64,000 bases of DNA from Ignavibacteria bacterium (GTDB taxonomy: Bacteria > Bacteroidota > Ignavibacteria > Kapaibacteriales > Kapaibacteriaceae): NCBI GenBank assembly GCA_016707005.1, contig JADJIQ010000001.1, forward strand, positions 395,846 through 459,845. Reading direction: 5' to 3'. The notes under the pieces were generated by a model. That model made no database searches, had not been told where the DNA came from, and saw nothing but the letters and a program-made list of their open reading frames with translations. This document shows, piece by piece, positions 1 to 64,000 of this stretch; the first letter of the stretch is position 1; each line of letters opens with the position of its first letter. The translations under genes and the position numbers were made by a program.

Positions 1-28
1 TGGTCCGGGGAGATGATGGCGTTGTCGG

Positions 29-1396
29 TCATAGGGGAACAGATAGGATCAAAATGTCTGTCGTTGTGGACGTAATTCGTGTTCGTTCAGCTACGCGGAT
101 CCCGCAGACCCAAACGATGCCAGCATCATCACAGATCACCCGAATATGTCGGCGTTCAGCATGAGGAATACGGCTATTGGTTAACAGATCAGAAACCAAT
201 ACTGTTCCGTTGAGCCCGAAGGGTTGGAACCTATCGCCGTTGCGCCATTCCCGCCAGATGAGTGGCCCTTGAAGCGACGACACGTCAATGTAGGCTACCG
301 AACCATCCGCGCGAGGGTGCAGATCGCCGAGTGGACATCTCTGTACCGACAACATATACGTGCCTGCAACATACGTCCCGTCGCCGTCGATGGCAACTTC
401 ATGTGCGCCATTATCGTGTTCGAGAACGGATACTACGATCTGATCTCGTTCACGCAACGCCGTTCGATTCTCTGATAGGGAGGCCTCAGACCCTGCCTCT
501 GCATTGAGCAGGGCTGTGAGTCTCGCAACATCTTCATGTGTACATGAGAGTGCCGATCGAAAGATCTCATGAACCAAACCGCGAGGGAGCCCCTTCATTG
601 CCTCAACAACAAAGGAGGGGGCTTCTGCATGTTCGGTTATCATCACAGCAGGGCTGATCTCACGAACAACGCTGCGAACAACTACATCCGCATCACGAAC
701 AAGCTCGCTTGACCTGAGGATCCGTTCCGAAACTGATGGGCCAAAAACCTCGCGCAGTGCGGGCATGATCACCGATCGTACACGGTTTCGCAGGAAGCGC
801 TGGTCGGCATTACTTTGATCTTCTCGCCATGCAAGCCCGGCCGATAACGCGGCATCGCGTACTTGTGCTCGAGAGATCGTAAGGAAGGGTCTGATAACGC
901 GAACACCCGGGCCCAATGCCCGTTCCGGCGGGATCCCGCTCAGCCCCTGTGTGCCACTGGCTCGCGCCAGATTCATGAGCATCGTCTCGGCATTGTCATC
1001 CATCGTGTGGGCCGTAAGCACCACTGATGCGCTGCTCTCGTGTGCTACGCGAGTGAGGAACTGGTAGCGGAGCTCACGAGCGGCCCCTTCTATTCCAAGT
1101 CCCGATGAGCGGGCGTAGGATTCTACATCTAGACGTTGCGTGATGCAAGGAAGACCAAGGGAATCGGCGATGGAGACAACAAGACGTTCATCATCATCGC
1201 TCTCCACGCCTCGTAATCCATGATTGGCATGGGCAACAAGGCACGACAGGTTGTGGATCGAACGTGCTGTATTGATAGTGTGGAGTAGTGTTACGCTATC
1301 AATGCCGCCACTTACGGCAATGACCAGTTGTTCGCCAAGTGCCCCATGCCGTGCCAGTGCGGAGACCGCTTCGTTCAAAAGGACGTCAGGGATCAT
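29..1396 (-). CDS. tilS: tRNA(Ile)-lysidine synthetase
   Basis: N-terminal PP-loop SGGIDS motif (VSGGIDSVTLLH) and a length of 455 aa, typical of TilS. Confidence 0.85.
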   Translation of the reverse strand: MIPDVLLNEAVSALARHGALGEQLVIAVSGGIDSVTLLHTINTARSIHNLSCLVAHANHGLRGVESDDDERLVVSIADSLGLPCITQRLDVESYARSSGLGIEGAARELRYQFLTRVAHESSASVVLTAHTMDDNAETMLMNLARASGTQGLSGIPPERALGPGVRVIRPFLTISRAQVRDAALSAGLAWREDQSNADQRFLRNRVRSVIMPALREVFGPSVSERILRSSELVRDADVVVRSVVREISPAVMITEHAEAPSFVVEAMKGLPRGLVHEIFRSALSCTHEDVARLTALLNAEAGSEASLSENRTALRERDQIVVSVLEHDNGAHEVAIDGDGTYVAGTYMLSVQRCPLGDLHPRADGSVAYIDVSSLQGPLIWREWRNGDRFQPFGLNGTVLVSDLLTNSRIPHAERRHIRVICDDAGIVWVCGIRVAERTRITSTTTDILILSVPL

Positions 1397-1501
1397 GGAG
1401 TGGCGTCTACCATCTCATCGAGCTCATCTGCATAGCGCAGCATACGTTCTTCCACCTCTGCATAGGTCTCGTACCGGACCACATCTTGTCGGCAAAGAGA
1501 G

Positions 1502-2377
1502 TTATTGCGGAGCCCCCTTAAGATATCCGCCATAGTGTTTGCGAAACTCATGCACGGCACGTCGGGGAGACTTGTAGGTGAGTTCCAGACGCAGGTGTTC
1601 CAAACATGTGAGGATGCGTTCTCGCGACGACACAGGTGTATACGAACCCGTGGCCATGAATTCCTTGGCATGAGCGAACACGAAGGGATTTCCGATGGCT
1701 GCACGCCCGATCATCACCGCATCAGCTCCTGTTTCATCAAAGGCCCGCTTGACGTCTTCAGGTGTTTTGATATCCCCATTGACGATCACAGGAATGTTCA
1801 CCACCTGTTTGATCTTCGGGATCCATGACCAATCGGCATCGCCATCATGACCCATATCACGGGTCCGACAGTGCACGGTGAGGGCAGCAGCTCCGGCATC
1901 TTCGATCATTTTTGCTACCTCAAGGATCACGATCGAATCCCGCGACCACCCAAGACGTGTCTTTACCGTCACGGGCATCTTTACGGCATCTACGATAGAA
2001 CGCGTGAGTTTCTGCATCCCCGCGGGGTCCTTGAGAAGTGCGGCTCCGGCATTGCGAACCACAACATTCTTTACCCAGCAGCCAAAGTTGATGTCAATGA
2101 AATCCGGGCCGGACTCTTCCGCCCTGCGAGCGGCTTCAACCATGATATCCTCGTCACCTCCAAAGATCTGGATGGCTACCGGACGTTCTTCTTCGGCCAG
2201 ACGCAACTTTTCCATCGATCTCCGGGCATCGCGCACCAGTCCGTCGCTCGAAATGAACTCGGTATAGACAATATCTGCCCCATACCGCTTACAGATCATG
2301 CGGAACGGAAGGTCTGTGACATCCTCCATGGGGGCAAGGACTATGCCCTTATCGACGGTAACGTGGCCTATTTGCAT
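1502..2377 (-). CDS. tRNA-dihydrouridine synthase (Dus family)
   Basis: Strong Dus-family similarity by eye (VLAPMEDVTDLPFRMICKRYGADIVYTEFISS, FMN TIM-barrel motifs). Confidence 0.85.
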   Translation of the reverse strand: MQIGHVTVDKGIVLAPMEDVTDLPFRMICKRYGADIVYTEFISSDGLVRDARRSMEKLRLAEEERPVAIQIFGGDEDIMVEAARRAEESGPDFIDINFGCWVKNVVVRNAGAALLKDPAGMQKLTRSIVDAVKMPVTVKTRLGWSRDSIVILEVAKMIEDAGAAALTVHCRTRDMGHDGDADWSWIPKIKQVVNIPVIVNGDIKTPEDVKRAFDETGADAVMIGRAAIGNPFVFAHAKEFMATGSYTPVSSRERILTCLEHLRLELTYKSPRRAVHEFRKHYGGYLKGAPQ

Positions 2378-2672
2378 TGGGCAAAACTACGATAGGGAGG
2401 GGGCTGGGCAGTGCGCAGGGGGACAGAAAAACCACGTAATCGCACTCAACCCCTTGGAAACGCTGAAACTTCTGGGCATGTTAGCGGTCGGGATCATATA
2501 CGGCAGACAGCATTGGGGATAGAAAAAAAATCCCTTGTTTTGTGTAAACAGCTTCTGTTCGTATACTCGCAGGTAACGCAAAACGAACATCAGCATTTGG
2601 TAATGCAAATGCGGGTATCGTTTGCGGACTTCAAACGGGGATATCTACTCTTACTCATCTAGGGATTTGGTC

Positions 2673-4004
2673 ATGCGAAAACTGTGCCTTCTTGCGGCAT
2701 TCGCCGTGTTTGCTGTGCAGGTGATGACAGCAGGTGGCGATAATACTCAGGCCGTTGAGCCCGGTATTGACACCATGCCACCTGTGTTGACCATGCAGTC
2801 GCTGCCTTGTGGCGTCCGCGAATTTACGGCAACGGAAACCCGGAACATTCCGGATCCTCCCCGCGCTACACCGAATGAACGCGATCAGGTTGAACGCGGG
2901 ATCCAGTCGATCCGTCTTGCTCTCGACCCGCAAGCACAGAACATCAAGCTGACGCTCATCAACCCAACAACGTTCCCAAAAGATCCAAAGGTCACAAGCG
3001 CAACGTTCCAAGTTGCTCTGATCGATGCATCAAAGGGCGGTAGCTGCGTTGTTGAAGTCCGCGACTGGAACAACAACCTCACAACCCGTCAGATCACCAT
3101 TGGTGCTGCTACTCCGACACTGTCGGCCGCTGCTATCAACGTTGGTCTTATCAATGTCGGTCAGAATGGTCAAGGAACGCTTACGGTTACAAACAACACC
3201 GGCGCTCCACTGGTCATCACATCGATCACACTCGCTAATGGCACACGTTTCGCAGTCACCGCTGGTGGTGGTTCCGTGACCATTCCTGCCGGCGGCACAC
3301 ACACGATCGCCTTCAGCTACACACCGATCATCGGTTCTGAAGCCGGCGATTCCGACGTACTCACAGTAGCAACGGCTTGCGGCGACGTAACCTGCGCTCT
3401 CTCCGGTACCGGTGGTGTTTCGCGTATCTCCACAACGCCGGCACTCACGTTCGATGAAACACGTGCTGACTATGAGGATTGCACTCCAACAGGTCCTACA
3501 GAGATCACGATCTCGAACACTGGTAATGTTGCAATGAGCGTCATTGATTGGACCTTTAACAACACTGACTTCTATGCCGCAGCTGGAGCACCAGCAAAAC
3601 CAGTAGCTGTAGCGGCTGGTGCATCGGTAACTATTAGTGTCTGTATGAAGAAGTCAACCTTGGGCGTCGCAACCGGAACAGTAACGTTCACAAACGATGC
3701 AACTGACGGTGCAAACAACGTAACCCAGCTGAATGGCAACATCACAACCAGTGTTGAAGATGAAATGGGCAAGACAGCTCGCGTGTGGTTCGATGCTGCT
3801 AACGAGCAGATCGTCTTCACAACGGTTCGCGTGAATTCGCCGGTCTTCGTTCACGACATCAACGGTCGCGTTCTTGCTTCGTCCACGGTATCTGATGCTG
3901 GTTCTTTCTGCATCAATACTTCGGCATGGAACAACGGCGTAGTAGTGATCACGTATTCTGACGAAAACGGTCAGCGCACACGTACACTCTCGATCGTTCG
4001 CTAA
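2673..4004 (+). CDS. secreted Ig-like/beta-sandwich repeat protein with probable T9SS C-terminal sorting domain
   Basis: Signal peptide MRKLCLLAAFAVFAVQV. Repeated TLTVTN..PLVITSI beta-sandwich-like modules. C-terminal ~80 aa resemble a Por_Secre_tail domain. Start refined to the internal ATG at 2673. Confidence 0.55.
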   Translation: MRKLCLLAAFAVFAVQVMTAGGDNTQAVEPGIDTMPPVLTMQSLPCGVREFTATETRNIPDPPRATPNERDQVERGIQSIRLALDPQAQNIKLTLINPTTFPKDPKVTSATFQVALIDASKGGSCVVEVRDWNNNLTTRQITIGAATPTLSAAAINVGLINVGQNGQGTLTVTNNTGAPLVITSITLANGTRFAVTAGGGSVTIPAGGTHTIAFSYTPIIGSEAGDSDVLTVATACGDVTCALSGTGGVSRISTTPALTFDETRADYEDCTPTGPTEITISNTGNVAMSVIDWTFNNTDFYAAAGAPAKPVAVAAGASVTISVCMKKSTLGVATGTVTFTNDATDGANNVTQLNGNITTSVEDEMGKTARVWFDAANEQIVFTTVRVNSPVFVHDINGRVLASSTVSDAGSFCINTSAWNNGVVVITYSDENGQRTRTLSIVR

Positions 4005-4032
4005 GCGTTCATCAGAATCTCGACATTCCCAA

Positions 4033-4060
4033 AGGGGCTGGCTTACGCCAGCCCCTTTTT
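4033..4060 (+). terminator. rho-independent terminator
   Basis: Hairpin GGGGCTGGC-TTAC-GCCAGCCCC followed by TTTTTCG, immediately after the 4004 stop. Confidence 0.8.
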
Positions 4061-4267
4061 CGTTTGTACTCGACCCTCAAAGCGCCCGATTTTGGCAGAA
4101 TTCGTCTTAAATGACGCCTGGCTGCCGGATACTACGGGAGGCCGGACACGGTCACCGTTTGACAGAAAAATCCAGTGGTGGCCAGATGGTGGAAACTTGA
4201 TACGTAAAAAGGAGATGGTCCCTTCGTAACTTCGTCCGATTCGCATTTCCTTACGCAATTCCACCCC

Positions 4268-5293
4268 ATGGCCCGTTTTCGGATTTTCTCCAACGACGTC
4301 GGTATCGATCTCGGTACCGCGAACACCCTCATCTGGCAAAAAGGAAAGGGGATCGTCCTCAACGAGCCATCGATCGTTGCGTTCGATCGCACTTCTAAGA
4401 ATATCATCGCCATCGGCCATGAAGCCGAAAAGATGGTGGGAAAAACACACCGCGATATCAAGACCATCCGTCCGTTGAAGGATGGAGTGATCGCAGACTT
4501 TGAGATCGCAGAAGGAATGCTTCGTGCATTCATTCAAAAGACATCCACATCGATCGCTCATGCAAAGCGCATGGTTATCTGTGTACCGTCGGGTATCACA
4601 GAGGTTGAGAAGCGCGCCGTGCGTGACTCTGCAGAACATGCCGGCGCGAAACAGGTACACCTTATCGCTGAACCAATGGCCGCTGCCATCGGTGTAGGCT
4701 TGGATGTGCACGAACCGATGGGTAACATGGTTGTTGATATTGGTGGCGGTACAACCGAGATCGCCGTTATCGCTCTATCGGGCATCGTTGTTGATGAATC
4801 CATTCGCATCGCTGGTGATGAGCTCACCAATGCCATCGTCAATTGGTTCAAGAGACAACACAACATCCTCATCGGCGATCGTACTGCAGAGATCATCAAG
4901 GTGAATGTTGGTTCTGCATGGCCCCTTCCCGAAGAACTTGAGATCGAAGTAAAGGGTCGAGACATGGTGGCCGGGACTCCAAAGAGTATCATCGTCTCCA
5001 GTGAAGAGATCCGTGAAGCACTCAATGAGAATATCTCTACGATCATCGAAGCTGTATTGACGTTGCTTGAGAAGACGCCGCCTGAATTGTCGGCCGATAT
5101 CTTCGACCGTGGCATCATCCTCTCCGGTGGCGGAGCATTGTTGAAGGGGCTTGACGAACGCCTCCGACGTGAAACATCGTTGCCCGTTCATGTGGCCGAT
5201 GATCCACTCACTGCCGTTGTACGTGGCACCGGAAAGGTCCTTGAGGATCTCGACGCGTATTCGTCTGTCTTGATCAAGTCGAAGCGATACTAA
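4268..5293 (+). CDS. mreB: rod shape-determining protein MreB
   Basis: Actin-like ATPase N-terminus FSNDVGIDLGTANTLIW. Length 341 aa. Confidence 0.95.
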   Translation: MARFRIFSNDVGIDLGTANTLIWQKGKGIVLNEPSIVAFDRTSKNIIAIGHEAEKMVGKTHRDIKTIRPLKDGVIADFEIAEGMLRAFIQKTSTSIAHAKRMVICVPSGITEVEKRAVRDSAEHAGAKQVHLIAEPMAAAIGVGLDVHEPMGNMVVDIGGGTTEIAVIALSGIVVDESIRIAGDELTNAIVNWFKRQHNILIGDRTAEIIKVNVGSAWPLPEELEIEVKGRDMVAGTPKSIIVSSEEIREALNENISTIIEAVLTLLEKTPPELSADIFDRGIILSGGGALLKGLDERLRRETSLPVHVADDPLTAVVRGTGKVLEDLDAYSSVLIKSKRY

Positions 5294-6144
5294 TGCGTCG
5301 ATTTATCGACTTTGTTGTTCGATTCAAGAACTACATCACCCTTGGAACACTTGTGGTGATGTCGTTCGCATTCATGAGCGTTGGGAGTCTCTCACAGCTT
5401 GGCGGATTCCGTGCAGTGATCGTTGGATCCATCGGATGGATGCAATCATTGTTTGCATGGATCCCGAACCCGGTAGCACTTAAGAGTGAGAACCTTGCGC
5501 TTCGTGAGCTGAATCTCCAGCTTGCCGTTGAGTCGGCACGGTCGCGCCAATCAATGGTCGAGAATACCACGCTCCGCAAGATGCTTGAATTGCCGGCGTA
5601 TACAGATTATCATCTGATCGCTGCCGATGTGATAGGGAAGACAACAACGCAGTCCCGGAATTACGCAACGATCAACAAGGGTATAGAGGACGGCGTTCAA
5701 GAGGGGATGTGCTGCATCACTGATGCGGGACTCGTTGGCATCGTCATCGGAACATCGCCGCACTTCGCAGTGCTGCAGCTCTTGCTCAATCGTGATACGC
5801 GTGTGAGTGCAAAGGTTCAACGTACACGTGTTGATGGGATCATTCAATGGGAAGGTGAGACCTTCCTCGTCCTGAAGAACGTGCCTCGCTCGCTCGATGT
5901 ACAAGCAGGAGATGTGATCCTCACGTCATCCTACAGTCAAAAATATCCGGCCAACATCGTCATCGGAAGAGCAACGCAAGTTGACGAAGAGGCGAACTCT
6001 CTTTTCCGTCGAGTAGTGGTTGAGCCCGCCGTGAACTTCGCAACACTTGAACAGCTCTTCATTGTTGATACGAGACCGAACAGTGAACGTGTTGCTTTGG
6101 AGAAACGCACTGATGAACGACTTCCGCAACGATCAACGCCGTAA
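5293..6144 (+). CDS. mreC: rod shape-determining protein MreC
   Basis: Position between mreB and mreD. N-terminal TM helix plus coiled-coil region. Start overlaps the mreB stop. Confidence 0.75.
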   Translation: MRRFIDFVVRFKNYITLGTLVVMSFAFMSVGSLSQLGGFRAVIVGSIGWMQSLFAWIPNPVALKSENLALRELNLQLAVESARSRQSMVENTTLRKMLELPAYTDYHLIAADVIGKTTTQSRNYATINKGIEDGVQEGMCCITDAGLVGIVIGTSPHFAVLQLLLNRDTRVSAKVQRTRVDGIIQWEGETFLVLKNVPRSLDVQAGDVILTSSYSQKYPANIVIGRATQVDEEANSLFRRVVVEPAVNFATLEQLFIVDTRPNSERVALEKRTDERLPQRSTP

Positions 6145-6150
6145 TCGATC

Positions 6151-6684
6151 ATGGCACTGAACTTCGATCTGCAACGCTCACAATTCGTGACCAATCCGGC
6201 ACTACGGTTCATCGTGTATGCGGTGGTGGCGCTCTTGCTGAATGTGGTCCATGTGGTGTTTCTGCGATTTGTTGCTGTGAGTTCGGTTACGCCGGACTTA
6301 TTGCTGATCCTCACGGTTTGGATCGCGATCGTTGAGGGTCAGTTCACAGGCATGATCGCCGGGTTCTTGGCCGGATTGCTGTTCGATGTGGTCTCGGCAG
6401 ACGTCTTAGGCTCAAATGCGCTGGCAAAAACCGCAGCAGGATTCGTTGCCGGCTACTTCTGGCGCGAAGGGTATGCAATGCAGACCATTGGCAGTTATCG
6501 ATTCCTGCTCATTGTTGCGCTTGCCGGGGGTGTGCATAACCTCCTGTATTACTTCTTCTACGTTCGCCCGATGCAGATCTCTTTTGGGATGTTTTTCTTG
6601 AAGTACGGGGTTGCCACCACCCTCTATACCACCGTGGCCGCCGTCTTCCCGATGCTGTATGTGAATAGGCGCAAGGATCAATAG
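6151..6684 (+). CDS. mreD: rod shape-determining protein MreD (polytopic membrane protein)
   Basis: Small hydrophobic protein with several TM helices directly after mreC. Identified by synteny. Confidence 0.6.
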   Translation: MALNFDLQRSQFVTNPALRFIVYAVVALLLNVVHVVFLRFVAVSSVTPDLLLILTVWIAIVEGQFTGMIAGFLAGLLFDVVSADVLGSNALAKTAAGFVAGYFWREGYAMQTIGSYRFLLIVALAGGVHNLLYYFFYVRPMQISFGMFFLKYGVATTLYTTVAAVFPMLYVNRRKDQ

Positions 6685-6792
6685 GTCTGCGACGTTGATG
6701 TGAATAGTGTGGATAACTCCAACGGTTGGGGTCACGCCCGGCTGTCGCAATTTGGGCGGTTATAGAACGACTCATTACCGGAATTCAACGAA

Positions 6793-9700
6793 ATGTATCT
6801 GTCGAAACTCGAGATGGTGGGCTTTAAGAGTTTTGGTCTCAAGACCGATCTCGAGTTCACCGATGGTGTAACAGCGATCGTCGGACCGAACGGATGTGGC
6901 AAGACGAACGTTGTGGATGCCATACGTTGGGTGCTTGGAGAACAGAAGACGTCGATGCTTCGCGCAGACTCAATGGACCAAGTGATCTTCAATGGTTCAC
7001 GAGCCAGGAAGCCCCTTGGCATGGCAGAGGTATCGTTGACGATCGAGAACAACAAGCAGATCTTGCCTACGGAATATTCGCAGGTGGTGATCACTCGTCG
7101 CCTCTTCCGCAATGGTGAGAGTCAGTACCTCCTGAATAAGACGCAGTGCAGGCTTCGAGACATCGTGGATCTCTTCATGGATACCGGTATGCGCTCAGAT
7201 GCCTATTCGGTGATCGAATTGAAGATGATCGAAACGATCCTCAGCGATAAGGCTGATGAGCGCAGACACCTCTTTGAGGAGGCTGCCGGTGTTACGAAGT
7301 ACAAGGCGCGCAGGAAAGAGGCACAACGCAAGCTTGATGCAGCACAACGTGATATTGCTCGCGTGCAGGATATCGTTCGTGAAGTGCAGAAGACCGTGAA
7401 TTCGCTGGCACGTCAGGCAGAGAAGGCACGTCAGCATCAGGATCTGTCCACACGACTGCGCGACCTCGACCGAATTCTGTTTGCGTTTGAATATGCCGAA
7501 GAGTTCATTGCTCTAACGCAACTCCTGGAACGTATCACTGGGATACGGCAGAAGCGCGAGGCTGCAGAGGCTGCCTTGACGTCTGCCGAGCAACAGGTGA
7601 TCGTGGCGGAAAAGACGCACGAGCAGATGGAACAGGAACTCCGCACTGCCATCACCTTCGAGAATGATGTTCGCACGGCATTGAGTGAAGTGCAGCAACG
7701 GATCTCCTTGGTCGACGAACGAAAGGCTTCGGCACAACGCGCGCTCGAACGTCTCGATCGTGAACAGAACGAGTCGCAGTCCCAACAGTCATCCACATCG
7801 CAAGAGCTTCAGCAAGTACGAGACCGTATGGTAAGCGGGAAGCTGGAGCATGAAGAAGCGGTAAAGGAACTTGAGGCCCAACGAGCACTTGTGGAAGAAG
7901 CTCAGGCCACCCTCGTGCAAATGCGTGAGGAAATGCATGGTCAGCGAGAAGGTCTCACGGCCGCACGTCAGATCCTCAATGAGCAGCGCAATCAGGCAGA
8001 CAGATATCGCATTCAAGGCGAAGGTCAGCAACGCAGACTCGCAGAGAACGAAGCACAACAACGTCAGGCATCGGAACGACTGGCACAGGTAGAGGACCAG
8101 ATAGCGCGCGAGAGTGCGGATCTGCCTGCCTTGGATCAGCAGCTTGCGGAGTCGGAGCAACGTTTGCATACCGCCGAGGCTCGCCAACGCGATCTCCAGA
8201 CCGAACAAGAAGGACTTCAAAAGGACTCTGAAGATCTGCGCTCGAAACTCGGGCACAGCTCTGCCTCGCTCGAGTTTCTTGTTGGTCTGGTGGACACTAC
8301 GGAGAGCAGCAAGTTCCTGCTCAACACGCCGGAGTGGACGCCATCGGGTGAGAAGCTCACGCTTGCAGAGGTGATCAACACCGGTGAGGAGCTCCGTGTG
8401 GCAATCGAAGCCGCGCTTGGTGATGCAGCCCGTTACTTTGTTGTGGCACATCGCACCGAGGCACAGCAGGCCATCAGCGCACTTTCGAAGAACAGCGTCG
8501 GCAAGGCCACATTCTTGTGTCGCGATGCGATCCCTGCGATCGAACAGCCCCCTTCACTTGGGAACATCGACGGAGTGATCGGTTGGGCATCTGAGCTTGT
8601 GCAGGCAGACGAACAATTGCGCGGCGCGGTACGAGGCATCCTTGGCCATACCGTGGTTGTGCGGTCGATGGATGATGCATGGAAGGCCATGAGCCAAACT
8701 CCTGCAACATCCGCAGTTACGCTCTCGGGAGAGATCGTTCATCGTGCCGGGGCAGTACGCGGCGGCTCTACATCGAAGACGGAAGGCGTACGTGTTGGAC
8801 GCCGTGAGCGGATCGATCAGCTCAGAGGAGAGATCGCCACACTTGAACAGCGTATCGCAGATGTTGATGGACGACTTCGGGCAGTGAAGCAGGAGTTGGG
8901 GACGATCGACTTGCGCAGGCTTGGCGACGAGGTTCGTAAGGTAGCGATCATCCGCAATGACCGTCAGCAACGTTTGGATTCGCTGCGCGGCAGAGTGGAT
9001 GATGTACATGCCCAGCAGCAACACCTTCATGAAGAAGCGCAGCGCATCGCCGGGGAGCTTGAGTCTCTCCGTGTGGACGCTTCTGCGGCTGAGCATGCGA
9101 TCACGGAGGCCAGTGAAGGAGTAGCAAAACTTGAGTCGGAACTAGCTTCGGCTACAGAAGCACTTCAGAATGTTGAGCAGCTCGTGAATCAGCGTATCGG
9201 TGAGATGCGCGGAGTTGAGATTCGCGTGGTGCGTTTGAGCGGTGAGCTCCAGACGCTTGTTAGCAACGAAGGTCGACTCACGAACCAAAGTCTTACGATC
9301 GATCAACGTCGTGAACAGCGCGATACAGAACGCAACGATCTTCAACAGCAGATCGCAACGTTTGAAACAGAGCGTACGGAGTCTGATACGAGCGCCTCAA
9401 CGATCGTTGCCCGATTGGCCGAAGCGAGGTCCAAGAGAGAAGGTTTGGAGCTTTCCGTGCGCGAGCATTCGGCTGCCTTCCATCAGGCCGGAGAGGATGT
9501 TCGACGTCAGCGGAAGGAACTCGATGGGATCGTCAATGAGCAGCACGAGGCCGATCTCAAGCACAATGAAGTACGCCTCCGCATGGAATCACTGGCGCGT
9601 AGGGCAAGTGAAGAGCTCGACCTAGAAGTGCCGGAAAATCCGCAAATGCCGGAGTCGGAGGTTGCGCCCGAGGAGCTTCGCACACAGGTGCAGGATCTCC

Positions 9701-10335
9701 GACGTAAACTCACATCGATGGGCAACGTGAACTTCCTCGCCCTCGAAGAACATGAACGGGAGAACGAACGATTCCTCTTCCTCACGCAACAACTCTCCGA
9801 TCTCACGGAAAGTGAGCGAGCACTCAACGAGACCATCGCCGAGATCAATCTCACGGCGCGTGAGAAGTTCACGTCCACATTTGTGCGAATCCGTGAGAAC
9901 TTCTCAACGCTCTTCAAGATGCTCTTCAGTGAGGATGACGAAGCCGATCTTCAGATGATCGAATCGGCAGATAATGATCCGCTCGAATGCACGATCGAGA
10001 TCACAGCGAAGCCTCGCGGGAAACGACCGCACAGCATTGAAATGTTGTCCGGGGGTGAAAAGACCCTTACCGCCATTGCTCTGCTGTTTGCGATCTACTT
10101 GGTGAAGCCGAGCCCCTTCTGTATCCTTGATGAAGTGGATGCACCGCTCGACGATGCCAATATTGACCGCTATTTGAAGATCATTCGGAAATTTGCAGAG
10201 AACACACAATTTTTGATGATCACGCACAATAAGAAGACGATGGAAGCGGCTGATACACTATACGGCGTCACGATGGAAGAACCGGCAGTGTCAAAGGTTG
10301 TCTCTGTTCATCTTGCAGGCAAATCCGCTGCCTGA
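6793..10335 (+). CDS. smc: chromosome segregation protein SMC
   Basis: N-terminal Walker A LEMVGFKSFG...IVGPNGCGKTN, ~900 aa coiled coil with hinge, C-terminal signature LSGGEKTLTAIALLFAI and Walker B ILDEVDAPLD. Length 1180 aa. Confidence 0.95.
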   Translation: MYLSKLEMVGFKSFGLKTDLEFTDGVTAIVGPNGCGKTNVVDAIRWVLGEQKTSMLRADSMDQVIFNGSRARKPLGMAEVSLTIENNKQILPTEYSQVVITRRLFRNGESQYLLNKTQCRLRDIVDLFMDTGMRSDAYSVIELKMIETILSDKADERRHLFEEAAGVTKYKARRKEAQRKLDAAQRDIARVQDIVREVQKTVNSLARQAEKARQHQDLSTRLRDLDRILFAFEYAEEFIALTQLLERITGIRQKREAAEAALTSAEQQVIVAEKTHEQMEQELRTAITFENDVRTALSEVQQRISLVDERKASAQRALERLDREQNESQSQQSSTSQELQQVRDRMVSGKLEHEEAVKELEAQRALVEEAQATLVQMREEMHGQREGLTAARQILNEQRNQADRYRIQGEGQQRRLAENEAQQRQASERLAQVEDQIARESADLPALDQQLAESEQRLHTAEARQRDLQTEQEGLQKDSEDLRSKLGHSSASLEFLVGLVDTTESSKFLLNTPEWTPSGEKLTLAEVINTGEELRVAIEAALGDAARYFVVAHRTEAQQAISALSKNSVGKATFLCRDAIPAIEQPPSLGNIDGVIGWASELVQADEQLRGAVRGILGHTVVVRSMDDAWKAMSQTPATSAVTLSGEIVHRAGAVRGGSTSKTEGVRVGRRERIDQLRGEIATLEQRIADVDGRLRAVKQELGTIDLRRLGDEVRKVAIIRNDRQQRLDSLRGRVDDVHAQQQHLHEEAQRIAGELESLRVDASAAEHAITEASEGVAKLESELASATEALQNVEQLVNQRIGEMRGVEIRVVRLSGELQTLVSNEGRLTNQSLTIDQRREQRDTERNDLQQQIATFETERTESDTSASTIVARLAEARSKREGLELSVREHSAAFHQAGEDVRRQRKELDGIVNEQHEADLKHNEVRLRMESLARRASEELDLEVPENPQMPESEVAPEELRTQVQDLRRKLTSMGNVNFLALEEHERENERFLFLTQQLSDLTESERALNETIAEINLTAREKFTSTFVRIRENFSTLFKMLFSEDDEADLQMIESADNDPLECTIEITAKPRGKRPHSIEMLSGGEKTLTAIALLFAIYLVKPSPFCILDEVDAPLDDANIDRYLKIIRKFAENTQFLMITHNKKTMEAADTLYGVTMEEPAVSKVVSVHLAGKSAA

Positions 10336-10363
10336 TCCACGTTCCCCACAAATAACGTTGACC

Positions 10364-10894
10364 ATGAAGATCCTCCTCTCTGCTATCGCTCTCTTCGTTC
10401 TTGCATCATCTACGGCAGCAGTTGCCCAGGATGAAACACAGCAAACTGTACTCACCGAGTCCATCAAGGGTTCATTCGGCAAGGTCTGGCGCTCTGTGAA
10501 GAGAGCAATGGAGCAATCCGGCTGCCCTAAGCCCCAGACAGAAAAGATCATCGAACCTGCAGAAGAGGGTGGTCTGTATAAAGGGCAATACATTTCCGAC
10601 TACTGTCTTCTCGCTGAAGGTGAAGACAGCACGAAGGACGTGATCGAACGGTATTCAAAGGTTCCGCGCATTCGTGGCGGTATATGGGTCACCTGCCGCG
10701 TGCAGTACAAGATCAACGTCAAGGAGGAAGAAGGCGGTCAGACCAAGATCATCCTCCGCGCCGAAATGTCGGGCTTCGAAGAATTCATCACTGCTGCAAA
10801 CCACTTCTGGGTCTCCAATGGAGACCTCGAACGCAAGATGATGGCCGCGATCATGGCGTTTACGAATGAAGAATTGCAGAAGGCAGGGGAATAG
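10364..10894 (+). CDS. hypothetical secreted protein
   Basis: Internal ATG at 10364 gives signal peptide MKILLSAIALFVLASSTAAVAQ. The longer ORF would overlap the smc 3' end. No recognisable domain. Confidence 0.5.
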   Translation: MKILLSAIALFVLASSTAAVAQDETQQTVLTESIKGSFGKVWRSVKRAMEQSGCPKPQTEKIIEPAEEGGLYKGQYISDYCLLAEGEDSTKDVIERYSKVPRIRGGIWVTCRVQYKINVKEEEGGQTKIILRAEMSGFEEFITAANHFWVSNGDLERKMMAAIMAFTNEELQKAGE

Positions 10895-10972
10895 TTACTC
10901 AGTTACGGAGTTACCCAGTTACCCAGTTACAGAGCTATAGAATAACTGCGTAACTCTGTAACTGCGTAACTA
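10893..10972. repeat. composite inverted array: (AGTTACNN)x5 - spacer - (NNGTAACT)x3 between convergent gene ends
   Basis: Read directly: tAGTTACtcAGTTACggAGTTACccAGTTACccAGTTACag ... ctgcGTAACTctGTAACTgcGTAACTag. The two arms are reverse complements of each other, giving a long imperfect hairpin. The first unit contains the upstream TAG stop. Confidence 0.8.
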
Positions 10973-11200
10973 GGTAATTAGCAAATCATACTCCGCTACC
11001 TTGATATCAAACTCTGCCCCAGGTGAATACATCTGTGCGGTTTCATCGCTAAGAGGCTTGGTGACGCGCACAGTAGCCCAGCAGCCGCCGTGGAATTTTA
11101 CGACCTCTGCCGCGTATAGAGGTTTGCCGCGCAGAGAGACATTGTAGGTGTTGCCAACAACGAAAGCTTCCTTAGCGACCTTATCGTGGACTGGTTTCAT
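10970..11200 (-). CDS. hypothetical small protein
   Basis: 76-aa ORF whose start overlaps the aspartokinase stop in ATGA fashion. No recognised domain. Confidence 0.4.
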   Translation of the reverse strand: MKPVHDKVAKEAFVVGNTYNVSLRGKPLYAAEVVKFHGGCWATVRVTKPLSDETAQMYSPGAEFDIKVAEYDLLIT

Positions 11201-12351
11201 GATGTTGGGTCCTGTGAACTGAGTTGAAGGTGAAGTCTACGCACCACATCCGATGCAACGTGTGCAGGTACGCGCAGTACGGCAGTGCGATCTGCATGCG
11301 ACGTATGAACGTCACATGGCGTGTCGGAGTGTAGTTCAAGTACAACGGACGTAACGGCCGGAAGCCATTGCGGGCAATCGATGAAGACCGTAGTGATCTC
11401 CACATCTGACCCGGCATGATCGGCGATCACGATCGGCAGGCATTGTCCGGGCGCACCATCAATGATCGTGGATTCACCGTTCGGATGTTCAGCACTGGCA
11501 ATACGGATGGGGAGTCCCGAGACCGCAGCCGGATCGATCATCGTAGGATAAAGAAGCTTGAGCCCGTGATGAGCAGCCACCCGAGCCTGATCATAGGTTA
11601 AATGTGGACGTATCGATGTGTTCTCCGTTGTGTGCGGATCGGCACTGCGGATACCTTCCACGTCGGTGAAGATCACCACTTCTTGTGCCTCGAGCAGGGA
11701 GCCAAGGAGCGTTGCTGTGAGGTTGGAAGACTCTTTGCCCATCGTGGTTGTGGCTCCATCCTCAGAACGCCCTACAAAGCCCTGCACCAGTACGATCCGA
11801 TGTTTGGAAAGGGCCGGGAGAAGTTCATGCTGGACCCGGATCGCCGTTTTTTCCGGTATGGGGCTAGCTTTTCCGTGGTCTGCTGTCGTTACGATAACCG
11901 TCTGGGCGTCTACGCCAACCACATCCAGACCAGCCTCCTGCAAGACGTGACGCGCAATGTGGAGGGCAAAGAACTCCCCATGGGCCAAGATCCTGTCCAA
12001 CGTCTTTGGGGTTAGCTGTCGCGTGGTGGACACCCCGTCCAAAACAGCCGTAAGAGCCGTGCGTGCTTCGTCTAGCAACGCCTCCATTCCCTCGCGGGTG
12101 GTTGCCGATGGCAACAGCGCCCTCACAAGCGTTCGATGGTCTGCCACCACCTGGTCCAGACGCTCGCGCGCCTCGGCAGCCAAACCCTTCTGGGCAAGGC
12201 GGGAGGCAAACTCAAGGTCTCGGGTTGCCGTGGCAAATGCTGACACCACTACCAGGGTACCATGACCAGGCTGAGCTTGAAGGATGCGAACCATACGCCG
12301 GAACCCGTCCGGCTCGCGGAGCACGGCTCCGCCGAATTTCATGACGATCAT
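11197..12351 (-). CDS. aspartate kinase (amino-acid kinase family with C-terminal ACT-like region)
   Basis: MKFGG N-terminus, VVVSAF, VQGFVG...TTMGKESSNLTATLLG...IFTDVEGIRSADP matches the aspartokinase catalytic core. Length 384 aa. Confidence 0.7.
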   Translation of the reverse strand: MIVMKFGGAVLREPDGFRRMVRILQAQPGHGTLVVVSAFATATRDLEFASRLAQKGLAAEARERLDQVVADHRTLVRALLPSATTREGMEALLDEARTALTAVLDGVSTTRQLTPKTLDRILAHGEFFALHIARHVLQEAGLDVVGVDAQTVIVTTADHGKASPIPEKTAIRVQHELLPALSKHRIVLVQGFVGRSEDGATTTMGKESSNLTATLLGSLLEAQEVVIFTDVEGIRSADPHTTENTSIRPHLTYDQARVAAHHGLKLLYPTMIDPAAVSGLPIRIASAEHPNGESTIIDGAPGQCLPIVIADHAGSDVEITTVFIDCPQWLPAVTSVVLELHSDTPCDVHTSHADRTAVLRVPAHVASDVVRRLHLQLSSQDPTS

Positions 12352-12393
12352 GCGGCAAATCTAGCACCTGCCAAGTGACCATTCAGCAAGTAC

Positions 12394-12424
12394 TTGCATA
12401 GAATTGTGAACTGCCGTATGTTTG
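12394..12424 (+). promoter_or_regulatory. Bacteroidota-type sigma-A promoter candidate for DUF4295-rpmE-rpsR operon
   Basis: -33 TTG at 12394-12396, then a 20-nt spacer, then -7 TATGTTTG (TAnnTTTG) at 12417-12424. Partly overlaps the 12-nt perfect palindrome GCAAGTACTTGC (12386-12397). Confidence 0.45.
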
Positions 12425-12472
12425 TTGTTCCCACGGAAACGAACTACTCAACCTCAGGCTATTGAGGACGAC

Positions 12473-12646
12473 ATGGCTAAGCAGCAAACATTCGGCGACA
12501 AGACAAAGAAAAAAGCCGGCGATTCGAAGATCAGCGTCAAGGTCATCAAGGCCTTCCGCTCAGAGAAGGGCACCGTTAAGTACATGGAGCGCTTCGTAAA
12601 GGTCGACGACGTTGGACAAATCGACAAGATGGATTTCACGAGGTAA
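12473..12646 (+). CDS. small basic protein, DUF4295-like (ribosomal-protein-associated)
   Basis: 57-aa Lys-rich protein [28 protein letters not shown] directly upstream of rpmE. This resembles the DUF4295 proteins found next to ribosomal protein genes in Bacteroidota. Confidence 0.4.
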
Positions 12647-12651
12647 TTTCG

Positions 12652-12894
12652 ATGAAGAAGGGCATTCACCCCGCATACAAGACCATCGACATCGTAATGA
12701 CCGATGGTACCACCTACAAGACCCGTTCGTGCTTCAAGGGCGATCGCATGGTTCTTGAAATCGATTCAAAGTCACATCCGTTCTACACGGGCAAGCAAAT
12801 GCTCATAGACACGGCTGGTCGCGTTGACCGATTCAAGAAGCGTCTCGAAAAGACCCAGGCCGTGCGCGACGCGAAGGCCGCACAAGGAAAGTAA
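12652..12894 (+). CDS. rpmE: 50S ribosomal protein L31
   Basis: [10 protein letters not shown]...SHPFYTGKQ...GRVDRFKKR is the classic L31 signature. Confidence 0.9.
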
Positions 12895-12909
12895 ACAGGA
12901 GATTATCAC

Positions 12910-13185
12910 GTGGCAATGCCAACCTCACCAAATCCGAATACGATCAATTCGCCGTTCCGCCAAAAGCGGAACCAACCGAAGAAGCGTACAAATCCACTCA
13001 AGAAGTCGCGTTTGATCGATTACCTCGATCCGAAGTTCTTGGGTCGCTTCACGAACGACCAAGGCAAGATCCTGCCCCGTCGTATCACTGGCGTAACGGC
13101 TCTTCAGCAACGTCGCCTCTGCAGCGCGATCAAGTATGCACGCCACCTGGCACTGCTGCCGTTCGTAGCGCAAGACACGCGTTAA
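12910..13185 (+). CDS. rpsR: 30S ribosomal protein S18
   Basis: [34 protein letters not shown] matches the S18 core. Confidence 0.85.
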
Positions 13186-13187
13186 GA

Positions 13188-13280
13188 AATGACGTTAAGA
13201 CAGTTATGACGTTATGACAATTATGACGGTTATGACAGCTGTAACCCCGTAACTGAGTAACTACGTAACTGAGTAACTTC
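13188..13280. repeat. tandem word arrays: (TTATGAC)-like x5 then (GTAACTNN)x5
   Basis: aatgacgttaagacagTTATGACgTTATGACaaTTATGACggTTATGACag then GTAACcccGTAACTgaGTAACTacGTAACTgaGTAACTt, starting 3 nt after the rpsR stop. Confidence 0.8.
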
Positions 13281-13298
13281 TCAAAAGAGTAATTATCC

Positions 13299-13328
13299 AA
13301 AAAAGCCCCGCACTGCGGGGCTTTTTTC
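13299..13328. terminator. bidirectional rho-independent terminator
   Basis: AAAAAA-GCCCCGC-ACT-GCGGGGC-TTTTTT between the convergent rpsR and queG-like genes. Confidence 0.85.
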
Positions 13329-13329
13329 G

Positions 13330-14385
13330 TTAGCGCTTGCTGGCATCCACGGCGTGATGCGGAGTGGGACGTCGGCCTCGCTCTCGATGGACCTGTGGGT
13401 ATTCGTGTCTATCAAGAAGAGGGACAGAGTCGCAGACAGGAGGGGGATCGTGCATTACAACCGTGGGGAAGATCTTGGTGGGCTCGCCATTGAAATCTTT
13501 TGCCCATTCCTTGTGGTTGTAGACGCAGACGGGTAAGCAGGCTGAGCAATAGTTGTGTTTGGCGAAGTAGGGGAAACACTTGCCGGTGTCCACCTTGTAT
13601 CGATCATTCCCTAGGTGATCCTTGCCAGCCTCGGGGCTGCGTTCATCCGGAATGGCGTCTGCCGGACAATAGATCCTGCATGCCTTGCACGTATCGCAGA
13701 AGGCGGCAATGCCTGCGTCGATCGGTGCATCACATGCAAGAGGCATTGAGGTGAGCACACTCCCCATGCGAAACAATGGACCAAGCTCGGGGTTGATGAT
13801 GCTACCATGTCTTCCAAGTTCACCAAAACCAGCCTTGAGCCCGATCGGGATGTGAAGCACGTTACTGTCGCCCAGCGGGTGTTCTACTCGGCAGGCATAG
13901 CCCCGCTTGCGAAGGGCATCTGCCAGACCGATCACCACCTCGCCGAGGTCGTGATAGATCCGCATACATTCGATGGCACTTCGCGTATCCGGCACGCTCT
14001 GGAATTCGGCGTATCGCATGCGTTTCCCGACAGCGATTGCGAAGTGTTCGTGAACCTCTCGGCCTCGGTAGATATCAGATGGTTCTATTGCGCAGATACC
14101 AACGATGTCGGCACCAAGGTCTCGCGCTACGGACTTTACCCACGTAGCTGCTTCTTGACCACCAGAGAAAGGCTGCTCAACGTCTGCAACGGGTCCGGTG
14201 AAACGAGGCGCTTGTTCATCATGAATGAGATGCAGGTATTCCTGTACTTCGGAGATCACGATCGAACGACCGCCAACGCCCGCATACCACTCCGCCCAGG
14301 CGAATGCCGGTACTGCATCAGGTGCTGCCCTTATCGGCTCTGATAGGTAGTTGTGGTTGGATGAAAGTGTTTCCATGATTGCCAA
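13330..14385 (-). CDS. QueG-like 4Fe-4S protein (epoxyqueuosine reductase / reductive-dehalogenase-like family)
   Basis: LGADIVGICAIEP N-region, a central GFGELGRHGSII segment, and two Cys clusters CDTCKACRIYCP and CSACLPVCVYN. Has an ~80-aa N-terminal extension that is unusual for QueG. Confidence 0.5.
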   Translation of the reverse strand: MAIMETLSSNHNYLSEPIRAAPDAVPAFAWAEWYAGVGGRSIVISEVQEYLHLIHDEQAPRFTGPVADVEQPFSGGQEAATWVKSVARDLGADIVGICAIEPSDIYRGREVHEHFAIAVGKRMRYAEFQSVPDTRSAIECMRIYHDLGEVVIGLADALRKRGYACRVEHPLGDSNVLHIPIGLKAGFGELGRHGSIINPELGPLFRMGSVLTSMPLACDAPIDAGIAAFCDTCKACRIYCPADAIPDERSPEAGKDHLGNDRYKVDTGKCFPYFAKHNYCSACLPVCVYNHKEWAKDFNGEPTKIFPTVVMHDPPPVCDSVPLLDRHEYPQVHRERGRRPTPHHAVDASKR

Positions 14386-15431
14386 TACTCTCGATACGAT
14401 TGAACAACCACACCGGATGTGATGGAGTCGCGAAAGACCGTGACAGGAGAACCGAACGATGTTGGGCGTTGAAACGCTATGACCGTTGCATTAACGGTGT
14501 CCCTGATCACAGATACGTTCGATCGCATCACAAGATCGCGCACCGGATAGGCGCGAGCTGCGCCGTTGATCTCTACACCGATGACCAAGGATCGTTTCCC
14601 GTACGACTGCGTTGTATCGCCGGTGCGGACTGCAAAGCCCCTTGACCAATCATAACGATCACCTGTTGCTTCATCAGGAACAAAGGTGGAGACGGACGAG
14701 ACATTTGTAAGGGCTAACATTTCTGACACGGTGCCCTGTGTGAACGGAACATCCGAAAAGACCTTTCCCTTCTGGGGTCCTACAACACATTCTCCTGTGG
14801 CCTGATACCACCAGCTGCCCGTTGTTCGGTCCTCGAAGATCGCATTGAAGTGATTGGCTCCAACAAGACGAAACGTCTCATGTTTGCCATCGATCATCGG
14901 TGAATAAACACGTCCGGTATGACACATCGTGCAATAGGTCACAAGAACCGGGACGCCCCCTACAGTGTCGTGGATCTTATGATGATGGGCTACGAGGTCA
15001 AGTGGATAGCCGGCTGCTTGACCATTGAGATACACCCACATGTAGACCGTTGTATCGGACGAAGCCTGCGAAGGATCTATCTGTGTTCTCTTGACCGAAG
15101 AGGGTTCGTTGAACATCTCTTCTGCAGATGCTTCGGTACGCGACAAATAGTGAAGGCCTCCGGCAAGGACGACGAGAAGAACGATCAGCGTTCTCCACCA
15201 CCATCGCGTTGATGGCCATGTGTTGATGATGCCGATCAACATTAGACCGATACCGATCCCGATGGAGAGATACTGTACTTGATAGACCACATAGGAGAAC
15301 GTGATGCTATCCCACTCTTGCATGGCCGGCACAATGGGCATGAGCGTTAAGCCCAGGGCCAGAGCAGGAACGATGACAAAGAGCCATCCGATGAGAATGA
15401 AGGACCAACGATACTGCTGTAGCATGAACAC
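14331..15431 (-). CDS. DUF3179 domain membrane protein
   Basis: N-terminal TM helices. The core VPVLVTYCTMCHTGRVYSPMIDG...LVGANHFNAIFEDRTTGSWW matches the DUF3179 signature. Confidence 0.55.
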   Translation of the reverse strand: MFMLQQYRWSFILIGWLFVIVPALALGLTLMPIVPAMQEWDSITFSYVVYQVQYLSIGIGIGLMLIGIINTWPSTRWWWRTLIVLLVVLAGGLHYLSRTEASAEEMFNEPSSVKRTQIDPSQASSDTTVYMWVYLNGQAAGYPLDLVAHHHKIHDTVGGVPVLVTYCTMCHTGRVYSPMIDGKHETFRLVGANHFNAIFEDRTTGSWWYQATGECVVGPQKGKVFSDVPFTQGTVSEMLALTNVSSVSTFVPDEATGDRYDWSRGFAVRTGDTTQSYGKRSLVIGVEINGAARAYPVRDLVMRSNVSVIRDTVNATVIAFQRPTSFGSPVTVFRDSITSGVVVQSYREYWQSWKHFHPTTTTYQSR

Positions 15432-15514
15432 ACTCCAGATAAGGCCTTCAATATCGGTCGTATGAACGTTCAGTTCACAGGTCGGATAGGCGCTTCGAAC
15501 ATTAGTAGCTTAGG

Positions 15515-16606
15515 TCAAATGGGGCGTCGTCTATTGCGGACATAATCCACAAACATGTCCTTGCCCAAACCATCGAGAGCCGTGTAGAATGCTCTTCCCC
15601 GATTTGCCTTGGTGAGATCTTCCACGAATTGGACGAGGTACGGATCCTGTGCGATCATGAATGTTGCAATGGTAATGCCGTCCCGTCGGCAGGCCACTGC
15701 TTCGTCGAGAGTCTTGTTGACGATCATTTGATCCAGCCCCCAGGAGTTCTTGTAGATCGTGCCGTTCTCCATCGTGAGGGCGGATGGTTTACCATCGGTG
15801 ATCATGAAGATCTGTTTGTTCACTGAGCGAGATCGACGAAGTAGCTGACGGGCAAGTCGAAGTCCATCACGTGTGTTTGTATGAAAGGGGCCAACAGTGA
15901 GGTAGGGGAGGTCTTTCACCGATACCCGACGGGCCTCGTCACCAAAGACCACAACTTCAAGAGAGTCCTTGGGGAACTTGGTTTGGATCAACTCAGACAG
16001 TGCGATAGCAACTTGCTTCGCAGGTGTGATCCTATCCTCGCCATAGAGGATCATCGAGTGTGAAATGTCGATCATCACTACTGTAGAGCAACGAGTCTGG
16101 AGCTCCGTTTCATAAACCCGGATATCGTCCTCGCGGAGGTCCGAGCCCTCGATGTCACCGGTGCGCTTGAAGAGGTTGGACATCGTTTCCGTGACGTCGA
16201 TATTCGCCGCCTGGTCGCCGAATGCATATGAGCGTGTGTCGGGGGTTCTTTCAACTCCAGAACCCGAGAAGGGGGCGTCATGGTTGCCGGGATCTGCCTT
16301 TTTCAGTGAGCTGAAGATCTCGTTCAGGGCATCGGTGCGCATTTTTCGGTCCGCCTTGGGGGTAGGCCGGAGATTCCCGTTCTCATCGGTATCAAGGAAC
16401 CCTTGCGTTTGGAGGAGTCGAACAAAGTCATCCATGGACATCGACCGAAGCAGGCCGTGTTTTTCGTCGAGATCCCGAAGGATGTCGAGCGCCTGTTCTG
16501 CATCTCCGCTCACGTGTAAGAGGACGTAGGAAAAGATGTTGAGCATCCGCTCCAGCTCTTGTTCAGCTGTAGAAGACGTCTCGGTCCAGCGCGAATAGAT
16601 GATCAT
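15515..16606 (-). CDS. von Willebrand factor type A (VWA) domain protein
   Basis: MIDISHSM (MIDAS-like DxSxS) ...VVVFGDEA...FMITDGKPS. No adjacent MoxR-type ATPase. Confidence 0.6.
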   Translation of the reverse strand: MIIYSRWTETSSTAEQELERMLNIFSYVLLHVSGDAEQALDILRDLDEKHGLLRSMSMDDFVRLLQTQGFLDTDENGNLRPTPKADRKMRTDALNEIFSSLKKADPGNHDAPFSGSGVERTPDTRSYAFGDQAANIDVTETMSNLFKRTGDIEGSDLREDDIRVYETELQTRCSTVVMIDISHSMILYGEDRITPAKQVAIALSELIQTKFPKDSLEVVVFGDEARRVSVKDLPYLTVGPFHTNTRDGLRLARQLLRRSRSVNKQIFMITDGKPSALTMENGTIYKNSWGLDQMIVNKTLDEAVACRRDGITIATFMIAQDPYLVQFVEDLTKANRGRAFYTALDGLGKDMFVDYVRNRRRPI

Positions 16607-16652
16607 GACCCAATTTACTTCGATATGTGGGCAATTTCTCGCCCCCTACCTT

Positions 16653-16682
16653 TTGTCATTATTTGGGAAGGCGCTATATTTG
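16653..16682 (+). promoter_or_regulatory. Bacteroidota-type promoter for tRNA-Gln
   Basis: -33 TTG at 16653-16655, then a 19-nt spacer, then -7 TATATTTG at 16675-16682. The tRNA 5' end lies 14 nt downstream. Confidence 0.5.
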
Positions 16683-16695
16683 CGGCTCTCCCAAT

Positions 16696-16769
<74 letters not shown>

Positions 16770-16795
16770 AAGAAAGATCACAAGCCGGAAAACCC

Positions 16796-17743
16796 GTGGA
16801 CTCAGAGATAACCATCGTCGCCGGCAGGTCTAACTTTGACATCGCGCAGAAGATCGCACGGGCGACACATCGCGAGCTGTCAGAAGTTACGATCCGCAAT
16901 TTCAGTGATGGTGAGATCTGGGTCAAGTACGAAGAGAATGTACGCGGTGTTGATCTCTACATCGTTCAATCGACATTTGCTCCGGCGGACAACCTGTTGG
17001 AGCTTTTGATGTTGATCGATGCTGCCAAGCGTGCTTCGGCTCGCCGCATCACGGCTGTGATCCCGTACTTTGGATATGCGCGTCAGGATCGGAAAGATCA
17101 ACCTCGGGTGGCGATCACGGCGAAGCTGGTGGCCAATCTCCTTGTTGAGGCTGGTGCCAATCGTGTTGTGACCATGGATCTTCATACGCCGCAGCTGCAG
17201 GGGTTCTTCGATATTCCTCTCGATCACCTTTACGCTTCAACGGTAACAGTGCGGATGCTGAAGTCACTTGGACTTCAGAATTTGGCAGTAGCCGCGCCGG
17301 ACGTCGGAGGTGTGAAAACAGCTCGGGCCTATGCAAAGATGCTTGGTGATGCAGACCTCGTGGTTGTTGATAAGCGTCGGCCAAAGCACAATGTTGCTGA
17401 GGTGATGAATATCATCGGTGAAGTGCAAGGGAAGAACATCATCATCATTGATGATCTGATCGACACAGGCAGCACGTTCGTTCAGTGTGCAGAATCATTG
17501 AAAAAAGCGGGAGCAGAGACCATCATCGGGGTCTGCACCCATCCGGTGTTCTCCGGCGAGGCGGTGGAACGGATCTCGAAAAGTGAAGCGCTTACCCGCC
17601 TTTACGTTACCGATACCATCCCACTTCGTGTAGAGAACCCAAAGATCGAAGTTATCAGTGTGGCCGGGCTATTCGCCGAGGCGATCATCCGTACGCACGA
17701 GAATCAATCCATCAGCTCGTTGTTCGATAAGGCAGAGAGCTGA
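16796..17743 (+). CDS. prs: ribose-phosphate pyrophosphokinase
   Basis: The whole 315-aa protein is collinear with Prs (GVDLYIVQS, DLHTPQLQGFFDIP, PRPP-binding IIIDDLIDTGST). Confidence 0.95.
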   Translation: MDSEITIVAGRSNFDIAQKIARATHRELSEVTIRNFSDGEIWVKYEENVRGVDLYIVQSTFAPADNLLELLMLIDAAKRASARRITAVIPYFGYARQDRKDQPRVAITAKLVANLLVEAGANRVVTMDLHTPQLQGFFDIPLDHLYASTVTVRMLKSLGLQNLAVAAPDVGGVKTARAYAKMLGDADLVVVDKRRPKHNVAEVMNIIGEVQGKNIIIIDDLIDTGSTFVQCAESLKKAGAETIIGVCTHPVFSGEAVERISKSEALTRLYVTDTIPLRVENPKIEVISVAGLFAEAIIRTHENQSISSLFDKAES

Positions 17744-17777
17744 TCCACCTCGACAACATTCATCGACAGGTACTACC

Positions 17778-18362
17778 ATGAGTCAGATCGTCCTTCAAGC
17801 CGAGCCACGTGAGCCGGGCCAGACCGGAGCCAAGCAGCTTCGCCGCAATGACCGCGTCCCAGGCGTGTATTATGCAAAGGGTCAAGATCCTGTGCACTTC
17901 TCCGTTCAGAAGCTTGCTCTTCGTCCGGTGGTCTATACAGCCGAAGCCAAGACCGTTCGCCTCGAAGTTGATGGCAAGGGGCTCCTTTGCGTCCTCAAGG
18001 ATGTGATGTTTGACCCGGTAACGGACAAGATCCTTCACGTTGACCTGCTCGGCGTAGCAGCCGGTGAGAAGATCGCCGTAGAGATCCCGCTTCACATCGT
18101 GGGCCTCTCGATCGGTGTTCGTGACGGTGGTAGCTTGGAGCACGTGATGCACAAGGCCCATGTCCGCGTAGACCCAACGATCATGCCTGAGCACATTGAC
18201 ATTGATGTGTCGGATCTTGTAAAGGGTGCTGCGATCCATATCAGCGATCTCAACATTCCTGGTGTGGAATTCACAGACCGTCCGGATGCAGTGATCGTGG
18301 CCTGCCATGCACCTAAGGTTGCAACTGCTGAAGAAACAGCTGAAGCCGCCAAGAAGGGCTGA
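17778..18362 (+). CDS. rplY: 50S ribosomal protein L25 / general stress protein Ctc
   Basis: L25/Ctc N-terminal beta-barrel LQAEPREPGQTGAKQLRRNDRVPGVYY plus Ctc C-terminal domain. Start set at the internal ATG at 17778; the longer GTG ORF would overlap prs. Confidence 0.85.
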   Translation: MSQIVLQAEPREPGQTGAKQLRRNDRVPGVYYAKGQDPVHFSVQKLALRPVVYTAEAKTVRLEVDGKGLLCVLKDVMFDPVTDKILHVDLLGVAAGEKIAVEIPLHIVGLSIGVRDGGSLEHVMHKAHVRVDPTIMPEHIDIDVSDLVKGAAIHISDLNIPGVEFTDRPDAVIVACHAPKVATAEETAEAAKKG

Positions 18363-18392
18363 TCGAGCCTCACGATCAATAATGAACTTCAA

Positions 18393-18422
18393 GAAGGCCT
18401 CCCGAACGGGAGGCCTTTTTTC
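18393..18422 (+). terminator. rho-independent terminator
   Basis: GGCCTCCCG-AAC-GGGAGGCC followed by TTTTTTCG after the rplY stop. Confidence 0.85.
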
Positions 18423-18561
18423 GTTGTGGGAGGTCGGTGTGGATGAAATGACGATGAATTAATACGTACCCTGACAAAAGTCATAGTTGGGGAGTTGACT
18501 CTCCCCGAGATTCGTACCCAAGAGTAAGACATCACAGTTCAAACACGCTGGGAGGCGAACA

Positions 18562-19140
18562 ATGAAAACGGTTCTAATGGTTGTATCCTTATTCCTTGCG
18601 ATAGGGGCCTTTGCTGAAGCAAAGGCAGATAAATACAGTGATAAGACAGTTTCGATGAAGATCGATGGAACGTCCACATTGCATGACTGGACCACTCCAG
18701 TTGGTAAGGTGAAGGCAAATGGTGACCTCACTGTTGCAAATGGCGAACTTCAGGCCGTTAATGCCATGTGGGTTCAAGCAGACGTCCTGTCCATTAAGTC
18801 CGAAAAAGGCGAGGACATGGACGAGAAGATCTACGAAGCTCTCAAGTCTGAAGAACATCCGAAGATCACGTACAACATGACGTCCATGAAGTCGATCAAG
18901 AAGGTCGGCGCGGAATACGTTGTCGAAACGAATGGCGATATGACGATCGCCGGTGCTACGAAGAAGATCGACATGACAGTTAAGGGGACAGTTCAGCCCA
19001 ATGGTGATGTTGTCTTCACGGGTTCTGTGAAGATGATGATGACCCATTATGGCATGGACCGCCCAACGGCCATGCTAGGCATGATCAAGTGCGGGGACGC
19101 GATCACCGTGTCCTTTACGCTGACGATGAAGAAGTCCTAA
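18562..19140 (+). CDS. YceI-like periplasmic protein (paralog 1)
   Basis: Signal peptide. YceI-like eight-stranded barrel motifs (EALKSEEHPKITYN, HYGMDRPTAMLGMIKCGDAITVSF). Confidence 0.65.
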   Translation: MKTVLMVVSLFLAIGAFAEAKADKYSDKTVSMKIDGTSTLHDWTTPVGKVKANGDLTVANGELQAVNAMWVQADVLSIKSEKGEDMDEKIYEALKSEEHPKITYNMTSMKSIKKVGAEYVVETNGDMTIAGATKKIDMTVKGTVQPNGDVVFTGSVKMMMTHYGMDRPTAMLGMIKCGDAITVSFTLTMKKS

Positions 19141-19182
19141 ACTCGAATCACCCAACACTCATTCACATCTCTGGGGACTGAA

Positions 19183-20595
19183 ATGAAAATGACGCGACTA
19201 CTCGCAATCTCGCTCGTGCTGCTGTCATCGATATCGATGGCAACGGCACAATGGATGGCGCCTATCCAATATTGGCGTCCGTATGACAAGTCCGGCTTGG
19301 GAATCTTTGAAACATCAAAAGACTCAGGTGCTGCATTCACAGGTCTTGCCGTTCGCATCGGTGGCGGTTTCACGCAAGGGTATCAGATGCTGAGCCACGA
19401 GAACTATGTAACGAACTCCGATGGCAAGCTCAATGAAGCTCCTGCCGGTGGATGGCTTCGTTCGGACTCGGCCAACGCGCTCTATAAGATCGGTGCCGGC
19501 TTCAACAACGCATCTGCGAATTTGAATATCGACGCCCAACTCGCACGTGGTGTTCGCATGAACCTCGTGCTCTATCTCTCGGCACGTCACCACCAAGAAA
19601 CATGGGTCAAGGGTGGTTACATCCAGATCGATGATCTTGGATTCCTCAATAGCTCCTTCTTGAACGACCTGATGCAGTATTTGACGATCAAGGTCGGTCA
19701 CATGGAGATCAACTATGGTGATGCCCACTTCCGTCGCTCTGATGGTGGTTCAACGATCTACAATCCGTTCATCGAAAACTACCTTATCGATGCCTTCACA
19801 ACGGAGATCGGTGCCGACCTCACATTCCAACACAGTGGCTTCCTTGCTGTTCTCGGTCTGACGAATGGTGAGATCAAGGGTAACATCGTTCCTCTTGCAG
19901 ACACACTTGACAAGTCGCCAGCCATCTATGCAAAGCTTGGCTATGATGGCAAGGTGAACGAAGACTTCCATTATCGCATCACCGGTTCCATGTACACGCA
20001 ATCTCAGTCACCACGGAACACGCTGTTCTGGGGAGACCGTACTGGATCGAACTACTACATGGTAATGGAAAAGCAGTATTCCACATACAATACTGTTCAA
20101 TCATCAACCACTGCTCAAGCATGGTCCGGTCGTATCAATCCGAACTTCGGAAACAACGTCACAGCGTTTGAGTTCAACGGCTTCCTCCAATTCGGCGGAC
20201 TGGAACTCTTCGCAACGTATGACATGGCAACAGGTGCTAACAGCCCTGCAGAGCACAACTCAACACTCGGCGATCGCAGTATGTCCCAGATCGCTGCTGA
20301 TCTCCTCTATCGCTTCGGCGACAGCCGCAACTTCTACCTTGGTGCACGCTATAACGGTGTAACAGTTGAAGAAGGTGCTTTGAAGGCAGACAAGAGTGAT
20401 TACCTCCAAACGAACGTTAGCCGCATCAGCTTCGCTGCTGGTTGGTACATTCTTGATCAACTCTTCCTCAAGGCAGAGTACATGATGCAGAACTACAATG
20501 ACTATCCAGCAACTGCAGATGGCTTCGCTTCGAACGACTATCGCAATGGTGGAAAGATCAGTGGTCTGACCATTCAAGCTGTCGTAGGCTTCTAA
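19183..20595 (+). CDS. predicted outer-membrane beta-barrel (porin-like) protein
   Basis: Signal peptide MKMTRLLAISLVLLSSISMATAQ. Alternating amphipathic strands, Tyr/Gly/Asn-rich. C-terminal ...AVVGF aromatic residue. Confidence 0.5.
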   Translation: MKMTRLLAISLVLLSSISMATAQWMAPIQYWRPYDKSGLGIFETSKDSGAAFTGLAVRIGGGFTQGYQMLSHENYVTNSDGKLNEAPAGGWLRSDSANALYKIGAGFNNASANLNIDAQLARGVRMNLVLYLSARHHQETWVKGGYIQIDDLGFLNSSFLNDLMQYLTIKVGHMEINYGDAHFRRSDGGSTIYNPFIENYLIDAFTTEIGADLTFQHSGFLAVLGLTNGEIKGNIVPLADTLDKSPAIYAKLGYDGKVNEDFHYRITGSMYTQSQSPRNTLFWGDRTGSNYYMVMEKQYSTYNTVQSSTTAQAWSGRINPNFGNNVTAFEFNGFLQFGGLELFATYDMATGANSPAEHNSTLGDRSMSQIAADLLYRFGDSRNFYLGARYNGVTVEEGALKADKSDYLQTNVSRISFAAGWYILDQLFLKAEYMMQNYNDYPATADGFASNDYRNGGKISGLTIQAVVGF

Positions 20596-20700
20596 AACAT
20601 CGGCCCCCAATGGCTGTGAACATGACGTCCGGACCTGCGATCAAATGCGATCTCAGGTCCGGCGTTGTTTTGTTCTGATCTTTCATCCGTAGCTTTCACC

Positions 20701-21297
20701 ATGATCTCTTCTACACTTCTCAGCCTCGCTGTCCTGCTTCTCTCTCCATTTGGAGTCCCCCACGACTATCCCTTTGAGATCGAAAAGGGGAGCAAACTCT
20801 ACATTGAGGGCACGAGCAATGTGAACTCCTTCGAGTGTATGTGTACGGATGAGTTCAATCCTCAGACTGCCAAGATCACCCTCAGCGATGATGAGCGTCA
20901 AGTATGGTTCACAGGCACAACGTTGAAATTGAAGACGTCACTACTTGACTGCGATAACAGCAAGATGAACCGGGACCTCTGCGAAGCTCTGAAGTCCGAA
21001 GATTACCCATACATCCGTATCGATCTGCACGATGCTCTGATAACGGAAGGTACTTTCGATGATCCCAATGGGGCAAAGATCACGTGTAATGCCTCGATCA
21101 CGATCACGAACATCGCACGCAAGGTGTCGCTGATCGTAAAGGGCCGAAGACTTAGCAGCGGCCGATATCGCTTCATTAGCACCAAGGAATTGCTCATGAC
21201 CGATTTTGGTGTTGAGCCCCCTACAGCACTTCTTGGATTGATCAAGGTCCGCAATTCGATACGCATCAATTTTGACCTGATCACAAAAGGGGGCTGA
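20701..21297 (+). CDS. YceI-like periplasmic protein (paralog 2)
   Basis: Shares motifs with the 18562 ORF (CEALKSEDYPYIRI, DFGVEPPTALLGLIKVRNSIRINF). Start placed at the internal Met (MISSTLLSLAVLLL). Confidence 0.55.
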   Translation: MISSTLLSLAVLLLSPFGVPHDYPFEIEKGSKLYIEGTSNVNSFECMCTDEFNPQTAKITLSDDERQVWFTGTTLKLKTSLLDCDNSKMNRDLCEALKSEDYPYIRIDLHDALITEGTFDDPNGAKITCNASITITNIARKVSLIVKGRRLSSGRYRFISTKELLMTDFGVEPPTALLGLIKVRNSIRINFDLITKGG

Positions 21298-21311
21298 CCC
21301 GTTCGTTAGCT

Positions 21312-22325
21312 CTAGCTGCGCTCTACCCAGCGCCCATCGGTCTTGATGATGTCCATCAGCGCATCCACTGCACCGGCAGCCGGGATGTTGCGCTGAACGA
21401 TGTCTTGGCCTCGATAGAGCGTGATCCGCTCGGGACCCGACCCTACGTAGCCATAGTCCGCATCGGCCATTTCGCCCGGACCGTTGACGATGCATCCCAT
21501 GATGCCGATCTTCACACCCTTGAGATGATCAGTGTGTGACCGAATGAGCGACGTGGTCTCCTGCAGGTCAAACAGTGTTCTTCCGCAGGACGGACAGCTG
21601 ATATACTCTGTCTTTGTCATGCGAGTCCGCGCTGCCTGCAAGACATTGTACGCGAGCCGAAGAGAGAGTGCTTCATCGCGGCGCTCAGCGATACCAACGG
21701 TTAGCATCACTCCGTCGCCGTATCCGTCCACGAGCAGTCCTCCCAGGTCGGTGGCTGCATAAAGCGCAGCAACATCCGGAGAGTGAGCATCCAATTGCCG
21801 TTCAAGGATGATCGGTGTTGTGATGCCGTTCAGAAGGATCGTATCACATGCCATGCGCATGCTGGTGTAGTATGATCGCGACTCACTTCGCAGCATCAAC
21901 ACGGCTGTGGTATCGGCTCCAATTTGCTCCAGGAGCTCATGCGTGATCTCGCGGATCTCACAGCGCACGATGTTCATCACGGAGTGACGATCCGTGGAGC
22001 TGAAATACTCGGCCGCTTCGATGAGCGGTACACAATAGAAGCGATCTGAATGTGTGAGCCAACTGCGATGATCAAGGATCTGCCGCGTACCTGATGGAGC
22101 CATGAAGGTCAATGGGGAGGTGCCCATGTAGAGCAACTCCGCGGCTTGATCTCTCATCGTCCATTTATCCGTTACGGGGTCATAGACGTGACCAACTGCA
22201 GCTAAGTCCTCCATGCTCACGTTCTCGGCTCCTGTAAGGTCTGCTATGACCCTCGGAACGTTGTCGAAGCCAATGCTAGCCACGGCACGGGAACTCCGCC
22301 TGTGGTACGAATACGGATCTCTCAC
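21312..22325 (-). CDS. ispG: IspG (HMBPP synthase), C-terminal part: A* insertion domain plus 4Fe-4S B domain
   Basis: [15 protein letters not shown]...[22 protein letters not shown] is the IspG Fe-S domain. Begins with GTG overlapping the upstream TGA (GTGA) in a different frame from the N-terminal part. Confidence 0.8.
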
Positions 22326-23224
22326 GTATACCTCCGTGCAAGAGCCTGTGCCACGGGGATCTCGGCCTCCGGTTCCTCGGTGAGAGAGACGCGGATGGTG
22401 TCACCAAGTCCGTCCTCAAGCAGGGTGCCGATTCCTAATGCACTTTTCACACGACCGTCTTCGCCGTCTCCGGCCTCGGTCACACCGAGATGCAATGGAT
22501 ATGGTTTGAGACCTTCATGTTTGAGACGAGCCACAAGCAGTCGGTAGGCTTGGATCATGACGAGGGCATTGCTCGACTTCATCGACAGTACGATGTTGTC
22601 ATATCCTTCATCGTCTGCAACACGAAGAAACTCCAACGCAGATTCAACCATGCCGTGGGGGTTGTCTCCGTAACGACTCATAATGCGGTCCGATAACGAA
22701 CCATGATTGGTTCCGATACGCATCGCCGTCCCATATTCCTTGCAGATACGGATAAGGGGCAGGAAACGGTCGCGAATACGTTCCATTTCGGCAGCGTATT
22801 CGGCGTCAGTGTATTCGATCACATTGAACTGCTTCTTGTCAACATAGTTCCCCGGATTGATCCGAACTTTCTCTACTACCCGGGCGGCTATCTCCGCAGC
22901 ATTTGGCGTGTAATGGATGTCGGCTACAAGCGGTGTGGTGTATCCGCGAGCGCGAAGCTCCTTGCGGATCTCTTCGAGATTCTTGGCCTCACGCATGCTT
23001 GGTGCTGTGATGCGAACGAGTTCGCACCCTGCATCGATCATCCGTATGGACTGTGCAACAGTGGCCTCGGTATCCATTGTGTTCGTGGTGGTCATGGACT
23101 GCACACGAATAGGGAAGGACGAGCCCAACCCCAGGTCACCAATGGCAACGTCGATCGTCTGTCGGCGTTGGTACGTCGTCAGGGATTCGCAATACGACGG
23201 GAGAGCAACGTCAGAAAGCTGCAT
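22322..23224 (-). CDS. ispG: IspG (HMBPP synthase), N-terminal TIM-barrel part
   Basis: [23 protein letters not shown] and NPGN are IspG A-domain motifs. The two parts together (637 aa) equal the long-form IspG of the Bacteroidota/Chlamydiae type. Confidence 0.8.
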
Positions 23225-23226
23225 GA

Positions 23227-24156
23227 TCAGAGTTGTCGGCTTACTTCAAAGAGAACACGTTTCTCTGCCTCCGTCAAGCTATGATAACCGGCCTGTGAGA
23301 TCTTGTCGAGTATCTCATCGATCATCTCTTGCGTGATAGGAGCCCCGTCTACAACAAATCGTGTTGGGGTACTGGTTCTTGGAGGGGGCGGAGCAGTAGG
23401 CGTCATCACCTCGCGACGTTCATACCGAGACGGAAGGTCTCGGAAATCGGCCTCGATGATATTGTCTTCATCGCGAAGCCGTGATGGGATGGGGCCGCCC
23501 TTACGATCGATCATACGGAACAACGGCTCGCCGAACTTGAGCAACAAGTAGCCGCCAAGTGCACCGCCAAGGTGGGCGAAGTGCGCAACACCGTCACTTG
23601 TATTGAAGAGTCCGGAGAGAAGGTCGATACCTGCATAGATCATCACAAAGATGCGTGCAGGGATCGGGAAGAAGATCGGGAACATCATCACCGGACGTGT
23701 TGGGAACGTAAGGCCGAATGCCAACAACACTCCCATGATCGATCCCGATGCTCCTACGGTTGGTCCAAGTGTCTCTTTCAGCAGGGGGCTGATGGCGATA
23801 TGGACAGCGCCAGCTGCGATGCCGGAGAGAAGGTAGTAGGTGGCGAACTTCTTCGTACCCCAGAGGTTCTCCAGCTCCATGCCGAACATCCAGAGAGCGA
23901 GCATGTTGAAGAAGAGGTGACCGAACGATCCGTGCATGAACTGGTAGGTGAGCAACTGCCATGGCATGAATCCGGATTCTACGGGCCAGAGGGCAAAGAG
24001 CGTCATCACGGTCTCTTCTACCGGACGTCCGGAATACGTGAGCCCCATCAGGAAGACGGACTGAACGAGGAAGATCGCTACGTTGGCAGCGAGGAGGAAC
24101 TTGATGAACGGCGGGAAGACGGCGTAACCGCGACCCTGACCAAGGTTTGGTGACAT
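23227..24156 (-). CDS. rhomboid family intramembrane serine protease with C-terminal soluble extension
   Basis: Six TM helices, catalytic GASGSIMG serine motif and [10 protein letters not shown] His motif. About 100-aa C-terminal cytoplasmic tail. Confidence 0.8.
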
Positions 24157-24159
24157 GTG

Positions 24160-26357
<2,198 letters not shown>

Positions 26358-26424
26358 TCAATGGAATGTGAGAAGGAATCGTGGGCGCAAAAATACCATG
26401 AATGCGCCGAATGGCTGTGATCCC

Positions 26425-26994
26425 CTAGGACTTCTTCACCTTGGACGGGTTCTTCTCAACAAAGTCCTTCCATGCCTGACGTTTGGAGGTGGCTCCTCCG
26501 CGTTTAAGGGCAGGGGGCGGGCCACCATTTACAGCGTGGCAGATGGCTACGGCAAGCGCATCCGTTGCATCGAAGAACTCATGTGTCTCCTCGATCGAGA
26601 GGATGGCCTTCACCATATGCTGAACTTGGTCCTTTGGAGCGGCTCCTCGACCCGTAACGCTACGCTTTACCTGCATCGGCGTGTATTCGATCGGATCGTG
26701 TCCGGCTTGGGCGCAGGCAAGCATTGCAACGCCACGGGCGTGGGCAAGCTGGACGATGGAGAGCACGTTCTTCGCGTAGAAGACCTTCTCCATTGAGCAT
26801 ACATCAGGTGAGGTGCGTTCGATCACGGCGGCAAGCCGGTCATGGATCTCGCGAAGTCGGGCAGGGAACGAGGAGGTTCTCCGTTTTACGGCAACAACGC
26901 CGTATTCAACCAGGGTCATCGTAGAGCCTTCTACGTCGATAACGCCGTAGCCACACACAACGGATCCCGGATCGATGCCGAGGATGCGCATCAC
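26425..26994 (-). CDS. ruvC: Holliday junction resolvase RuvC
   Basis: MRILGIDPGSVVCGYGVID N-terminus and conserved acidic residues. Length 189 aa. Confidence 0.9.
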   Translation of the reverse strand: MMRILGIDPGSVVCGYGVIDVEGSTMTLVEYGVVAVKRRTSSFPARLREIHDRLAAVIERTSPDVCSMEKVFYAKNVLSIVQLAHARGVAMLACAQAGHDPIEYTPMQVKRSVTGRGAAPKDQVQHMVKAILSIEETHEFFDATDALAVAICHAVNGGPPPALKRGGATSKRQAWKDFVEKNPSKVKKS

Positions 26995-27722
26995 TCGTCG
27001 TCTCTCAATTCGGCATTATGAAAGACGCTTTGTACATCGTCGTTGTCATCAAGTGCATCGAGAAATTTCAACAGCTTGTTCTCGATCTCCGGATCGTCGA
27101 TCTCTATCGTAGTGTTCGGCTCAAAGACGATGTGTTGTTCCCGAACACTGAGACTCGATGCAACAACGGTGTTGGCGCATGTGCCAAGCATATCAACGGC
27201 GCAAATGATCACTGCTCCGTCATCGATCATTACAACATCATCTGCTCCTGCCTCAAGTGAGATCTCAAGAAGCTCTTCCTCTGAGCGATCTGTCTCGATC
27301 CGGATCTCGCCCTTGCGCGTGAAATTCCAGTTCACGGAGTTGGTCTCGCCGAGTGCGCCGCCATATTTGGCGAAGGAGGCTCGAAGTTGTTGTGTTGTTC
27401 GGTTGCGGTGGTCTGTAGTGCAGACAACGATCACGGCCACGCCGCCAGGCCCATACCCTTCATAGGTAACGTCCTCGTAGGTAAGACCTTCTAGTTCACC
27501 CGTGCCCCGCAGGATTGCGCGCTTGATGTTATCCGCAGGCATCGAAATCGCCTTAGCGTTCTCGATCGCCATGCGAAGTCGGGAATTTCCGTCTGGGTCG
27601 CCCCCTCCAATACGTGCTGCTACAATGATCTCCTTCGAAGATCTCGTAAAGAGCTTGCCACGTTTTGCATCTACAACAGCCTTACGCCGCTTGATGTTTG
27701 CCCACTTGCTGTGTCCTGCCAT
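26991..27722 (-). CDS. YebC/PmpR family DNA-binding transcriptional regulator
   Basis: MAGHSKWANIKRRKAVVDAKRGKLFT is the invariant YebC N-terminus. Confidence 0.9.
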   Translation of the reverse strand: MAGHSKWANIKRRKAVVDAKRGKLFTRSSKEIIVAARIGGGDPDGNSRLRMAIENAKAISMPADNIKRAILRGTGELEGLTYEDVTYEGYGPGGVAVIVVCTTDHRNRTTQQLRASFAKYGGALGETNSVNWNFTRKGEIRIETDRSEEELLEISLEAGADDVVMIDDGAVIICAVDMLGTCANTVVASSLSVREQHIVFEPNTTIEIDDPEIENKLLKFLDALDDNDDVQSVFHNAELRDDE

Positions 27723-27765
27723 TGGGCAAAACTACAATGCAAGCGTGAACGACGTCGAAACGATA

Positions 27766-29223
27766 TCAACGACTGAACGTTGCCGTCTTGGTTGAAGATT
27801 CGTTCTTGATAACGAGCATGTAAACGCCCGAGGCCAATGAAGCTGTTGGGATCAACACCTCTGTAGCGGAGGAAGCAACTTCCACTGAGTACATCGTTCT
27901 ACCCTTGATGTCCACAACAGAAACGGTCCATTGTGATGGGGAGGCTTCATCCAGGCGTATCCGGAGTTCGTTTCGTGCAGGGTTCGGTCCGTAGCTGAAG
28001 CCAGCTGAAACGGCAAGATCGGACCCTTCAACAGAGGTAGGATTATGAACGGCCGGATTCTCAAGAACAACGATGCGACCGCGTTTTGCATCTCCACTTT
28101 CGTACAGAGCTGCGTAAACTCTACCGTCTTGAGCTACAGTTACATCCATGATACGCTCGGTCTCTCCCTCAAGTGAGAGGTCGATCAACTGGCCTTCATC
28201 AAGCGTCATTACATCGTCCGATGGACGCGTAGCATCAATATTGGTGACCAAACCGCCTTCATTGAGGTTGGCGACAACCAATCCTCTTCCACGTAACGTG
28301 CCGATCAGCAAGGAGTTCGTCCAGTCCGGTATTGCATTTGAGCCATAATAGGCCATTCCACTTGGAGCCTGATTCATAGTAGCAAGGGGGCACTTCATCC
28401 CCTGAGGGGCACTTGTGCAATAGCCTGCTATGTTCAACCAACCGTAATTTGAACCGGCTTCGAGGCGATTAACCTCGTCAAAAGAAAGTGGGCCCATTTC
28501 CGTAGAGTAGATCACTCCGGCGTTGACAGAAGAGGTAGGCGGGACCTGTACAAGGCCAAGTGGGTTGCGATGCCCTGAAGTATAGATGTATGAACCTGCA
28601 CTTTTGGGGAACGTTTCAGAGAAGTGGGGATTTGACGGAACGGCTTCTCCTTCAAAAGTCATACGTATGACCTTGCCATTCACGTTCTCCATCTTGTTAG
28701 GGTCGAGATTGTCGTAGGACCCAACACTCACGAGAAGCGTATTGTCAGCCAGCGTTTCCAAGGTAAGGCCCTGCGACAAAGGGACGCCTCCTGTTGCAAA
28801 GATTCGCCGTGGTTCAATAAGCTTTTCACCATCGAAACGGTACCGCTCAACAACCAACGTGTCTCCTACCCGTGTTGACGTGACAAAGACTATAGGGGTG
28901 CCTGTGGTGAAGGATGGGTGCAGGGCAATGCCATAAAGACCACCGCGCACATTGGGATCACTCGGGCTCACTGAGATGTCAACCGTAAGAACTGTTGTGG
29001 TAACCCCTGTAATAGGGTGGACACGAAGCACGTTCCCACTCACCCGGTCTGTAAGCCAAAGGTAGCCATCGTTCCCTTGAGTCATGCTGGCAGGATACCC
29101 AACGTTGTCAGCCAACAATCGCAAATTCAATTCAGTACCCTTGGGCAGGGTGATTGTGCGCTGAGCATACGAAGAGACTGCTACGCAGATCAACGATATG
29201 AGAATAAGGATCGGACGAGCCAT
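27766..29223 (-). CDS. PQQ-dependent sugar (glucose/sorbosone) dehydrogenase-like beta-propeller with T9SS C-terminal sorting domain
   Basis: Signal peptide MARPILILISLICVAVSSYAQ, GSDH-like motif ...DEVNRLEAGSNYGW, and C-terminal CTD (NPARNELRIRL...ASGVYMLVIKNESSTKTATFSR). Confidence 0.55.
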   Translation of the reverse strand: MARPILILISLICVAVSSYAQRTITLPKGTELNLRLLADNVGYPASMTQGNDGYLWLTDRVSGNVLRVHPITGVTTTVLTVDISVSPSDPNVRGGLYGIALHPSFTTGTPIVFVTSTRVGDTLVVERYRFDGEKLIEPRRIFATGGVPLSQGLTLETLADNTLLVSVGSYDNLDPNKMENVNGKVIRMTFEGEAVPSNPHFSETFPKSAGSYIYTSGHRNPLGLVQVPPTSSVNAGVIYSTEMGPLSFDEVNRLEAGSNYGWLNIAGYCTSAPQGMKCPLATMNQAPSGMAYYGSNAIPDWTNSLLIGTLRGRGLVVANLNEGGLVTNIDATRPSDDVMTLDEGQLIDLSLEGETERIMDVTVAQDGRVYAALYESGDAKRGRIVVLENPAVHNPTSVEGSDLAVSAGFSYGPNPARNELRIRLDEASPSQWTVSVVDIKGRTMYSVEVASSATEVLIPTASLASGVYMLVIKNESSTKTATFSR

Positions 29224-29289
29224 GGTCACTCCCAAAGGGATGGACGAATACATGAGTGACAATCTACAAACAAAAATCCCTCCGTACAA

Positions 29290-32088
29290 CTACGTATTAC
29301 GTTGTACGTAAATCCTGGGAAGTTGACGGATCGCTTGAGCATAGGCTGGGGAGAATTGGAGAACTGACGGTGACCCTATCAAAATGAACTGATGTCGGGC
29401 CCGGGTCATTGCCACATTGAGCTTCCTATCGATCACCACGCCATTCACCTCGGTAGGAGAGACAATACTCTCAAGCTCTGCTGGTTCCCGCACACAGGTC
29501 CCGTAGAGGATCACATCGCGTTCGCTGCCTTGGAAGCGCTCAACGGTGTCCACGGACACCACGCCGGTCAGTTCGGTAGGGAGCATCGCAAGGATGGCGT
29601 TGTTCTGGACGCGAAATGGGGTGATGATGCCAATGGATGTCTCGTGTCCAGACCTAACAGCGTGGCTGTGAATTGCAGTAGCAAGGTTCACAAGAACACG
29701 GGCTTCTGCCTGGGCCTGATCGTCCGAGGATTCTACGGAAAGGAAACCCGTCCTACTCGGCAGGATCTCCGACCAAGGAAGGGGCTCCTTGGAGCATTGC
29801 CAACCCGCAAGGGTATTGAGTTTCCCACCGTAGAACGTTCTTGAAACGAAGTCCATAACGTCCTGATGCATCCGCCCTTGTTTCGTGAGCATCGCCGTTG
29901 ACCTCTCATCGCCCCGCTTGGCAGCACAACGGATGAGGCGTTCAAATGCCGACATTCCAAGAGACGTCATACAGATCTCTTCAAAGGCGGGTCCACGGAC
30001 GACCAATGCATCCTGACGTTGGGTAACAACGGCAGGCAGTTGACATTGGTCACCGATGAGGATGGCCCGGCCAACTCGGCTTGTGATGCCGATCAACGGT
30101 GTCTCCAGGATCTGCGACGCTTCGTCGACCACGGCCGTTGTGAACGCACCGAATTCCCAGATCTCTGCACTGGAGTACAAGGACTGCACGGTAGAAACGA
30201 TGCACCGCGATTCAGCAATAGCGTCCGATAACTCTTGCGGAGAAAGACGTTGTCCGAGTACGGGAATGGAACGTTCACCCAAAGCCCCTTCACTACTTCC
30301 GTGACGGAGGTGGGCAATTCCATGGTGTGCCAGTACAGCTGATATCTCGTTGGCAGCGCGGTTGGTATAGGCCACGGCGAGCACTCGCTCGTTGGGACGG
30401 TTCACGAGATCGGCAACGATCGATCTCAGGACGGCGGATGTTTTGCCAGTTCCAGGCGGACCCTGGATCAGGAAGAGTTCGTCGCTGGCCAAGGCACGTT
30501 CAATAATGGATTTCTGTTCGGACGTGAGCCCTATTGCGTCGATCTCCTTGATCGGAGAATGATGCGGGTCGCGCCTGCCCAGCAGCACGGATCGCTTCGA
30601 TTCCGGTGTATCAATGAATGTTCGGATGGCTGCGTAGAAAGATCTCACCGATGTGTCGAGAACGTCCTGTTCTAGGATCCACCGTCGACCAATGAGGTCT
30701 TCTACCTCGGCGTATTTGTTCCGCAGAGATACTTCAAGTTCAAGCGGACCGATCGTACGAAGAACGGCCTTGAACAACGGTCCGTCACATGGTCGTGCCT
30801 CACCATTACTCTCAGGATGAAGGATCACGGGATCACCGATCCTTAAAGCACAGTCTGTAAGGGGCTCCTGCCTCCGCAAGACAAGGTGCATGCGGTCCAT
30901 GTTCGATCCTGACTCATCGAGTTCGAGATCCGTGATCACGGTTGAGGCGCGCCTCTTCTCTGTGATGTCCTGTCGCCACAAGTCGGCGGTGGATCGTGAA
31001 GAGCCCCCTCCAATTCTCACCATTTCGTGATCGGCCGAGGTAAATCCAAGCCAGGCACGCACAACCAAGGCCTCTGTTGCATCGAGGTAGGTGAGGGCCG
31101 CGGCCAGGTCGGCGCGGGCATGTTCGTCATATGAAGAACCGCCCGTGACCGAACCTGACTGCATGATGCGTCGAACAGGACCTATCTGTCGCTTCGTAAG
31201 GGCAAGATCATTGGCGATGATCACGTTCCGGGCTGCGATCAAGAGGGAAAGCCATTGGTCGACGTCGTTCACTGGGCGTATCGGGACGTGTTCCGCTTGT
31301 ACGTACCAGACCTCGGCCGACACCGTTCGACCTGGCTCCGTTGCCTGCACCAAGGCCGTATAACCAGCCACCTGTGCGGCATGATCAGGTCTGACGGAAA
31401 CTCCGGAAGCCGCCGAACCTGCCTTCATTTCGATTACTCGGGTTGTATCTCCGTTGCGTACACAGATGTCCGCTCTGCCCTGTAACCCGAACGTAGGGGA
31501 GATGTAATGGGGCTCCAACGCGATCATACCGTTTGAGAACGTGGTGTATTGGGCTCGCAGAGCCGACATAGCCCGCGTTAGAACGTCGTTGATCTTGCCC
31601 AGAGAGTTCTCTCGAGCCGCGGCGGCCAAGGAAAGTGGCCTTGTACGCTCGGCATCAGCCATGATGACCTCGTCAGAGAGGGTTGGCTGACGTGTGAGAA
31701 TATCAAAGGCAGTATTGACCAAGGTGCCTGTGAGCGCTAGGCTCATCGCTCCTGAACGCCGCATTCGCTTTACAAGGACCTGATCCTCTGCCACTCCGGA
31801 GGTGGTGACGAGTTGAGCCGCCTCTGTGATGTCTACCACAACGTCTGGGTCGAGTACGATCCAAGTTCTACCTGAGCCCCCTGATCGAGTCACTACTCCG
31901 ATCTCACGTCCGATCAAGATCTCCCGTGTGGATAACCATGTGGACAGACCAAGTGATCGAGGTGGTAGATGAACGGTGTGGATAACCCCAGAAGCATCTT
32001 CAATAACAACGTGTTGCTCAGATTCGCGAACCTCAGTGATGCGTCCGCGTACCGAGGAAAACACCTGTGGAAAGTCGAAGGCGCTCAC
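29290..32088 (-). CDS. PD-(D/E)xK nuclease - SF1 helicase fusion (DNA2/Upf1-like AAA_11/AAA_12)
   Basis: N-terminal RecB-family nuclease motifs (DICVRNGDTTRVIEMK, then QVAGY). C-terminal SF1 helicase motifs: Walker A LIQGPPGTGKTS, Walker B VVDEASQ, LIGDQCQLPAVV, and NVAMTRARHQFILIG. Confidence 0.7.
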   Translation of the reverse strand: MSAFDFPQVFSSVRGRITEVRESEQHVVIEDASGVIHTVHLPPRSLGLSTWLSTREILIGREIGVVTRSGGSGRTWIVLDPDVVVDITEAAQLVTTSGVAEDQVLVKRMRRSGAMSLALTGTLVNTAFDILTRQPTLSDEVIMADAERTRPLSLAAAARENSLGKINDVLTRAMSALRAQYTTFSNGMIALEPHYISPTFGLQGRADICVRNGDTTRVIEMKAGSAASGVSVRPDHAAQVAGYTALVQATEPGRTVSAEVWYVQAEHVPIRPVNDVDQWLSLLIAARNVIIANDLALTKRQIGPVRRIMQSGSVTGGSSYDEHARADLAAALTYLDATEALVVRAWLGFTSADHEMVRIGGGSSRSTADLWRQDITEKRRASTVITDLELDESGSNMDRMHLVLRRQEPLTDCALRIGDPVILHPESNGEARPCDGPLFKAVLRTIGPLELEVSLRNKYAEVEDLIGRRWILEQDVLDTSVRSFYAAIRTFIDTPESKRSVLLGRRDPHHSPIKEIDAIGLTSEQKSIIERALASDELFLIQGPPGTGKTSAVLRSIVADLVNRPNERVLAVAYTNRAANEISAVLAHHGIAHLRHGSSEGALGERSIPVLGQRLSPQELSDAIAESRCIVSTVQSLYSSAEIWEFGAFTTAVVDEASQILETPLIGITSRVGRAILIGDQCQLPAVVTQRQDALVVRGPAFEEICMTSLGMSAFERLIRCAAKRGDERSTAMLTKQGRMHQDVMDFVSRTFYGGKLNTLAGWQCSKEPLPWSEILPSRTGFLSVESSDDQAQAEARVLVNLATAIHSHAVRSGHETSIGIITPFRVQNNAILAMLPTELTGVVSVDTVERFQGSERDVILYGTCVREPAELESIVSPTEVNGVVIDRKLNVAMTRARHQFILIGSPSVLQFSPAYAQAIRQLPRIYVQRNT

Positions 32089-33785
32089 TACTCCGGTCGG
32101 AGATCTTTGATACGAAGCTGGGGTGTTGTGGACCCGTTGAAGAGGTTCTCTTCGAGAGTATAGACAACCGAGAACGGTCTGCCGTGACTACAGTCATTGA
32201 TCTTATGCCCAAGGTTGAAGCCTATTGCATCAATAGCAAAGTTCTTCTGTAAGGCGCGCAGCTTTAAGTGGTTGTTTCCTACGATCTTAACGCCATTGGC
32301 TGACACCACATGTTCTGTGTGGAAAACCGGGCGATGATTCTTATATCCGTATGGAGCAAACTGCGCCAAGAACTTGAAAAAGCTTGGAGTTAGTTCGTTG
32401 AGCTGTAAGTCCGCATCGATCACAATCTCAGGTTTCAGCATATCGGCCGTGAGTGCATCAGCGGCGATCTTATCGAAGCGTTCGCGGAGTTCCGGGATAC
32501 GGTCCACCATCAAGGAGAGTCCGGCAGCGTGTTTATGTCCACCGAATTCAATGAGAAGGTCTTCGCATTGTTTCAGGGCACCGTGGATATCAAAATCCTT
32601 CACCGAGCGAGCCGATCCCTTGGCCATTCCGTCGATCGTAGTGAGCATAACCGACGGCACGTGGTATTTCTCCACGAGCCTTGAGGCCACGATGCCGATC
32701 ACCCCGGCATGCCAGTCATTGGAGTGGAGGATCAGGGCTCGTCCGCTACCTGAGATCAACTGGGCTTCTGCCTGACGGGACGCTTCTTCGAACGTGTGTT
32801 CGTCGATGGTTCTGCGTTGGCGGTTATCGTGTTCTAGTTCCTGAGCGATCCGGAAGGCCTTAAGCTCATCCGGTTGGATCATCATCTCCACGGCGCGGCG
32901 CGGATCGCCGAGACGTCCGGCAGCATTGATCCGCGGAGCCAGTCCAAAGATCACGCTGGCGTTTGTGAGCTGTCCAAGATGCAGGCCGGCACAATCCACC
33001 AGCCCCTTAAAGCCCGGACGCGGGTAGGAGTTGAGGAGTTCCAGACCAAAATGACTCAGGATGCGGTTCTCTTCGATCAAGGGGGCGATATCAGCCGCCG
33101 AGGCGATCGCCACAAAATCGAGGTATTCGTAGGCCAACTCCGGATGTCCGTGACGTTCCGAGAGGGCTTGCAGGAGTTTGAACGCTACTCCGCAGGCGGC
33201 AAGTCCCTTGAACGGATAGTTGCAGCCGGGTTTGATCGGATCGAGGATGGCATGGGCATTGGGGATCTCTTCGGCTGCCTGGTGGTGATCGCAGATTATC
33301 ACGTCGATACCAAGCTCGTTGGCGCGGTCAACTGCGCGCGAGGCCGTAACACCCACGTCTACCGTTACCACAACAGTGGCACCGGCTTCGCGTGCGCGCT
33401 CAACGGATAGCGGCGTGAAGCCGAATCCCTCTTCTAGGCGACTGGGAATGTGGTAATTGGCGTTTGCCCCGATCTTCCGGAGGAAGTGCAGGACCATCGC
33501 CGCGCTTGCTGTGCCGTCCACGTCATAATCACCGTGGATCCAGATCATCTCATGTGCTTCGATCGCCTTGTCGATACGGTCAACCGCCAACTCCATCCCA
33601 TCCATGAGCCATGGAGAATGGAGTTTATCCAGTGATGGTTCAAAGAACCGCTGGACAGCGTCGATCGTATCAATCCCTCGTCCAACGAGCACTCTGGCTA
33701 TTGGAGAGGGGACATTCAATTCTGAAATTATCTGTTTGACGGCAAGTTCATCTTTACATTCCCGGTTGATCCACCGATAGTTCAA
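32088..33785 (-). CDS. recJ: single-stranded-DNA-specific exonuclease RecJ
   Basis: DHH family motifs (IWIHGDYDVDGTASAAMV, ICDHHQ), DHHA1 domain and C-terminal OB fold. Length 565 aa. Confidence 0.9.
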   Translation of the reverse strand: MNYRWINRECKDELAVKQIISELNVPSPIARVLVGRGIDTIDAVQRFFEPSLDKLHSPWLMDGMELAVDRIDKAIEAHEMIWIHGDYDVDGTASAAMVLHFLRKIGANANYHIPSRLEEGFGFTPLSVERAREAGATVVVTVDVGVTASRAVDRANELGIDVIICDHHQAAEEIPNAHAILDPIKPGCNYPFKGLAACGVAFKLLQALSERHGHPELAYEYLDFVAIASAADIAPLIEENRILSHFGLELLNSYPRPGFKGLVDCAGLHLGQLTNASVIFGLAPRINAAGRLGDPRRAVEMMIQPDELKAFRIAQELEHDNRQRRTIDEHTFEEASRQAEAQLISGSGRALILHSNDWHAGVIGIVASRLVEKYHVPSVMLTTIDGMAKGSARSVKDFDIHGALKQCEDLLIEFGGHKHAAGLSLMVDRIPELRERFDKIAADALTADMLKPEIVIDADLQLNELTPSFFKFLAQFAPYGYKNHRPVFHTEHVVSANGVKIVGNNHLKLRALQKNFAIDAIGFNLGHKINDCSHGRPFSVVYTLEENLFNGSTTPQLRIKDLRPE

Positions 33786-33871
33786 CTTGATCCTGTTAAT
33801 TTGAATTCAATCAGCCTTAAGATACGACCGTAAGCCCCCTACTGTCAACTTTCATTCACACTGAAATTCAC

Positions 33872-34927
33872 GTGTCCCAACGAAAACCTCTGCAACCGGC
33901 AGTATCCGACGAAGAAGGCATAGGCTACCAGGCTCGCACTCGGGAACGTGCGAAGCGTGCTGAGCGAACAAAGACACGGATCAAGCAGGGGAAGGTGATA
34001 GATCATAAGGGGTTACGCGGAATTGTGGCAACGCCGATCGGTCCAAATTGGATCGTTGCCGTTGACCATGAGTTTTGGATCTGCGGCGTGTCGGGCGTAG
34101 TGGATGTGCCCCATACGTCCACGATGATCGTTGTTGGAGATGTGGTATGGATTGAGCCCGAGCAGGACCGAACGGAGCTTGGCGATCTTTCGGCCAACAT
34201 CGTCAAGGTGGAGCCCCGTATCACCGTGTTATCGAGAAAGGCTGCCGGCAAGGCCCAGAAGGAACAGGTGCTGGTGGCCAATGTTGAGCAGCTTGGGATC
34301 GTGATGTCGGCAACGTTGCCGGACTACAACAAGCGCCTTATCGACCGATATCTCATCGCTGCCGACAAGGGAGATCTTGAGCCCTTTATCGTGATCAACA
34401 AGATGGACCTGATCGATCCGCAGTATTATCCCGATTTCGAAGACGACCTGCATGTCTACATCGAGCAGTTGGCATTGCCGGTGATCTTCCTGAGTGCCAA
34501 GTCCGGTACGGGTATGCAGCAACTTCAAGACATCCTAGCCGGGCGTTCCACCCTGCTCACCGGTCCGTCGGGCGTGGGGAAGTCCTCCATGATCAATCGT
34601 TTCACTGATGCACGTCAGCGTGTAGGGGCGATCTCCGAAAAGTATGAGAAGGGGCGCCATACAACCACCGCATCGTTGGTGATCCCGCTACCGGGCGGGG
34701 GGATCGTGGTTGATTCACCGGGCATCCGTGAATTTGGGATCTTCGAACTCGAAGCAGGCGAGCTCCCGTTCTACTTTGAGGAGTTCACCCCATATGCGGC
34801 TCATTGCAAATTCGCGCCGTGTTCGCACACACATGAACCGAATTGTGCTGTAAAGGCTGCCGTAAAAGCAGGTGAGATCGATGAGGAGCGATACGTATCG
34901 TATTTGAATCTGAAAGAAACGTTGTAA
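33872..34927 (+). CDS. rsgA: ribosome small-subunit-dependent GTPase A (RsgA/YjeQ)
   Basis: Circularly permuted GTPase (NKMDL, LTGPSGVGKSSMINRF) and C-terminal Zn knuckle CKFAPCSHTHEPNCAV. Confidence 0.85.
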   Translation: MSQRKPLQPAVSDEEGIGYQARTRERAKRAERTKTRIKQGKVIDHKGLRGIVATPIGPNWIVAVDHEFWICGVSGVVDVPHTSTMIVVGDVVWIEPEQDRTELGDLSANIVKVEPRITVLSRKAAGKAQKEQVLVANVEQLGIVMSATLPDYNKRLIDRYLIAADKGDLEPFIVINKMDLIDPQYYPDFEDDLHVYIEQLALPVIFLSAKSGTGMQQLQDILAGRSTLLTGPSGVGKSSMINRFTDARQRVGAISEKYEKGRHTTTASLVIPLPGGGIVVDSPGIREFGIFELEAGELPFYFEEFTPYAAHCKFAPCSHTHEPNCAVKAAVKAGEIDEERYVSYLNLKETL

Positions 34928-34948
34928 ACAACCTTCTTCCTATCTTTG
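34922..34948 (+). promoter_or_regulatory. candidate Bacteroidota-type promoter for tRNA-Ser/tRNA-Leu
   Basis: TTG at 34922-34924, then a 16-nt spacer, then TATCTTTG at 34941-34948, 25 nt upstream of tRNA-Ser. The spacer is slightly short. Confidence 0.3.
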
Positions 34949-34972
34949 CGGCCCCATGAAGCGCTGAGAAAT

Positions 34973-35059
34973 GGAGAGGTGCGAGAGTGGTTGAATCGGG
35001 CGGTCTCGAAAACCGCTAAGGCAGCAATGCCTTCGAGGGTTCGAATCCCTCCCTCTCCT
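34973..35059 (+). tRNA. tRNA-Ser (anticodon CGA)
   Basis: Manual fold: acceptor GGAGAGG/CCTCTCC, anticodon arm GCGGT-CTCGAAA-ACCGC (anticodon CGA), long variable arm, T arm GAGGG-TTCGAAT-CCCTC. Confidence 0.85.
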
Positions 35060-35068
35060 CTGCGGTTC

Positions 35069-35152
35069 GGGCGAGTGCTGAAATTGGCAGACAGGCGGGT
35101 CTCAGAAGCCCGTGTTCGCAAGGACGTGTGGGTTCAAGTCCCACCTCGCCCA
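35069..35152 (+). tRNA. tRNA-Leu (anticodon CAG)
   Basis: Manual fold: acceptor GGGCGAG/CTCGCCC, anticodon arm CGGGT-CTCAGAA-GCCCG (anticodon CAG), long variable arm, T arm GTGGG-TTCAAGT-CCCAC. Lies 9 nt after tRNA-Ser. Confidence 0.85.
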
Positions 35153-35173
35153 CAAGATGAAGGACTAGGTGCT

Positions 35174-35216
35174 AGTTACAAGTTACTAGTTACTAGTTAC
35201 TGGTTACTGGTTACGA
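35174..35216. repeat. tandem heptamer array (AGTTACT / GGTTACT) x6
   Basis: AGTTACaAGTTACTAGTTACTAGTTACTGGTTACTGGTTACg between tRNA-Leu and ppk2. Confidence 0.8.
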
Positions 35217-35256
35217 CGTACAGAGAGAGGGTCGATAGTTGTAACTAATCCCGGCA

Positions 35257-36192
35257 ATGGTGCAAAAAGAACCTACTTCGGCTGAAGCTCACATTGCCAC
35301 TATTGCGGGGTCATTTGAACGTGAGCTGCACAAGCTCAAGGTAGCAGAAGGCAAGGCCGCAAATCTGCGAAAGCGAGCTACCGCATATCGTGGCAAGCTC
35401 TTTACCAAGGACACGGCAAGTGGGCTACTCGACCTCAGTGTTGAGCGACTTTCAGCATTGCAGGACAAACTATACGCTCACAATCAATACGGCATGCTCA
35501 TCTGTCTTCAGGCGATGGACGCTGCCGGAAAAGATGGGGCTGTCAAACACATCCTTTCTGGACTCAATCCGCAGGGTGTCCGTGTTACGTCGTTCAAGCA
35601 ACCGTCGAGTGAGGAACTCGATCACGACTTTCTGTGGAGGCATTACCGAGCACTACCTGCAAGGGGAGAGATCGGGATCTTCAATCGCTCGCACTATGAA
35701 AACGTGCTGATATCTCGGGTTCATCCAGAGATCGTTCTTGGTGAAAACCTTCCGAGCATCAACCCGATCGCGGACATCACAAAGGAGTTCTGGGCTGAAC
35801 GACTCCACATGATTCGCCAGTTTGAAAACATCGTAGTAGGAAGTGGCACCCTCGTTGTAAAGTTCTTTCTGCACGTTTCCAAGGAAGAACAGTGTAAGCG
35901 ATTGATAAGTCGGATTGATGATCCAACCAAGAACTGGAAATTCTCCGTTGGAGATGTTCTAGAGCGTGCATATTGGGATGATTATCTTGACGCTTACGAG
36001 GAAGCAATTTCGGCAACCTCTACAGCTGATAGCCCGTGGTACGTTATTCCCGCTGACGACAAGTGGTATGCTCGTGTTGCCATGGCAACGATCATTCATT
36101 CGCATATGGACTCGTTGAACTTGTCATACCCAACACTTTCACCACAACAAAAAAGCGCGCTGAGAAAGGCGCGAAAGGAGCTCCTCCGTTGA
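35257..36192 (+). CDS. polyphosphate kinase 2 family (PPK2) nucleotide phosphotransferase
   Basis: Walker A-like LQAMDAAGKDG and the PPK2 lid motif IFNRSHYENVL. Length 311 aa. Confidence 0.85.
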   Translation: MVQKEPTSAEAHIATIAGSFERELHKLKVAEGKAANLRKRATAYRGKLFTKDTASGLLDLSVERLSALQDKLYAHNQYGMLICLQAMDAAGKDGAVKHILSGLNPQGVRVTSFKQPSSEELDHDFLWRHYRALPARGEIGIFNRSHYENVLISRVHPEIVLGENLPSINPIADITKEFWAERLHMIRQFENIVVGSGTLVVKFFLHVSKEEQCKRLISRIDDPTKNWKFSVGDVLERAYWDDYLDAYEEAISATSTADSPWYVIPADDKWYARVAMATIIHSHMDSLNLSYPTLSPQQKSALRKARKELLR

Positions 36193-37154
36193 GAATCATC
36201 CATGTACTTCTTCTCACCGTTTTTCTCGGCGCAAGTCTCCAAGCAACGGCCGATGGAACACCGAGGAAGAGCAAGAAGCCGGCTTCCAAGGCAACTCTCA
36301 ATGTACCAGAGCCACCCGCAGAGTTGGTGATACAAGAACAACAACCGAGTCAGGTACAGAAGTCTGCTTCACGTTCTGCATCAACAGCGCCAGTTTCCGT
36401 GTCGATACCGCCTGTGCAACTACCGTCGGATCCGCAAGACACCTATCGTGAGCAATGGAGATTTGTTGCGCAGAGACGGATTGGAAGGTACCGGGTTATG
36501 CTGCCCGCAGGCATGCAACCAGGTCGACGGTATCCACTCGTGATTCTCTTTCATGGCAATGGAAATTCTCCCTCCGTGATGCTCAATTGGGCCCGTGAAC
36601 TGAAGCTCGACAGTACGATGTTTATCTGCCCAGAAGCCCCATACGTAAAGCTTCCGGAGACGATGTCCTCCGGAGCGCCTCGATACACCGCCATGGCTGA
36701 TGCCATGGGAATGAGTGATACCGTTTCACCAGAGGCCGTGTCTCTATCTGCCGACTGGTATTACGATGTGATCCGGGATGCTCAGCGAACCTTACCAGTA
36801 GATACCTTACAGAAGCCATCGCTGATAGGATTCTCTCAAGGTGGATTTTATAGTCACGTTGTGATGACCCGTCACCCCGATGCCTTCTCCTCCGTTGTCT
36901 CCATTTGTGCAAGCATGTATCCTGAGGGTAAGGTCTTTGAGCGCTATGCCGGACTTCAGTCATTTGATCTCGGCATCATGGTTGCTCATGGTCGACAAGA
37001 CACGGTGGTGCCGTTCCAAACGGGCGAGAGCATCAAGAACGCTCTCGAAGCTGCCGGCATGCAGCCATTGTTTGTCCCATTCGATGGGGGGCATTGGCCG
37101 TCGCCGGTAGCCACAGAACGCATCCGCCAGTGGCTTCTTTCTCGGAGAAAGTAG
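36189..37154 (+). CDS. secreted alpha/beta-hydrolase (carboxylesterase/phospholipase family)
   Basis: Candidate TTG start overlapping the ppk2 TGA, giving signal peptide LRIIHVLLLTVFLGASLQA. Nucleophile elbow GFSQGG and a C-terminal HGRQDTVVP...FDGGHW Asp/His pair. Start uncertain. Confidence 0.55.
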   Translation: MRIIHVLLLTVFLGASLQATADGTPRKSKKPASKATLNVPEPPAELVIQEQQPSQVQKSASRSASTAPVSVSIPPVQLPSDPQDTYREQWRFVAQRRIGRYRVMLPAGMQPGRRYPLVILFHGNGNSPSVMLNWARELKLDSTMFICPEAPYVKLPETMSSGAPRYTAMADAMGMSDTVSPEAVSLSADWYYDVIRDAQRTLPVDTLQKPSLIGFSQGGFYSHVVMTRHPDAFSSVVSICASMYPEGKVFERYAGLQSFDLGIMVAHGRQDTVVPFQTGESIKNALEAAGMQPLFVPFDGGHWPSPVATERIRQWLLSRRK

Positions 37155-37197
37155 CCTCCTTCCCCATGTTTCGTAAATTTGAGCATGTGTGGAATAA

Positions 37198-37246
37198 CAG
37201 TATTCTAGCACTCGATTTCTAGCATTCTACCACTCTAGCATTCTAA
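37198..37246. repeat. tandem octamer-like array (TCTAGCAY variants) x5
   Basis: tattCTAGCActcgatTTCTAGCATTCTAccacTCTAGCATTCTAac immediately upstream of nuoD. Confidence 0.7.
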
Positions 37247-37247
37247 C

Positions 37248-38540
37248 ATGAGCCTTCCCGTCTCGAACTCCGCCACGATCGAACGTGTTGAAAAGCTGCG
37301 TCAGAACAAGATCCTCCGCGAGGTACAGGACAAAGACACTGTTGCGATGTTCGAGGATCCGCTTGAGAACGATATGGTTCTCAACATGGGTCCGCAGCAT
37401 CCGGCAACACACGGTGTGCTGCGCGTTTTGCTTCGTCTTGACGGAGAGACGGTTGTGAAGTGTGTTCCTGAGCTGGGATATCTGCACCGTGGATTTGAAA
37501 AGATCGCCGAGAACTGTACGTATCACGAGTTCATTCCACATACGGACCGACTCGACTACATCTCGCCGATGTCGAACAACGTTGCGATCTGTATGGCCAT
37601 TGAAAAGGCTGCGGGTATTCATGTGCCGGACCGTGCGGTATGGATCCGTATGCTGGTGAGTGAGCTTGCTCGTATCTCGTCACACCTTTTGGCTATGGGC
37701 GCTACGTCCATGGACGTGGGCGCTATGACGGTCTTCCTTTGGACGTTCACCGAACGTGAAAAGCAGTACGACCTCTTCGAACGGATGTGCGGCGCTCGCT
37801 TCACAACGAGTTTTGCTCGCATCGGCGGCGTAGCCAATGACATCCCGGACGACGTCCTGCGCGACACGCGTGCATGGCTGAATCAATTGCCGGAGCGTAT
37901 GTCGGAAGTAGAACGCCTCGTTAACAGAAATCGCATCTTCGTTGATCGTATGGCCGGCACTGGCTACATCTCGGCAGAGAAGGCCATTGAACTTGGACTC
38001 TCCGGCGCAACGTTACGCGGATCCGGTGTGAACCGCGACCTCCGCCGCGACGAGCCATACATGTTCTACGATCAGGTGGACTTTGACGTCATCACCCGTA
38101 ATGATGGCGACTGCTATTCGCGCTACATGGTCCGCGATCTCGAGATCTGGGAATCAATGAAGATCTGTCACCAGTGCATCGATAAACTCGAGTCAATGCC
38201 ACGTACCCCGGTTCTTGCAGACGATCAGCCACAAACAGTTCTCTCCCGCAAGGCCAACATCTACACCAAGATGGAAGAGCTGATCAACGACTTCATGATC
38301 ATCAACTTCGGAACGATGCCGCCCGTAGGCGAAACCTACACGGCCATTGAATCTCCAAAGGGCGAACTCGGCTTCTTCATCGTGAGCGATGGCACCGGTC
38401 ACCCATGGAAACTCAAGATCCGCTCCCCGTCATCCTCCAACCTTCAGGCCCTGAAATTCATGGCCGAAGGCGCCATGGTCTCCGACGTGGTTGCGATCAT
38501 CGGTAGCATCGATCCGGTGATGGGTGAAGCAGACAAGTGA
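37248..38540 (+). CDS. nuoD: NADH-quinone oxidoreductase subunit D (49 kDa / NuoD)
   Basis: MGPQHPATHGVLRVLLRLDGE...ELGYLHRGFEK and the rest collinear with NuoD. No other nuo genes are adjacent. Confidence 0.9.
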   Translation: MSLPVSNSATIERVEKLRQNKILREVQDKDTVAMFEDPLENDMVLNMGPQHPATHGVLRVLLRLDGETVVKCVPELGYLHRGFEKIAENCTYHEFIPHTDRLDYISPMSNNVAICMAIEKAAGIHVPDRAVWIRMLVSELARISSHLLAMGATSMDVGAMTVFLWTFTEREKQYDLFERMCGARFTTSFARIGGVANDIPDDVLRDTRAWLNQLPERMSEVERLVNRNRIFVDRMAGTGYISAEKAIELGLSGATLRGSGVNRDLRRDEPYMFYDQVDFDVITRNDGDCYSRYMVRDLEIWESMKICHQCIDKLESMPRTPVLADDQPQTVLSRKANIYTKMEELINDFMIINFGTMPPVGETYTAIESPKGELGFFIVSDGTGHPWKLKIRSPSSSNLQALKFMAEGAMVSDVVAIIGSIDPVMGEADK

Positions 38541-38545
38541 GTTCA

Positions 38546-38660
38546 GAATAGCGAATAGCGAATAGCGAATAGCGAATTCCAAAGTTCGCACATTAGCACA
38601 CTAGCACACTAGCACACTAGCACACTAGCACACTAGCACACTAGCACATTAGCACACTAA
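38546..38660. repeat. tandem arrays (AGCGAAT)x4 then (TAGCACAC)x8
   Basis: agaatAGCGAATAGCGAATAGCGAATAGCGAATtcc ... cat-TAGCACAC x6 -TAGCACATTAGCACAC, starting 6 nt after the nuoD stop. Confidence 0.9.
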
Positions 38661-38663
38661 CGA

Positions 38664-39263
38664 TTGCCCAACCCATCCATCATCACACCGGAGCGCAAGG
38701 CGCGCATTGAGCATGTTTTGCGGAGGCGCCAGCCGACGTTAACTGTGGTGTTTGAGAATGTGCATGATCTCCATAACGTGAGTGCTGTGTTGCGATCGTG
38801 TGATGCAGTGGGTGTGTTAGAGGCTTTTGCCATCTATAATGGTGGGCAGGTGTTTCCCGGACTCGGCCAGAAGTCTTCCGGCGGTGCGTTCAAATGGATC
38901 CCGATCCATCTCTTCGAAACGGTTGAAGAGTGTTACGCAGCGATCAGAGCAAAGGGGTTTGCGATCTACACCACGCACCTTGCTGCGGACTCCGTTTCCT
39001 TGCACAACATGGATCTTACGAAGCCCGTTGCCCTCGTGTTTGGAAACGAACATGAAGGGGTAACGGAAGAAGCGCGCACGGCTGCGGATGGCAACTTCCT
39101 TGTGCCACAGATGGGCATGGTGCAGTCGCTCAACATCTCCGTCGCGTGCGCAGTATCGCTTTACGAGGCTATGCGACAACGTATGGTTGCCGGCATGTAC
39201 GATACGCCCCAGATCGCCCCTGCTGAGTTAGAGGCGATGATCACCGAGTGGTCGAGCAGATAG
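38664..39263 (+). CDS. SpoU/TrmH family RNA 2'-O-methyltransferase
   Basis: SPOUT fold motifs (VVFENVHDLHNVSAVLRSCDAVGV, LVFGNEHEGVTEEA, VPQMGMVQSLNISVACAVSLYE). Confidence 0.8.
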   Translation: MPNPSIITPERKARIEHVLRRRQPTLTVVFENVHDLHNVSAVLRSCDAVGVLEAFAIYNGGQVFPGLGQKSSGGAFKWIPIHLFETVEECYAAIRAKGFAIYTTHLAADSVSLHNMDLTKPVALVFGNEHEGVTEEARTAADGNFLVPQMGMVQSLNISVACAVSLYEAMRQRMVAGMYDTPQIAPAELEAMITEWSSR

Positions 39264-39264
39264 T

Positions 39265-41091
39265 CTATTCGTAGTACACAGCGCGTTTGAGCGCAGTTTG
39301 TGCTGGCGTTGGTGTTGGACTGATCTCAATGAAGTGTCGTTCAACCTTGTTGACCATCTCCGCAGCACCTTTGAGTTCCACTTCCTGTCCGTCACGGAGC
39401 ACAACCATGGACAGTGTGTCTCCCACCTTGGAGGTTCGGAACTTCTCCAAAGTGGCACGACCGGTCTCTGATTGGAATGCCTCTTGCAACGTCATTCCCT
39501 CTACAGTAACAATGCGATCGCCATCTACGATCTTCATCGGGTTTACTGGATCAGTTACGCTGAGTACGAGCCCAGGCTTTCCGTCAAACATTTTGAAGTC
39601 GCCCTTAAATCCAAAGCCCGGAGCTTTGGAGACTTTTTCTGCCGTATAGTCCCATCCGATGAGTGCAAGGATATCCTTGATCGGTGGACGTTCCGTGCCC
39701 TTGATGTATCTGTCGCAGTACTCGCGAACCTTGGCGTTTGTAACACGTTCGATGAGTGTAAAGAGAGAGTCATCTTGGAAGGGGCGAGCCGGACCGTAAT
39801 CCTGCATGAGACGATAGATCACGTCCAAGAGGCCCATGGAGCCCCCTGACGATTCTCTGATCACGATATCGAGCAAGAAGGCATTTACGGCACCGTACGT
39901 ATAGACGATAGGGTAGAGCTGTTGTCCCTTTGTTGAGAGCACATCGCGAGAGAATTCTGTGAAGGAGAAGTCCTTACCAAGTCTGTCCATGTCCTTGAGT
40001 TTGCCTTCAATATCCTTGCGGAATGCATTCTCCTTGATTGTAGAATCATGCAAGGGGGCGAGGGTGGAGAAGTACTCAGTTGTGCCTTCATAGAGCCAGA
40101 GATGCTGCGACATCTTAGGAGCGCGGAAGTCAAAGTAGTCGATCTCTTCGCTGTGAAGGTTGAGCGGCACGAGGATATGGAGGAACTCGTGGACAGCAAC
40201 TTCTCCAAGCCCGATTGGTCGCTTTTGGAAACCAAGGAAGTAGAACGAGCTATAGCCGTGTTCCAGAGCGCCCATGCCGCCCGGGTTGGCAACCTTGGTA
40301 CGATCACCTTTCCACAGATAGAGCAAGAACGCATAATGATTCACCGGCATCGTTGGAAGAAGCTTGCCGATGGTCTTGGTCAGGCGAGCAAGTTCCTTTG
40401 CATAGGCGGGAGCTACGGTGTCACGTCCGGCATGAGCACAATGGACAAGCACGCGAACTCCCTCCACCATGAACGTTGCGGTGTCTGGCAGGGAGTACAT
40501 CACTGGACTATCCACCAGCTGATCATACGTGTCGGCCAGATACGTATCGAGCGTATCAGAGATCCGAGCGATGTTGATCGCAGAGCCACCAAAGAGATGT
40601 TTCGGATGTTTGATGTTCACTTGAAACGGCACGTGTTGTTTGCCATCAACGAAGCAGACGATGCCGCCGTGATTCAAAACAAAGATGCTGTCGGCCTCAA
40701 AGTCTGTTCCTGCGGGCGCGAACACATCAATGCCACTGGTGGTATCATCGAACGAATCATCCAGTTCATACGAGATGAATCGCAAGTTGCGAGCGTTCTC
40801 CACAACGAATTGAGAGTCGACCGAACGTCGAACCGTAAGATCCTTGAGTGATGAATCCAGAGCGCGGAAGTTCCGCACGAGCTTCCACCACTTGTGCTCT
40901 TCGTAGGTGCCAGGCACCGTGACAGGGAAGATCACAAGGGCCGTATCGGCATTAACACGCGGCGGCCACATGGAGATCCGAATGCGATCTTCAAAGACGT
41001 TCGCGAGGTCCACGTCAACGCGATACCGTGGTTCTTGGGCTTGTACGGCTACACCGACAAGGAGGAGAAAGGCGAGGAGGGTTGTGCGCAT
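39265..41091 (-). CDS. secreted M61-family zinc metallopeptidase (glycyl aminopeptidase-like) with C-terminal PDZ domain
   Basis: Signal peptide MRTTLLAFLLLVGVAVQAQ (internal start at 41091), HEXXH VAVHEFLHIL plus a downstream EYFS Glu, and a C-terminal PDZ-like segment DGDRIVTVEGMTLQE...GDTLSMVVLRDGQE. Confidence 0.6.
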   Translation of the reverse strand: MRTTLLAFLLLVGVAVQAQEPRYRVDVDLANVFEDRIRISMWPPRVNADTALVIFPVTVPGTYEEHKWWKLVRNFRALDSSLKDLTVRRSVDSQFVVENARNLRFISYELDDSFDDTTSGIDVFAPAGTDFEADSIFVLNHGGIVCFVDGKQHVPFQVNIKHPKHLFGGSAINIARISDTLDTYLADTYDQLVDSPVMYSLPDTATFMVEGVRVLVHCAHAGRDTVAPAYAKELARLTKTIGKLLPTMPVNHYAFLLYLWKGDRTKVANPGGMGALEHGYSSFYFLGFQKRPIGLGEVAVHEFLHILVPLNLHSEEIDYFDFRAPKMSQHLWLYEGTTEYFSTLAPLHDSTIKENAFRKDIEGKLKDMDRLGKDFSFTEFSRDVLSTKGQQLYPIVYTYGAVNAFLLDIVIRESSGGSMGLLDVIYRLMQDYGPARPFQDDSLFTLIERVTNAKVREYCDRYIKGTERPPIKDILALIGWDYTAEKVSKAPGFGFKGDFKMFDGKPGLVLSVTDPVNPMKIVDGDRIVTVEGMTLQEAFQSETGRATLEKFRTSKVGDTLSMVVLRDGQEVELKGAAEMVNKVERHFIEISPTPTPAQTALKRAVYYE

Positions 41092-41194
41092 AAGTAACAA
41101 AACTATGGACAAAGAAGAAAACCTATGCGTGTTAGCGAGGTAGAAGTTGCGCTTCACTGATACATTTTTTTCGGATGAGGCGTAGTTTACTGAT

Positions 41195-42769
41195 ATGCCC
41201 TCCAGAACCACCGATTCAGAGCGGTTTACAGAACTCCTTTCCCGGGCCGAAGTGCACGAGGAAACGGCCATTCAGAGCCTTGCAGCAGCTGTGGCTCTGG
41301 CCAGAGATAGAATGAAGGGGGCTCAGCGCGATCGATCACTCTGGCGGACACATTGGATACGTGCTGCTCTCCGGCTTGCAGAACTACTGGAACGCAAAGA
41401 GTCGGCACGTGAAGCACTTGAGGTGTTGCAACCGCTCATCCATGAACTGGATGCCTGCGATGATGCCGACCTGGTTATGCGGACCAAACAAGAATTGGGT
41501 CGATATCTGATGATCCGGGGAGATCTCGATATTGCCATGGATCTTCTCCAACAGGCATTGCGAGATGCCGAGGTACTAAATAATACAGCTGTAGCCTCCG
41601 CTGCTTCGGGCAACATCGGCATGGTGTTCTTCAACCACGGCGAGTTCGATGACGCGCTGGTATGGTTCAATAAGACCGTTGTGTTGATGCGTCAACGCGG
41701 AGACAAGGCTCGGACCGCCCTTGCCCTGCGCAGTGTTGGAATGACGCATAGCAAGAAGAAAAGCTATTCCAAGGCATTGAAGTCCTACGCAGACGCATTG
41801 AAGGAACTCAACTCGAGTACCGAGGATAACATCGACTCGCGGATAGAAATCCAGATCCGGGAGTCCATTGGCGTTGATCAACTGAACCTTGCTGATGCAA
41901 CGCAGAAAGCCACGCACTATCAAGCGGCGATAGAGGCATTTTTAGAGTGCCTTGAGCTTGCCAGACGCAATGGGCTTGACGTTTCACGTGCGGTGGCATT
42001 ACGAAATCTCGGCCAGGTCTATGCAGAGACTGACTATGCCGAACATGACATCCACAAAGCCATCGCGTTGTTTGAAGAGGCACGGCAGATCATTGAACCA
42101 AAGTCGATCCATACACTTCACTATCAGATCAACAGAGAGCTTGCATTCGCCTATGAGGCGGTAGGAGACGCCGCCCAAGCACTTGAAGCCTACAAGCGCT
42201 ACCACTCTTCTGAAAGGGCCGTCATTGACCTCGACTCTGCCTCAAAGTTGCGCTCGATCGAAGAACGTCACCGTTTTGAACGATCGCAGGAAGAGTTGCG
42301 AAGAGAACAAGAGCGCTCACTTGAGCTCGAGGCTGAAGCCCGCAAGCGCACCGCGGAACTCTCTCACCTTACTCTAGCCATTGGTGAGACTAATGCTCGT
42401 TTGCGCGATCTCTCAAGCAGGATTCGGGTACAAGCACGTATCGCCGATCAACCAACAAAGCAACTCTTCCTAAATATCATTCAGGACATCGACGCTTCAC
42501 TCGGCACTGAGATCTTCTGGAGTGGAATCGAAGAACAACTATCCAACCTCCATGGTGAGTCGCTTCAGTACCTGTCTAAACATTTTCCTTCCCTTACCCC
42601 TACCGAACGCAAGGTCTGCGCCCTCATTCGGATAGACCTTTCCTCCAAGGAGATCGCCAGACTGCTCAATACGGAACCACGTTCAATAGAAAAGTACCGC
42701 CAACGCATCCGCAAGAAACTCGGCCTCACCGCATCCGACTCGCTGTCCACATTCATTTCGTCTTTATAG
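41195..42769 (+). CDS. TPR-repeat protein with C-terminal LuxR/GerE-type HTH (transcriptional regulator)
   Basis: Multiple TPR-like helices, a coiled-coil segment, and C-terminal LTPTERKVCALIRIDLSSKEIARLLNTEPRSIEKYRQRIRKKLGL, a LuxR-type HTH. Confidence 0.7.
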   Translation: MPSRTTDSERFTELLSRAEVHEETAIQSLAAAVALARDRMKGAQRDRSLWRTHWIRAALRLAELLERKESAREALEVLQPLIHELDACDDADLVMRTKQELGRYLMIRGDLDIAMDLLQQALRDAEVLNNTAVASAASGNIGMVFFNHGEFDDALVWFNKTVVLMRQRGDKARTALALRSVGMTHSKKKSYSKALKSYADALKELNSSTEDNIDSRIEIQIRESIGVDQLNLADATQKATHYQAAIEAFLECLELARRNGLDVSRAVALRNLGQVYAETDYAEHDIHKAIALFEEARQIIEPKSIHTLHYQINRELAFAYEAVGDAAQALEAYKRYHSSERAVIDLDSASKLRSIEERHRFERSQEELRREQERSLELEAEARKRTAELSHLTLAIGETNARLRDLSSRIRVQARIADQPTKQLFLNIIQDIDASLGTEIFWSGIEEQLSNLHGESLQYLSKHFPSLTPTERKVCALIRIDLSSKEIARLLNTEPRSIEKYRQRIRKKLGLTASDSLSTFISSL

Positions 42770-42843
42770 TCATACCGTCATACCGTCATACCGTCATTTA
42801 GTCAGTTAGTCACTTAGTCATTTCTTTGTCCGGCTTTTGTCCG
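42770..42843. repeat. tandem arrays (CGTCATAC)x3, (TYAGTCA)x3, (CTTTTGTCCGG)x2
   Basis: TCATACCGTCATACCGTCATACCGTCAtttaGTCAgttaGTCActtaGTCAtttCTTTGTCCGGCTTTTGTCCGG, directly after the regulator stop and upstream of the RHS gene. Confidence 0.8.
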
Positions 42844-42906
42844 GGTGCGCCGCATTACTGCAAGTGCAAGATTCGCCTCCGAAATCACAAACACCCGGAG
42901 GGGACG

Positions 42907-45900
42907 ATGAGTATCATTGGGAGAATTTGTTTGACACTCCTGCTTGCTACGTCAGTAATGGCCGGCACAGCACAAGCGGGAGAACTTGCAGTGCCATCGA
43001 AAAGATGGAGTTCGCAGGCTATCGTGGGGCGCCAGATGGTCCTGCGGTTTCTACTCACGAACAGGAATTCGGTATATGCACTTGGTCCGGTCCAGTGGAC
43101 CATCACTGTGCGGTATCTGCTCACACAGGCCATCATGTTCCAATTGGCCGGGTCAACCTTTGTTGGGGCGGGCCAGAGTTTAGAGGCAATCCCTGAACTA
43201 GCATGGACTCCAACAATGGAGGGGGCTCACCAGGTCACGATTGAGGCAAACAGCGAGGCGAACATCACTGGTCCACAAACGCTCATGGTCAATGAAACCG
43301 TGCTCGCTTCTACGGATTGCACCACTCGCCCGGCTCTCTCACCTGGTAACTTGCTTATTGCAACCTCTAGTGGAAGTATCACTTACACAGCTCCAAAAGG
43401 ATGTTGCTACAAGGTCATGCCGTTCATGAACTCCGAGACATTCTGGGACATGACGCCGGATACGGAGCAGACCATCTCAGACGGCCAGTCTGTAACATTC
43501 ACCATGACGGTCAAAGGCAATCAGCCGATGGCCACTGCTGTTGGCTTTGCGTGGCGAGAATGTGAAAAGGGAACGCCAAAGGGTCATGACTACATTGTTG
43601 TTTCACCGCGCATGCCCCCTTCAAACGGCGATACGGTGAACGGAACAGACGGACCACATATCTGGACGTCGACCTTTGGGGACCCTGTATCGCCCCGTAC
43701 CGGGACCTTTGTTTTGCGAGAAGATCCAGATCTAGATTTTGGAGTTGGTCCTTTGCGCTTTGAGCGTTTGTATGATGGAATGGGCATCACCTCTGGTTTT
43801 ATCTCAAACCTCGGCTTCAACTGGACTCATACCTACGATGCTTCTGTGGTCGTTACGCCCACGGAACACTTGGTCCAGCTGCCTGGGTTTGAAAGAGCGG
43901 CGTTCACAAAGGTCGGCAGTACCTACACACTGCGATCCATGAGTACCAATGTTCTCACACTACAAGACCATCAGGGCGGATGGCTCCTTACAGATGCCAC
44001 ACGTTTAACGCAGTACACGTTCAACGCCCAAGGGATGTTAACAAAGATCGACGATGGTGCTATGCCCGTGTATGTCGTATGGAATGGCTCGTCACTTGCT
44101 CGTGTAACAGATTCGCTTGGCCATGTGATCACGTTCACAACAAACGACCAAGGTCGCATTATCACGGCATCGAATGGAACGCTGACATGTACCTATGCGT
44201 ATTCAACCGCCCAGGAACTCGCTTCCGTAACGAGTAGCAATGGTTTTGCTACAACGTATGCGTATGGAGCAATACCCGGACAGATCACGTCCGTGGATCG
44301 CGGTGCAGGTGTTGTTGAAGTAAGCAACACGTATGATGCTAGCGGACGTATCACAGCACAGACCGATGCAGAAGGTCGTGCCTCCACGTACACCTACAGC
44401 AGCTCTTCATCACGCTACGTGGATGGAGCAGGTGTTGCGGAAGATCATACATGGAATATGCGTGGGCAGGTAACATCCATTGGCACGGGCACAACTGCGA
44501 TGCGTTTTACCTACAACGTCAACAATAGACCATCAATGATCATATCAGCAGGGGGCGATACAACACTCTTTACGTGGCACGAAAGCGGTAGACCAGCCAG
44601 TATCAGACATGGAGCTGGCGGAGTGGAGCGGTGGGAGTACCGTCAGCGACAATGGAACGGTGCCACTGTCTGGGACTGCACAACACATATCGATGAAGTA
44701 GGACGACGGATTACCTTCGAACGTGATGGCCGAGGCTGGTTAACCGGTATTGGTGGAGCTACTCGCCCCTTTACCTATACGCGAGACACACAAACCGGAC
44801 TCATCACTGAGGCTCGTTCTATGTCGGCAACTACCATGTACACGTACGATGCGAGCGGCCACATCACCTCAATGCGCAATGCACTTGGAGCCACAACAAC
44901 GTTTATCACCAATGGTAGAGGCGATGTCACAAAGATCTCGTACCCCGATACCTCCAGTGTTTCATTTGAGTACGATGCTCACGGGAAGGTCACAAAGTAC
45001 ACCGATGAGATGGGCGCTTCAACATCATGGACGTATGACCGCTGGGGGAGGGTATCGAGTGAAACCGGTCCCGGTAGTGTAACCACAACCTACGGGATAG
45101 ACCGCACGGGCCGGATGACGAGGATGAGCAGGGCCGGTCGTGATGCCGTCACGTTTGACTACGATGATGCCGGACGTCTTACTACAACACACGTTGGTTC
45201 GAGCATTGTTACGTCGCGCGAATATGACAATGCCGGATGGTTGTCTGCCATTGCCGATGCGGAGAGTCGCAAAGAACTCTATACAAACAACGCTGACGGA
45301 TACATTACGAAACATGTTGCCCGCGCCGGAGGAATGACGGAATTCCAACACGATGGACGTGGACTGATCACTGATGTTACCACTCCAACGGGCGGTGCTG
45401 AAGCGTTTCGATTTGATGCATCGGGCGATGTGATTGACTATCGTGATGCTTCTCAACGTTTCTCGGCGTTCACATATGGTAGAACAGGCCAGATATCTCG
45501 CTGGCAGCATGGTCCGGTCAACACCGTGATGACATATGATACGCTGGGCAGGATCACCTCATGCAGAGATACGGATGGTGGTACTTGGAACTATGCATAT
45601 AACGCAATGGACTTGGTCACCAAACGAACAGATCCATCGGGTTCTTCAACAACATATGATTACGACCTCCGAGGCAGAGTTCGTTCGATCACCGATGCTC
45701 AGGGCGTGGTAACTCTGCTTCGACGCGATAAGCGGGGGAACATCATTGAACAACGTAGGGCTTCAGACCTGCGTCACACATACACATATGATGTGGCTGG
45801 ACGCCCAACGTCCACTACGCGGTCAACGAGCGCGTATGATGCAACTGGCACGCTCACGCAGACCAATGGTGTTGCGATAACATGGAACACAAATGGTACT

Positions 45901-47154
45901 ATAGCCAGCATCGGCGTAGCACCCGGAAAGAACATCACGTACACCTATGATGCAATGTTCCGTGTTAAGACCATATCAGATTGGACTGGGGCAACGATCA
46001 CACTTCAGCGCGATGCAAACGGGTCGATCATCGAAACACAACGCTCCGGAGCATTGACCACGCGCTATACGCGCGATGCGTCAGGAGCCTTGACGATGAT
46101 CGAAGAGAGTCCAACAGTTTCGATGACGATCGCTCGTTTTGCAGATGGTAGGATCTCCTCAATTCAATCGCAAGGATATCTCGATGGACCACCGTTGGAT
46201 GACGATCGTACACTGACGTATTCCTCGGCAAATACACTCATGTCGCCGATGCATCCTTCAGTAGGTCAGCTCATAACGGATGGATACGATCGAGTTGTTG
46301 GTGTCCGCAGCGGGGCCGACTCCACGATTGTTGTTCACAACGACGCACTAGGTGGTCTGACACAGTCGGTTCTGGTGAACGGACAATTGTGGGTAGTACT
46401 CTCAACTGCTCAAGACGGATTGTTTGGAATGGTGAATGTTGCCAACGGTGAGCATCGATATTTCCACTATGATGCCAGCGGCAATGTTGTCGCAGTGAGT
46501 GATGATAACGGTACCATTGTTTCGCGATTTGCCTATGGTGCGTATGGAGAGCCCCTTGCATCGGATGGTGAGACACAGATCCCGTTTCAGTTTGGAGGTC
46601 AGCGTGGCACGTGGACGCCGGGAGCTTCACAATACGTGATGGGTACACGTGTTTACGATGCCACAACAGGAAGATTCACCACTGAAGACCCTGTGGAACA
46701 GCTAGACCCACGTGCATTCAACGCTTATGCCTATGCATGGGGCGACCCAGTCAACGCTCATGATGCATCGGGTGCAACGCCCGAAGCAAACCTGCCGGCA
46801 CCAGACTGGCTCGAGGAGTCACGACGCAACAGTGATCGTGCAATAGCAAAGGCTGCAGCGATCAATGACATCATCCAGGCCGATGAGGCACAACGCGAGT
46901 TGGATCGTCAGGCAGAGCGTCGGGCGCGTGAAGTTCGTACTCGGACACGTCCAAGCGCAACACCTAAGCCATCAAAGCCAACAAAAACCAACAACCCACC
47001 CCCTCCAACTCCTGCACCGGTACCCACACCACCACCGGCACCTGCGCCCGCACCTGTTCCTGGTGGGAAACGAGCTCCAGCTGGCGGATCCAATCGTGGC
47101 AGCTACCTGCCCGATTGGGCGCGAGACATCCTCGAATATTTCATCGTTTTTTAA
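42907..47154 (+). CDS. YD-repeat / RHS-family giant secreted protein (polymorphic-toxin-like)
   Basis: Signal peptide MSIIGRICLTLLLATSVMAGTAQA. More than 25 YD repeats (e.g. YTYDASGRITAQTDAEGR). RHS core ending ...NAYAYAWGDPVNAHDASG (DPxG-type motif). The C-terminal ~125 aa are Pro-rich low complexity. Start chosen at the internal ATG at 42907. Confidence 0.85.
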   Translation: MSIIGRICLTLLLATSVMAGTAQAGELAVPSKRWSSQAIVGRQMVLRFLLTNRNSVYALGPVQWTITVRYLLTQAIMFQLAGSTFVGAGQSLEAIPELAWTPTMEGAHQVTIEANSEANITGPQTLMVNETVLASTDCTTRPALSPGNLLIATSSGSITYTAPKGCCYKVMPFMNSETFWDMTPDTEQTISDGQSVTFTMTVKGNQPMATAVGFAWRECEKGTPKGHDYIVVSPRMPPSNGDTVNGTDGPHIWTSTFGDPVSPRTGTFVLREDPDLDFGVGPLRFERLYDGMGITSGFISNLGFNWTHTYDASVVVTPTEHLVQLPGFERAAFTKVGSTYTLRSMSTNVLTLQDHQGGWLLTDATRLTQYTFNAQGMLTKIDDGAMPVYVVWNGSSLARVTDSLGHVITFTTNDQGRIITASNGTLTCTYAYSTAQELASVTSSNGFATTYAYGAIPGQITSVDRGAGVVEVSNTYDASGRITAQTDAEGRASTYTYSSSSSRYVDGAGVAEDHTWNMRGQVTSIGTGTTAMRFTYNVNNRPSMIISAGGDTTLFTWHESGRPASIRHGAGGVERWEYRQRQWNGATVWDCTTHIDEVGRRITFERDGRGWLTGIGGATRPFTYTRDTQTGLITEARSMSATTMYTYDASGHITSMRNALGATTTFITNGRGDVTKISYPDTSSVSFEYDAHGKVTKYTDEMGASTSWTYDRWGRVSSETGPGSVTTTYGIDRTGRMTRMSRAGRDAVTFDYDDAGRLTTTHVGSSIVTSREYDNAGWLSAIADAESRKELYTNNADGYITKHVARAGGMTEFQHDGRGLITDVTTPTGGAEAFRFDASGDVIDYRDASQRFSAFTYGRTGQISRWQHGPVNTVMTYDTLGRITSCRDTDGGTWNYAYNAMDLVTKRTDPSGSSTTYDYDLRGRVRSITDAQGVVTLLRRDKRGNIIEQRRASDLRHTYTYDVAGRPTSTTRSTSAYDATGTLTQTNGVAITWNTNGTIASIGVAPGKNITYTYDAMFRVKTISDWTGATITLQRDANGSIIETQRSGALTTRYTRDASGALTMIEESPTVSMTIARFADGRISSIQSQGYLDGPPLDDDRTLTYSSANTLMSPMHPSVGQLITDGYDRVVGVRSGADSTIVVHNDALGGLTQSVLVNGQLWVVLSTAQDGLFGMVNVANGEHRYFHYDASGNVVAVSDDNGTIVSRFAYGAYGEPLASDGETQIPFQFGGQRGTWTPGASQYVMGTRVYDATTGRFTTEDPVEQLDPRAFNAYAYAWGDPVNAHDASGATPEANLPAPDWLEESRRNSDRAIAKAAAINDIIQADEAQRELDRQAERRAREVRTRTRPSATPKPSKPTKTNNPPPPTPAPVPTPPPAPAPAPVPGGKRAPAGGSNRGSYLPDWARDILEYFIVF

Positions 47155-47163
47155 GGGGCAACC

Positions 47164-47619
47164 ATGAAAACCTTCATCATTCTCATCGCAGTATTCGCCA
47201 CAACACTAAGTGTTTGGTCTCAGACCTACACCTACGATGCTGCTGGCCGCATTGCCAGTGTTCGATATGCTGGTGGCAAACAAACAACCTATACCTATGA
47301 CGGTAGAGGCAACATCACCAAGCGTACTACTGCAACGGTGAACAGTGTTAGTGATGAATACGAGGTGGCATCAAAAATCACACTGGCGCCCAATCCCACA
47401 TCATCAACGATCATGGTACAGCTCGGCAACGTCGTCAGCGGCAACATTCCTCGACTCATCATTACTGATGTTGCCGGGCGCACGGTTGCCGAGCAGGCCA
47501 TGGCACGAGGTCAGTCATCGTCTACGCTGGATGTTCAACACCTATCATCCGGAATGTACATTGTGACATTCGTTGATGGTATCAATGAACAGAGGAGCCC
47601 CTTGCTTATCATGCGATAG
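47164..47619 (+). CDS. small secreted YD-repeat protein with T9SS C-terminal sorting domain
   Basis: Signal peptide MKTFIILIAVFATTLSVWSQ, two YD repeats (TYTYDAAGRIASVRYAGGKQTTYTYDGRGNITKRT), and a CTD (LAPNPTSSTIMVQL...SSGMYIVTFVDG...LLIMR). Lies 9 nt after the RHS stop. Confidence 0.7.
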   Translation: MKTFIILIAVFATTLSVWSQTYTYDAAGRIASVRYAGGKQTTYTYDGRGNITKRTTATVNSVSDEYEVASKITLAPNPTSSTIMVQLGNVVSGNIPRLIITDVAGRTVAEQAMARGQSSSTLDVQHLSSGMYIVTFVDGINEQRSPLLIMR

Positions 47620-48784
47620 GGGGCTTGTTTGAGGGCAGCTCAACCATGGACATCAACCGTGGTGCTGCGCCCCATGCATCGATCATGATCCGAACGCGAT
47701 CGGCCCATTGGTGTCGGTCGCGTTCGTTCGTATCAACAACATCCGCTCGAAGCAGAATGTTCTTTTGTGTGTGCTCCAGGGAGATGAATTCTTCCAGGCG
47801 GGCATCGTAGCCAAGAGCGCGAAGAATGTCACGTCGCACAGAGTCCGTGAGCAGATCACCCAGACGTTCCTTGGTGATCCCGTCATCAAGGAGGGGGCGG
47901 GCATAGTCCGGAACCGACTCTTTCCGGAGTTGTTTCTGCACTTCATGGTGACAGCACGGAGCAACGAGCATCCTCTTGGCCTTCATCGCAAGGCCCAGTG
48001 CAATTGCTTCATCGGTTGCCGTATCGCATGCATGCAGGGCGATCAGCAGATCACATTCCTGCGTTGGAATAACATCGCCGATGCGAGCACAGGTGAACGT
48101 GGCATTTGTCAGACCAAGCTTCTGCGCAACCATTGTACAGTGGTCAACCACGTGTTGATTTGCATCAACGCCAAGCAGATGCACATCGATACCCTCGCGT
48201 TGCAGCACATACATCAGCGAGAGCGAGAGGTAGGCCTTGCCACAACCCGCATCAACGATACGGTACGACGTCGTTTCAGAGGTGGTTGGTCGCGCCCGCT
48301 TCAAGAGGTGGTTCACCTGACGAAATTTATCGGCCATGGCCGCCTTGATCTTCCCATCCGGTGTTGCCAGATCCAGCGCCACAAGGAGTGCTGCATCATG
48401 TTCCGGAGTGAGGATCTTTGGCTTTGTGCGGTCTGCAGCAACACCTTCCCATCGTGAGCGTGAAGGGGGCAGATGTTTCGTAGAGGTTTTTACATCGCCC
48501 CCTTTATAGGTCCTAAGGATCTGCAGATCCGCTTCCGGTGTTTGCACCAGGACCTGACGAAAGGTCTTCTCCATCCACGGCATCAGCGCCGACGATGGGT
48601 CGCCCACGATCTTCAGCGCCGGATCCGTGAACGCCTGCTTTTCCGTGAATCGTTCAATGCGGATGTTCCACCCCTCTGCCGAATTCACCCCCGACACCAC
48701 TACCTTCTGCACCTCCGATCCCTTGGGAGGCTTGGAGAAGGTGGCCACAAAGGCCGAGGCAGAGGAGAGGAAAGGAGCGATCAT
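47609..48784 (-). CDS. class I SAM-dependent methyltransferase
   Basis: SAM-binding motif IVDAGCGKAYLS...LGVD...LIALHACDTATD. About 170-aa N-terminal domain of unknown function. Confidence 0.55.
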   Translation of the reverse strand: MIAPFLSSASAFVATFSKPPKGSEVQKVVVSGVNSAEGWNIRIERFTEKQAFTDPALKIVGDPSSALMPWMEKTFRQVLVQTPEADLQILRTYKGGDVKTSTKHLPPSRSRWEGVAADRTKPKILTPEHDAALLVALDLATPDGKIKAAMADKFRQVNHLLKRARPTTSETTSYRIVDAGCGKAYLSLSLMYVLQREGIDVHLLGVDANQHVVDHCTMVAQKLGLTNATFTCARIGDVIPTQECDLLIALHACDTATDEAIALGLAMKAKRMLVAPCCHHEVQKQLRKESVPDYARPLLDDGITKERLGDLLTDSVRRDILRALGYDARLEEFISLEHTQKNILLRADVVDTNERDRHQWADRVRIMIDAWGAAPRLMSMVELPSNKPPIA

Positions 48785-48831
48785 AGGAGCAAAAGTACCT
48801 CATGAAATGACTTCACTCGCTACGCTCGTAG

Positions 48832-48872
48832 TGACAAATGACTGATGACGAATGACCAATGACTGATGACAC
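48832..48872. repeat. tandem (NNATGAC)x5 array
   Basis: caaATGACtgATGACgaATGACcaATGACtgATGACacg in the divergent mtase/alaS intergenic region. Confidence 0.7.
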
Positions 48873-48881
48873 GAAACGGCA

Positions 48882-48966
48882 CCCCTTCTCAGGATGAGAA
48901 GGGGTCGGGGGATGAGCCAAGGAGAAAGCCAACGAGGGGCCTAAGGGGCGAGGCCCCACCTCGCCC
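48882..48966. promoter_or_regulatory. GC-rich structured element with mutually exclusive hairpins (candidate leader/regulatory RNA or operator)
   Basis: Hairpin CCCCTTCTC-aggatg-GAGAAGGGG (48882-48905). Then GGGGCC(48936-41)/GGCCCC(48952-57) competes with GGGCGAGG(48946-53)/CCTCGCCC(48959-66) because the two share nucleotides 48952-53. Confidence 0.3.
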
Positions 48967-49071
48967 GTCCCGTCCTGTGCCTACCCGGAGGTAGGTTGAT
49001 AACAAGCCCCTTACAAAGAACTTTCTCTGCCGTACTTTCGTGGTTTCGTTCTTCCGTATCACACCGGCATC

Positions 49072-51591
49072 ATGACTTCACGACAGATCAGACAGGCGTT
49101 CCTCGACTTCTTTGCAGCACGTGGACATCGCATCGTTCCATCGGCACCGGTGGTTCCGCACGGCGATCCTACGTTGCTCTTTACCAACGCCGGGATGAAT
49201 CAGTTCAAGGATGTGTTCCTCGGAACGGGGAAACGGGAGTACACACGAGCTGTTGATACGCAGAAATGCATCCGCGTTTCGGGGAAGCACAACGACCTCG
49301 AAGAAGTGGGATACGATACGTATCACCACACGCTCTTCGAAATGCTCGGTAACTGGAGCTTCGGAGATTATTTCAAGGAAGAAGCCATCGGGTGGTCGTG
49401 GGAGTTTCTTACAAGCGAGCTTCAACTACCTAAGGACCGACTCCACGCTACGGTCTATCGCACTGATGATGAGTCCTACGAGATCTGGAAGAAGTATCTG
49501 CCGGAATCGCACATACATCGCTTTGATGAAAAGGACAATTTCTGGGAGATGGGTGATACGGGGCCTTGTGGTCCGTGTACAGAGATCCATTTCGACCGGA
49601 CGCCGGACCTGAGTGGTGGACCTCTCGTGAACGCCGGTGTGCCGGAAGTGATCGAGATCTGGAACAACGTCTTCATTCAGTACAACCGCACCAGCGATGG
49701 TACGCTGGAAGACCTGCCGTCACGTCACGTCGATACAGGCATGGGCTTTGAACGACTCTGCGCCGTGATGCAGAAGAAGGACTCCAACTACGACACGGAT
49801 GTCTTCCAACCGATCATCGCCTTCACCGAAGACCTTTGTGGCAAGAGCTATCGCACCGAACTCGATCATCCGGATGGCGTAGCAATGCGCGTGATCGCCG
49901 ATCACATTCGCACACTCTCCTTTGCCATCGCCGACGGAGCCCATCCCGGTAATGAGGGAAGGGGCTATGTACTGCGCCGCATCCTTCGCAGAGCAGCTCG
50001 CTACGCCCGCAACCTCGGTCTGACAGAGCCCGTGCTCTGGAAACACGTTGCCATCCTCTGCGAAACAATGGGCGATGTGTTCCCGGAACTCATTGCACGT
50101 CGCAGCGTTATCGAACGCATCATCAAGGCCGAAGAAGAGTCCTTCCTCGCAACACTCGATAGGGGGCTCCTACGCTTCGATGCCGTTGATACAACCTCCG
50201 GTGTTGTCGGTGGTGCTGATGCGTTTGAGCTATACGACACGTTTGGCTTCCCGTTAGACCTCACGCAACTGATCGCACGTGAGCGTGGACTCACGGTTGA
50301 CGAAGCCGGATATCTGAAACATCTTGAGGAACAGCGCACACGTTCTCGGGCAGCGCGCAAGAGTCACGCCCAGGAAGCGTCAAAACTTTCTATCGATGCG
50401 ATGTCACGTTTTGTTGGGTATAACGCCACTGAGACTTCATCAGCGGTTGTTCACGCAGAAGGAAATCTCATCGTGTTGGCAGAAACTCCGTTCTATGTAG
50501 AGATGGGCGGTCAGGTAGCAGATACCGGACAGATTGTGATAGGGGGCATTCCCTTCCGCGTGGAAGACGTGCGTAAGCACGGCGACGCTATCGTGCATAT
50601 CTGCGAGACGGATGTTGATGCAACAATTGGTGATGTTGCTCTAGCTCAGGTTGATGCACCACGTCGTAAAGACATCGAACGCGAACATTCCGTAACGCAC
50701 TTGCTTCACGAAGCATTGCGCAGAGTGCTCGGATCGCATGTGCAACAAGCGGGGTCGCTGGTTGCGCCGGAGCATCTTCGGTTCGACTTCGCCCACTTCG
50801 AACGTATGCGTCCCGATGAGATCCAAGCCGTTGAAGACATGGTCAACGAAAAGATCTTTGAGTCCATTGCAATCCATACAGAAGACATGCCAATTGAAAA
50901 GGCACGCACAGTGCCTGGCGTAAAAATGTTCTTTGGTGACAAGTATGGCGATAACGTACGCGTGGTATTCATCGATGAAAAGTTTTCCGTTGAGTTCTGC
51001 GGAGGCACACACGTGCAGAACACCAGTGAGATCGGACTCTTCAAGATCCTTGGAGAGAGCAGTGTGGCAAGCGGTGTACGTCGTCTCGAAGCAATTGCCG
51101 GACGAAGTATTCCAACATGGCTCAAGGAGCTCGATGCCAAGCGTGACATCATGTCCGATGACATGGCACGTCAGGCAGAACGCATCAAGCAGCTCGAAAA
51201 AGAACTCGCCTCTCTCAAGACTGACGAACTCAAGACCCTCATCCCATCGATCGTTTCTTCTGCCGTTTCCGTTGGCGATGTACGTGTAGCATCAGCGCGC
51301 GTAACAGTCTCCGATGCAGAACAACTTAAGGACCTCGGAGATGAACTTCGTTCATCGCTCAAGAGCGGTGGCATTGGCCTTCTCGGCTGCGTTCTCGATG
51401 ACAAGGTCCAGCTCGTCTGTGTTGTTACCGATGACCTCACCAAGACCCACAGCGCCGGCAAACTGATTGGCATCGTTGCCAAGGAACTCGGTGGCGGTGG
51501 CGGCGGTAAACCCCACATGGCCACGGCAGGGGGCAGGGACATCGCCAAACTCGACGAAGTCCTCGCAAGCTTCCCTCGTGTAATACAGTAA
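49072..51591 (+). CDS. alaS: alanine--tRNA ligase
   Basis: Class II aaRS N-terminal motifs (FLDFFAARGHRIVPSAPVVP, FTNAGMNQFKDVFLG), editing-domain HxxxH/CxxxH region, and C-terminal DHHA1 (GGGGGKPHMA). Length 839 aa. Confidence 0.95.
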   Translation: MTSRQIRQAFLDFFAARGHRIVPSAPVVPHGDPTLLFTNAGMNQFKDVFLGTGKREYTRAVDTQKCIRVSGKHNDLEEVGYDTYHHTLFEMLGNWSFGDYFKEEAIGWSWEFLTSELQLPKDRLHATVYRTDDESYEIWKKYLPESHIHRFDEKDNFWEMGDTGPCGPCTEIHFDRTPDLSGGPLVNAGVPEVIEIWNNVFIQYNRTSDGTLEDLPSRHVDTGMGFERLCAVMQKKDSNYDTDVFQPIIAFTEDLCGKSYRTELDHPDGVAMRVIADHIRTLSFAIADGAHPGNEGRGYVLRRILRRAARYARNLGLTEPVLWKHVAILCETMGDVFPELIARRSVIERIIKAEEESFLATLDRGLLRFDAVDTTSGVVGGADAFELYDTFGFPLDLTQLIARERGLTVDEAGYLKHLEEQRTRSRAARKSHAQEASKLSIDAMSRFVGYNATETSSAVVHAEGNLIVLAETPFYVEMGGQVADTGQIVIGGIPFRVEDVRKHGDAIVHICETDVDATIGDVALAQVDAPRRKDIEREHSVTHLLHEALRRVLGSHVQQAGSLVAPEHLRFDFAHFERMRPDEIQAVEDMVNEKIFESIAIHTEDMPIEKARTVPGVKMFFGDKYGDNVRVVFIDEKFSVEFCGGTHVQNTSEIGLFKILGESSVASGVRRLEAIAGRSIPTWLKELDAKRDIMSDDMARQAERIKQLEKELASLKTDELKTLIPSIVSSAVSVGDVRVASARVTVSDAEQLKDLGDELRSSLKSGGIGLLGCVLDDKVQLVCVVTDDLTKTHSAGKLIGIVAKELGGGGGGKPHMATAGGRDIAKLDEVLASFPRVIQ

Positions 51592-51650
51592 CCCCGTAAC
51601 CCCGTAACCCCGTAACCCCGTAACTCCGTAACCCCGTAACTCCGTAACTA
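51588..51650. repeat. tandem octamer array (GTAACCCC / GTAACTCC) x8
   Basis: GTAACCCC x4, GTAACTCC, GTAACCCC, GTAACTCC, GTAACTAA. The first unit contains the alaS TAA stop, and TAA recurs in all three frames. Confidence 0.9.
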
Positions 51651-51660
51651 AGGAACAGAC

Positions 51661-52038
51661 ATGGCAAACTCATTCGAAGCAGTCGGCACGATGCACGTCG
51701 TGATGGACACGCAGCAGGTGAAGGACACCTTCAAGAAGCGTGAATTTGTGATCGAGATGCAGGATGGCAATTATCCGCAGCACATCAAGTTTCAGGTGAC
51801 GCAGGATCGTTGTGCCTTGCTCGACAACTTCAAGGTTGGTCAGCAAGTAAAGGTCCTCTTCAACTTGCGGGGTCGCCCCTTCCAAAACCGTGAAGGCCAG
51901 ACCGTCTACTTCACAAACCTCGAAGCATGGCGCATTGAGCCTGCAACAGGCACAGCCACACCTACAGGTGCAGATTACAGTCAGATCACGCCGGCAAGCG
52001 CTGGTGCGAAGGATGACTTTGATGATGTTCCGTTTTAA
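51661..52038 (+). CDS. DUF3127 domain protein
   Basis: MHVVMDTQQVKDTFKKREFVIEMQDGNYPQHIKFQV...GQTVYFTNLEAWRIE matches the DUF3127 pattern common in Bacteroidota. Confidence 0.55.
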   Translation: MANSFEAVGTMHVVMDTQQVKDTFKKREFVIEMQDGNYPQHIKFQVTQDRCALLDNFKVGQQVKVLFNLRGRPFQNREGQTVYFTNLEAWRIEPATGTATPTGADYSQITPASAGAKDDFDDVPF

Positions 52039-52133
52039 GGCTTTTTAAGCGGCTTCTTAAAGCGCCTTTGTAAGCGCCTTTGTAAGCGCCTTTGTAAGCG
52101 ATTTCTACAAGCGCCTTCTACAAGCGTCTTCTC
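52039..52133. repeat. tandem ~12-nt array (GCGCCTTTGTAA x3 with degenerate flanking units)
   Basis: GGCTTTTTAAGCGGCTTCTTAAA-GCGCCTTTGTAA x3 -GCGATTTCTACAAGCGCCTTCTACAAGCGTCTTCTC, immediately after the DUF3127 stop. Confidence 0.85.
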
Positions 52134-52202
52134 GATAGGGATACATTTGACTACATTGTATTACATTGTATTCAGTTGTAGTCATTTTTCCAAGGAATCA
52201 TC

Positions 52203-52475
52203 ATGCCATCAACGAGCGTCCGTCTTGATTCTGATCTTGATGCAAAATTGGCTCTTCTTGCGAGCGAGTTGGATCGAAGCAAGAGCTGGATCATTATTCA
52301 GGCACTTCGCGAGTATCTGGGCCACGCTGCGGCCGAAAGACATCGATGGGAGCAAACGCGCGAAGCTTTGGAATCCGTTTCTAAGGGTCGAGTGGTGCCA
52401 GCTGAAGATGTACACACATGGCTTCGAAGTGGCGCTAGTGATTCAGGGACGCTCTTGCCTCGAGATTCCAGGTGA
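52203..52475 (+). CDS. ribbon-helix-helix (CopG/ParD-like) antitoxin
   Basis: N-terminal RHH SVRLDSDLDAKLALLASELDRSKSWIIIQALREYL. Overlaps the downstream toxin by 4 nt. Confidence 0.7.
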   Translation: MPSTSVRLDSDLDAKLALLASELDRSKSWIIIQALREYLGHAAAERHRWEQTREALESVSKGRVVPAEDVHTWLRSGASDSGTLLPRDSR

Positions 52476-52765
52476 AGTGCGTCTACACCCACGAGGCGGT
52501 CGTTGATTTAGAGCGTATCCGGATATTTCTCATCGAGCACTATTCCGAGAGTTACAGCAGTATCATCGAAGAATTGATCGAGCGAGTTGCGAAGCTCGAG
52601 GAATTTCCACGACTAGGGTCCCGACTTGTTTCATCACCTATAGCGTTAGAGTTACGAGAGATCGTCATTGGCTCATACGTTGTTCGATATCTCATACTCG
52701 ATCAAACTGTAAGTATTCTTCGAGTATGGTATGGTAAGGAAGATCGATCGGGTATTGAGAGTTAA
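52472..52765 (+). CDS. ParE/RelE-family type II toxin
   Basis: YTHEAVVDLERI...ELREIVIGSYVVRYLILDQTVSILRVWYGKEDR is the ParE fold signature. GTG start overlapping the antitoxin stop (GTGA). Confidence 0.7.
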   Translation: MKCVYTHEAVVDLERIRIFLIEHYSESYSSIIEELIERVAKLEEFPRLGSRLVSSPIALELREIVIGSYVVRYLILDQTVSILRVWYGKEDRSGIES

Positions 52766-53223
52766 CACAGAACTCGATTGAGTTCAGTCTGAAACTGGCT
52801 CGGGTCTTGCGTGTCTGCCGGACCAACCACATATCGTTCCCAGAACGTTGAGCCGAACTCATAGCTCGCTTCATCAACCGCTGTCATGAATTCTTGCCAG
52901 GCATCGCCAAGACCTTCATATGGTCCATGGTAGATGGTTCGAACAACGCGGCAGGCAGGGAGTTTGCTTACCTTGACACGTCCGGTCTCTTGTAAAGCGC
53001 CATCAATGGGCACGCCGATCTCAAAGTCAAACGTATCCGTTGGCATACGATGATGATATGAGAAGAGGGGGCCTGTTGGTCCGATCCCCTGAGCACCTAA
53101 TGTTGAATACAGTTCAACGATAGCAGGATCCATTTCTTCCTGCATTTCCGTTCTTGGGATAACAAGATGGATGGACGCTGTGACTTGTTCATCCATGGTT
53201 GCAAGCGTTGGAGTTGTATTCAT
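52762..53223 (-). CDS. GyrI-like (AraC effector-binding-like) small-molecule-binding protein
   Basis: Duplicated beta-alpha-beta-beta halves (HLVIPRTEMQE...FDFEIGVP; ...RTIYHGPYEGLGDAWQEF), typical of the GyrI-like domain. Confidence 0.55.
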   Translation of the reverse strand: MNTTPTLATMDEQVTASIHLVIPRTEMQEEMDPAIVELYSTLGAQGIGPTGPLFSYHHRMPTDTFDFEIGVPIDGALQETGRVKVSKLPACRVVRTIYHGPYEGLGDAWQEFMTAVDEASYEFGSTFWERYVVGPADTQDPSQFQTELNRVLC

Positions 53224-53243
53224 GTTGTTGTTATTATCGTGAG

Positions 53244-53603
53244 ATGGAAACCAAAACTACTACCATTGACCAGTACCTCAAAACGGTTGACGCAGATAAG
53301 CGGCGTGTTCTTGAGGACATACGTTCATCCATCCGCGCTCTCGTACCTGATGCAGTTGAGTGCATCAACTACGGTGTTCCAACCTTTAAACTCAACGGCA
53401 AGAACCTCATCCATTTTGCAGCAGCAAAGAACCATTGCTCGCTTTTTCCAGGTCCCGGCGCAATAGCGGCTTTCTCTGAGGAACTTACTGCCTTTGCTAC
53501 GAGTAAAGGAACCATTCGATTTACGGTGGAGAGCCCCTTACCGAAGAGTTTGGTGAGGAAGATCGTAAAACACCTTGTCGAAAAGACGTCATCCCGAGCG
53601 TAG
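53244..53603 (+). CDS. DUF1801 domain protein
   Basis: IDQYLKTVDADKRRVLEDIRSSIRALVPDAVECINYGVPTFKLNGKNLIHFAAAKNHCSLFPG matches DUF1801. Internal ATG start at 53244. Confidence 0.6.
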   Translation: METKTTTIDQYLKTVDADKRRVLEDIRSSIRALVPDAVECINYGVPTFKLNGKNLIHFAAAKNHCSLFPGPGAIAAFSEELTAFATSKGTIRFTVESPLPKSLVRKIVKHLVEKTSSRA

Positions 53604-53638
53604 TCGAGGGATATGACATTATGACGTTATGACATTTT
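53587..53638. repeat. conserved 25-nt motif CGTCATCCCGAGCGTAGTCGAGGGA followed by (TTATGAC)x3
   Basis: One of three near-identical copies of the 25-mer; the others are at 59268 and 62657. Overlaps the last 5 codons of the DUF1801 gene. Confidence 0.85.
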
Positions 53639-53670
53639 TGAATCGTACATCATTCGGTTACGGAGTATAC

Positions 53671-54060
53671 ATGTCGAACATCGTTGAAATGGCTGCCGGT
53701 ACCTTTACACTACTTTCCGTTCTTACCATTGGCTTTCAGATCGCGCTTGGCCTAGGTGCTCCGTGGGGGAGATTCACACTTGGGGGAAAATATCCTGATG
53801 TCCTTCCAATGAAGGCACGGTTGATTCCCGTTTTCTCAACAGTGGTCCTTGCGTTCTTTATTGCGATCGTCCTTACCCGTGCTGGACTCATACGTCCGGA
53901 CCTTCTAGAACCGTCTCGTATTGCTATCTGGTTGCCCGTTACCTACATGGCGCTTGGACTCGGTTTGAATTCCGTCTCCAAGAGCAAGCCCGAGAGAAGA
54001 CTGTGGGTACCGGTGATCTTGGTGATGCTTGTGTGTACGTTGATCGTGGCTCTTGTTTGA
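53671..54060 (+). CDS. hypothetical 4-TM membrane protein
   Basis: Four hydrophobic helices. No recognised domain. Start uncertain (53629 or 53671). Confidence 0.4.
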   Translation: MSNIVEMAAGTFTLLSVLTIGFQIALGLGAPWGRFTLGGKYPDVLPMKARLIPVFSTVVLAFFIAIVLTRAGLIRPDLLEPSRIAIWLPVTYMALGLGLNSVSKSKPERRLWVPVILVMLVCTLIVALV

Positions 54061-54066
54061 GTGGCC

Positions 54067-55908
54067 TCACAATCGCTCCAACCAGTAGGTTGTCATCATA
54101 CCCTTACCCTTGACCTCTATAGTTCCGCGCTCCGTAACCCCGAAACCCTGCAGCTCTTCTGCAAACGCTTGGCTGATGTGAATACGTCCGGGTTCGCTGT
54201 GTTGCTCCATGCGTGCTGCAATATTGACAGCGTCACCCCAGATGTCGTACATGGGTCGCGTAGCGCCGATAACGCCGGCAACTACGGTGCCGATGTGCAT
54301 ACCAATGCGCACGCGAACTCCATAGGTTCCATCGGTTATTGCCTTCATCATGTCCATAGCACAATGGGCTGCTCGATGCGCAGGTTGTGATACCATGTCT
54401 GGCAAATTGGCCACAGCCATGTAGGCATCGCCGATGGTTTTGATCCGAACGAGGCCGTGATGTTCGATGATCGTATCGAATTGCGTGAAGATTCGCTCGA
54501 TGAAGTCCAACACTTCCTTGGGTTCCATGTTTTCCGAGATCGTGGTAAAGCCAACGAGGTCGGCAAAGAGAATCGCGACGTCAGTGTGGACATCTGCAAT
54601 GCGGCGTTCGCCGGAGAGAATTCTTTCTGCAACCGTACCAGGCATCACTGAATGAAGAAGATCTCGCTCGCGTTGAGCGGTGCGACGTTCTTCTTCTCGC
54701 TCACGTTCTACTGTGAACAGTGCTAGTCGTTGTTGAGCTGTCGTATTCGTGACCGATGTCTCCAATTGAGTGCGCTCGAGCAAGCACTGGTAAGCACGGC
54801 TGGACGCTTGCGTGGCGGCATAGGCAACGTGGAGTTCTGCCAGCGAACGAAGCAGAGCCGACACATCTGCGCGTTGACGTGCCGCATCAGCAATTGGCTC
54901 TAGAATGTCGATCGCTTTCTGGTGATCACCTTCGCACATCAACAACCGAGCCTCTTCGATGACATGAGTTATCCGCTGCGGTTCGTTTGAAGCCATAGCA
55001 AGAGCATCTTCTGCTCTCTGAAGCCACAACCGTGCCTGTTCGATGTTACCCAACACCCGATGTGCTGCGGACAGCCCACGTCGTGCGCCGGTTGCCATTG
55101 ACCATTTGCTCTTGTCTGTGCTCAAGCGTTCAGCTACCAGCAGTTCGTGAATGGCCTGCGTCGCATCGTTGTCCTCAAGGTGCAATAGGCCAATGTTCAG
55201 CGCAGCATACGTAGCAAATCTCTCTGCATCGGCGCCGGTGTCGATCGTGCGTACCTGTTCGAAGTATGTGCGTGCCTTCTCGCGATTACCCGTTTCGCCA
55301 TACAGCACACCAAGATTTAACATGGCGATCGCTAGCGCTATAGGATTATCCAACGTCGTGAACGTTTCATAGGCCCTGAACTGCATGCGTACCGCATCGG
55401 CTAGGAGCCCCTTTCGACTATAGATCGTAGCTAACTCGGTAAGGGCATTGCCCAAGGCTGCAGGGTAGGGAAGTGCGCCAAGAAGAGCAACGGCGTGTTC
55501 ACCGTGTGTTTGGGCATCGTCATATCGACCTTGTTGCGTTGCGCAGAGTGCCAGTGTGCGAAGTGCGCGTGCCTGATAGCCAACATCCGTCATGGTATCT
55601 ACATCGAGGTCTTGCATCAAATCGAGTGCCTCGTCTACCTCCGTGGATTCCGCCAAGAACTGCGTCCAACCCGTCACCATTCGGTAGTGTAGATCGTACG
55701 GTCTTTTGGAAGGGGGCAGTGCAGTGAACGAAGCAAACGCTGACCGTGCACCTTGCAGATTCCGTTGAGAACACTGCAGTTCCAAATTGAGCCATAGTTG
55801 CAACCACCATGGCTCAGGGTCGGCGGGCATTTCCGCTACCAGTCTATCCAGCATAGGCTTGCGGATACCGAGGATAGCATCGTCGATCTGTTGGAGCATA
55901 GTTGACAT
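54067..55908 (-). CDS. TPR-repeat class III adenylate/guanylate cyclase
   Basis: N-terminal ~400 aa of TPR-like repeats. C-terminal CYCc domain (VAILFADLVGFTTISE...IKTIGDAYMAV...GIHIGTVVAGVIG...YDIWGDAVNIAARME). Confidence 0.8.
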   Translation of the reverse strand: MSTMLQQIDDAILGIRKPMLDRLVAEMPADPEPWWLQLWLNLELQCSQRNLQGARSAFASFTALPPSKRPYDLHYRMVTGWTQFLAESTEVDEALDLMQDLDVDTMTDVGYQARALRTLALCATQQGRYDDAQTHGEHAVALLGALPYPAALGNALTELATIYSRKGLLADAVRMQFRAYETFTTLDNPIALAIAMLNLGVLYGETGNREKARTYFEQVRTIDTGADAERFATYAALNIGLLHLEDNDATQAIHELLVAERLSTDKSKWSMATGARRGLSAAHRVLGNIEQARLWLQRAEDALAMASNEPQRITHVIEEARLLMCEGDHQKAIDILEPIADAARQRADVSALLRSLAELHVAYAATQASSRAYQCLLERTQLETSVTNTTAQQRLALFTVEREREEERRTAQRERDLLHSVMPGTVAERILSGERRIADVHTDVAILFADLVGFTTISENMEPKEVLDFIERIFTQFDTIIEHHGLVRIKTIGDAYMAVANLPDMVSQPAHRAAHCAMDMMKAITDGTYGVRVRIGMHIGTVVAGVIGATRPMYDIWGDAVNIAARMEQHSEPGRIHISQAFAEELQGFGVTERGTIEVKGKGMMTTYWLERL

Positions 55909-55963
55909 GGTGCGAATGTACGCAGGAGGAAGTCATGAGGTCGTTTCGTAATTAGCATGTACA

Positions 55964-56920
55964 ATGAGATCAAGACTTCTTCTGCTCACGTTGCTTTTGT
56001 GCCCGAACCTTCAAGCACAGGACAATTCAACAACTACGTCCGCTATCCATCAACTCGTAGGCAGATGGAGTGTGACCGTTGACGGTCAGGAAGCGTCGAT
56101 CATGAATGCTCAGGTCGAAGCCTGGCGATCTATGCCTGATGGGTCGCTGGTTGGCTGGAGTGGGACATCTCATGGTACGGGCATTCACAAGAGCGAAGAT
56201 CTCGCGCTCTCAAAACGTTCGGGCACGTGGACCTATGAGGCTAGGGTTGTTAAACAGAACAACGGCAAGGCCGTGGCGTTTGCTTGTACGAAGATGACAA
56301 AGGACATCATCGTCTTTGAGAATCCGATGCATGACTTCCGGCAGAAGATCGAGTATCAGTTCAGATCGCGCAATGAGATCGTTGTGACGGTCAGTGGCTC
56401 GGCGCGGAAGTTTGTTCTCAGGTTCCGGCGTATTCCCGAGGGAGTCATCTCCTACTCGCCCCTGCAACTCGACACCTCGGCGACGAACACCCCTAAGATC
56501 CCGTCACCGACACAACCCACAGCTCGAATCAAGGGACTGATCGGTAGCTGGGAAAGCAGTGATCACAACAAGACTATGAAGATCGCCGAGGTAGGTCCTG
56601 GGCGATATGCAGGGACGATCATGACCCTTGCATCAGATCTGAAAACATTGATCGAGTTCAAGATCGAAGTCTTCAAAAGGAAGAACCAATGGATGTTGTC
56701 CTTGCAGCGCCCGGTTTGGAACAACAGTGAGCAAATGATGTATCGTTTGATCCACAGCTCGATCAAAACACTCATCTTTCAGAACCATTGTGGTGAGTCA
56801 CCAAATCAGCTGCATTTTGAGTTCGCTGACAAGGACTCCATACTCCTTTCGTGTGACGATGTTGTTGGCATGGAAGGCGAATCAAGCGGTCGCGTGATCG
56901 ATCTCAAACGAAGTCACTGA
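55964..56920 (+). CDS. hypothetical secreted protein
   Basis: Signal peptide MRSRLLLLTLLLCPNLQAQ. Two internally similar halves. No recognised domain. Confidence 0.4.
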   Translation: MRSRLLLLTLLLCPNLQAQDNSTTTSAIHQLVGRWSVTVDGQEASIMNAQVEAWRSMPDGSLVGWSGTSHGTGIHKSEDLALSKRSGTWTYEARVVKQNNGKAVAFACTKMTKDIIVFENPMHDFRQKIEYQFRSRNEIVVTVSGSARKFVLRFRRIPEGVISYSPLQLDTSATNTPKIPSPTQPTARIKGLIGSWESSDHNKTMKIAEVGPGRYAGTIMTLASDLKTLIEFKIEVFKRKNQWMLSLQRPVWNNSEQMMYRLIHSSIKTLIFQNHCGESPNQLHFEFADKDSILLSCDDVVGMEGESSGRVIDLKRSH

Positions 56921-56931
56921 ACAACCTTCAT

Positions 56932-57336
56932 ATGCCGCACAAACCATTCACGATCAAGAGCCTGAGTTTTGTTTCGCTCTACATGCGAGACATTGAAGCT
57001 GCCGTGGCATTTTATACCTCAGTGTTCGGTCCGCACGAGTACACAGAAGAGAATGAGATCCTCTACGGTTGGAGAATGGGATCCACGTGGTTGACGATGT
57101 TCCCAAGCACCGCCGGAACCGCCACAGATCGTAATCCGTGTAATACGGAGTTTGCCATTGAAGTGTCGTCTCCAGCTGAGGTTGATGTGCTCTACGCTGC
57201 TCTTGTCTCAGCAGGGGCAACTATAGGAATGACTCCTCGAGATACAACCATGTATGTGCCGATGCGATTCTGCTGTGTTGACGATCCCTTTGGCGTCAGG
57301 ATCGATGTCTATTGTCCGCTTGGAACAGACCTATGA
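56932..57336 (+). CDS. VOC (glyoxalase/bleomycin-resistance) family protein
   Basis: Paired beta-alpha-beta-beta-beta modules (FVSLYMRDIEAAVAFYTSVFG; FAIEVSSPAEVDVLYAALVSAGA). Confidence 0.5.
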   Translation: MPHKPFTIKSLSFVSLYMRDIEAAVAFYTSVFGPHEYTEENEILYGWRMGSTWLTMFPSTAGTATDRNPCNTEFAIEVSSPAEVDVLYAALVSAGATIGMTPRDTTMYVPMRFCCVDDPFGVRIDVYCPLGTDL

Positions 57337-57716
57337 CTGAACAAACCGATGTTGAAGAATATCTCCGCACGTTTGAGCACCCTAACAAGGAAGTTCTGTT
57401 GCGCGTGCGTGAGATCATACTCGGCGTTGATCCCAAGATTCAAGAAGGCATCAAGTGGAAGGTGCCCAGCTTCCGCACCACCGAATTCTTCGCAACGTTT
57501 CATGTCAGGTCGAAGAAGGGTATGGGGCTTGTCCTTCATTTTGGTGCGAAGAAACGCCAAGATCTGCCCGAACGGTCAACGATCTCAGATCCCACGAACC
57601 TGCTCGAGTGGCTATCTGATGACCGGGCGATGATCACATTTGGATCGATCCAAGAGGTTGACAAGAGCGAGCATGAGTTCGCAAACATCATACGTCAGTG
57701 GAGTAAACTTGTCTGA
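57333..57716 (+). CDS. DUF1801 domain protein (second copy)
   Basis: EYLRTFEHPNKEVLLRVREIILGVDPKIQEGIKWKVPSFRTTEFFATFHVRSKKGMGLVLHFG. ATG overlaps the VOC stop (ATGA). Confidence 0.5.
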   Translation: MTEQTDVEEYLRTFEHPNKEVLLRVREIILGVDPKIQEGIKWKVPSFRTTEFFATFHVRSKKGMGLVLHFGAKKRQDLPERSTISDPTNLLEWLSDDRAMITFGSIQEVDKSEHEFANIIRQWSKLV

Positions 57717-57866
57717 TTCGCTCAGTACGCTCGAGCGAAAGCTGTAGGTGCCGGTGATCGCGATCATGCTAGCATGTTCATTAGTTGTAGCGCTTGAAGT
57801 GTCTTTTCTCAACTATTTTGAGAGAGGCTAAATGAGCAATTCACGAATGATAATCGGGGGGCTACT

Positions 57867-58229
57867 ATGGAAACAGATCCTACAGTTCATGACAGAGATT
57901 CAGAAGAGGCCTTTGCCTATGCCATAGAACAGATGCATGGCGGAATTCCACTTTTTAAGATCGAGGAGCAGCTAGTTCAACGCGGATTGAGCGAGGAATC
58001 TGCTTCGGCCGTCATCGCACGAGTTTCGGACTACCGTACATCCTCTGAAGCAAAGGAAGCTCGCAGCAGCATGAATCAAGGTGCCGTCTGGTTCTTAGGC
58101 GGGATTGTCGTTACCGTAGCAACCTATGTGCTTGCAACCGGAGGTGGAACCTATGTTGTTGCATGGGGTGCCGTCGTTTTCGGTGGAATCCAATTCGTAC
58201 GTGGCTACATGAAACTGCAGAACTATTGA
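57867..58229 (+). CDS. hypothetical small membrane protein (2 TM)
   Basis: Soluble N-terminal ~70 aa, then two Gly-rich TM helices. Confidence 0.35.
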   Translation: METDPTVHDRDSEEAFAYAIEQMHGGIPLFKIEEQLVQRGLSEESASAVIARVSDYRTSSEAKEARSSMNQGAVWFLGGIVVTVATYVLATGGGTYVVAWGAVVFGGIQFVRGYMKLQNY

Positions 58230-58251
58230 GAAGATGTGATCGGTGTTCTTT

Positions 58252-58611
58252 CTATGCCCGTGAGCCAGACCTCTTACTCGAAGCAGGGGATCTTTTACCC
58301 ACGACCGTTGCAACGATGGCCTTCTCCGGCATGTCGAGGGCTATAAGAACACGGATCAAGAGGTCGAAAGACACGGACGGATCGCCGGCTTCGAGTTTCG
58401 CGATCCTAGATTGGCTTGTACCGACTCGTTCTGCAAGCTCCGTTTGTGTGAGATGACACTTTTTCCGTCGGGTATACACTTCCATTACAAGAGAAGCCTT
58501 GATGTTGACATACTTTTCCTCACTTGGTGTGAGGGTAAGGAACTCAGCAACAGAGCCCACTCTAAACCCCGCAGACTCTAGTCGTCTTTTTCGAACATCA
58601 TTCATGATCAA
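58252..58611 (-). CDS. HTH XRE-family antitoxin (HigA-like)
   Basis: HTH LTQTELAERVGTSQSRIAKLEAGDPSVSFDLLIRVLIAL. Overlaps the upstream toxin gene by 4 nt. Confidence 0.65.
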   Translation of the reverse strand: MIMNDVRKRRLESAGFRVGSVAEFLTLTPSEEKYVNIKASLVMEVYTRRKKCHLTQTELAERVGTSQSRIAKLEAGDPSVSFDLLIRVLIALDMPEKAIVATVVGKRSPASSKRSGSRA

Positions 58612-58946
58612 TCCTCCTGTAGGTCATACCATCGAAAACTTGCGATGCATGTTTTGATAACTGACGTAGGAAGTGTTTCTGTCTTCTTCTTGAACACATC
58701 GACGACAAGTATGACTTCCGTATCGATTCTGTAGATGATTCTCCATGTCACATTTCCGTCATTGATTCGTAGCTCATGGCAGTTTCGACCGATCATCGGT
58801 AAAGGCCGCGAAAATGGCATTGAGATCAAGCCACCTAGCTGCAGAACCCGCAAGAGTAAGCCTGTCTTTTTCCTTGCCTCCGCCGAAAACGGTGGAGTTC
58901 TTACTGAACCATGAATCCAAACGATGACCTTTTCTTTGAAGTACAT
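58608..58946 (-). CDS. RelE/ParE-superfamily toxin, Gp49/HigB-like
   Basis: ...IHGSVRTPPFSAEARKKTGLLLRVLQLGG..LSMPFSRPLPMIGRNCHELRI.DGNVTWRIIYRIDTEVILVVDVFKKKTETLP matches the phage Gp49-like (HigB) family. Toxin-first gene order. Confidence 0.65.
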   Translation of the reverse strand: MYFKEKVIVWIHGSVRTPPFSAEARKKTGLLLRVLQLGGLISMPFSRPLPMIGRNCHELRINDGNVTWRIIYRIDTEVILVVDVFKKKTETLPTSVIKTCIASFRWYDLQED

Positions 58947-59127
58947 GCTCGCCTCACAAAATATGTCAAAAGTGACATATCGTCAAAACGTGATGATTGT
59001 ATTCTCCAGTAAGTGTCTTCATCGTCGAAGAACGTGACGAATGTCATTGAGACTCTCCTGATGGATAGATAGGTTTGAGAATCGGTCATAGAGGTCGACC
59101 TACGACCTCACTGAAACAGAGGCACCT

Positions 59128-59199
59128 ATGCTAAGGGTCATACTCATCATCTTTGTCGCAGCTGCTCTCATCATCGGCATCGCCTTTGTTTGGGGCTAG
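59128..59199 (+). pseudogene. 23-codon remnant of a paralog of the 61759 gene (N-terminal TM helix only)
   Basis: MLRVILIIFVAAALIIGIAFVWG* against MLKIIISIVVVAALIIGIVYAWGYY... at 61759, with 21 identical nt (AGCTGCTCTCATCATCGGCAT). Followed by the same heptamer array plus 25-nt motif that follows the full-length gene. Confidence 0.55.
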
Positions 59200-59202
59200 A
59201 TG

Positions 59203-59292
59203 AACAGCGAACACAGAACAGCGAACAGCGAACAGCGAACACAGAACAGCGAACACAGAACAGCGAACGTCATCCCGAGCGAAGTCGAGGGA
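59203..59292. repeat. tandem heptamer array (GAACAGC/GAACACA)x9 plus 25-nt motif CGTCATCCCGAGCGAAGTCGAGGGA
   Basis: GAACAGCGAACACAGAACAGCGAACAGCGAACAGCGAACACAGAACAGCGAACACAGAACAGCGAA then the conserved 25-mer at 59268-59292. Confidence 0.9.
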
Positions 59293-59435
59293 CAACGAGA
59301 GAGGGCGTAGAGACGAAGGGATAATGGGGCTGGAGACGCAACGCCATCTATGTTCGCCAACCTCGGGCAGAACATTCCATATATTCGAATTGATACTTTG
59401 AATAACTGATACATACATCCCTCCGGCAGGTCGAC

Positions 59436-59918
59436 ATGAAACGTGTTGTTGTTTCTATTGTGCTCCTTGCCTTCGCACTGCTTCTACCTTCTCGCATGTT
59501 GGCACAGTGGGTGTCAGTAGACGGACCATACGTAGACGCTGGTGGTGTCTTTGCGCAAGTTGGTTCGAATCTTTTCGTAGCTACAGAAAATTATGTTTTC
59601 CGCTCCACGAACAATGGTGATAGCTGGACACCCGTTAATAACGGTCTGCCAGAAGATGGGATTTATTCACTTTTAGGTGTTGGGACAAAACTTTATGCAG
59701 GCGCGGATGCTAGTTCGGGTTCACTCTATGTTTCCTCCGATAGTGGAGCAAGTTGGAAGATGTTAGATATGATGTATTTCAAAAGCGGAATCAAGCAACC
59801 TGTTGGGGACGTCATGTCTTTGGCTTCGCTGGGTGAAAATCTGTTCGTTGGTACATCATATGGCCTAGTGTTACGCTCGGATAACGAAGGCGACAGCTGG
59901 ACCTTGGTAAAAAGGTAA
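59436..59918 (+). CDS. BNR/Asp-box repeat beta-propeller protein, N-terminal part (signal peptide + first repeats)
   Basis: Signal peptide MKRVVVSIVLLAFALLLPSRMLAQ. SxDxGxSW motifs (STNNGDSWT, SSDSGASWK, SDNEGDSWT). Ends at a TAA created by an A5 run. Confidence 0.7.
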   Translation: MKRVVVSIVLLAFALLLPSRMLAQWVSVDGPYVDAGGVFAQVGSNLFVATENYVFRSTNNGDSWTPVNNGLPEDGIYSLLGVGTKLYAGADASSGSLYVSSDSGASWKMLDMMYFKSGIKQPVGDVMSLASLGENLFVGTSYGLVLRSDNEGDSWTLVKR

Positions 59919-59919
59919 T

Positions 59920-61590
59920 ATGTCATACTCCGTAACTCTTATGGCGCATGAGTCTACTCTCTATGCCGGTACTCATCGTGTTTGCTCATCAACAAATCAG
60001 GGGAATGATTGGACAGATAGTGGAAGTCTCCTCTCAAGAACTAGAGTTGTATCCTTTGCGAAAATTGCAACGCATCTGTTTGCGGCAACAAATGGGGTGG
60101 GGGTGATACATTCGCCCGACGATGGCATTACATGGGATACGGTAGACAATGGCTTACCTGATACTACAGTCAACACTCTCCTCGCAAGTGGTAATGCTCT
60201 GTTTGCGGGTACACGGTCAAGGGGAGTGTATGTCTCTTCAAACTATGGGGCGAGCTGGAGTCCTTCCAATAATGGTTTGACAGACACCACAGTTGCGTCG
60301 TTGATCGAGCATGGCAAGTATCTTTTTGCCTCAACGCCTAACCAGGGAATCCTCCGCTCATCTGATCAAGGTGCTTCATGGACAGAAGCCAATATTGGAT
60401 TTTCAGGCACATCTTTAGTTCGCTCCATACTGAGCAGGGGAGAATATCTTTTTGCTGGAACCGACAAGGGGGGTGCATACCGACATAATGGGGTGAATTG
60501 GCGTTCAACAAAGGTTGGTCTTCAAACTGAGTATGCCAGCTCTTTGGCGGTTCAAGACTCAGTCTTGTTTGTTGGAGTCTTTCGCGTGCAGGCTGCGAAT
60601 CAACGAGGTGGCGTATTCCGTTCCTCCGACGATGGTGATTCGTGGCGTCCATACAACACTGGCCCTAGCAGTGATGTTTGGAGCCTAGCCGTCAACGATG
60701 CAAATGTGTTCGCCGGAACGCAGATTGGTGTGTATCGTTCCACTGATTATGGAGATAATTGGAACGCTGCCAATGGCCCAATTAAAGGCGGAATGGGGAT
60801 AGAAATGAGATATCAGTACATCTTATCTCTCGCTTCTATAGGGACAACGATATTTGCGGGGGGAAATAGAGATGTCTTTGTATCTACAAACTACGGATCG
60901 ACTTGGAGTTTTGTGAGATTCAATGTACCCACGGACAGAATTAGGTCTCTGGCTGCTATTGGAACAAATATGTTTGCTACAACCGTTAACGGGGGAGTGT
61001 TTCGTATCTCAGGAAGCGGTGATACCTACACCGCGGAATCGGCTGGTCTATCTGGGAAGACCGTAAACTCTCTTGCAGTTAGTGGCACGAATCTCTTTGC
61101 AGGAACGGTTGATGGGGGAGTCTTTCTGACAACTGACATGGGTAAAACGTGGACGTCTATTAATGATGGCCTCCCTTATTCGTCGGTTACTGCATTAGCA
61201 ATACATAAAGGAAATCTATATGCGGGTGCAGCATCAATCGTCGAGTTCTGGCATGGCGCGGGTGTCTTTGTTCGCCCCCTTTCTGAGATTGTAACAACGG
61301 TAAATGAAACATCCGCAAGCGAGTTGACTCCATTGCTTCAATCTCAGAACTTTCCGAATCCCTTCACTAATGTGACAGACATTGAATTCACGTTGAGAGA
61401 ATCTGCACACGTTACCATTACGATCTACAATGCACTCGGTGCAATTGTGCAGACAATAGCGTCCAAGGAATTTCCGGCAGGTCACAACACTGCAACATGG
61501 GATGCATCCTCCCATGAAGTCGGTCTGTATTTCTATCGCATAATTGTTGGGTCGCAAAGTGAGACCAAGAGTCTCTTGATCATGCGTTAG
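59920..61590 (+). CDS. BNR/Asp-box repeat beta-propeller protein, C-terminal part with T9SS sorting domain
   Basis: At least 10 further SxDxGxxW repeats. C-terminal CTD FPNPFTNVTDIEFTL...GLYFYRIIVGSQSETKSLLIMR. Continuous with the 59436 ORF if one A is removed from the A5 run at 59909-59913. Confidence 0.75.
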   Translation: MSYSVTLMAHESTLYAGTHRVCSSTNQGNDWTDSGSLLSRTRVVSFAKIATHLFAATNGVGVIHSPDDGITWDTVDNGLPDTTVNTLLASGNALFAGTRSRGVYVSSNYGASWSPSNNGLTDTTVASLIEHGKYLFASTPNQGILRSSDQGASWTEANIGFSGTSLVRSILSRGEYLFAGTDKGGAYRHNGVNWRSTKVGLQTEYASSLAVQDSVLFVGVFRVQAANQRGGVFRSSDDGDSWRPYNTGPSSDVWSLAVNDANVFAGTQIGVYRSTDYGDNWNAANGPIKGGMGIEMRYQYILSLASIGTTIFAGGNRDVFVSTNYGSTWSFVRFNVPTDRIRSLAAIGTNMFATTVNGGVFRISGSGDTYTAESAGLSGKTVNSLAVSGTNLFAGTVDGGVFLTTDMGKTWTSINDGLPYSSVTALAIHKGNLYAGAASIVEFWHGAGVFVRPLSEIVTTVNETSASELTPLLQSQNFPNPFTNVTDIEFTLRESAHVTITIYNALGAIVQTIASKEFPAGHNTATWDASSHEVGLYFYRIIVGSQSETKSLLIMR

Positions 61591-61758
61591 CGGGTGGCCT
61601 CCACGGTTATTCCACTCGTACCTACCTCTCCACTTCGTGTCGTGGTTCCTTTAAAACGTGACAGATGTCATGGGCTATTGCTCCGGGTCGACGTAGATTT
61701 CACCACCAGTTGAACGTGATGAGTCATCACACCCGTGCGTGTTTATGCAGGAGGAGCT

Positions 61759-62589
61759 ATGCTGAAGATCATAATCTCAATTGTCGTTGTAGCTGCTCTC
61801 ATCATCGGCATTGTCTACGCATGGGGATACTATCGATGGGCAACGCGTACAGAATCGTTGCGCTCAAAGCTCTATGGAACAATGCAGAGCCCCATTCCCG
61901 CAACGTATGACCCACACGAGCTTGACAGTCTTCCGTCATGTGTGCAGCGATACCTGCGTTTGGTGCTTGTGCCTGGTCAGCCCATCATACGCGAGGTCTA
62001 CCTCGAGCATGAGGGAGAGATGGACATGTCGCAAGACAAGTGGGTACCATTCACCTCAAAGCAATACATCTCCACACGTGAGCCCGGTTTTATCTGGGAC
62101 GCGCGCATTGCTATGTTCCCCGGCATCAAGGCACACGTCCACGATGCCTTTGTAGATGGCAAGGGGCTCCTTCACGCCTCAGTGATCGGACTCATCACCA
62201 TGATGGAACAATCCGGCAGTGCCTTCGACTACGGCGAGTATCTACGGTGGTGTGCGGAGTCCGCGTGGTACCCAACCGCCATGTTGCCGAGTCAGGGGGC
62301 GTCATGGCAGCCCCTTACCGACACCTCTGCCCGTGTGACCTTCAAAAACGGATCGTTAACTGCCACCCTCACCGTCACATTCAGTCCAGACGGACTCATG
62401 AGTACCATCCGAGCCGAAGACCGCGGCAGGGAAGTGAACAGTCAGACCATCCCCACCCCCTGGGAAGGCCGATGGAGTAACTACATCCGCATGAACGGCA
62501 TGCTTGTGCCGGGTACCGGTGAAGTAGCGTGGATTCTGGAGGAGGGAAGGAAGGTGTATTGGAAAGGCCGAATAGCGAATAGCGAATAG
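61759..62589 (+). CDS. hypothetical N-terminally membrane-anchored protein
   Basis: N-terminal TM helix MLKIIISIVVVAALIIGIVYAWGYY, ~250-aa soluble domain of unknown function. Last 6 codons (RIANSE*) are encoded by the AGCGAAT array. Start at the internal ATG at 61759. Confidence 0.5.
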   Translation: MLKIIISIVVVAALIIGIVYAWGYYRWATRTESLRSKLYGTMQSPIPATYDPHELDSLPSCVQRYLRLVLVPGQPIIREVYLEHEGEMDMSQDKWVPFTSKQYISTREPGFIWDARIAMFPGIKAHVHDAFVDGKGLLHASVIGLITMMEQSGSAFDYGEYLRWCAESAWYPTAMLPSQGASWQPLTDTSARVTFKNGSLTATLTVTFSPDGLMSTIRAEDRGREVNSQTIPTPWEGRWSNYIRMNGMLVPGTGEVAWILEEGRKVYWKGRIANSE

Positions 62590-62681
62590 CGAATAGCGAA
62601 CAGCGAACAGCGAACAGCGAACAGAGAACAGCGAACAGCGAACAGCGAACAGAGAACGTCATCCCGAGCGGAGTCGAGCGA
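62568..62681. repeat. tandem arrays (AGCGAAT)x4 then (AGCGAAC/AGAGAAC)x9 plus 25-nt motif CGTCATCCCGAGCGGAGTCGAGCGA
   Basis: gccgaatAGCGAATAGCGAATAGCGAATAGCGAACAGCGAACAGCGAACAGCGAACAGAGAACAGCGAACAGCGAACAGCGAACAGAGAA then the 25-mer at 62657-62681. Uses the same words as the arrays at 38546 and 59203. Confidence 0.9.
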
Positions 62682-62780
62682 TTGTTTTCGTCTAGAGATA
62701 CAAGGTCCTTCTGGATGGAACGCACTAAAGCAATCCTTCTGATCCAACAATAACTGAACCTTCCCATTGTACTTGGCCCC

Positions 62781-64000
62781 CTATACCGCCTTCACCCCAA
62801 TGTCACGGAGATACTTATATGTGCCATCATAGAACGCGGGCTTGCGGGTAATGTCTTGCTCGGAGCCGTGGGGGACGCAGATTACCATGCCCTGGCGGGC
62901 GCGGGTGAGGAGGACGCGGTAGGCATTTAATTGGTAGGCTTGACGATCGGGGTGCTTGACGTTTGTCCACCGGTCGCCTCGGAATGAAAACTGCTGCCAA
63001 ACATTGCGAGTATTTGCGTGACGGAAGTCTGCATCCCATGCAATACATGTCCAGTCAAGCTCTAATCCCTGCACATCAAACTCTGTTGCAACAGTCTCAA
63101 GAAAATATGAGGAACGTACATCTTGCTTGGCGTTCAAGAACCAATGTACGGGGTTGATCTTTGACGTTACATCTATCGCATAGGGACGGAGCCGCTGCGC
63201 AGCACTCGATGCGAGTATCCCATACCGCTCACTACCACGAGCACGTTCTTTCACCCACTGCTTGGCAGCAGCAACATCGCGTGTTACGACTATGGGGAAG
63301 CTCTTCTGTATTTGAGCAAGTAGCGTCGATGCCTCGGTGTCGAAACGAAGAAGCGCATTTACAAAGCCGGACACAGACTCGGAACGAAACGACCGCACGG
63401 ATGCAGACAGATGGAGCGCAGGCATGTGTGTAAACACGCCGCGCTGAGTAAGATCTTCAAGGGGCTCGTGTGTTCCACTCTCACTCAATGCGAGATGCGA
63501 TGACGCATACACCTTCCAGTTATGGAAGCGAGATCTACACGCCTCAAGCCACGCCGCAATGCCGGCCTCCCCACGGTTGATCTCTTGTCCATTGCCAACC
63601 AGACAAACTATCACTGCCCACTCGTGGTGACGGTCCATGCAGGAAATGAGAAACTCGGGCTCGGAATGATCAAAGTCTTTTACGCCCTTCTTGCTCGACA
63701 TAAACCGCTTCGTCATCTCCCTGTTCCACGCACGCTGCGCTTCGTCGAACACCACGATCTGTTCTGCAGGAGGCTCCTCGGAATGCACTCCTTCGTCACG
63801 GAAGTGGTGAACATTTTGAATAAAGGACTTAACGCTATGCTCAGCCGACTTCTTTGTCTTCCTCTCACCTCGTTCCTTAGCCTGCCGAACAGCATCACGC
63901 GTCAGCGCCTCGCGTAAAACGGCTACGAGTGGGGCATTACCGGAGAGATACACGCAGTGTTGCTTTGTTTCTTTGTCGATGGAAGTTGTTGCAAGATCGA
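62781..64000 (-). CDS. DUF2075-like (Schlafen-related) P-loop NTPase, C-terminal portion; gene continues beyond window edge
   Basis: Walker B IVVFDEAQRAWN, downstream LAYRVLLTRARQGMVICV motif. The reading frame stays open from 63953 to the window end (...IDKETKQHCVYLSG...). Confidence 0.55.
   Translation of the reverse strand, partial: DLATTSIDKETKQHCVYLSGNAPLVAVLREALTRDAVRQAKERGERKTKKSAEHSVKSFIQNVHHFRDEGVHSEEPPAEQIVVFDEAQRAWNREMTKRFMSSKKGVKDFDHSEPEFLISCMDRHHEWAVIVCLVGNGQEINRGEAGIAAWLEACRSRFHNWKVYASSHLALSESGTHEPLEDLTQRGVFTHMPALHLSASVRSFRSESVSGFVNALLRFDTEASTLLAQIQKSFPIVVTRDVAAAKQWVKERARGSERYGILASSAAQRLRPYAIDVTSKINPVHWFLNAKQDVRSSYFLETVATEFDVQGLELDWTCIAWDADFRHANTRNVWQQFSFRGDRWTNVKHPDRQAYQLNAYRVLLTRARQGMVICVPHGSEQDITRKPAFYDGTYKYLRDIGVKAV

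Follow-up and report, generated by a model that had tools for sequence, protein, structure and literature searches.

Solo hairpin repeats of the probable SRM type, the target type of Ssn nucleases, in an accessory region of an Ignavibacteria genome

The 25-nt motif CGTCATCCCGAGCGNAGTCGAGGGA, which occurs three times in the 64-kb stretch of Ignavibacteria DNA analysed here (the window), very likely represents solo arms of the Ssn-related motif (SRM), that is, hairpins of the type targeted by Ssn nucleases, which would mark the boundaries of gene modules and serve as cut sites, recombination sites, or both. As judged from sequence, the motif also fits the superfamily of CGTC-tagged REPs. The element class has already been described and the window motif is a further example of it, not a new element. 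Membership in the family, the fold, and, for other genomes, the association with a gene are shown by the present analysis. The motif is very probably a protein recognition site, as suggested in the initial annotation, and inverted copies of it bracket GIY-YIG genes in other genomes.

The three copies that had been reported are present at 53587-53611 (copy 1), 59268-59292 (copy 2), and 62657-62681 (copy 3), all on the + strand, and CGTCATCCCGAGCGNAGTCGAGGGA had no match in 100 dinucleotide-preserving shuffles. The central N is T in copy 1, A in copy 2, and G in copy 3, and copy 3 has an extra G to C change at 62679; the three 25-mers differ at these two positions only. No fourth copy was found within the 64 kb with up to 7 mismatches; the window has 3 copies, two of which are paralogues. 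The tag CGTCAT is present in 3/3 copies and agrees with the SRM tag, HGTCWY, located directly before the palindrome. Copy 1 is followed by a T at 53612 that closes the stem, copy 2 is followed by CAACGAG where TC is usual, and in copy 3 the change at 62679 disrupts stem pair 7-22. The host is an Ignavibacteria MAG and the copies lie in a lower-GC, strain-variable accessory region. GC skew was too weak for assigning the replication strand.

The copies all point in the sense direction of neighboring + strand genes, and two lie at the 3' ends of genes. As had been noted, copy 1 reaches into the end of a DUF1801 gene (53199-53603, + strand; Pfam match E=2e-14; start at about 53245 in sister assemblies). 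It contributes the 3' end of this gene: the final five codons, together with the TAG stop at 53601-53603, are inside the motif, and the variable T is the first base of this stop codon. Copy 3 is preceded by a DUF6920/DUF6544 gene (61759-62589, + strand) whose stop codon is within the first unit of the array that adjoins this copy. Copy 2 is in a divergent promoter region and is preceded by the remnant of a DUF6920 paralogue (59129-59199, + strand), consisting of its first 23 codons, MLRVILIIFVAAALIIGIAFVWG, and cut off where the copy-2 array starts. This remnant matches the beginning of the intact L219 gene at 100% identity and shares about 72% identity with 61751-61830. The paralogous stretches upstream of copies 2 and 3, 59119-59199 and 61751-61830, are only about 72% identical. 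We infer that copies 2 and 3 are paralogous modules, each made of a DUF6920 gene, an array, and an SRM, that arose by one segmental duplication and not by two insertions. Homology to L219 ends at 62673/62674, within the loop of copy 3, and the other L219 breakpoint, 59198/59199, is the start of the copy-2 array; between the copy-2 3' flank and the L219 flank, homology beyond about 15 nt was not significant. The earlier idea of a recombination site gains from this, because the motif coincides with breakpoints between strains. Copy 1 shows no difference in a strain that has 97.7% identity in the surrounding region. For annotation, SRM repeats lead to false ORF ends and to small ORFs, as seen in the SSRA* tail of the DUF1801 protein and in peptides like VIPSEVEG.

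The motif is an imperfect hairpin: the GTCAT tag is followed by a stem of 5 bp (ATCCC/GGGAT), an internal loop of tandem G·A mismatches, and a 2-bp stem that closes a G-N-A triloop. The inner stem consists of one G:C pair, one C:G pair, and a single bulged T, and the variable N, in the middle of the triloop, is unconstrained. The statement that the motif is not a palindrome was therefore wrong in substance: it is an imperfect inverted repeat, ATCCC...GGGAT, whose pairing is backed by covariation. There were 30 double-side-change cells compared to 5.4 in shuffles, and 0 of 500 shuffles scored as high; controls with a slid register gave much lower scores. Compensatory changes were found at 4 of the 7 pairs, in agreement with the hairpin expected of an SRM, namely, 6-23 (CG 49, UA 11, GC 6), 7-22 (CG 60, UA 6), 8-21 (CG 69, UA 4), and 11-18 (GC 73, CG 3). 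Covariation at symmetric positions would be expected as well from a palindrome in dsDNA that is bound by a dimer. The number of stem pairs in the window is 5 for copy 1 and 4 for copy 2, and one pair is broken in copy 3. With the nearest-neighbour model the solo hairpin as ssDNA gave -1.4 to -3.7 kcal/mol, which is not better than shuffles. Tandem G·A pairs and GNA triloops are probably scored too low by this model and, therefore, covariation was used in place of folding energy. The inverted doublet in L007 forms a long hairpin of -44 kcal/mol (z = -15).

The location of the copies raises the question whether they act in RNA as a 3'-UTR stabiliser, a terminator, or a small RNA, co-transcribed with the upstream genes. 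Their uniform sense orientation and the two positions at gene 3' ends would fit such a role, and classical REPs can function in 3' UTRs. We consider this improbable because the copies lack a T-run, they fold no more stably than shuffles, copy 2 is in a divergent promoter region, SsnA of Neisseria does not bind RNA (PMC11893778), and an RNA role would leave the inverted bracketing of nuclease genes unexplained. The covariance search proposed earlier also gave no family at the motif: at Rfam gathering thresholds the window yielded tRNAs only, and the 18 doublet-bearing loci had no match at the motif. Together with the fold and the characterised Ssn enzyme, this speaks against the suggestion that the motif is the stem of a small RNA.

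The earlier idea that the motif is the conserved core shared by a dispersed family of repeats was supported by a scan of a genome collection: at least 120 genome stretches, which represent about 16 phyla, contain the exact 21-base core. The subclass with the G·A loop and the GNA triloop is present in Acidobacteriota, Verrucomicrobiota, Bacteroidota, Ignavibacteria, and many others. In 142 listed copies elsewhere, conservation has an abrupt 5' edge at GTCAT, and the base before it is T in 97 and C in 30. Many copies elsewhere have their reverse complement 15-50 nt downstream and thus form inverted head-to-head doublets. Copies were inside long stop-free frames in 49% of cases compared to 86% for random positions, a measure of extragenic preference that is blurred by spurious frames at high GC; the depletion is real. 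The window has 4 other GTCAT-tagged hairpins compared to 2.7 expected, with no extra classes, and a search of full-text literature for the literal motif and close variants gave only an unrelated primer match.

The gene associated with the motif elsewhere codes for a GIY-YIG protein. Such ORFs lie between inverted motif arms in L052, L060, L083 (two genes), and L050, and L026 has in addition a frameshifted GIY-YIG gene. The bracketed proteins match PF01541 with E values of 1e-13 to 7e-19 and their nearest solved structures are the UPF0213 proteins 1ZG2/1YWL. In a reciprocal test with 80 metagenomic relatives of these proteins, a GTCAT-tagged hairpin was found upstream on the gene strand in 30/80, downstream on the opposite strand in 29/80, and on both sides in 17/80, with at least one correctly oriented hairpin at 42/80 loci; chance expectation is about 1.4 per side by an analytic estimate. 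In L127 the gene has the exact window motif on both sides, and L129 comes close to this. When GIY-YIG relatives were searched with a profile, at least 7,931 clusters were obtained, with Acidobacteriota dominating. Inverted copies that bracket a single-domain GIY-YIG gene, as expected of SRMs, are thus seen elsewhere but not in the window, where tblastn with GIY-YIG proteins found no such gene in the 64 kb.

The closest known system is that of Ssn and SRM, exemplified by the NTS–ssnA–NTS layout of Neisseria with the NTS sequence CGTCATTCCCGCGMAVGCGGGAATCYRG (Chenal et al. 2025, PMC11893778). The Ssn enzyme binds only ssDNA, cleaves upstream of the NTS, and does not bind RNA, and the C right after the palindrome is the most critical base for binding by Neisseria SsnA; this biochemistry is known for the Neisseria and Wolbachia enzymes only, and the effect on transformation is from Neisseria (PMC11893778). 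Like SRM/NTS, the motif has a (C)GTCAT tag directly before a hairpin with AT at the start of its stem and usually ATC behind the stem, occurs in oriented, mostly extragenic copies in many phyla, and is found inverted around a single-domain GIY-YIG gene of about 90-115 aa. It differs in its stem, which contains a tandem G·A loop and ends in a GNA triloop, and the copies in the window are single arms that do not have the 3' C or an ssn gene in the 64 kb. If the assignment holds, an SRM as ssDNA would form a short hairpin behind the unpaired (C)GTC tag, and Ssn-family GIY-YIG nucleases would bind such hairpins as ssDNA only and nick a few nt 5' of the tag. The ssn gene would typically lie between inverted motif copies, and the far more numerous gene-less inverted doublets and solo arms would be non-autonomous derivatives. 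The window copies may then be ssDNA cut sites, joints between different gene modules, or both.

The published degenerate SRM pattern, HGTCWYN(0-2)YYVSBRHN(0-5)WNVSBRGN(0-2)RNCYNB, matched 0/3 window copies and 0/142 listed copies, and it matched the NTS control. It fails on the motif because of the tandem G·A loop and the GNA triloop in the stem. In a metagenome sample, only 4 of 50 distinct hairpins flanking Ssn genes matched the core of this pattern. Thus, the most likely explanation is that the pattern is too narrow and not that the motif is foreign, and it was treated in this way after the gene-association and covariation tests.

CGTC-tagged REPs, which include dRS3 of Neisseria and RPE-4/RPE-6 of Rickettsia, were reported in 5 phyla with no associated enzyme (Di Nocera et al. 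2013, PMC3733652). These CGTC/TGTC-tagged repeats have stems that start with AT, are mostly head-to-head dimers, and have no known transposase (PMC3733652). The motif shares with them the unpaired CGTC or TGTC tag, the A-T, T-A start of the stem, and a location downstream of genes with occasional overlap with gene ends. Head-to-head dimers are present in many genomes with these REPs; those of the motif are common elsewhere and absent from the window. By description, CGTC-tagged REPs have stems of 8-9 bp, loops of 4-5 nt, and a CCA-like tail, whereas the motif has 5 Watson-Crick, 2 G·A, and 2 further pairs, a 3-nt loop, and no CCA tail. Classical REPs or REPINs mobilised by RAYT, an IS200/IS605-type Y1 transposase (Bertels & Rainey 2011, PMC3116915), are similar in that a single nuclease- or transposase-like gene is flanked by repeats, non-autonomous doublets with long hairpins are many (the L007 doublet resembles a REPIN), solo arms are remnants, and an unpaired 5' tag beside a hairpin is also typical of RAYT/TnpA substrates. 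That the motif is such an element is extremely improbable: the tag is (C/T)GTC and not GTAG, the enzyme is GIY-YIG and not HUH/Y1, REPINs are lineage-specific whereas the motif is sequence-identical across phyla, and no RAYT flanked by CGTC repeats was reported by Di Nocera et al. (PMC3733652). Within 1.5 kb of the 142 listed copies there was no recurrent transposase-like cluster, and the recurrent neighbor was GIY-YIG. Membership in the REP/REPIN-RAYT group was therefore rejected.

Counted against SRM arms as the best explanation are the lack of a GIY-YIG gene in the window, the lack of the 3' C, the mismatch to the published pattern, and the damaged stem of copy 3. The low folding energy of the solo hairpin, the presence of only three copies in 64 kb, two of them paralogues, and the dimer-bound palindrome as another source of covariation count against it as well. 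The missing GIY-YIG gene, the missing 3' C, and the damage to copy 3, together with the solo state of all three copies, the lower-GC, strain-variable location, and the other tagged hairpins in the window, which are not above chance, would also fit inactive relics, that is, SRM arms brought in by horizontally acquired modules or left by an extinct expansion, with neither a cognate nuclease nor a present function. This is a less likely but serious alternative. The base after the palindrome is A, A, and T in the window copies, whereas it is C in roughly 85% of the 142 listed copies (from their listed 5-mers). However, copies elsewhere in Flavobacteriia and Ignavibacteria commonly lack the 3' C and end at GGGA, and hence the missing ATC looks typical of the lineage and not like decay. 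The 25-mers differ only at N and one base in spite of the divergence of the paralogous stretches upstream, and copy 1 is unchanged between strains, which also argues against relics.

Each window copy adjoins an array of short words. The initial annotation placed arrays directly before copies 2 and 3, and this holds: (GAACAGC/GAACACA)x9.6 at about 59202-59267 (+ strand) ends ...GAAC directly 5' of copy 2, and a x12.7 array, (CGAATAG)x4 (CGAACAG/AGAACAG)x8, at about 62569-62656 (+ strand) ends ...AGAAC directly 5' of copy 3, so that GAAC is right before GTCAT in both. The array after copy 1, given as (TTATGAC)x3, has a period of 8 and not 7; it is (TATGACAT)x3.1 at 53612-53636 (+ strand), or (AAYGTCAT)x3 on the - strand. 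Thus, copies 2 and 3 have their array on the tag side, whereas that of copy 1 is on the 3' side and its words carry the tag on the opposite strand. No length polymorphism was seen among three assemblies 99.7-99.95% identical to the window. The proposal that the arrays are variable arms of the motif, in one composite mobile or functional unit, is quite improbable. It is true that 3/3 window copies adjoin an array without a gap and that there are cases in other phyla (L059, L093, L095, L100, L107, L108), but copies 2 and 3 are one event duplicated, no arrays accompany the motif around GIY-YIG genes, about 10/13 array blocks in the window are without the motif, and about 95% of the listed copies elsewhere are without an array. 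An array beside the SRM, on its tag side, was found in 6/142 listed copies by TRF and 4/140 by autocorrelation compared to about 1% background, a weak enrichment. The word arrays are a separate genome-wide feature and not arms of the element.

The array words in the window belong to families with GTCAT, GTAAC, and GAAYAGC cores, and some blocks are in inverted pairs. As intergenic runs of 7-8-nt words they resemble the TAACTGA heptamer arrays of some Bacteroidetes, Cyanobacteria, and Beggiatoaceae, for which a mechanism was not proposed (MacGregor 2015, PMC4679880), and TAACTGA itself is in the window array at 13249-13278; that paper draws no link to tagged hairpin repeats or GIY-YIG nucleases. 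Such arrays could be by-products of SRM/Ssn activity through nicking and slipped or template-switch repair, which we regard as rather doubtful. Repeated nicks in ssDNA a few nt 5' of the GTC tag would duplicate the cut-site region in tandem, arrays would grow on the tag side, and orphan arrays of GTCAT words would be left once the hairpin is lost. Only two of 100 arrays elsewhere had GTCAT words and both are just 5' of SRMs (directly in L093, within about 70 nt in L025); in L059, L107, and L108, the 5' part of the SRM is duplicated in tandem. Most arrays have cores other than GTCAT, which limits this reading. If true, it would account mechanistically for the heptamer arrays in Bacteroidota, Cyanobacteria, and Beggiatoaceae, which are so far unexplained.

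At the strength given above, a puzzling 25-mer that is identical across phyla is identified as a hairpin of the type that the recently described Ssn nucleases target in ssDNA. Its G·A/GNA subclass is very widespread and is missed by the published pattern, and therefore the abundance and range of Ssn/SRM are probably underestimated. The strain comparison also provides a concrete case outside Neisseria in which such hairpins are exactly at the junctions of swapped gene modules, and this fits the idea that SRMs shape recombination.

The pattern CGTCATCCCGAGCGNAGTCGAGGGA, with its variable central N, was found in the window at 53587-53611, 59268-59292 and 62657-62681 with 0, 0, and 1 mismatches, respectively, always on the + strand, and it had no match in 100 shuffled sequences. 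These are the three copies that the initial annotation had reported, and no further copy was found in the 64 kb even at 7 mismatches or by a half-motif search. The reported overlap of copy 1 with the 3' end of a DUF1801 gene is also real, as copy 1 supplies the final five codons of this ORF and the T at its variable position opens the TAG stop codon. It had further been claimed that each copy adjoins an array of short tandem words. Tandem Repeats Finder detected all three arrays, namely, (GAACAGC/GAACACA) x9.6 at 59202-59268 beside copy 2, (CGAATAG/CGAACAG) x12.7 at 62569-62657 beside copy 3, and (TATGACAT) x3.1 at 53612-53636 beside copy 1, the last with a period of 8 and not 7 as had been thought.

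The motif is not a local repeat. The exact 21-mer GTCATCCCGAGCGNAGTCGAG occurs in at least 120 stretches of the representative-genome collection and, among the matches listed (80 loci), in Acidobacteriota, Verrucomicrobiota and Kiritimatiellia, Alphaproteobacteria including Rickettsiales, Bacillota, Chloroflexota, Dormibacterota and Eremiobacterota, Bacteroidota and Ignavibacteriaceae, Planctomycetota, Bdellovibrionota, Gemmatimonadota, Desulfobacterota, Patescibacteria, Marinimicrobia, and Armatimonadota. In viral contigs it is rare (14 stretches). From other genomes, 142 copies were recovered (145 with the window copies). In these 142 copies conservation sets in abruptly at GTCAT, the motif is usually continued by GGGATC or GGGACC, and the central N is A in 64, C in 47, G in 16, and T in 15. 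Many are followed 15-50 nt downstream by their own reverse complement and so form long hairpins; the doublet at one such locus, L007, folds with -44 kcal/mol (z = -15). The window copies are solo arms.

One proposed fold was tested on 78 distinct variants from the same loci. Its stem is made of pairs 4-25, 5-24, 6-23, 7-22, and 8-21, followed by the unpaired G9·A20 and A10·G19, pair 11-18, and a closing pair 12-16 with position 17 bulged around the loop G13-N14-A15. Changes on both sides of a pair were seen in 30 cells compared to 5.4 in shuffles, none of 500 shuffles scoring as high, and the covariation score was 0.207 compared to 0.098 in shuffles; slid registers all scored far below the proposed fold. 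The pair types seen were CG, UA, and GC at 6-23, CG and UA at 7-22 and at 8-21, and GC and CG at 11-18, while the G·A and A·G positions are near-invariant. N alone is free because it is the middle base of the triloop. Pair 7-22 is lost in copy 3, where 62679 has changed from G to C. The stability of the solo hairpin is not significant by the nearest-neighbour model and, therefore, the argument for the fold rests on covariation. Such symmetric covariation would also fit the binding of a dimer to a double-stranded DNA palindrome; the published biochemistry speaks for a single-stranded DNA hairpin.

When the ORFs lying up to 1.5 kb from the 142 copies were clustered all against all, a single small recurrent family emerged, that of single-domain GIY-YIG proteins (PF01541) of about 90-115 aa, for which the closest solved structures are UPF0213 proteins (1ZG2 and 1YWL). 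In loci L052, L060, L083 (two genes), and L050 from other genomes the GIY-YIG gene is preceded at about 50-110 nt by an arm on the + strand and followed by one on the - strand, and in L026 a frameshifted GIY-YIG copy adjoins the motif. Reciprocally, among 80 metagenomic relatives of these proteins, a GTCAT-tagged hairpin was present upstream on the gene strand in 30, downstream on the opposite strand in 29, and on both sides in 17, where an analytic estimate of chance gives about 1.4 per side. The exact window motif stands on both sides of the GIY-YIG gene in L127, and L129 is the same except for one changed base in the downstream arm. The 64 kb of the window hold no GIY-YIG gene.

A motif with inverted arms around a GIY-YIG gene is the architecture of the system described by Chenal et al. 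2025 (PMC11893778). In Neisseria, ssnA, which codes for a 94-aa GIY-YIG protein (CDD cd10448), is bracketed by the NTS, CGTCATTCCCGCGMAVGCGGGAATCYRG, a refined form of the dRS3 repeat, and by Ssn-related motifs (SRMs), and SsnA reduces the integration of NTS-bearing transforming DNA in N. meningitidis (PMC11893778). The window motif also fits the superfamily of CGTC-tagged REPs, which have an unpaired CGTC or TGTC tag and stems starting with AT, occur mainly as head-to-head dimers, and for which no transposase was found (Di Nocera et al. 2013, PMC3733652). No copy among the 145 fits the published degenerate SRM pattern; in a metagenome sample, the pattern recovers just 4 of 50 distinct Ssn-flanking hairpins, and it fails mainly because of the G·A internal loop. 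This subclass was therefore probably under-counted in the census of Chenal et al. (PMC11893778). We found no other papers on the Ssn/SRM system in the literature. We assign the element to the SRM/CGTC-tagged REP hairpins of the Ssn nuclease system, in a widespread subclass missed by the published pattern. The earlier suggestion of a protein recognition and recombination site is broadly right, and that of a small RNA is not supported. The C after the palindrome, which mattered most for binding by Neisseria SsnA (PMC11893778), is absent from all three window copies. Since copies elsewhere in Flavobacteriia and Ignavibacteriaceae also stop at GGGA, we regard this as a feature of the lineage, but the window copies could also be inactive.

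Other arrangements of SRMs were observed. GIY-YIG genes in L133, L144, L159, L160, and L170 are bracketed by hetero-pairs with compensatory differences between their stems, such as GTCATTCC...GGAATC upstream and GTCATGTC...GACATC downstream, which recall the 'heterodimers' noted for CGTC REPs. Direct, closely spaced clusters, mostly in Acidobacteriota (L001 1663-1810, L118, L119, L111, and L026), bear conserved lineage-specific 3' extensions, one of which, GGATCTGCTGTGCGCCTTTCTCCTGCCACAAATTTCTAC...CCAGCATCGG, recurs in L075, L109, L111, and L119, a sign that longer composite elements may exist in this phylum.

About 13 blocks of 7-8-nt words lie between genes in the window; each word consists of a constant 5-nt core (GTCAT/ATGAC, GTAAC/GTTAC, GAAYAGC, and others) with 2-3 variable bases, and only 3 blocks contact an SRM. 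Arrays of this kind are common in other SRM-bearing loci, where they often form inverted pairs, and TAACTGA-type arrays have been described without a mechanism (MacGregor 2015, PMC4679880). Elsewhere, a tandem array lies on the tag side of 4-6 of about 140 copies and on the other side of 1-3, compared to about 1% at random positions. Tag-side arrays are thus too scarce for the arrays to be part of the element, and their proposed role as its arms is not supported. The array runs right up to the tag at copies 2 and 3, on the side where Ssn cuts (PMC11893778), and at copy 1 it lies on the 3' side with words that carry the tag on the opposite strand. Elsewhere, only 2 of 100 arrays are GTCAT-word arrays, both just 5' of SRMs (directly in L093, within about 70 nt in L025), and tandem duplications of the SRM 5' part with a period of 15-21 nt end in a complete SRM in L059 (171-246), L107 (7906-7979), and L108 (6713-6800). 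These findings are suggestive, and the arrays may have arisen by slipped repair at the Ssn cut site, an explanation that we consider improbable. GTCAT/ATGAC words occur in 5 of the 16 array rows of the window, compared to 2 of 100 in loci of other genomes, and such arrays also stand without an adjacent SRM hairpin at 13189-13278, 42765-42823, and 48832-48870. An inverted pair at 10893-10977, (AGTTACnn)x5 then (nnGTAACT)x4, could form a long imperfect hairpin, and similar pairs are found in L052 (4389/4442), L062, L070, L071 (7445/7506), and L108 (7740/7847). At 34973-35214 two adjacent tRNA genes are directly followed by a (TAGTTAC/TGGTTAC) array.

The host is an Ignavibacteria MAG, as a 99%-identical protein bears that name and a T9SS sorting domain is present. 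Three assemblies match the window at 99.7-99.95% identity across about 20 kb and show no change in the SRMs or the arrays. Compared to these assemblies the window has a one-base insertion at 59909, either a sequencing error or a pseudogene, by which a 717-aa BNR/Sortilin protein carrying a T9SS sorting domain is divided between ORFs 59436-59918 and 59920-61590. In the divergent strain L219 (GCA_016703055.1), copy 1 and its array are unchanged, and homology is lost at 59198/59199, where the copy-2 array starts, and again at 62673/62674, in the loop of copy 3, beyond which L219 has Vsr and Dcm genes where the window has a Schlafen-like helicase. The L219 SRM (15710-15775, reverse complement) has the 5' half, N=G, and the array composition in common with copy 3; it then has 21 extra loop bases (CCTGTCCTGCCGAAGGGAGGA) and continues with TCGAGGGACAAGGAG, resembling copy 2 (14 of 15 bases). 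Variants with a long loop are also found on the flanks of GIY-YIG genes in L124, L126, L171, and L174. Of a DUF6920 paralogue, 23 codons are left in the window upstream of the copy-2 array; they are identical to the beginning of the intact L219 gene and share about 72% identity with the beginning of the window DUF6920 gene. It follows that copies 2 and 3 are paralogous 'DUF6920-array-SRM' modules and not independent fusions.

The region 52000-64000, with a GC content of 0.50 compared to 0.53, carries two toxin-antitoxin pairs, a TPR-adenylate cyclase, a Schlafen-like AAA helicase, and two DUF1801 genes. Just upstream of its RelB/ParE pair (52203-52765), 52041-52186 holds a 12-13-nt tandem repeat (CTTTGTAAGCGC-like, about 7 copies) followed by TACATTGTAT repeats. 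In the Gp49 (HigB-like) and HTH antitoxin pair at 58252-58946, the Gp49 gene of L219 lacks an internal stretch of 255 bp (58635-58889). Strain-variable and rich in accessory genes, the region looks like an accessory island, and SRMs coincide with the junctions of swapped gene modules.
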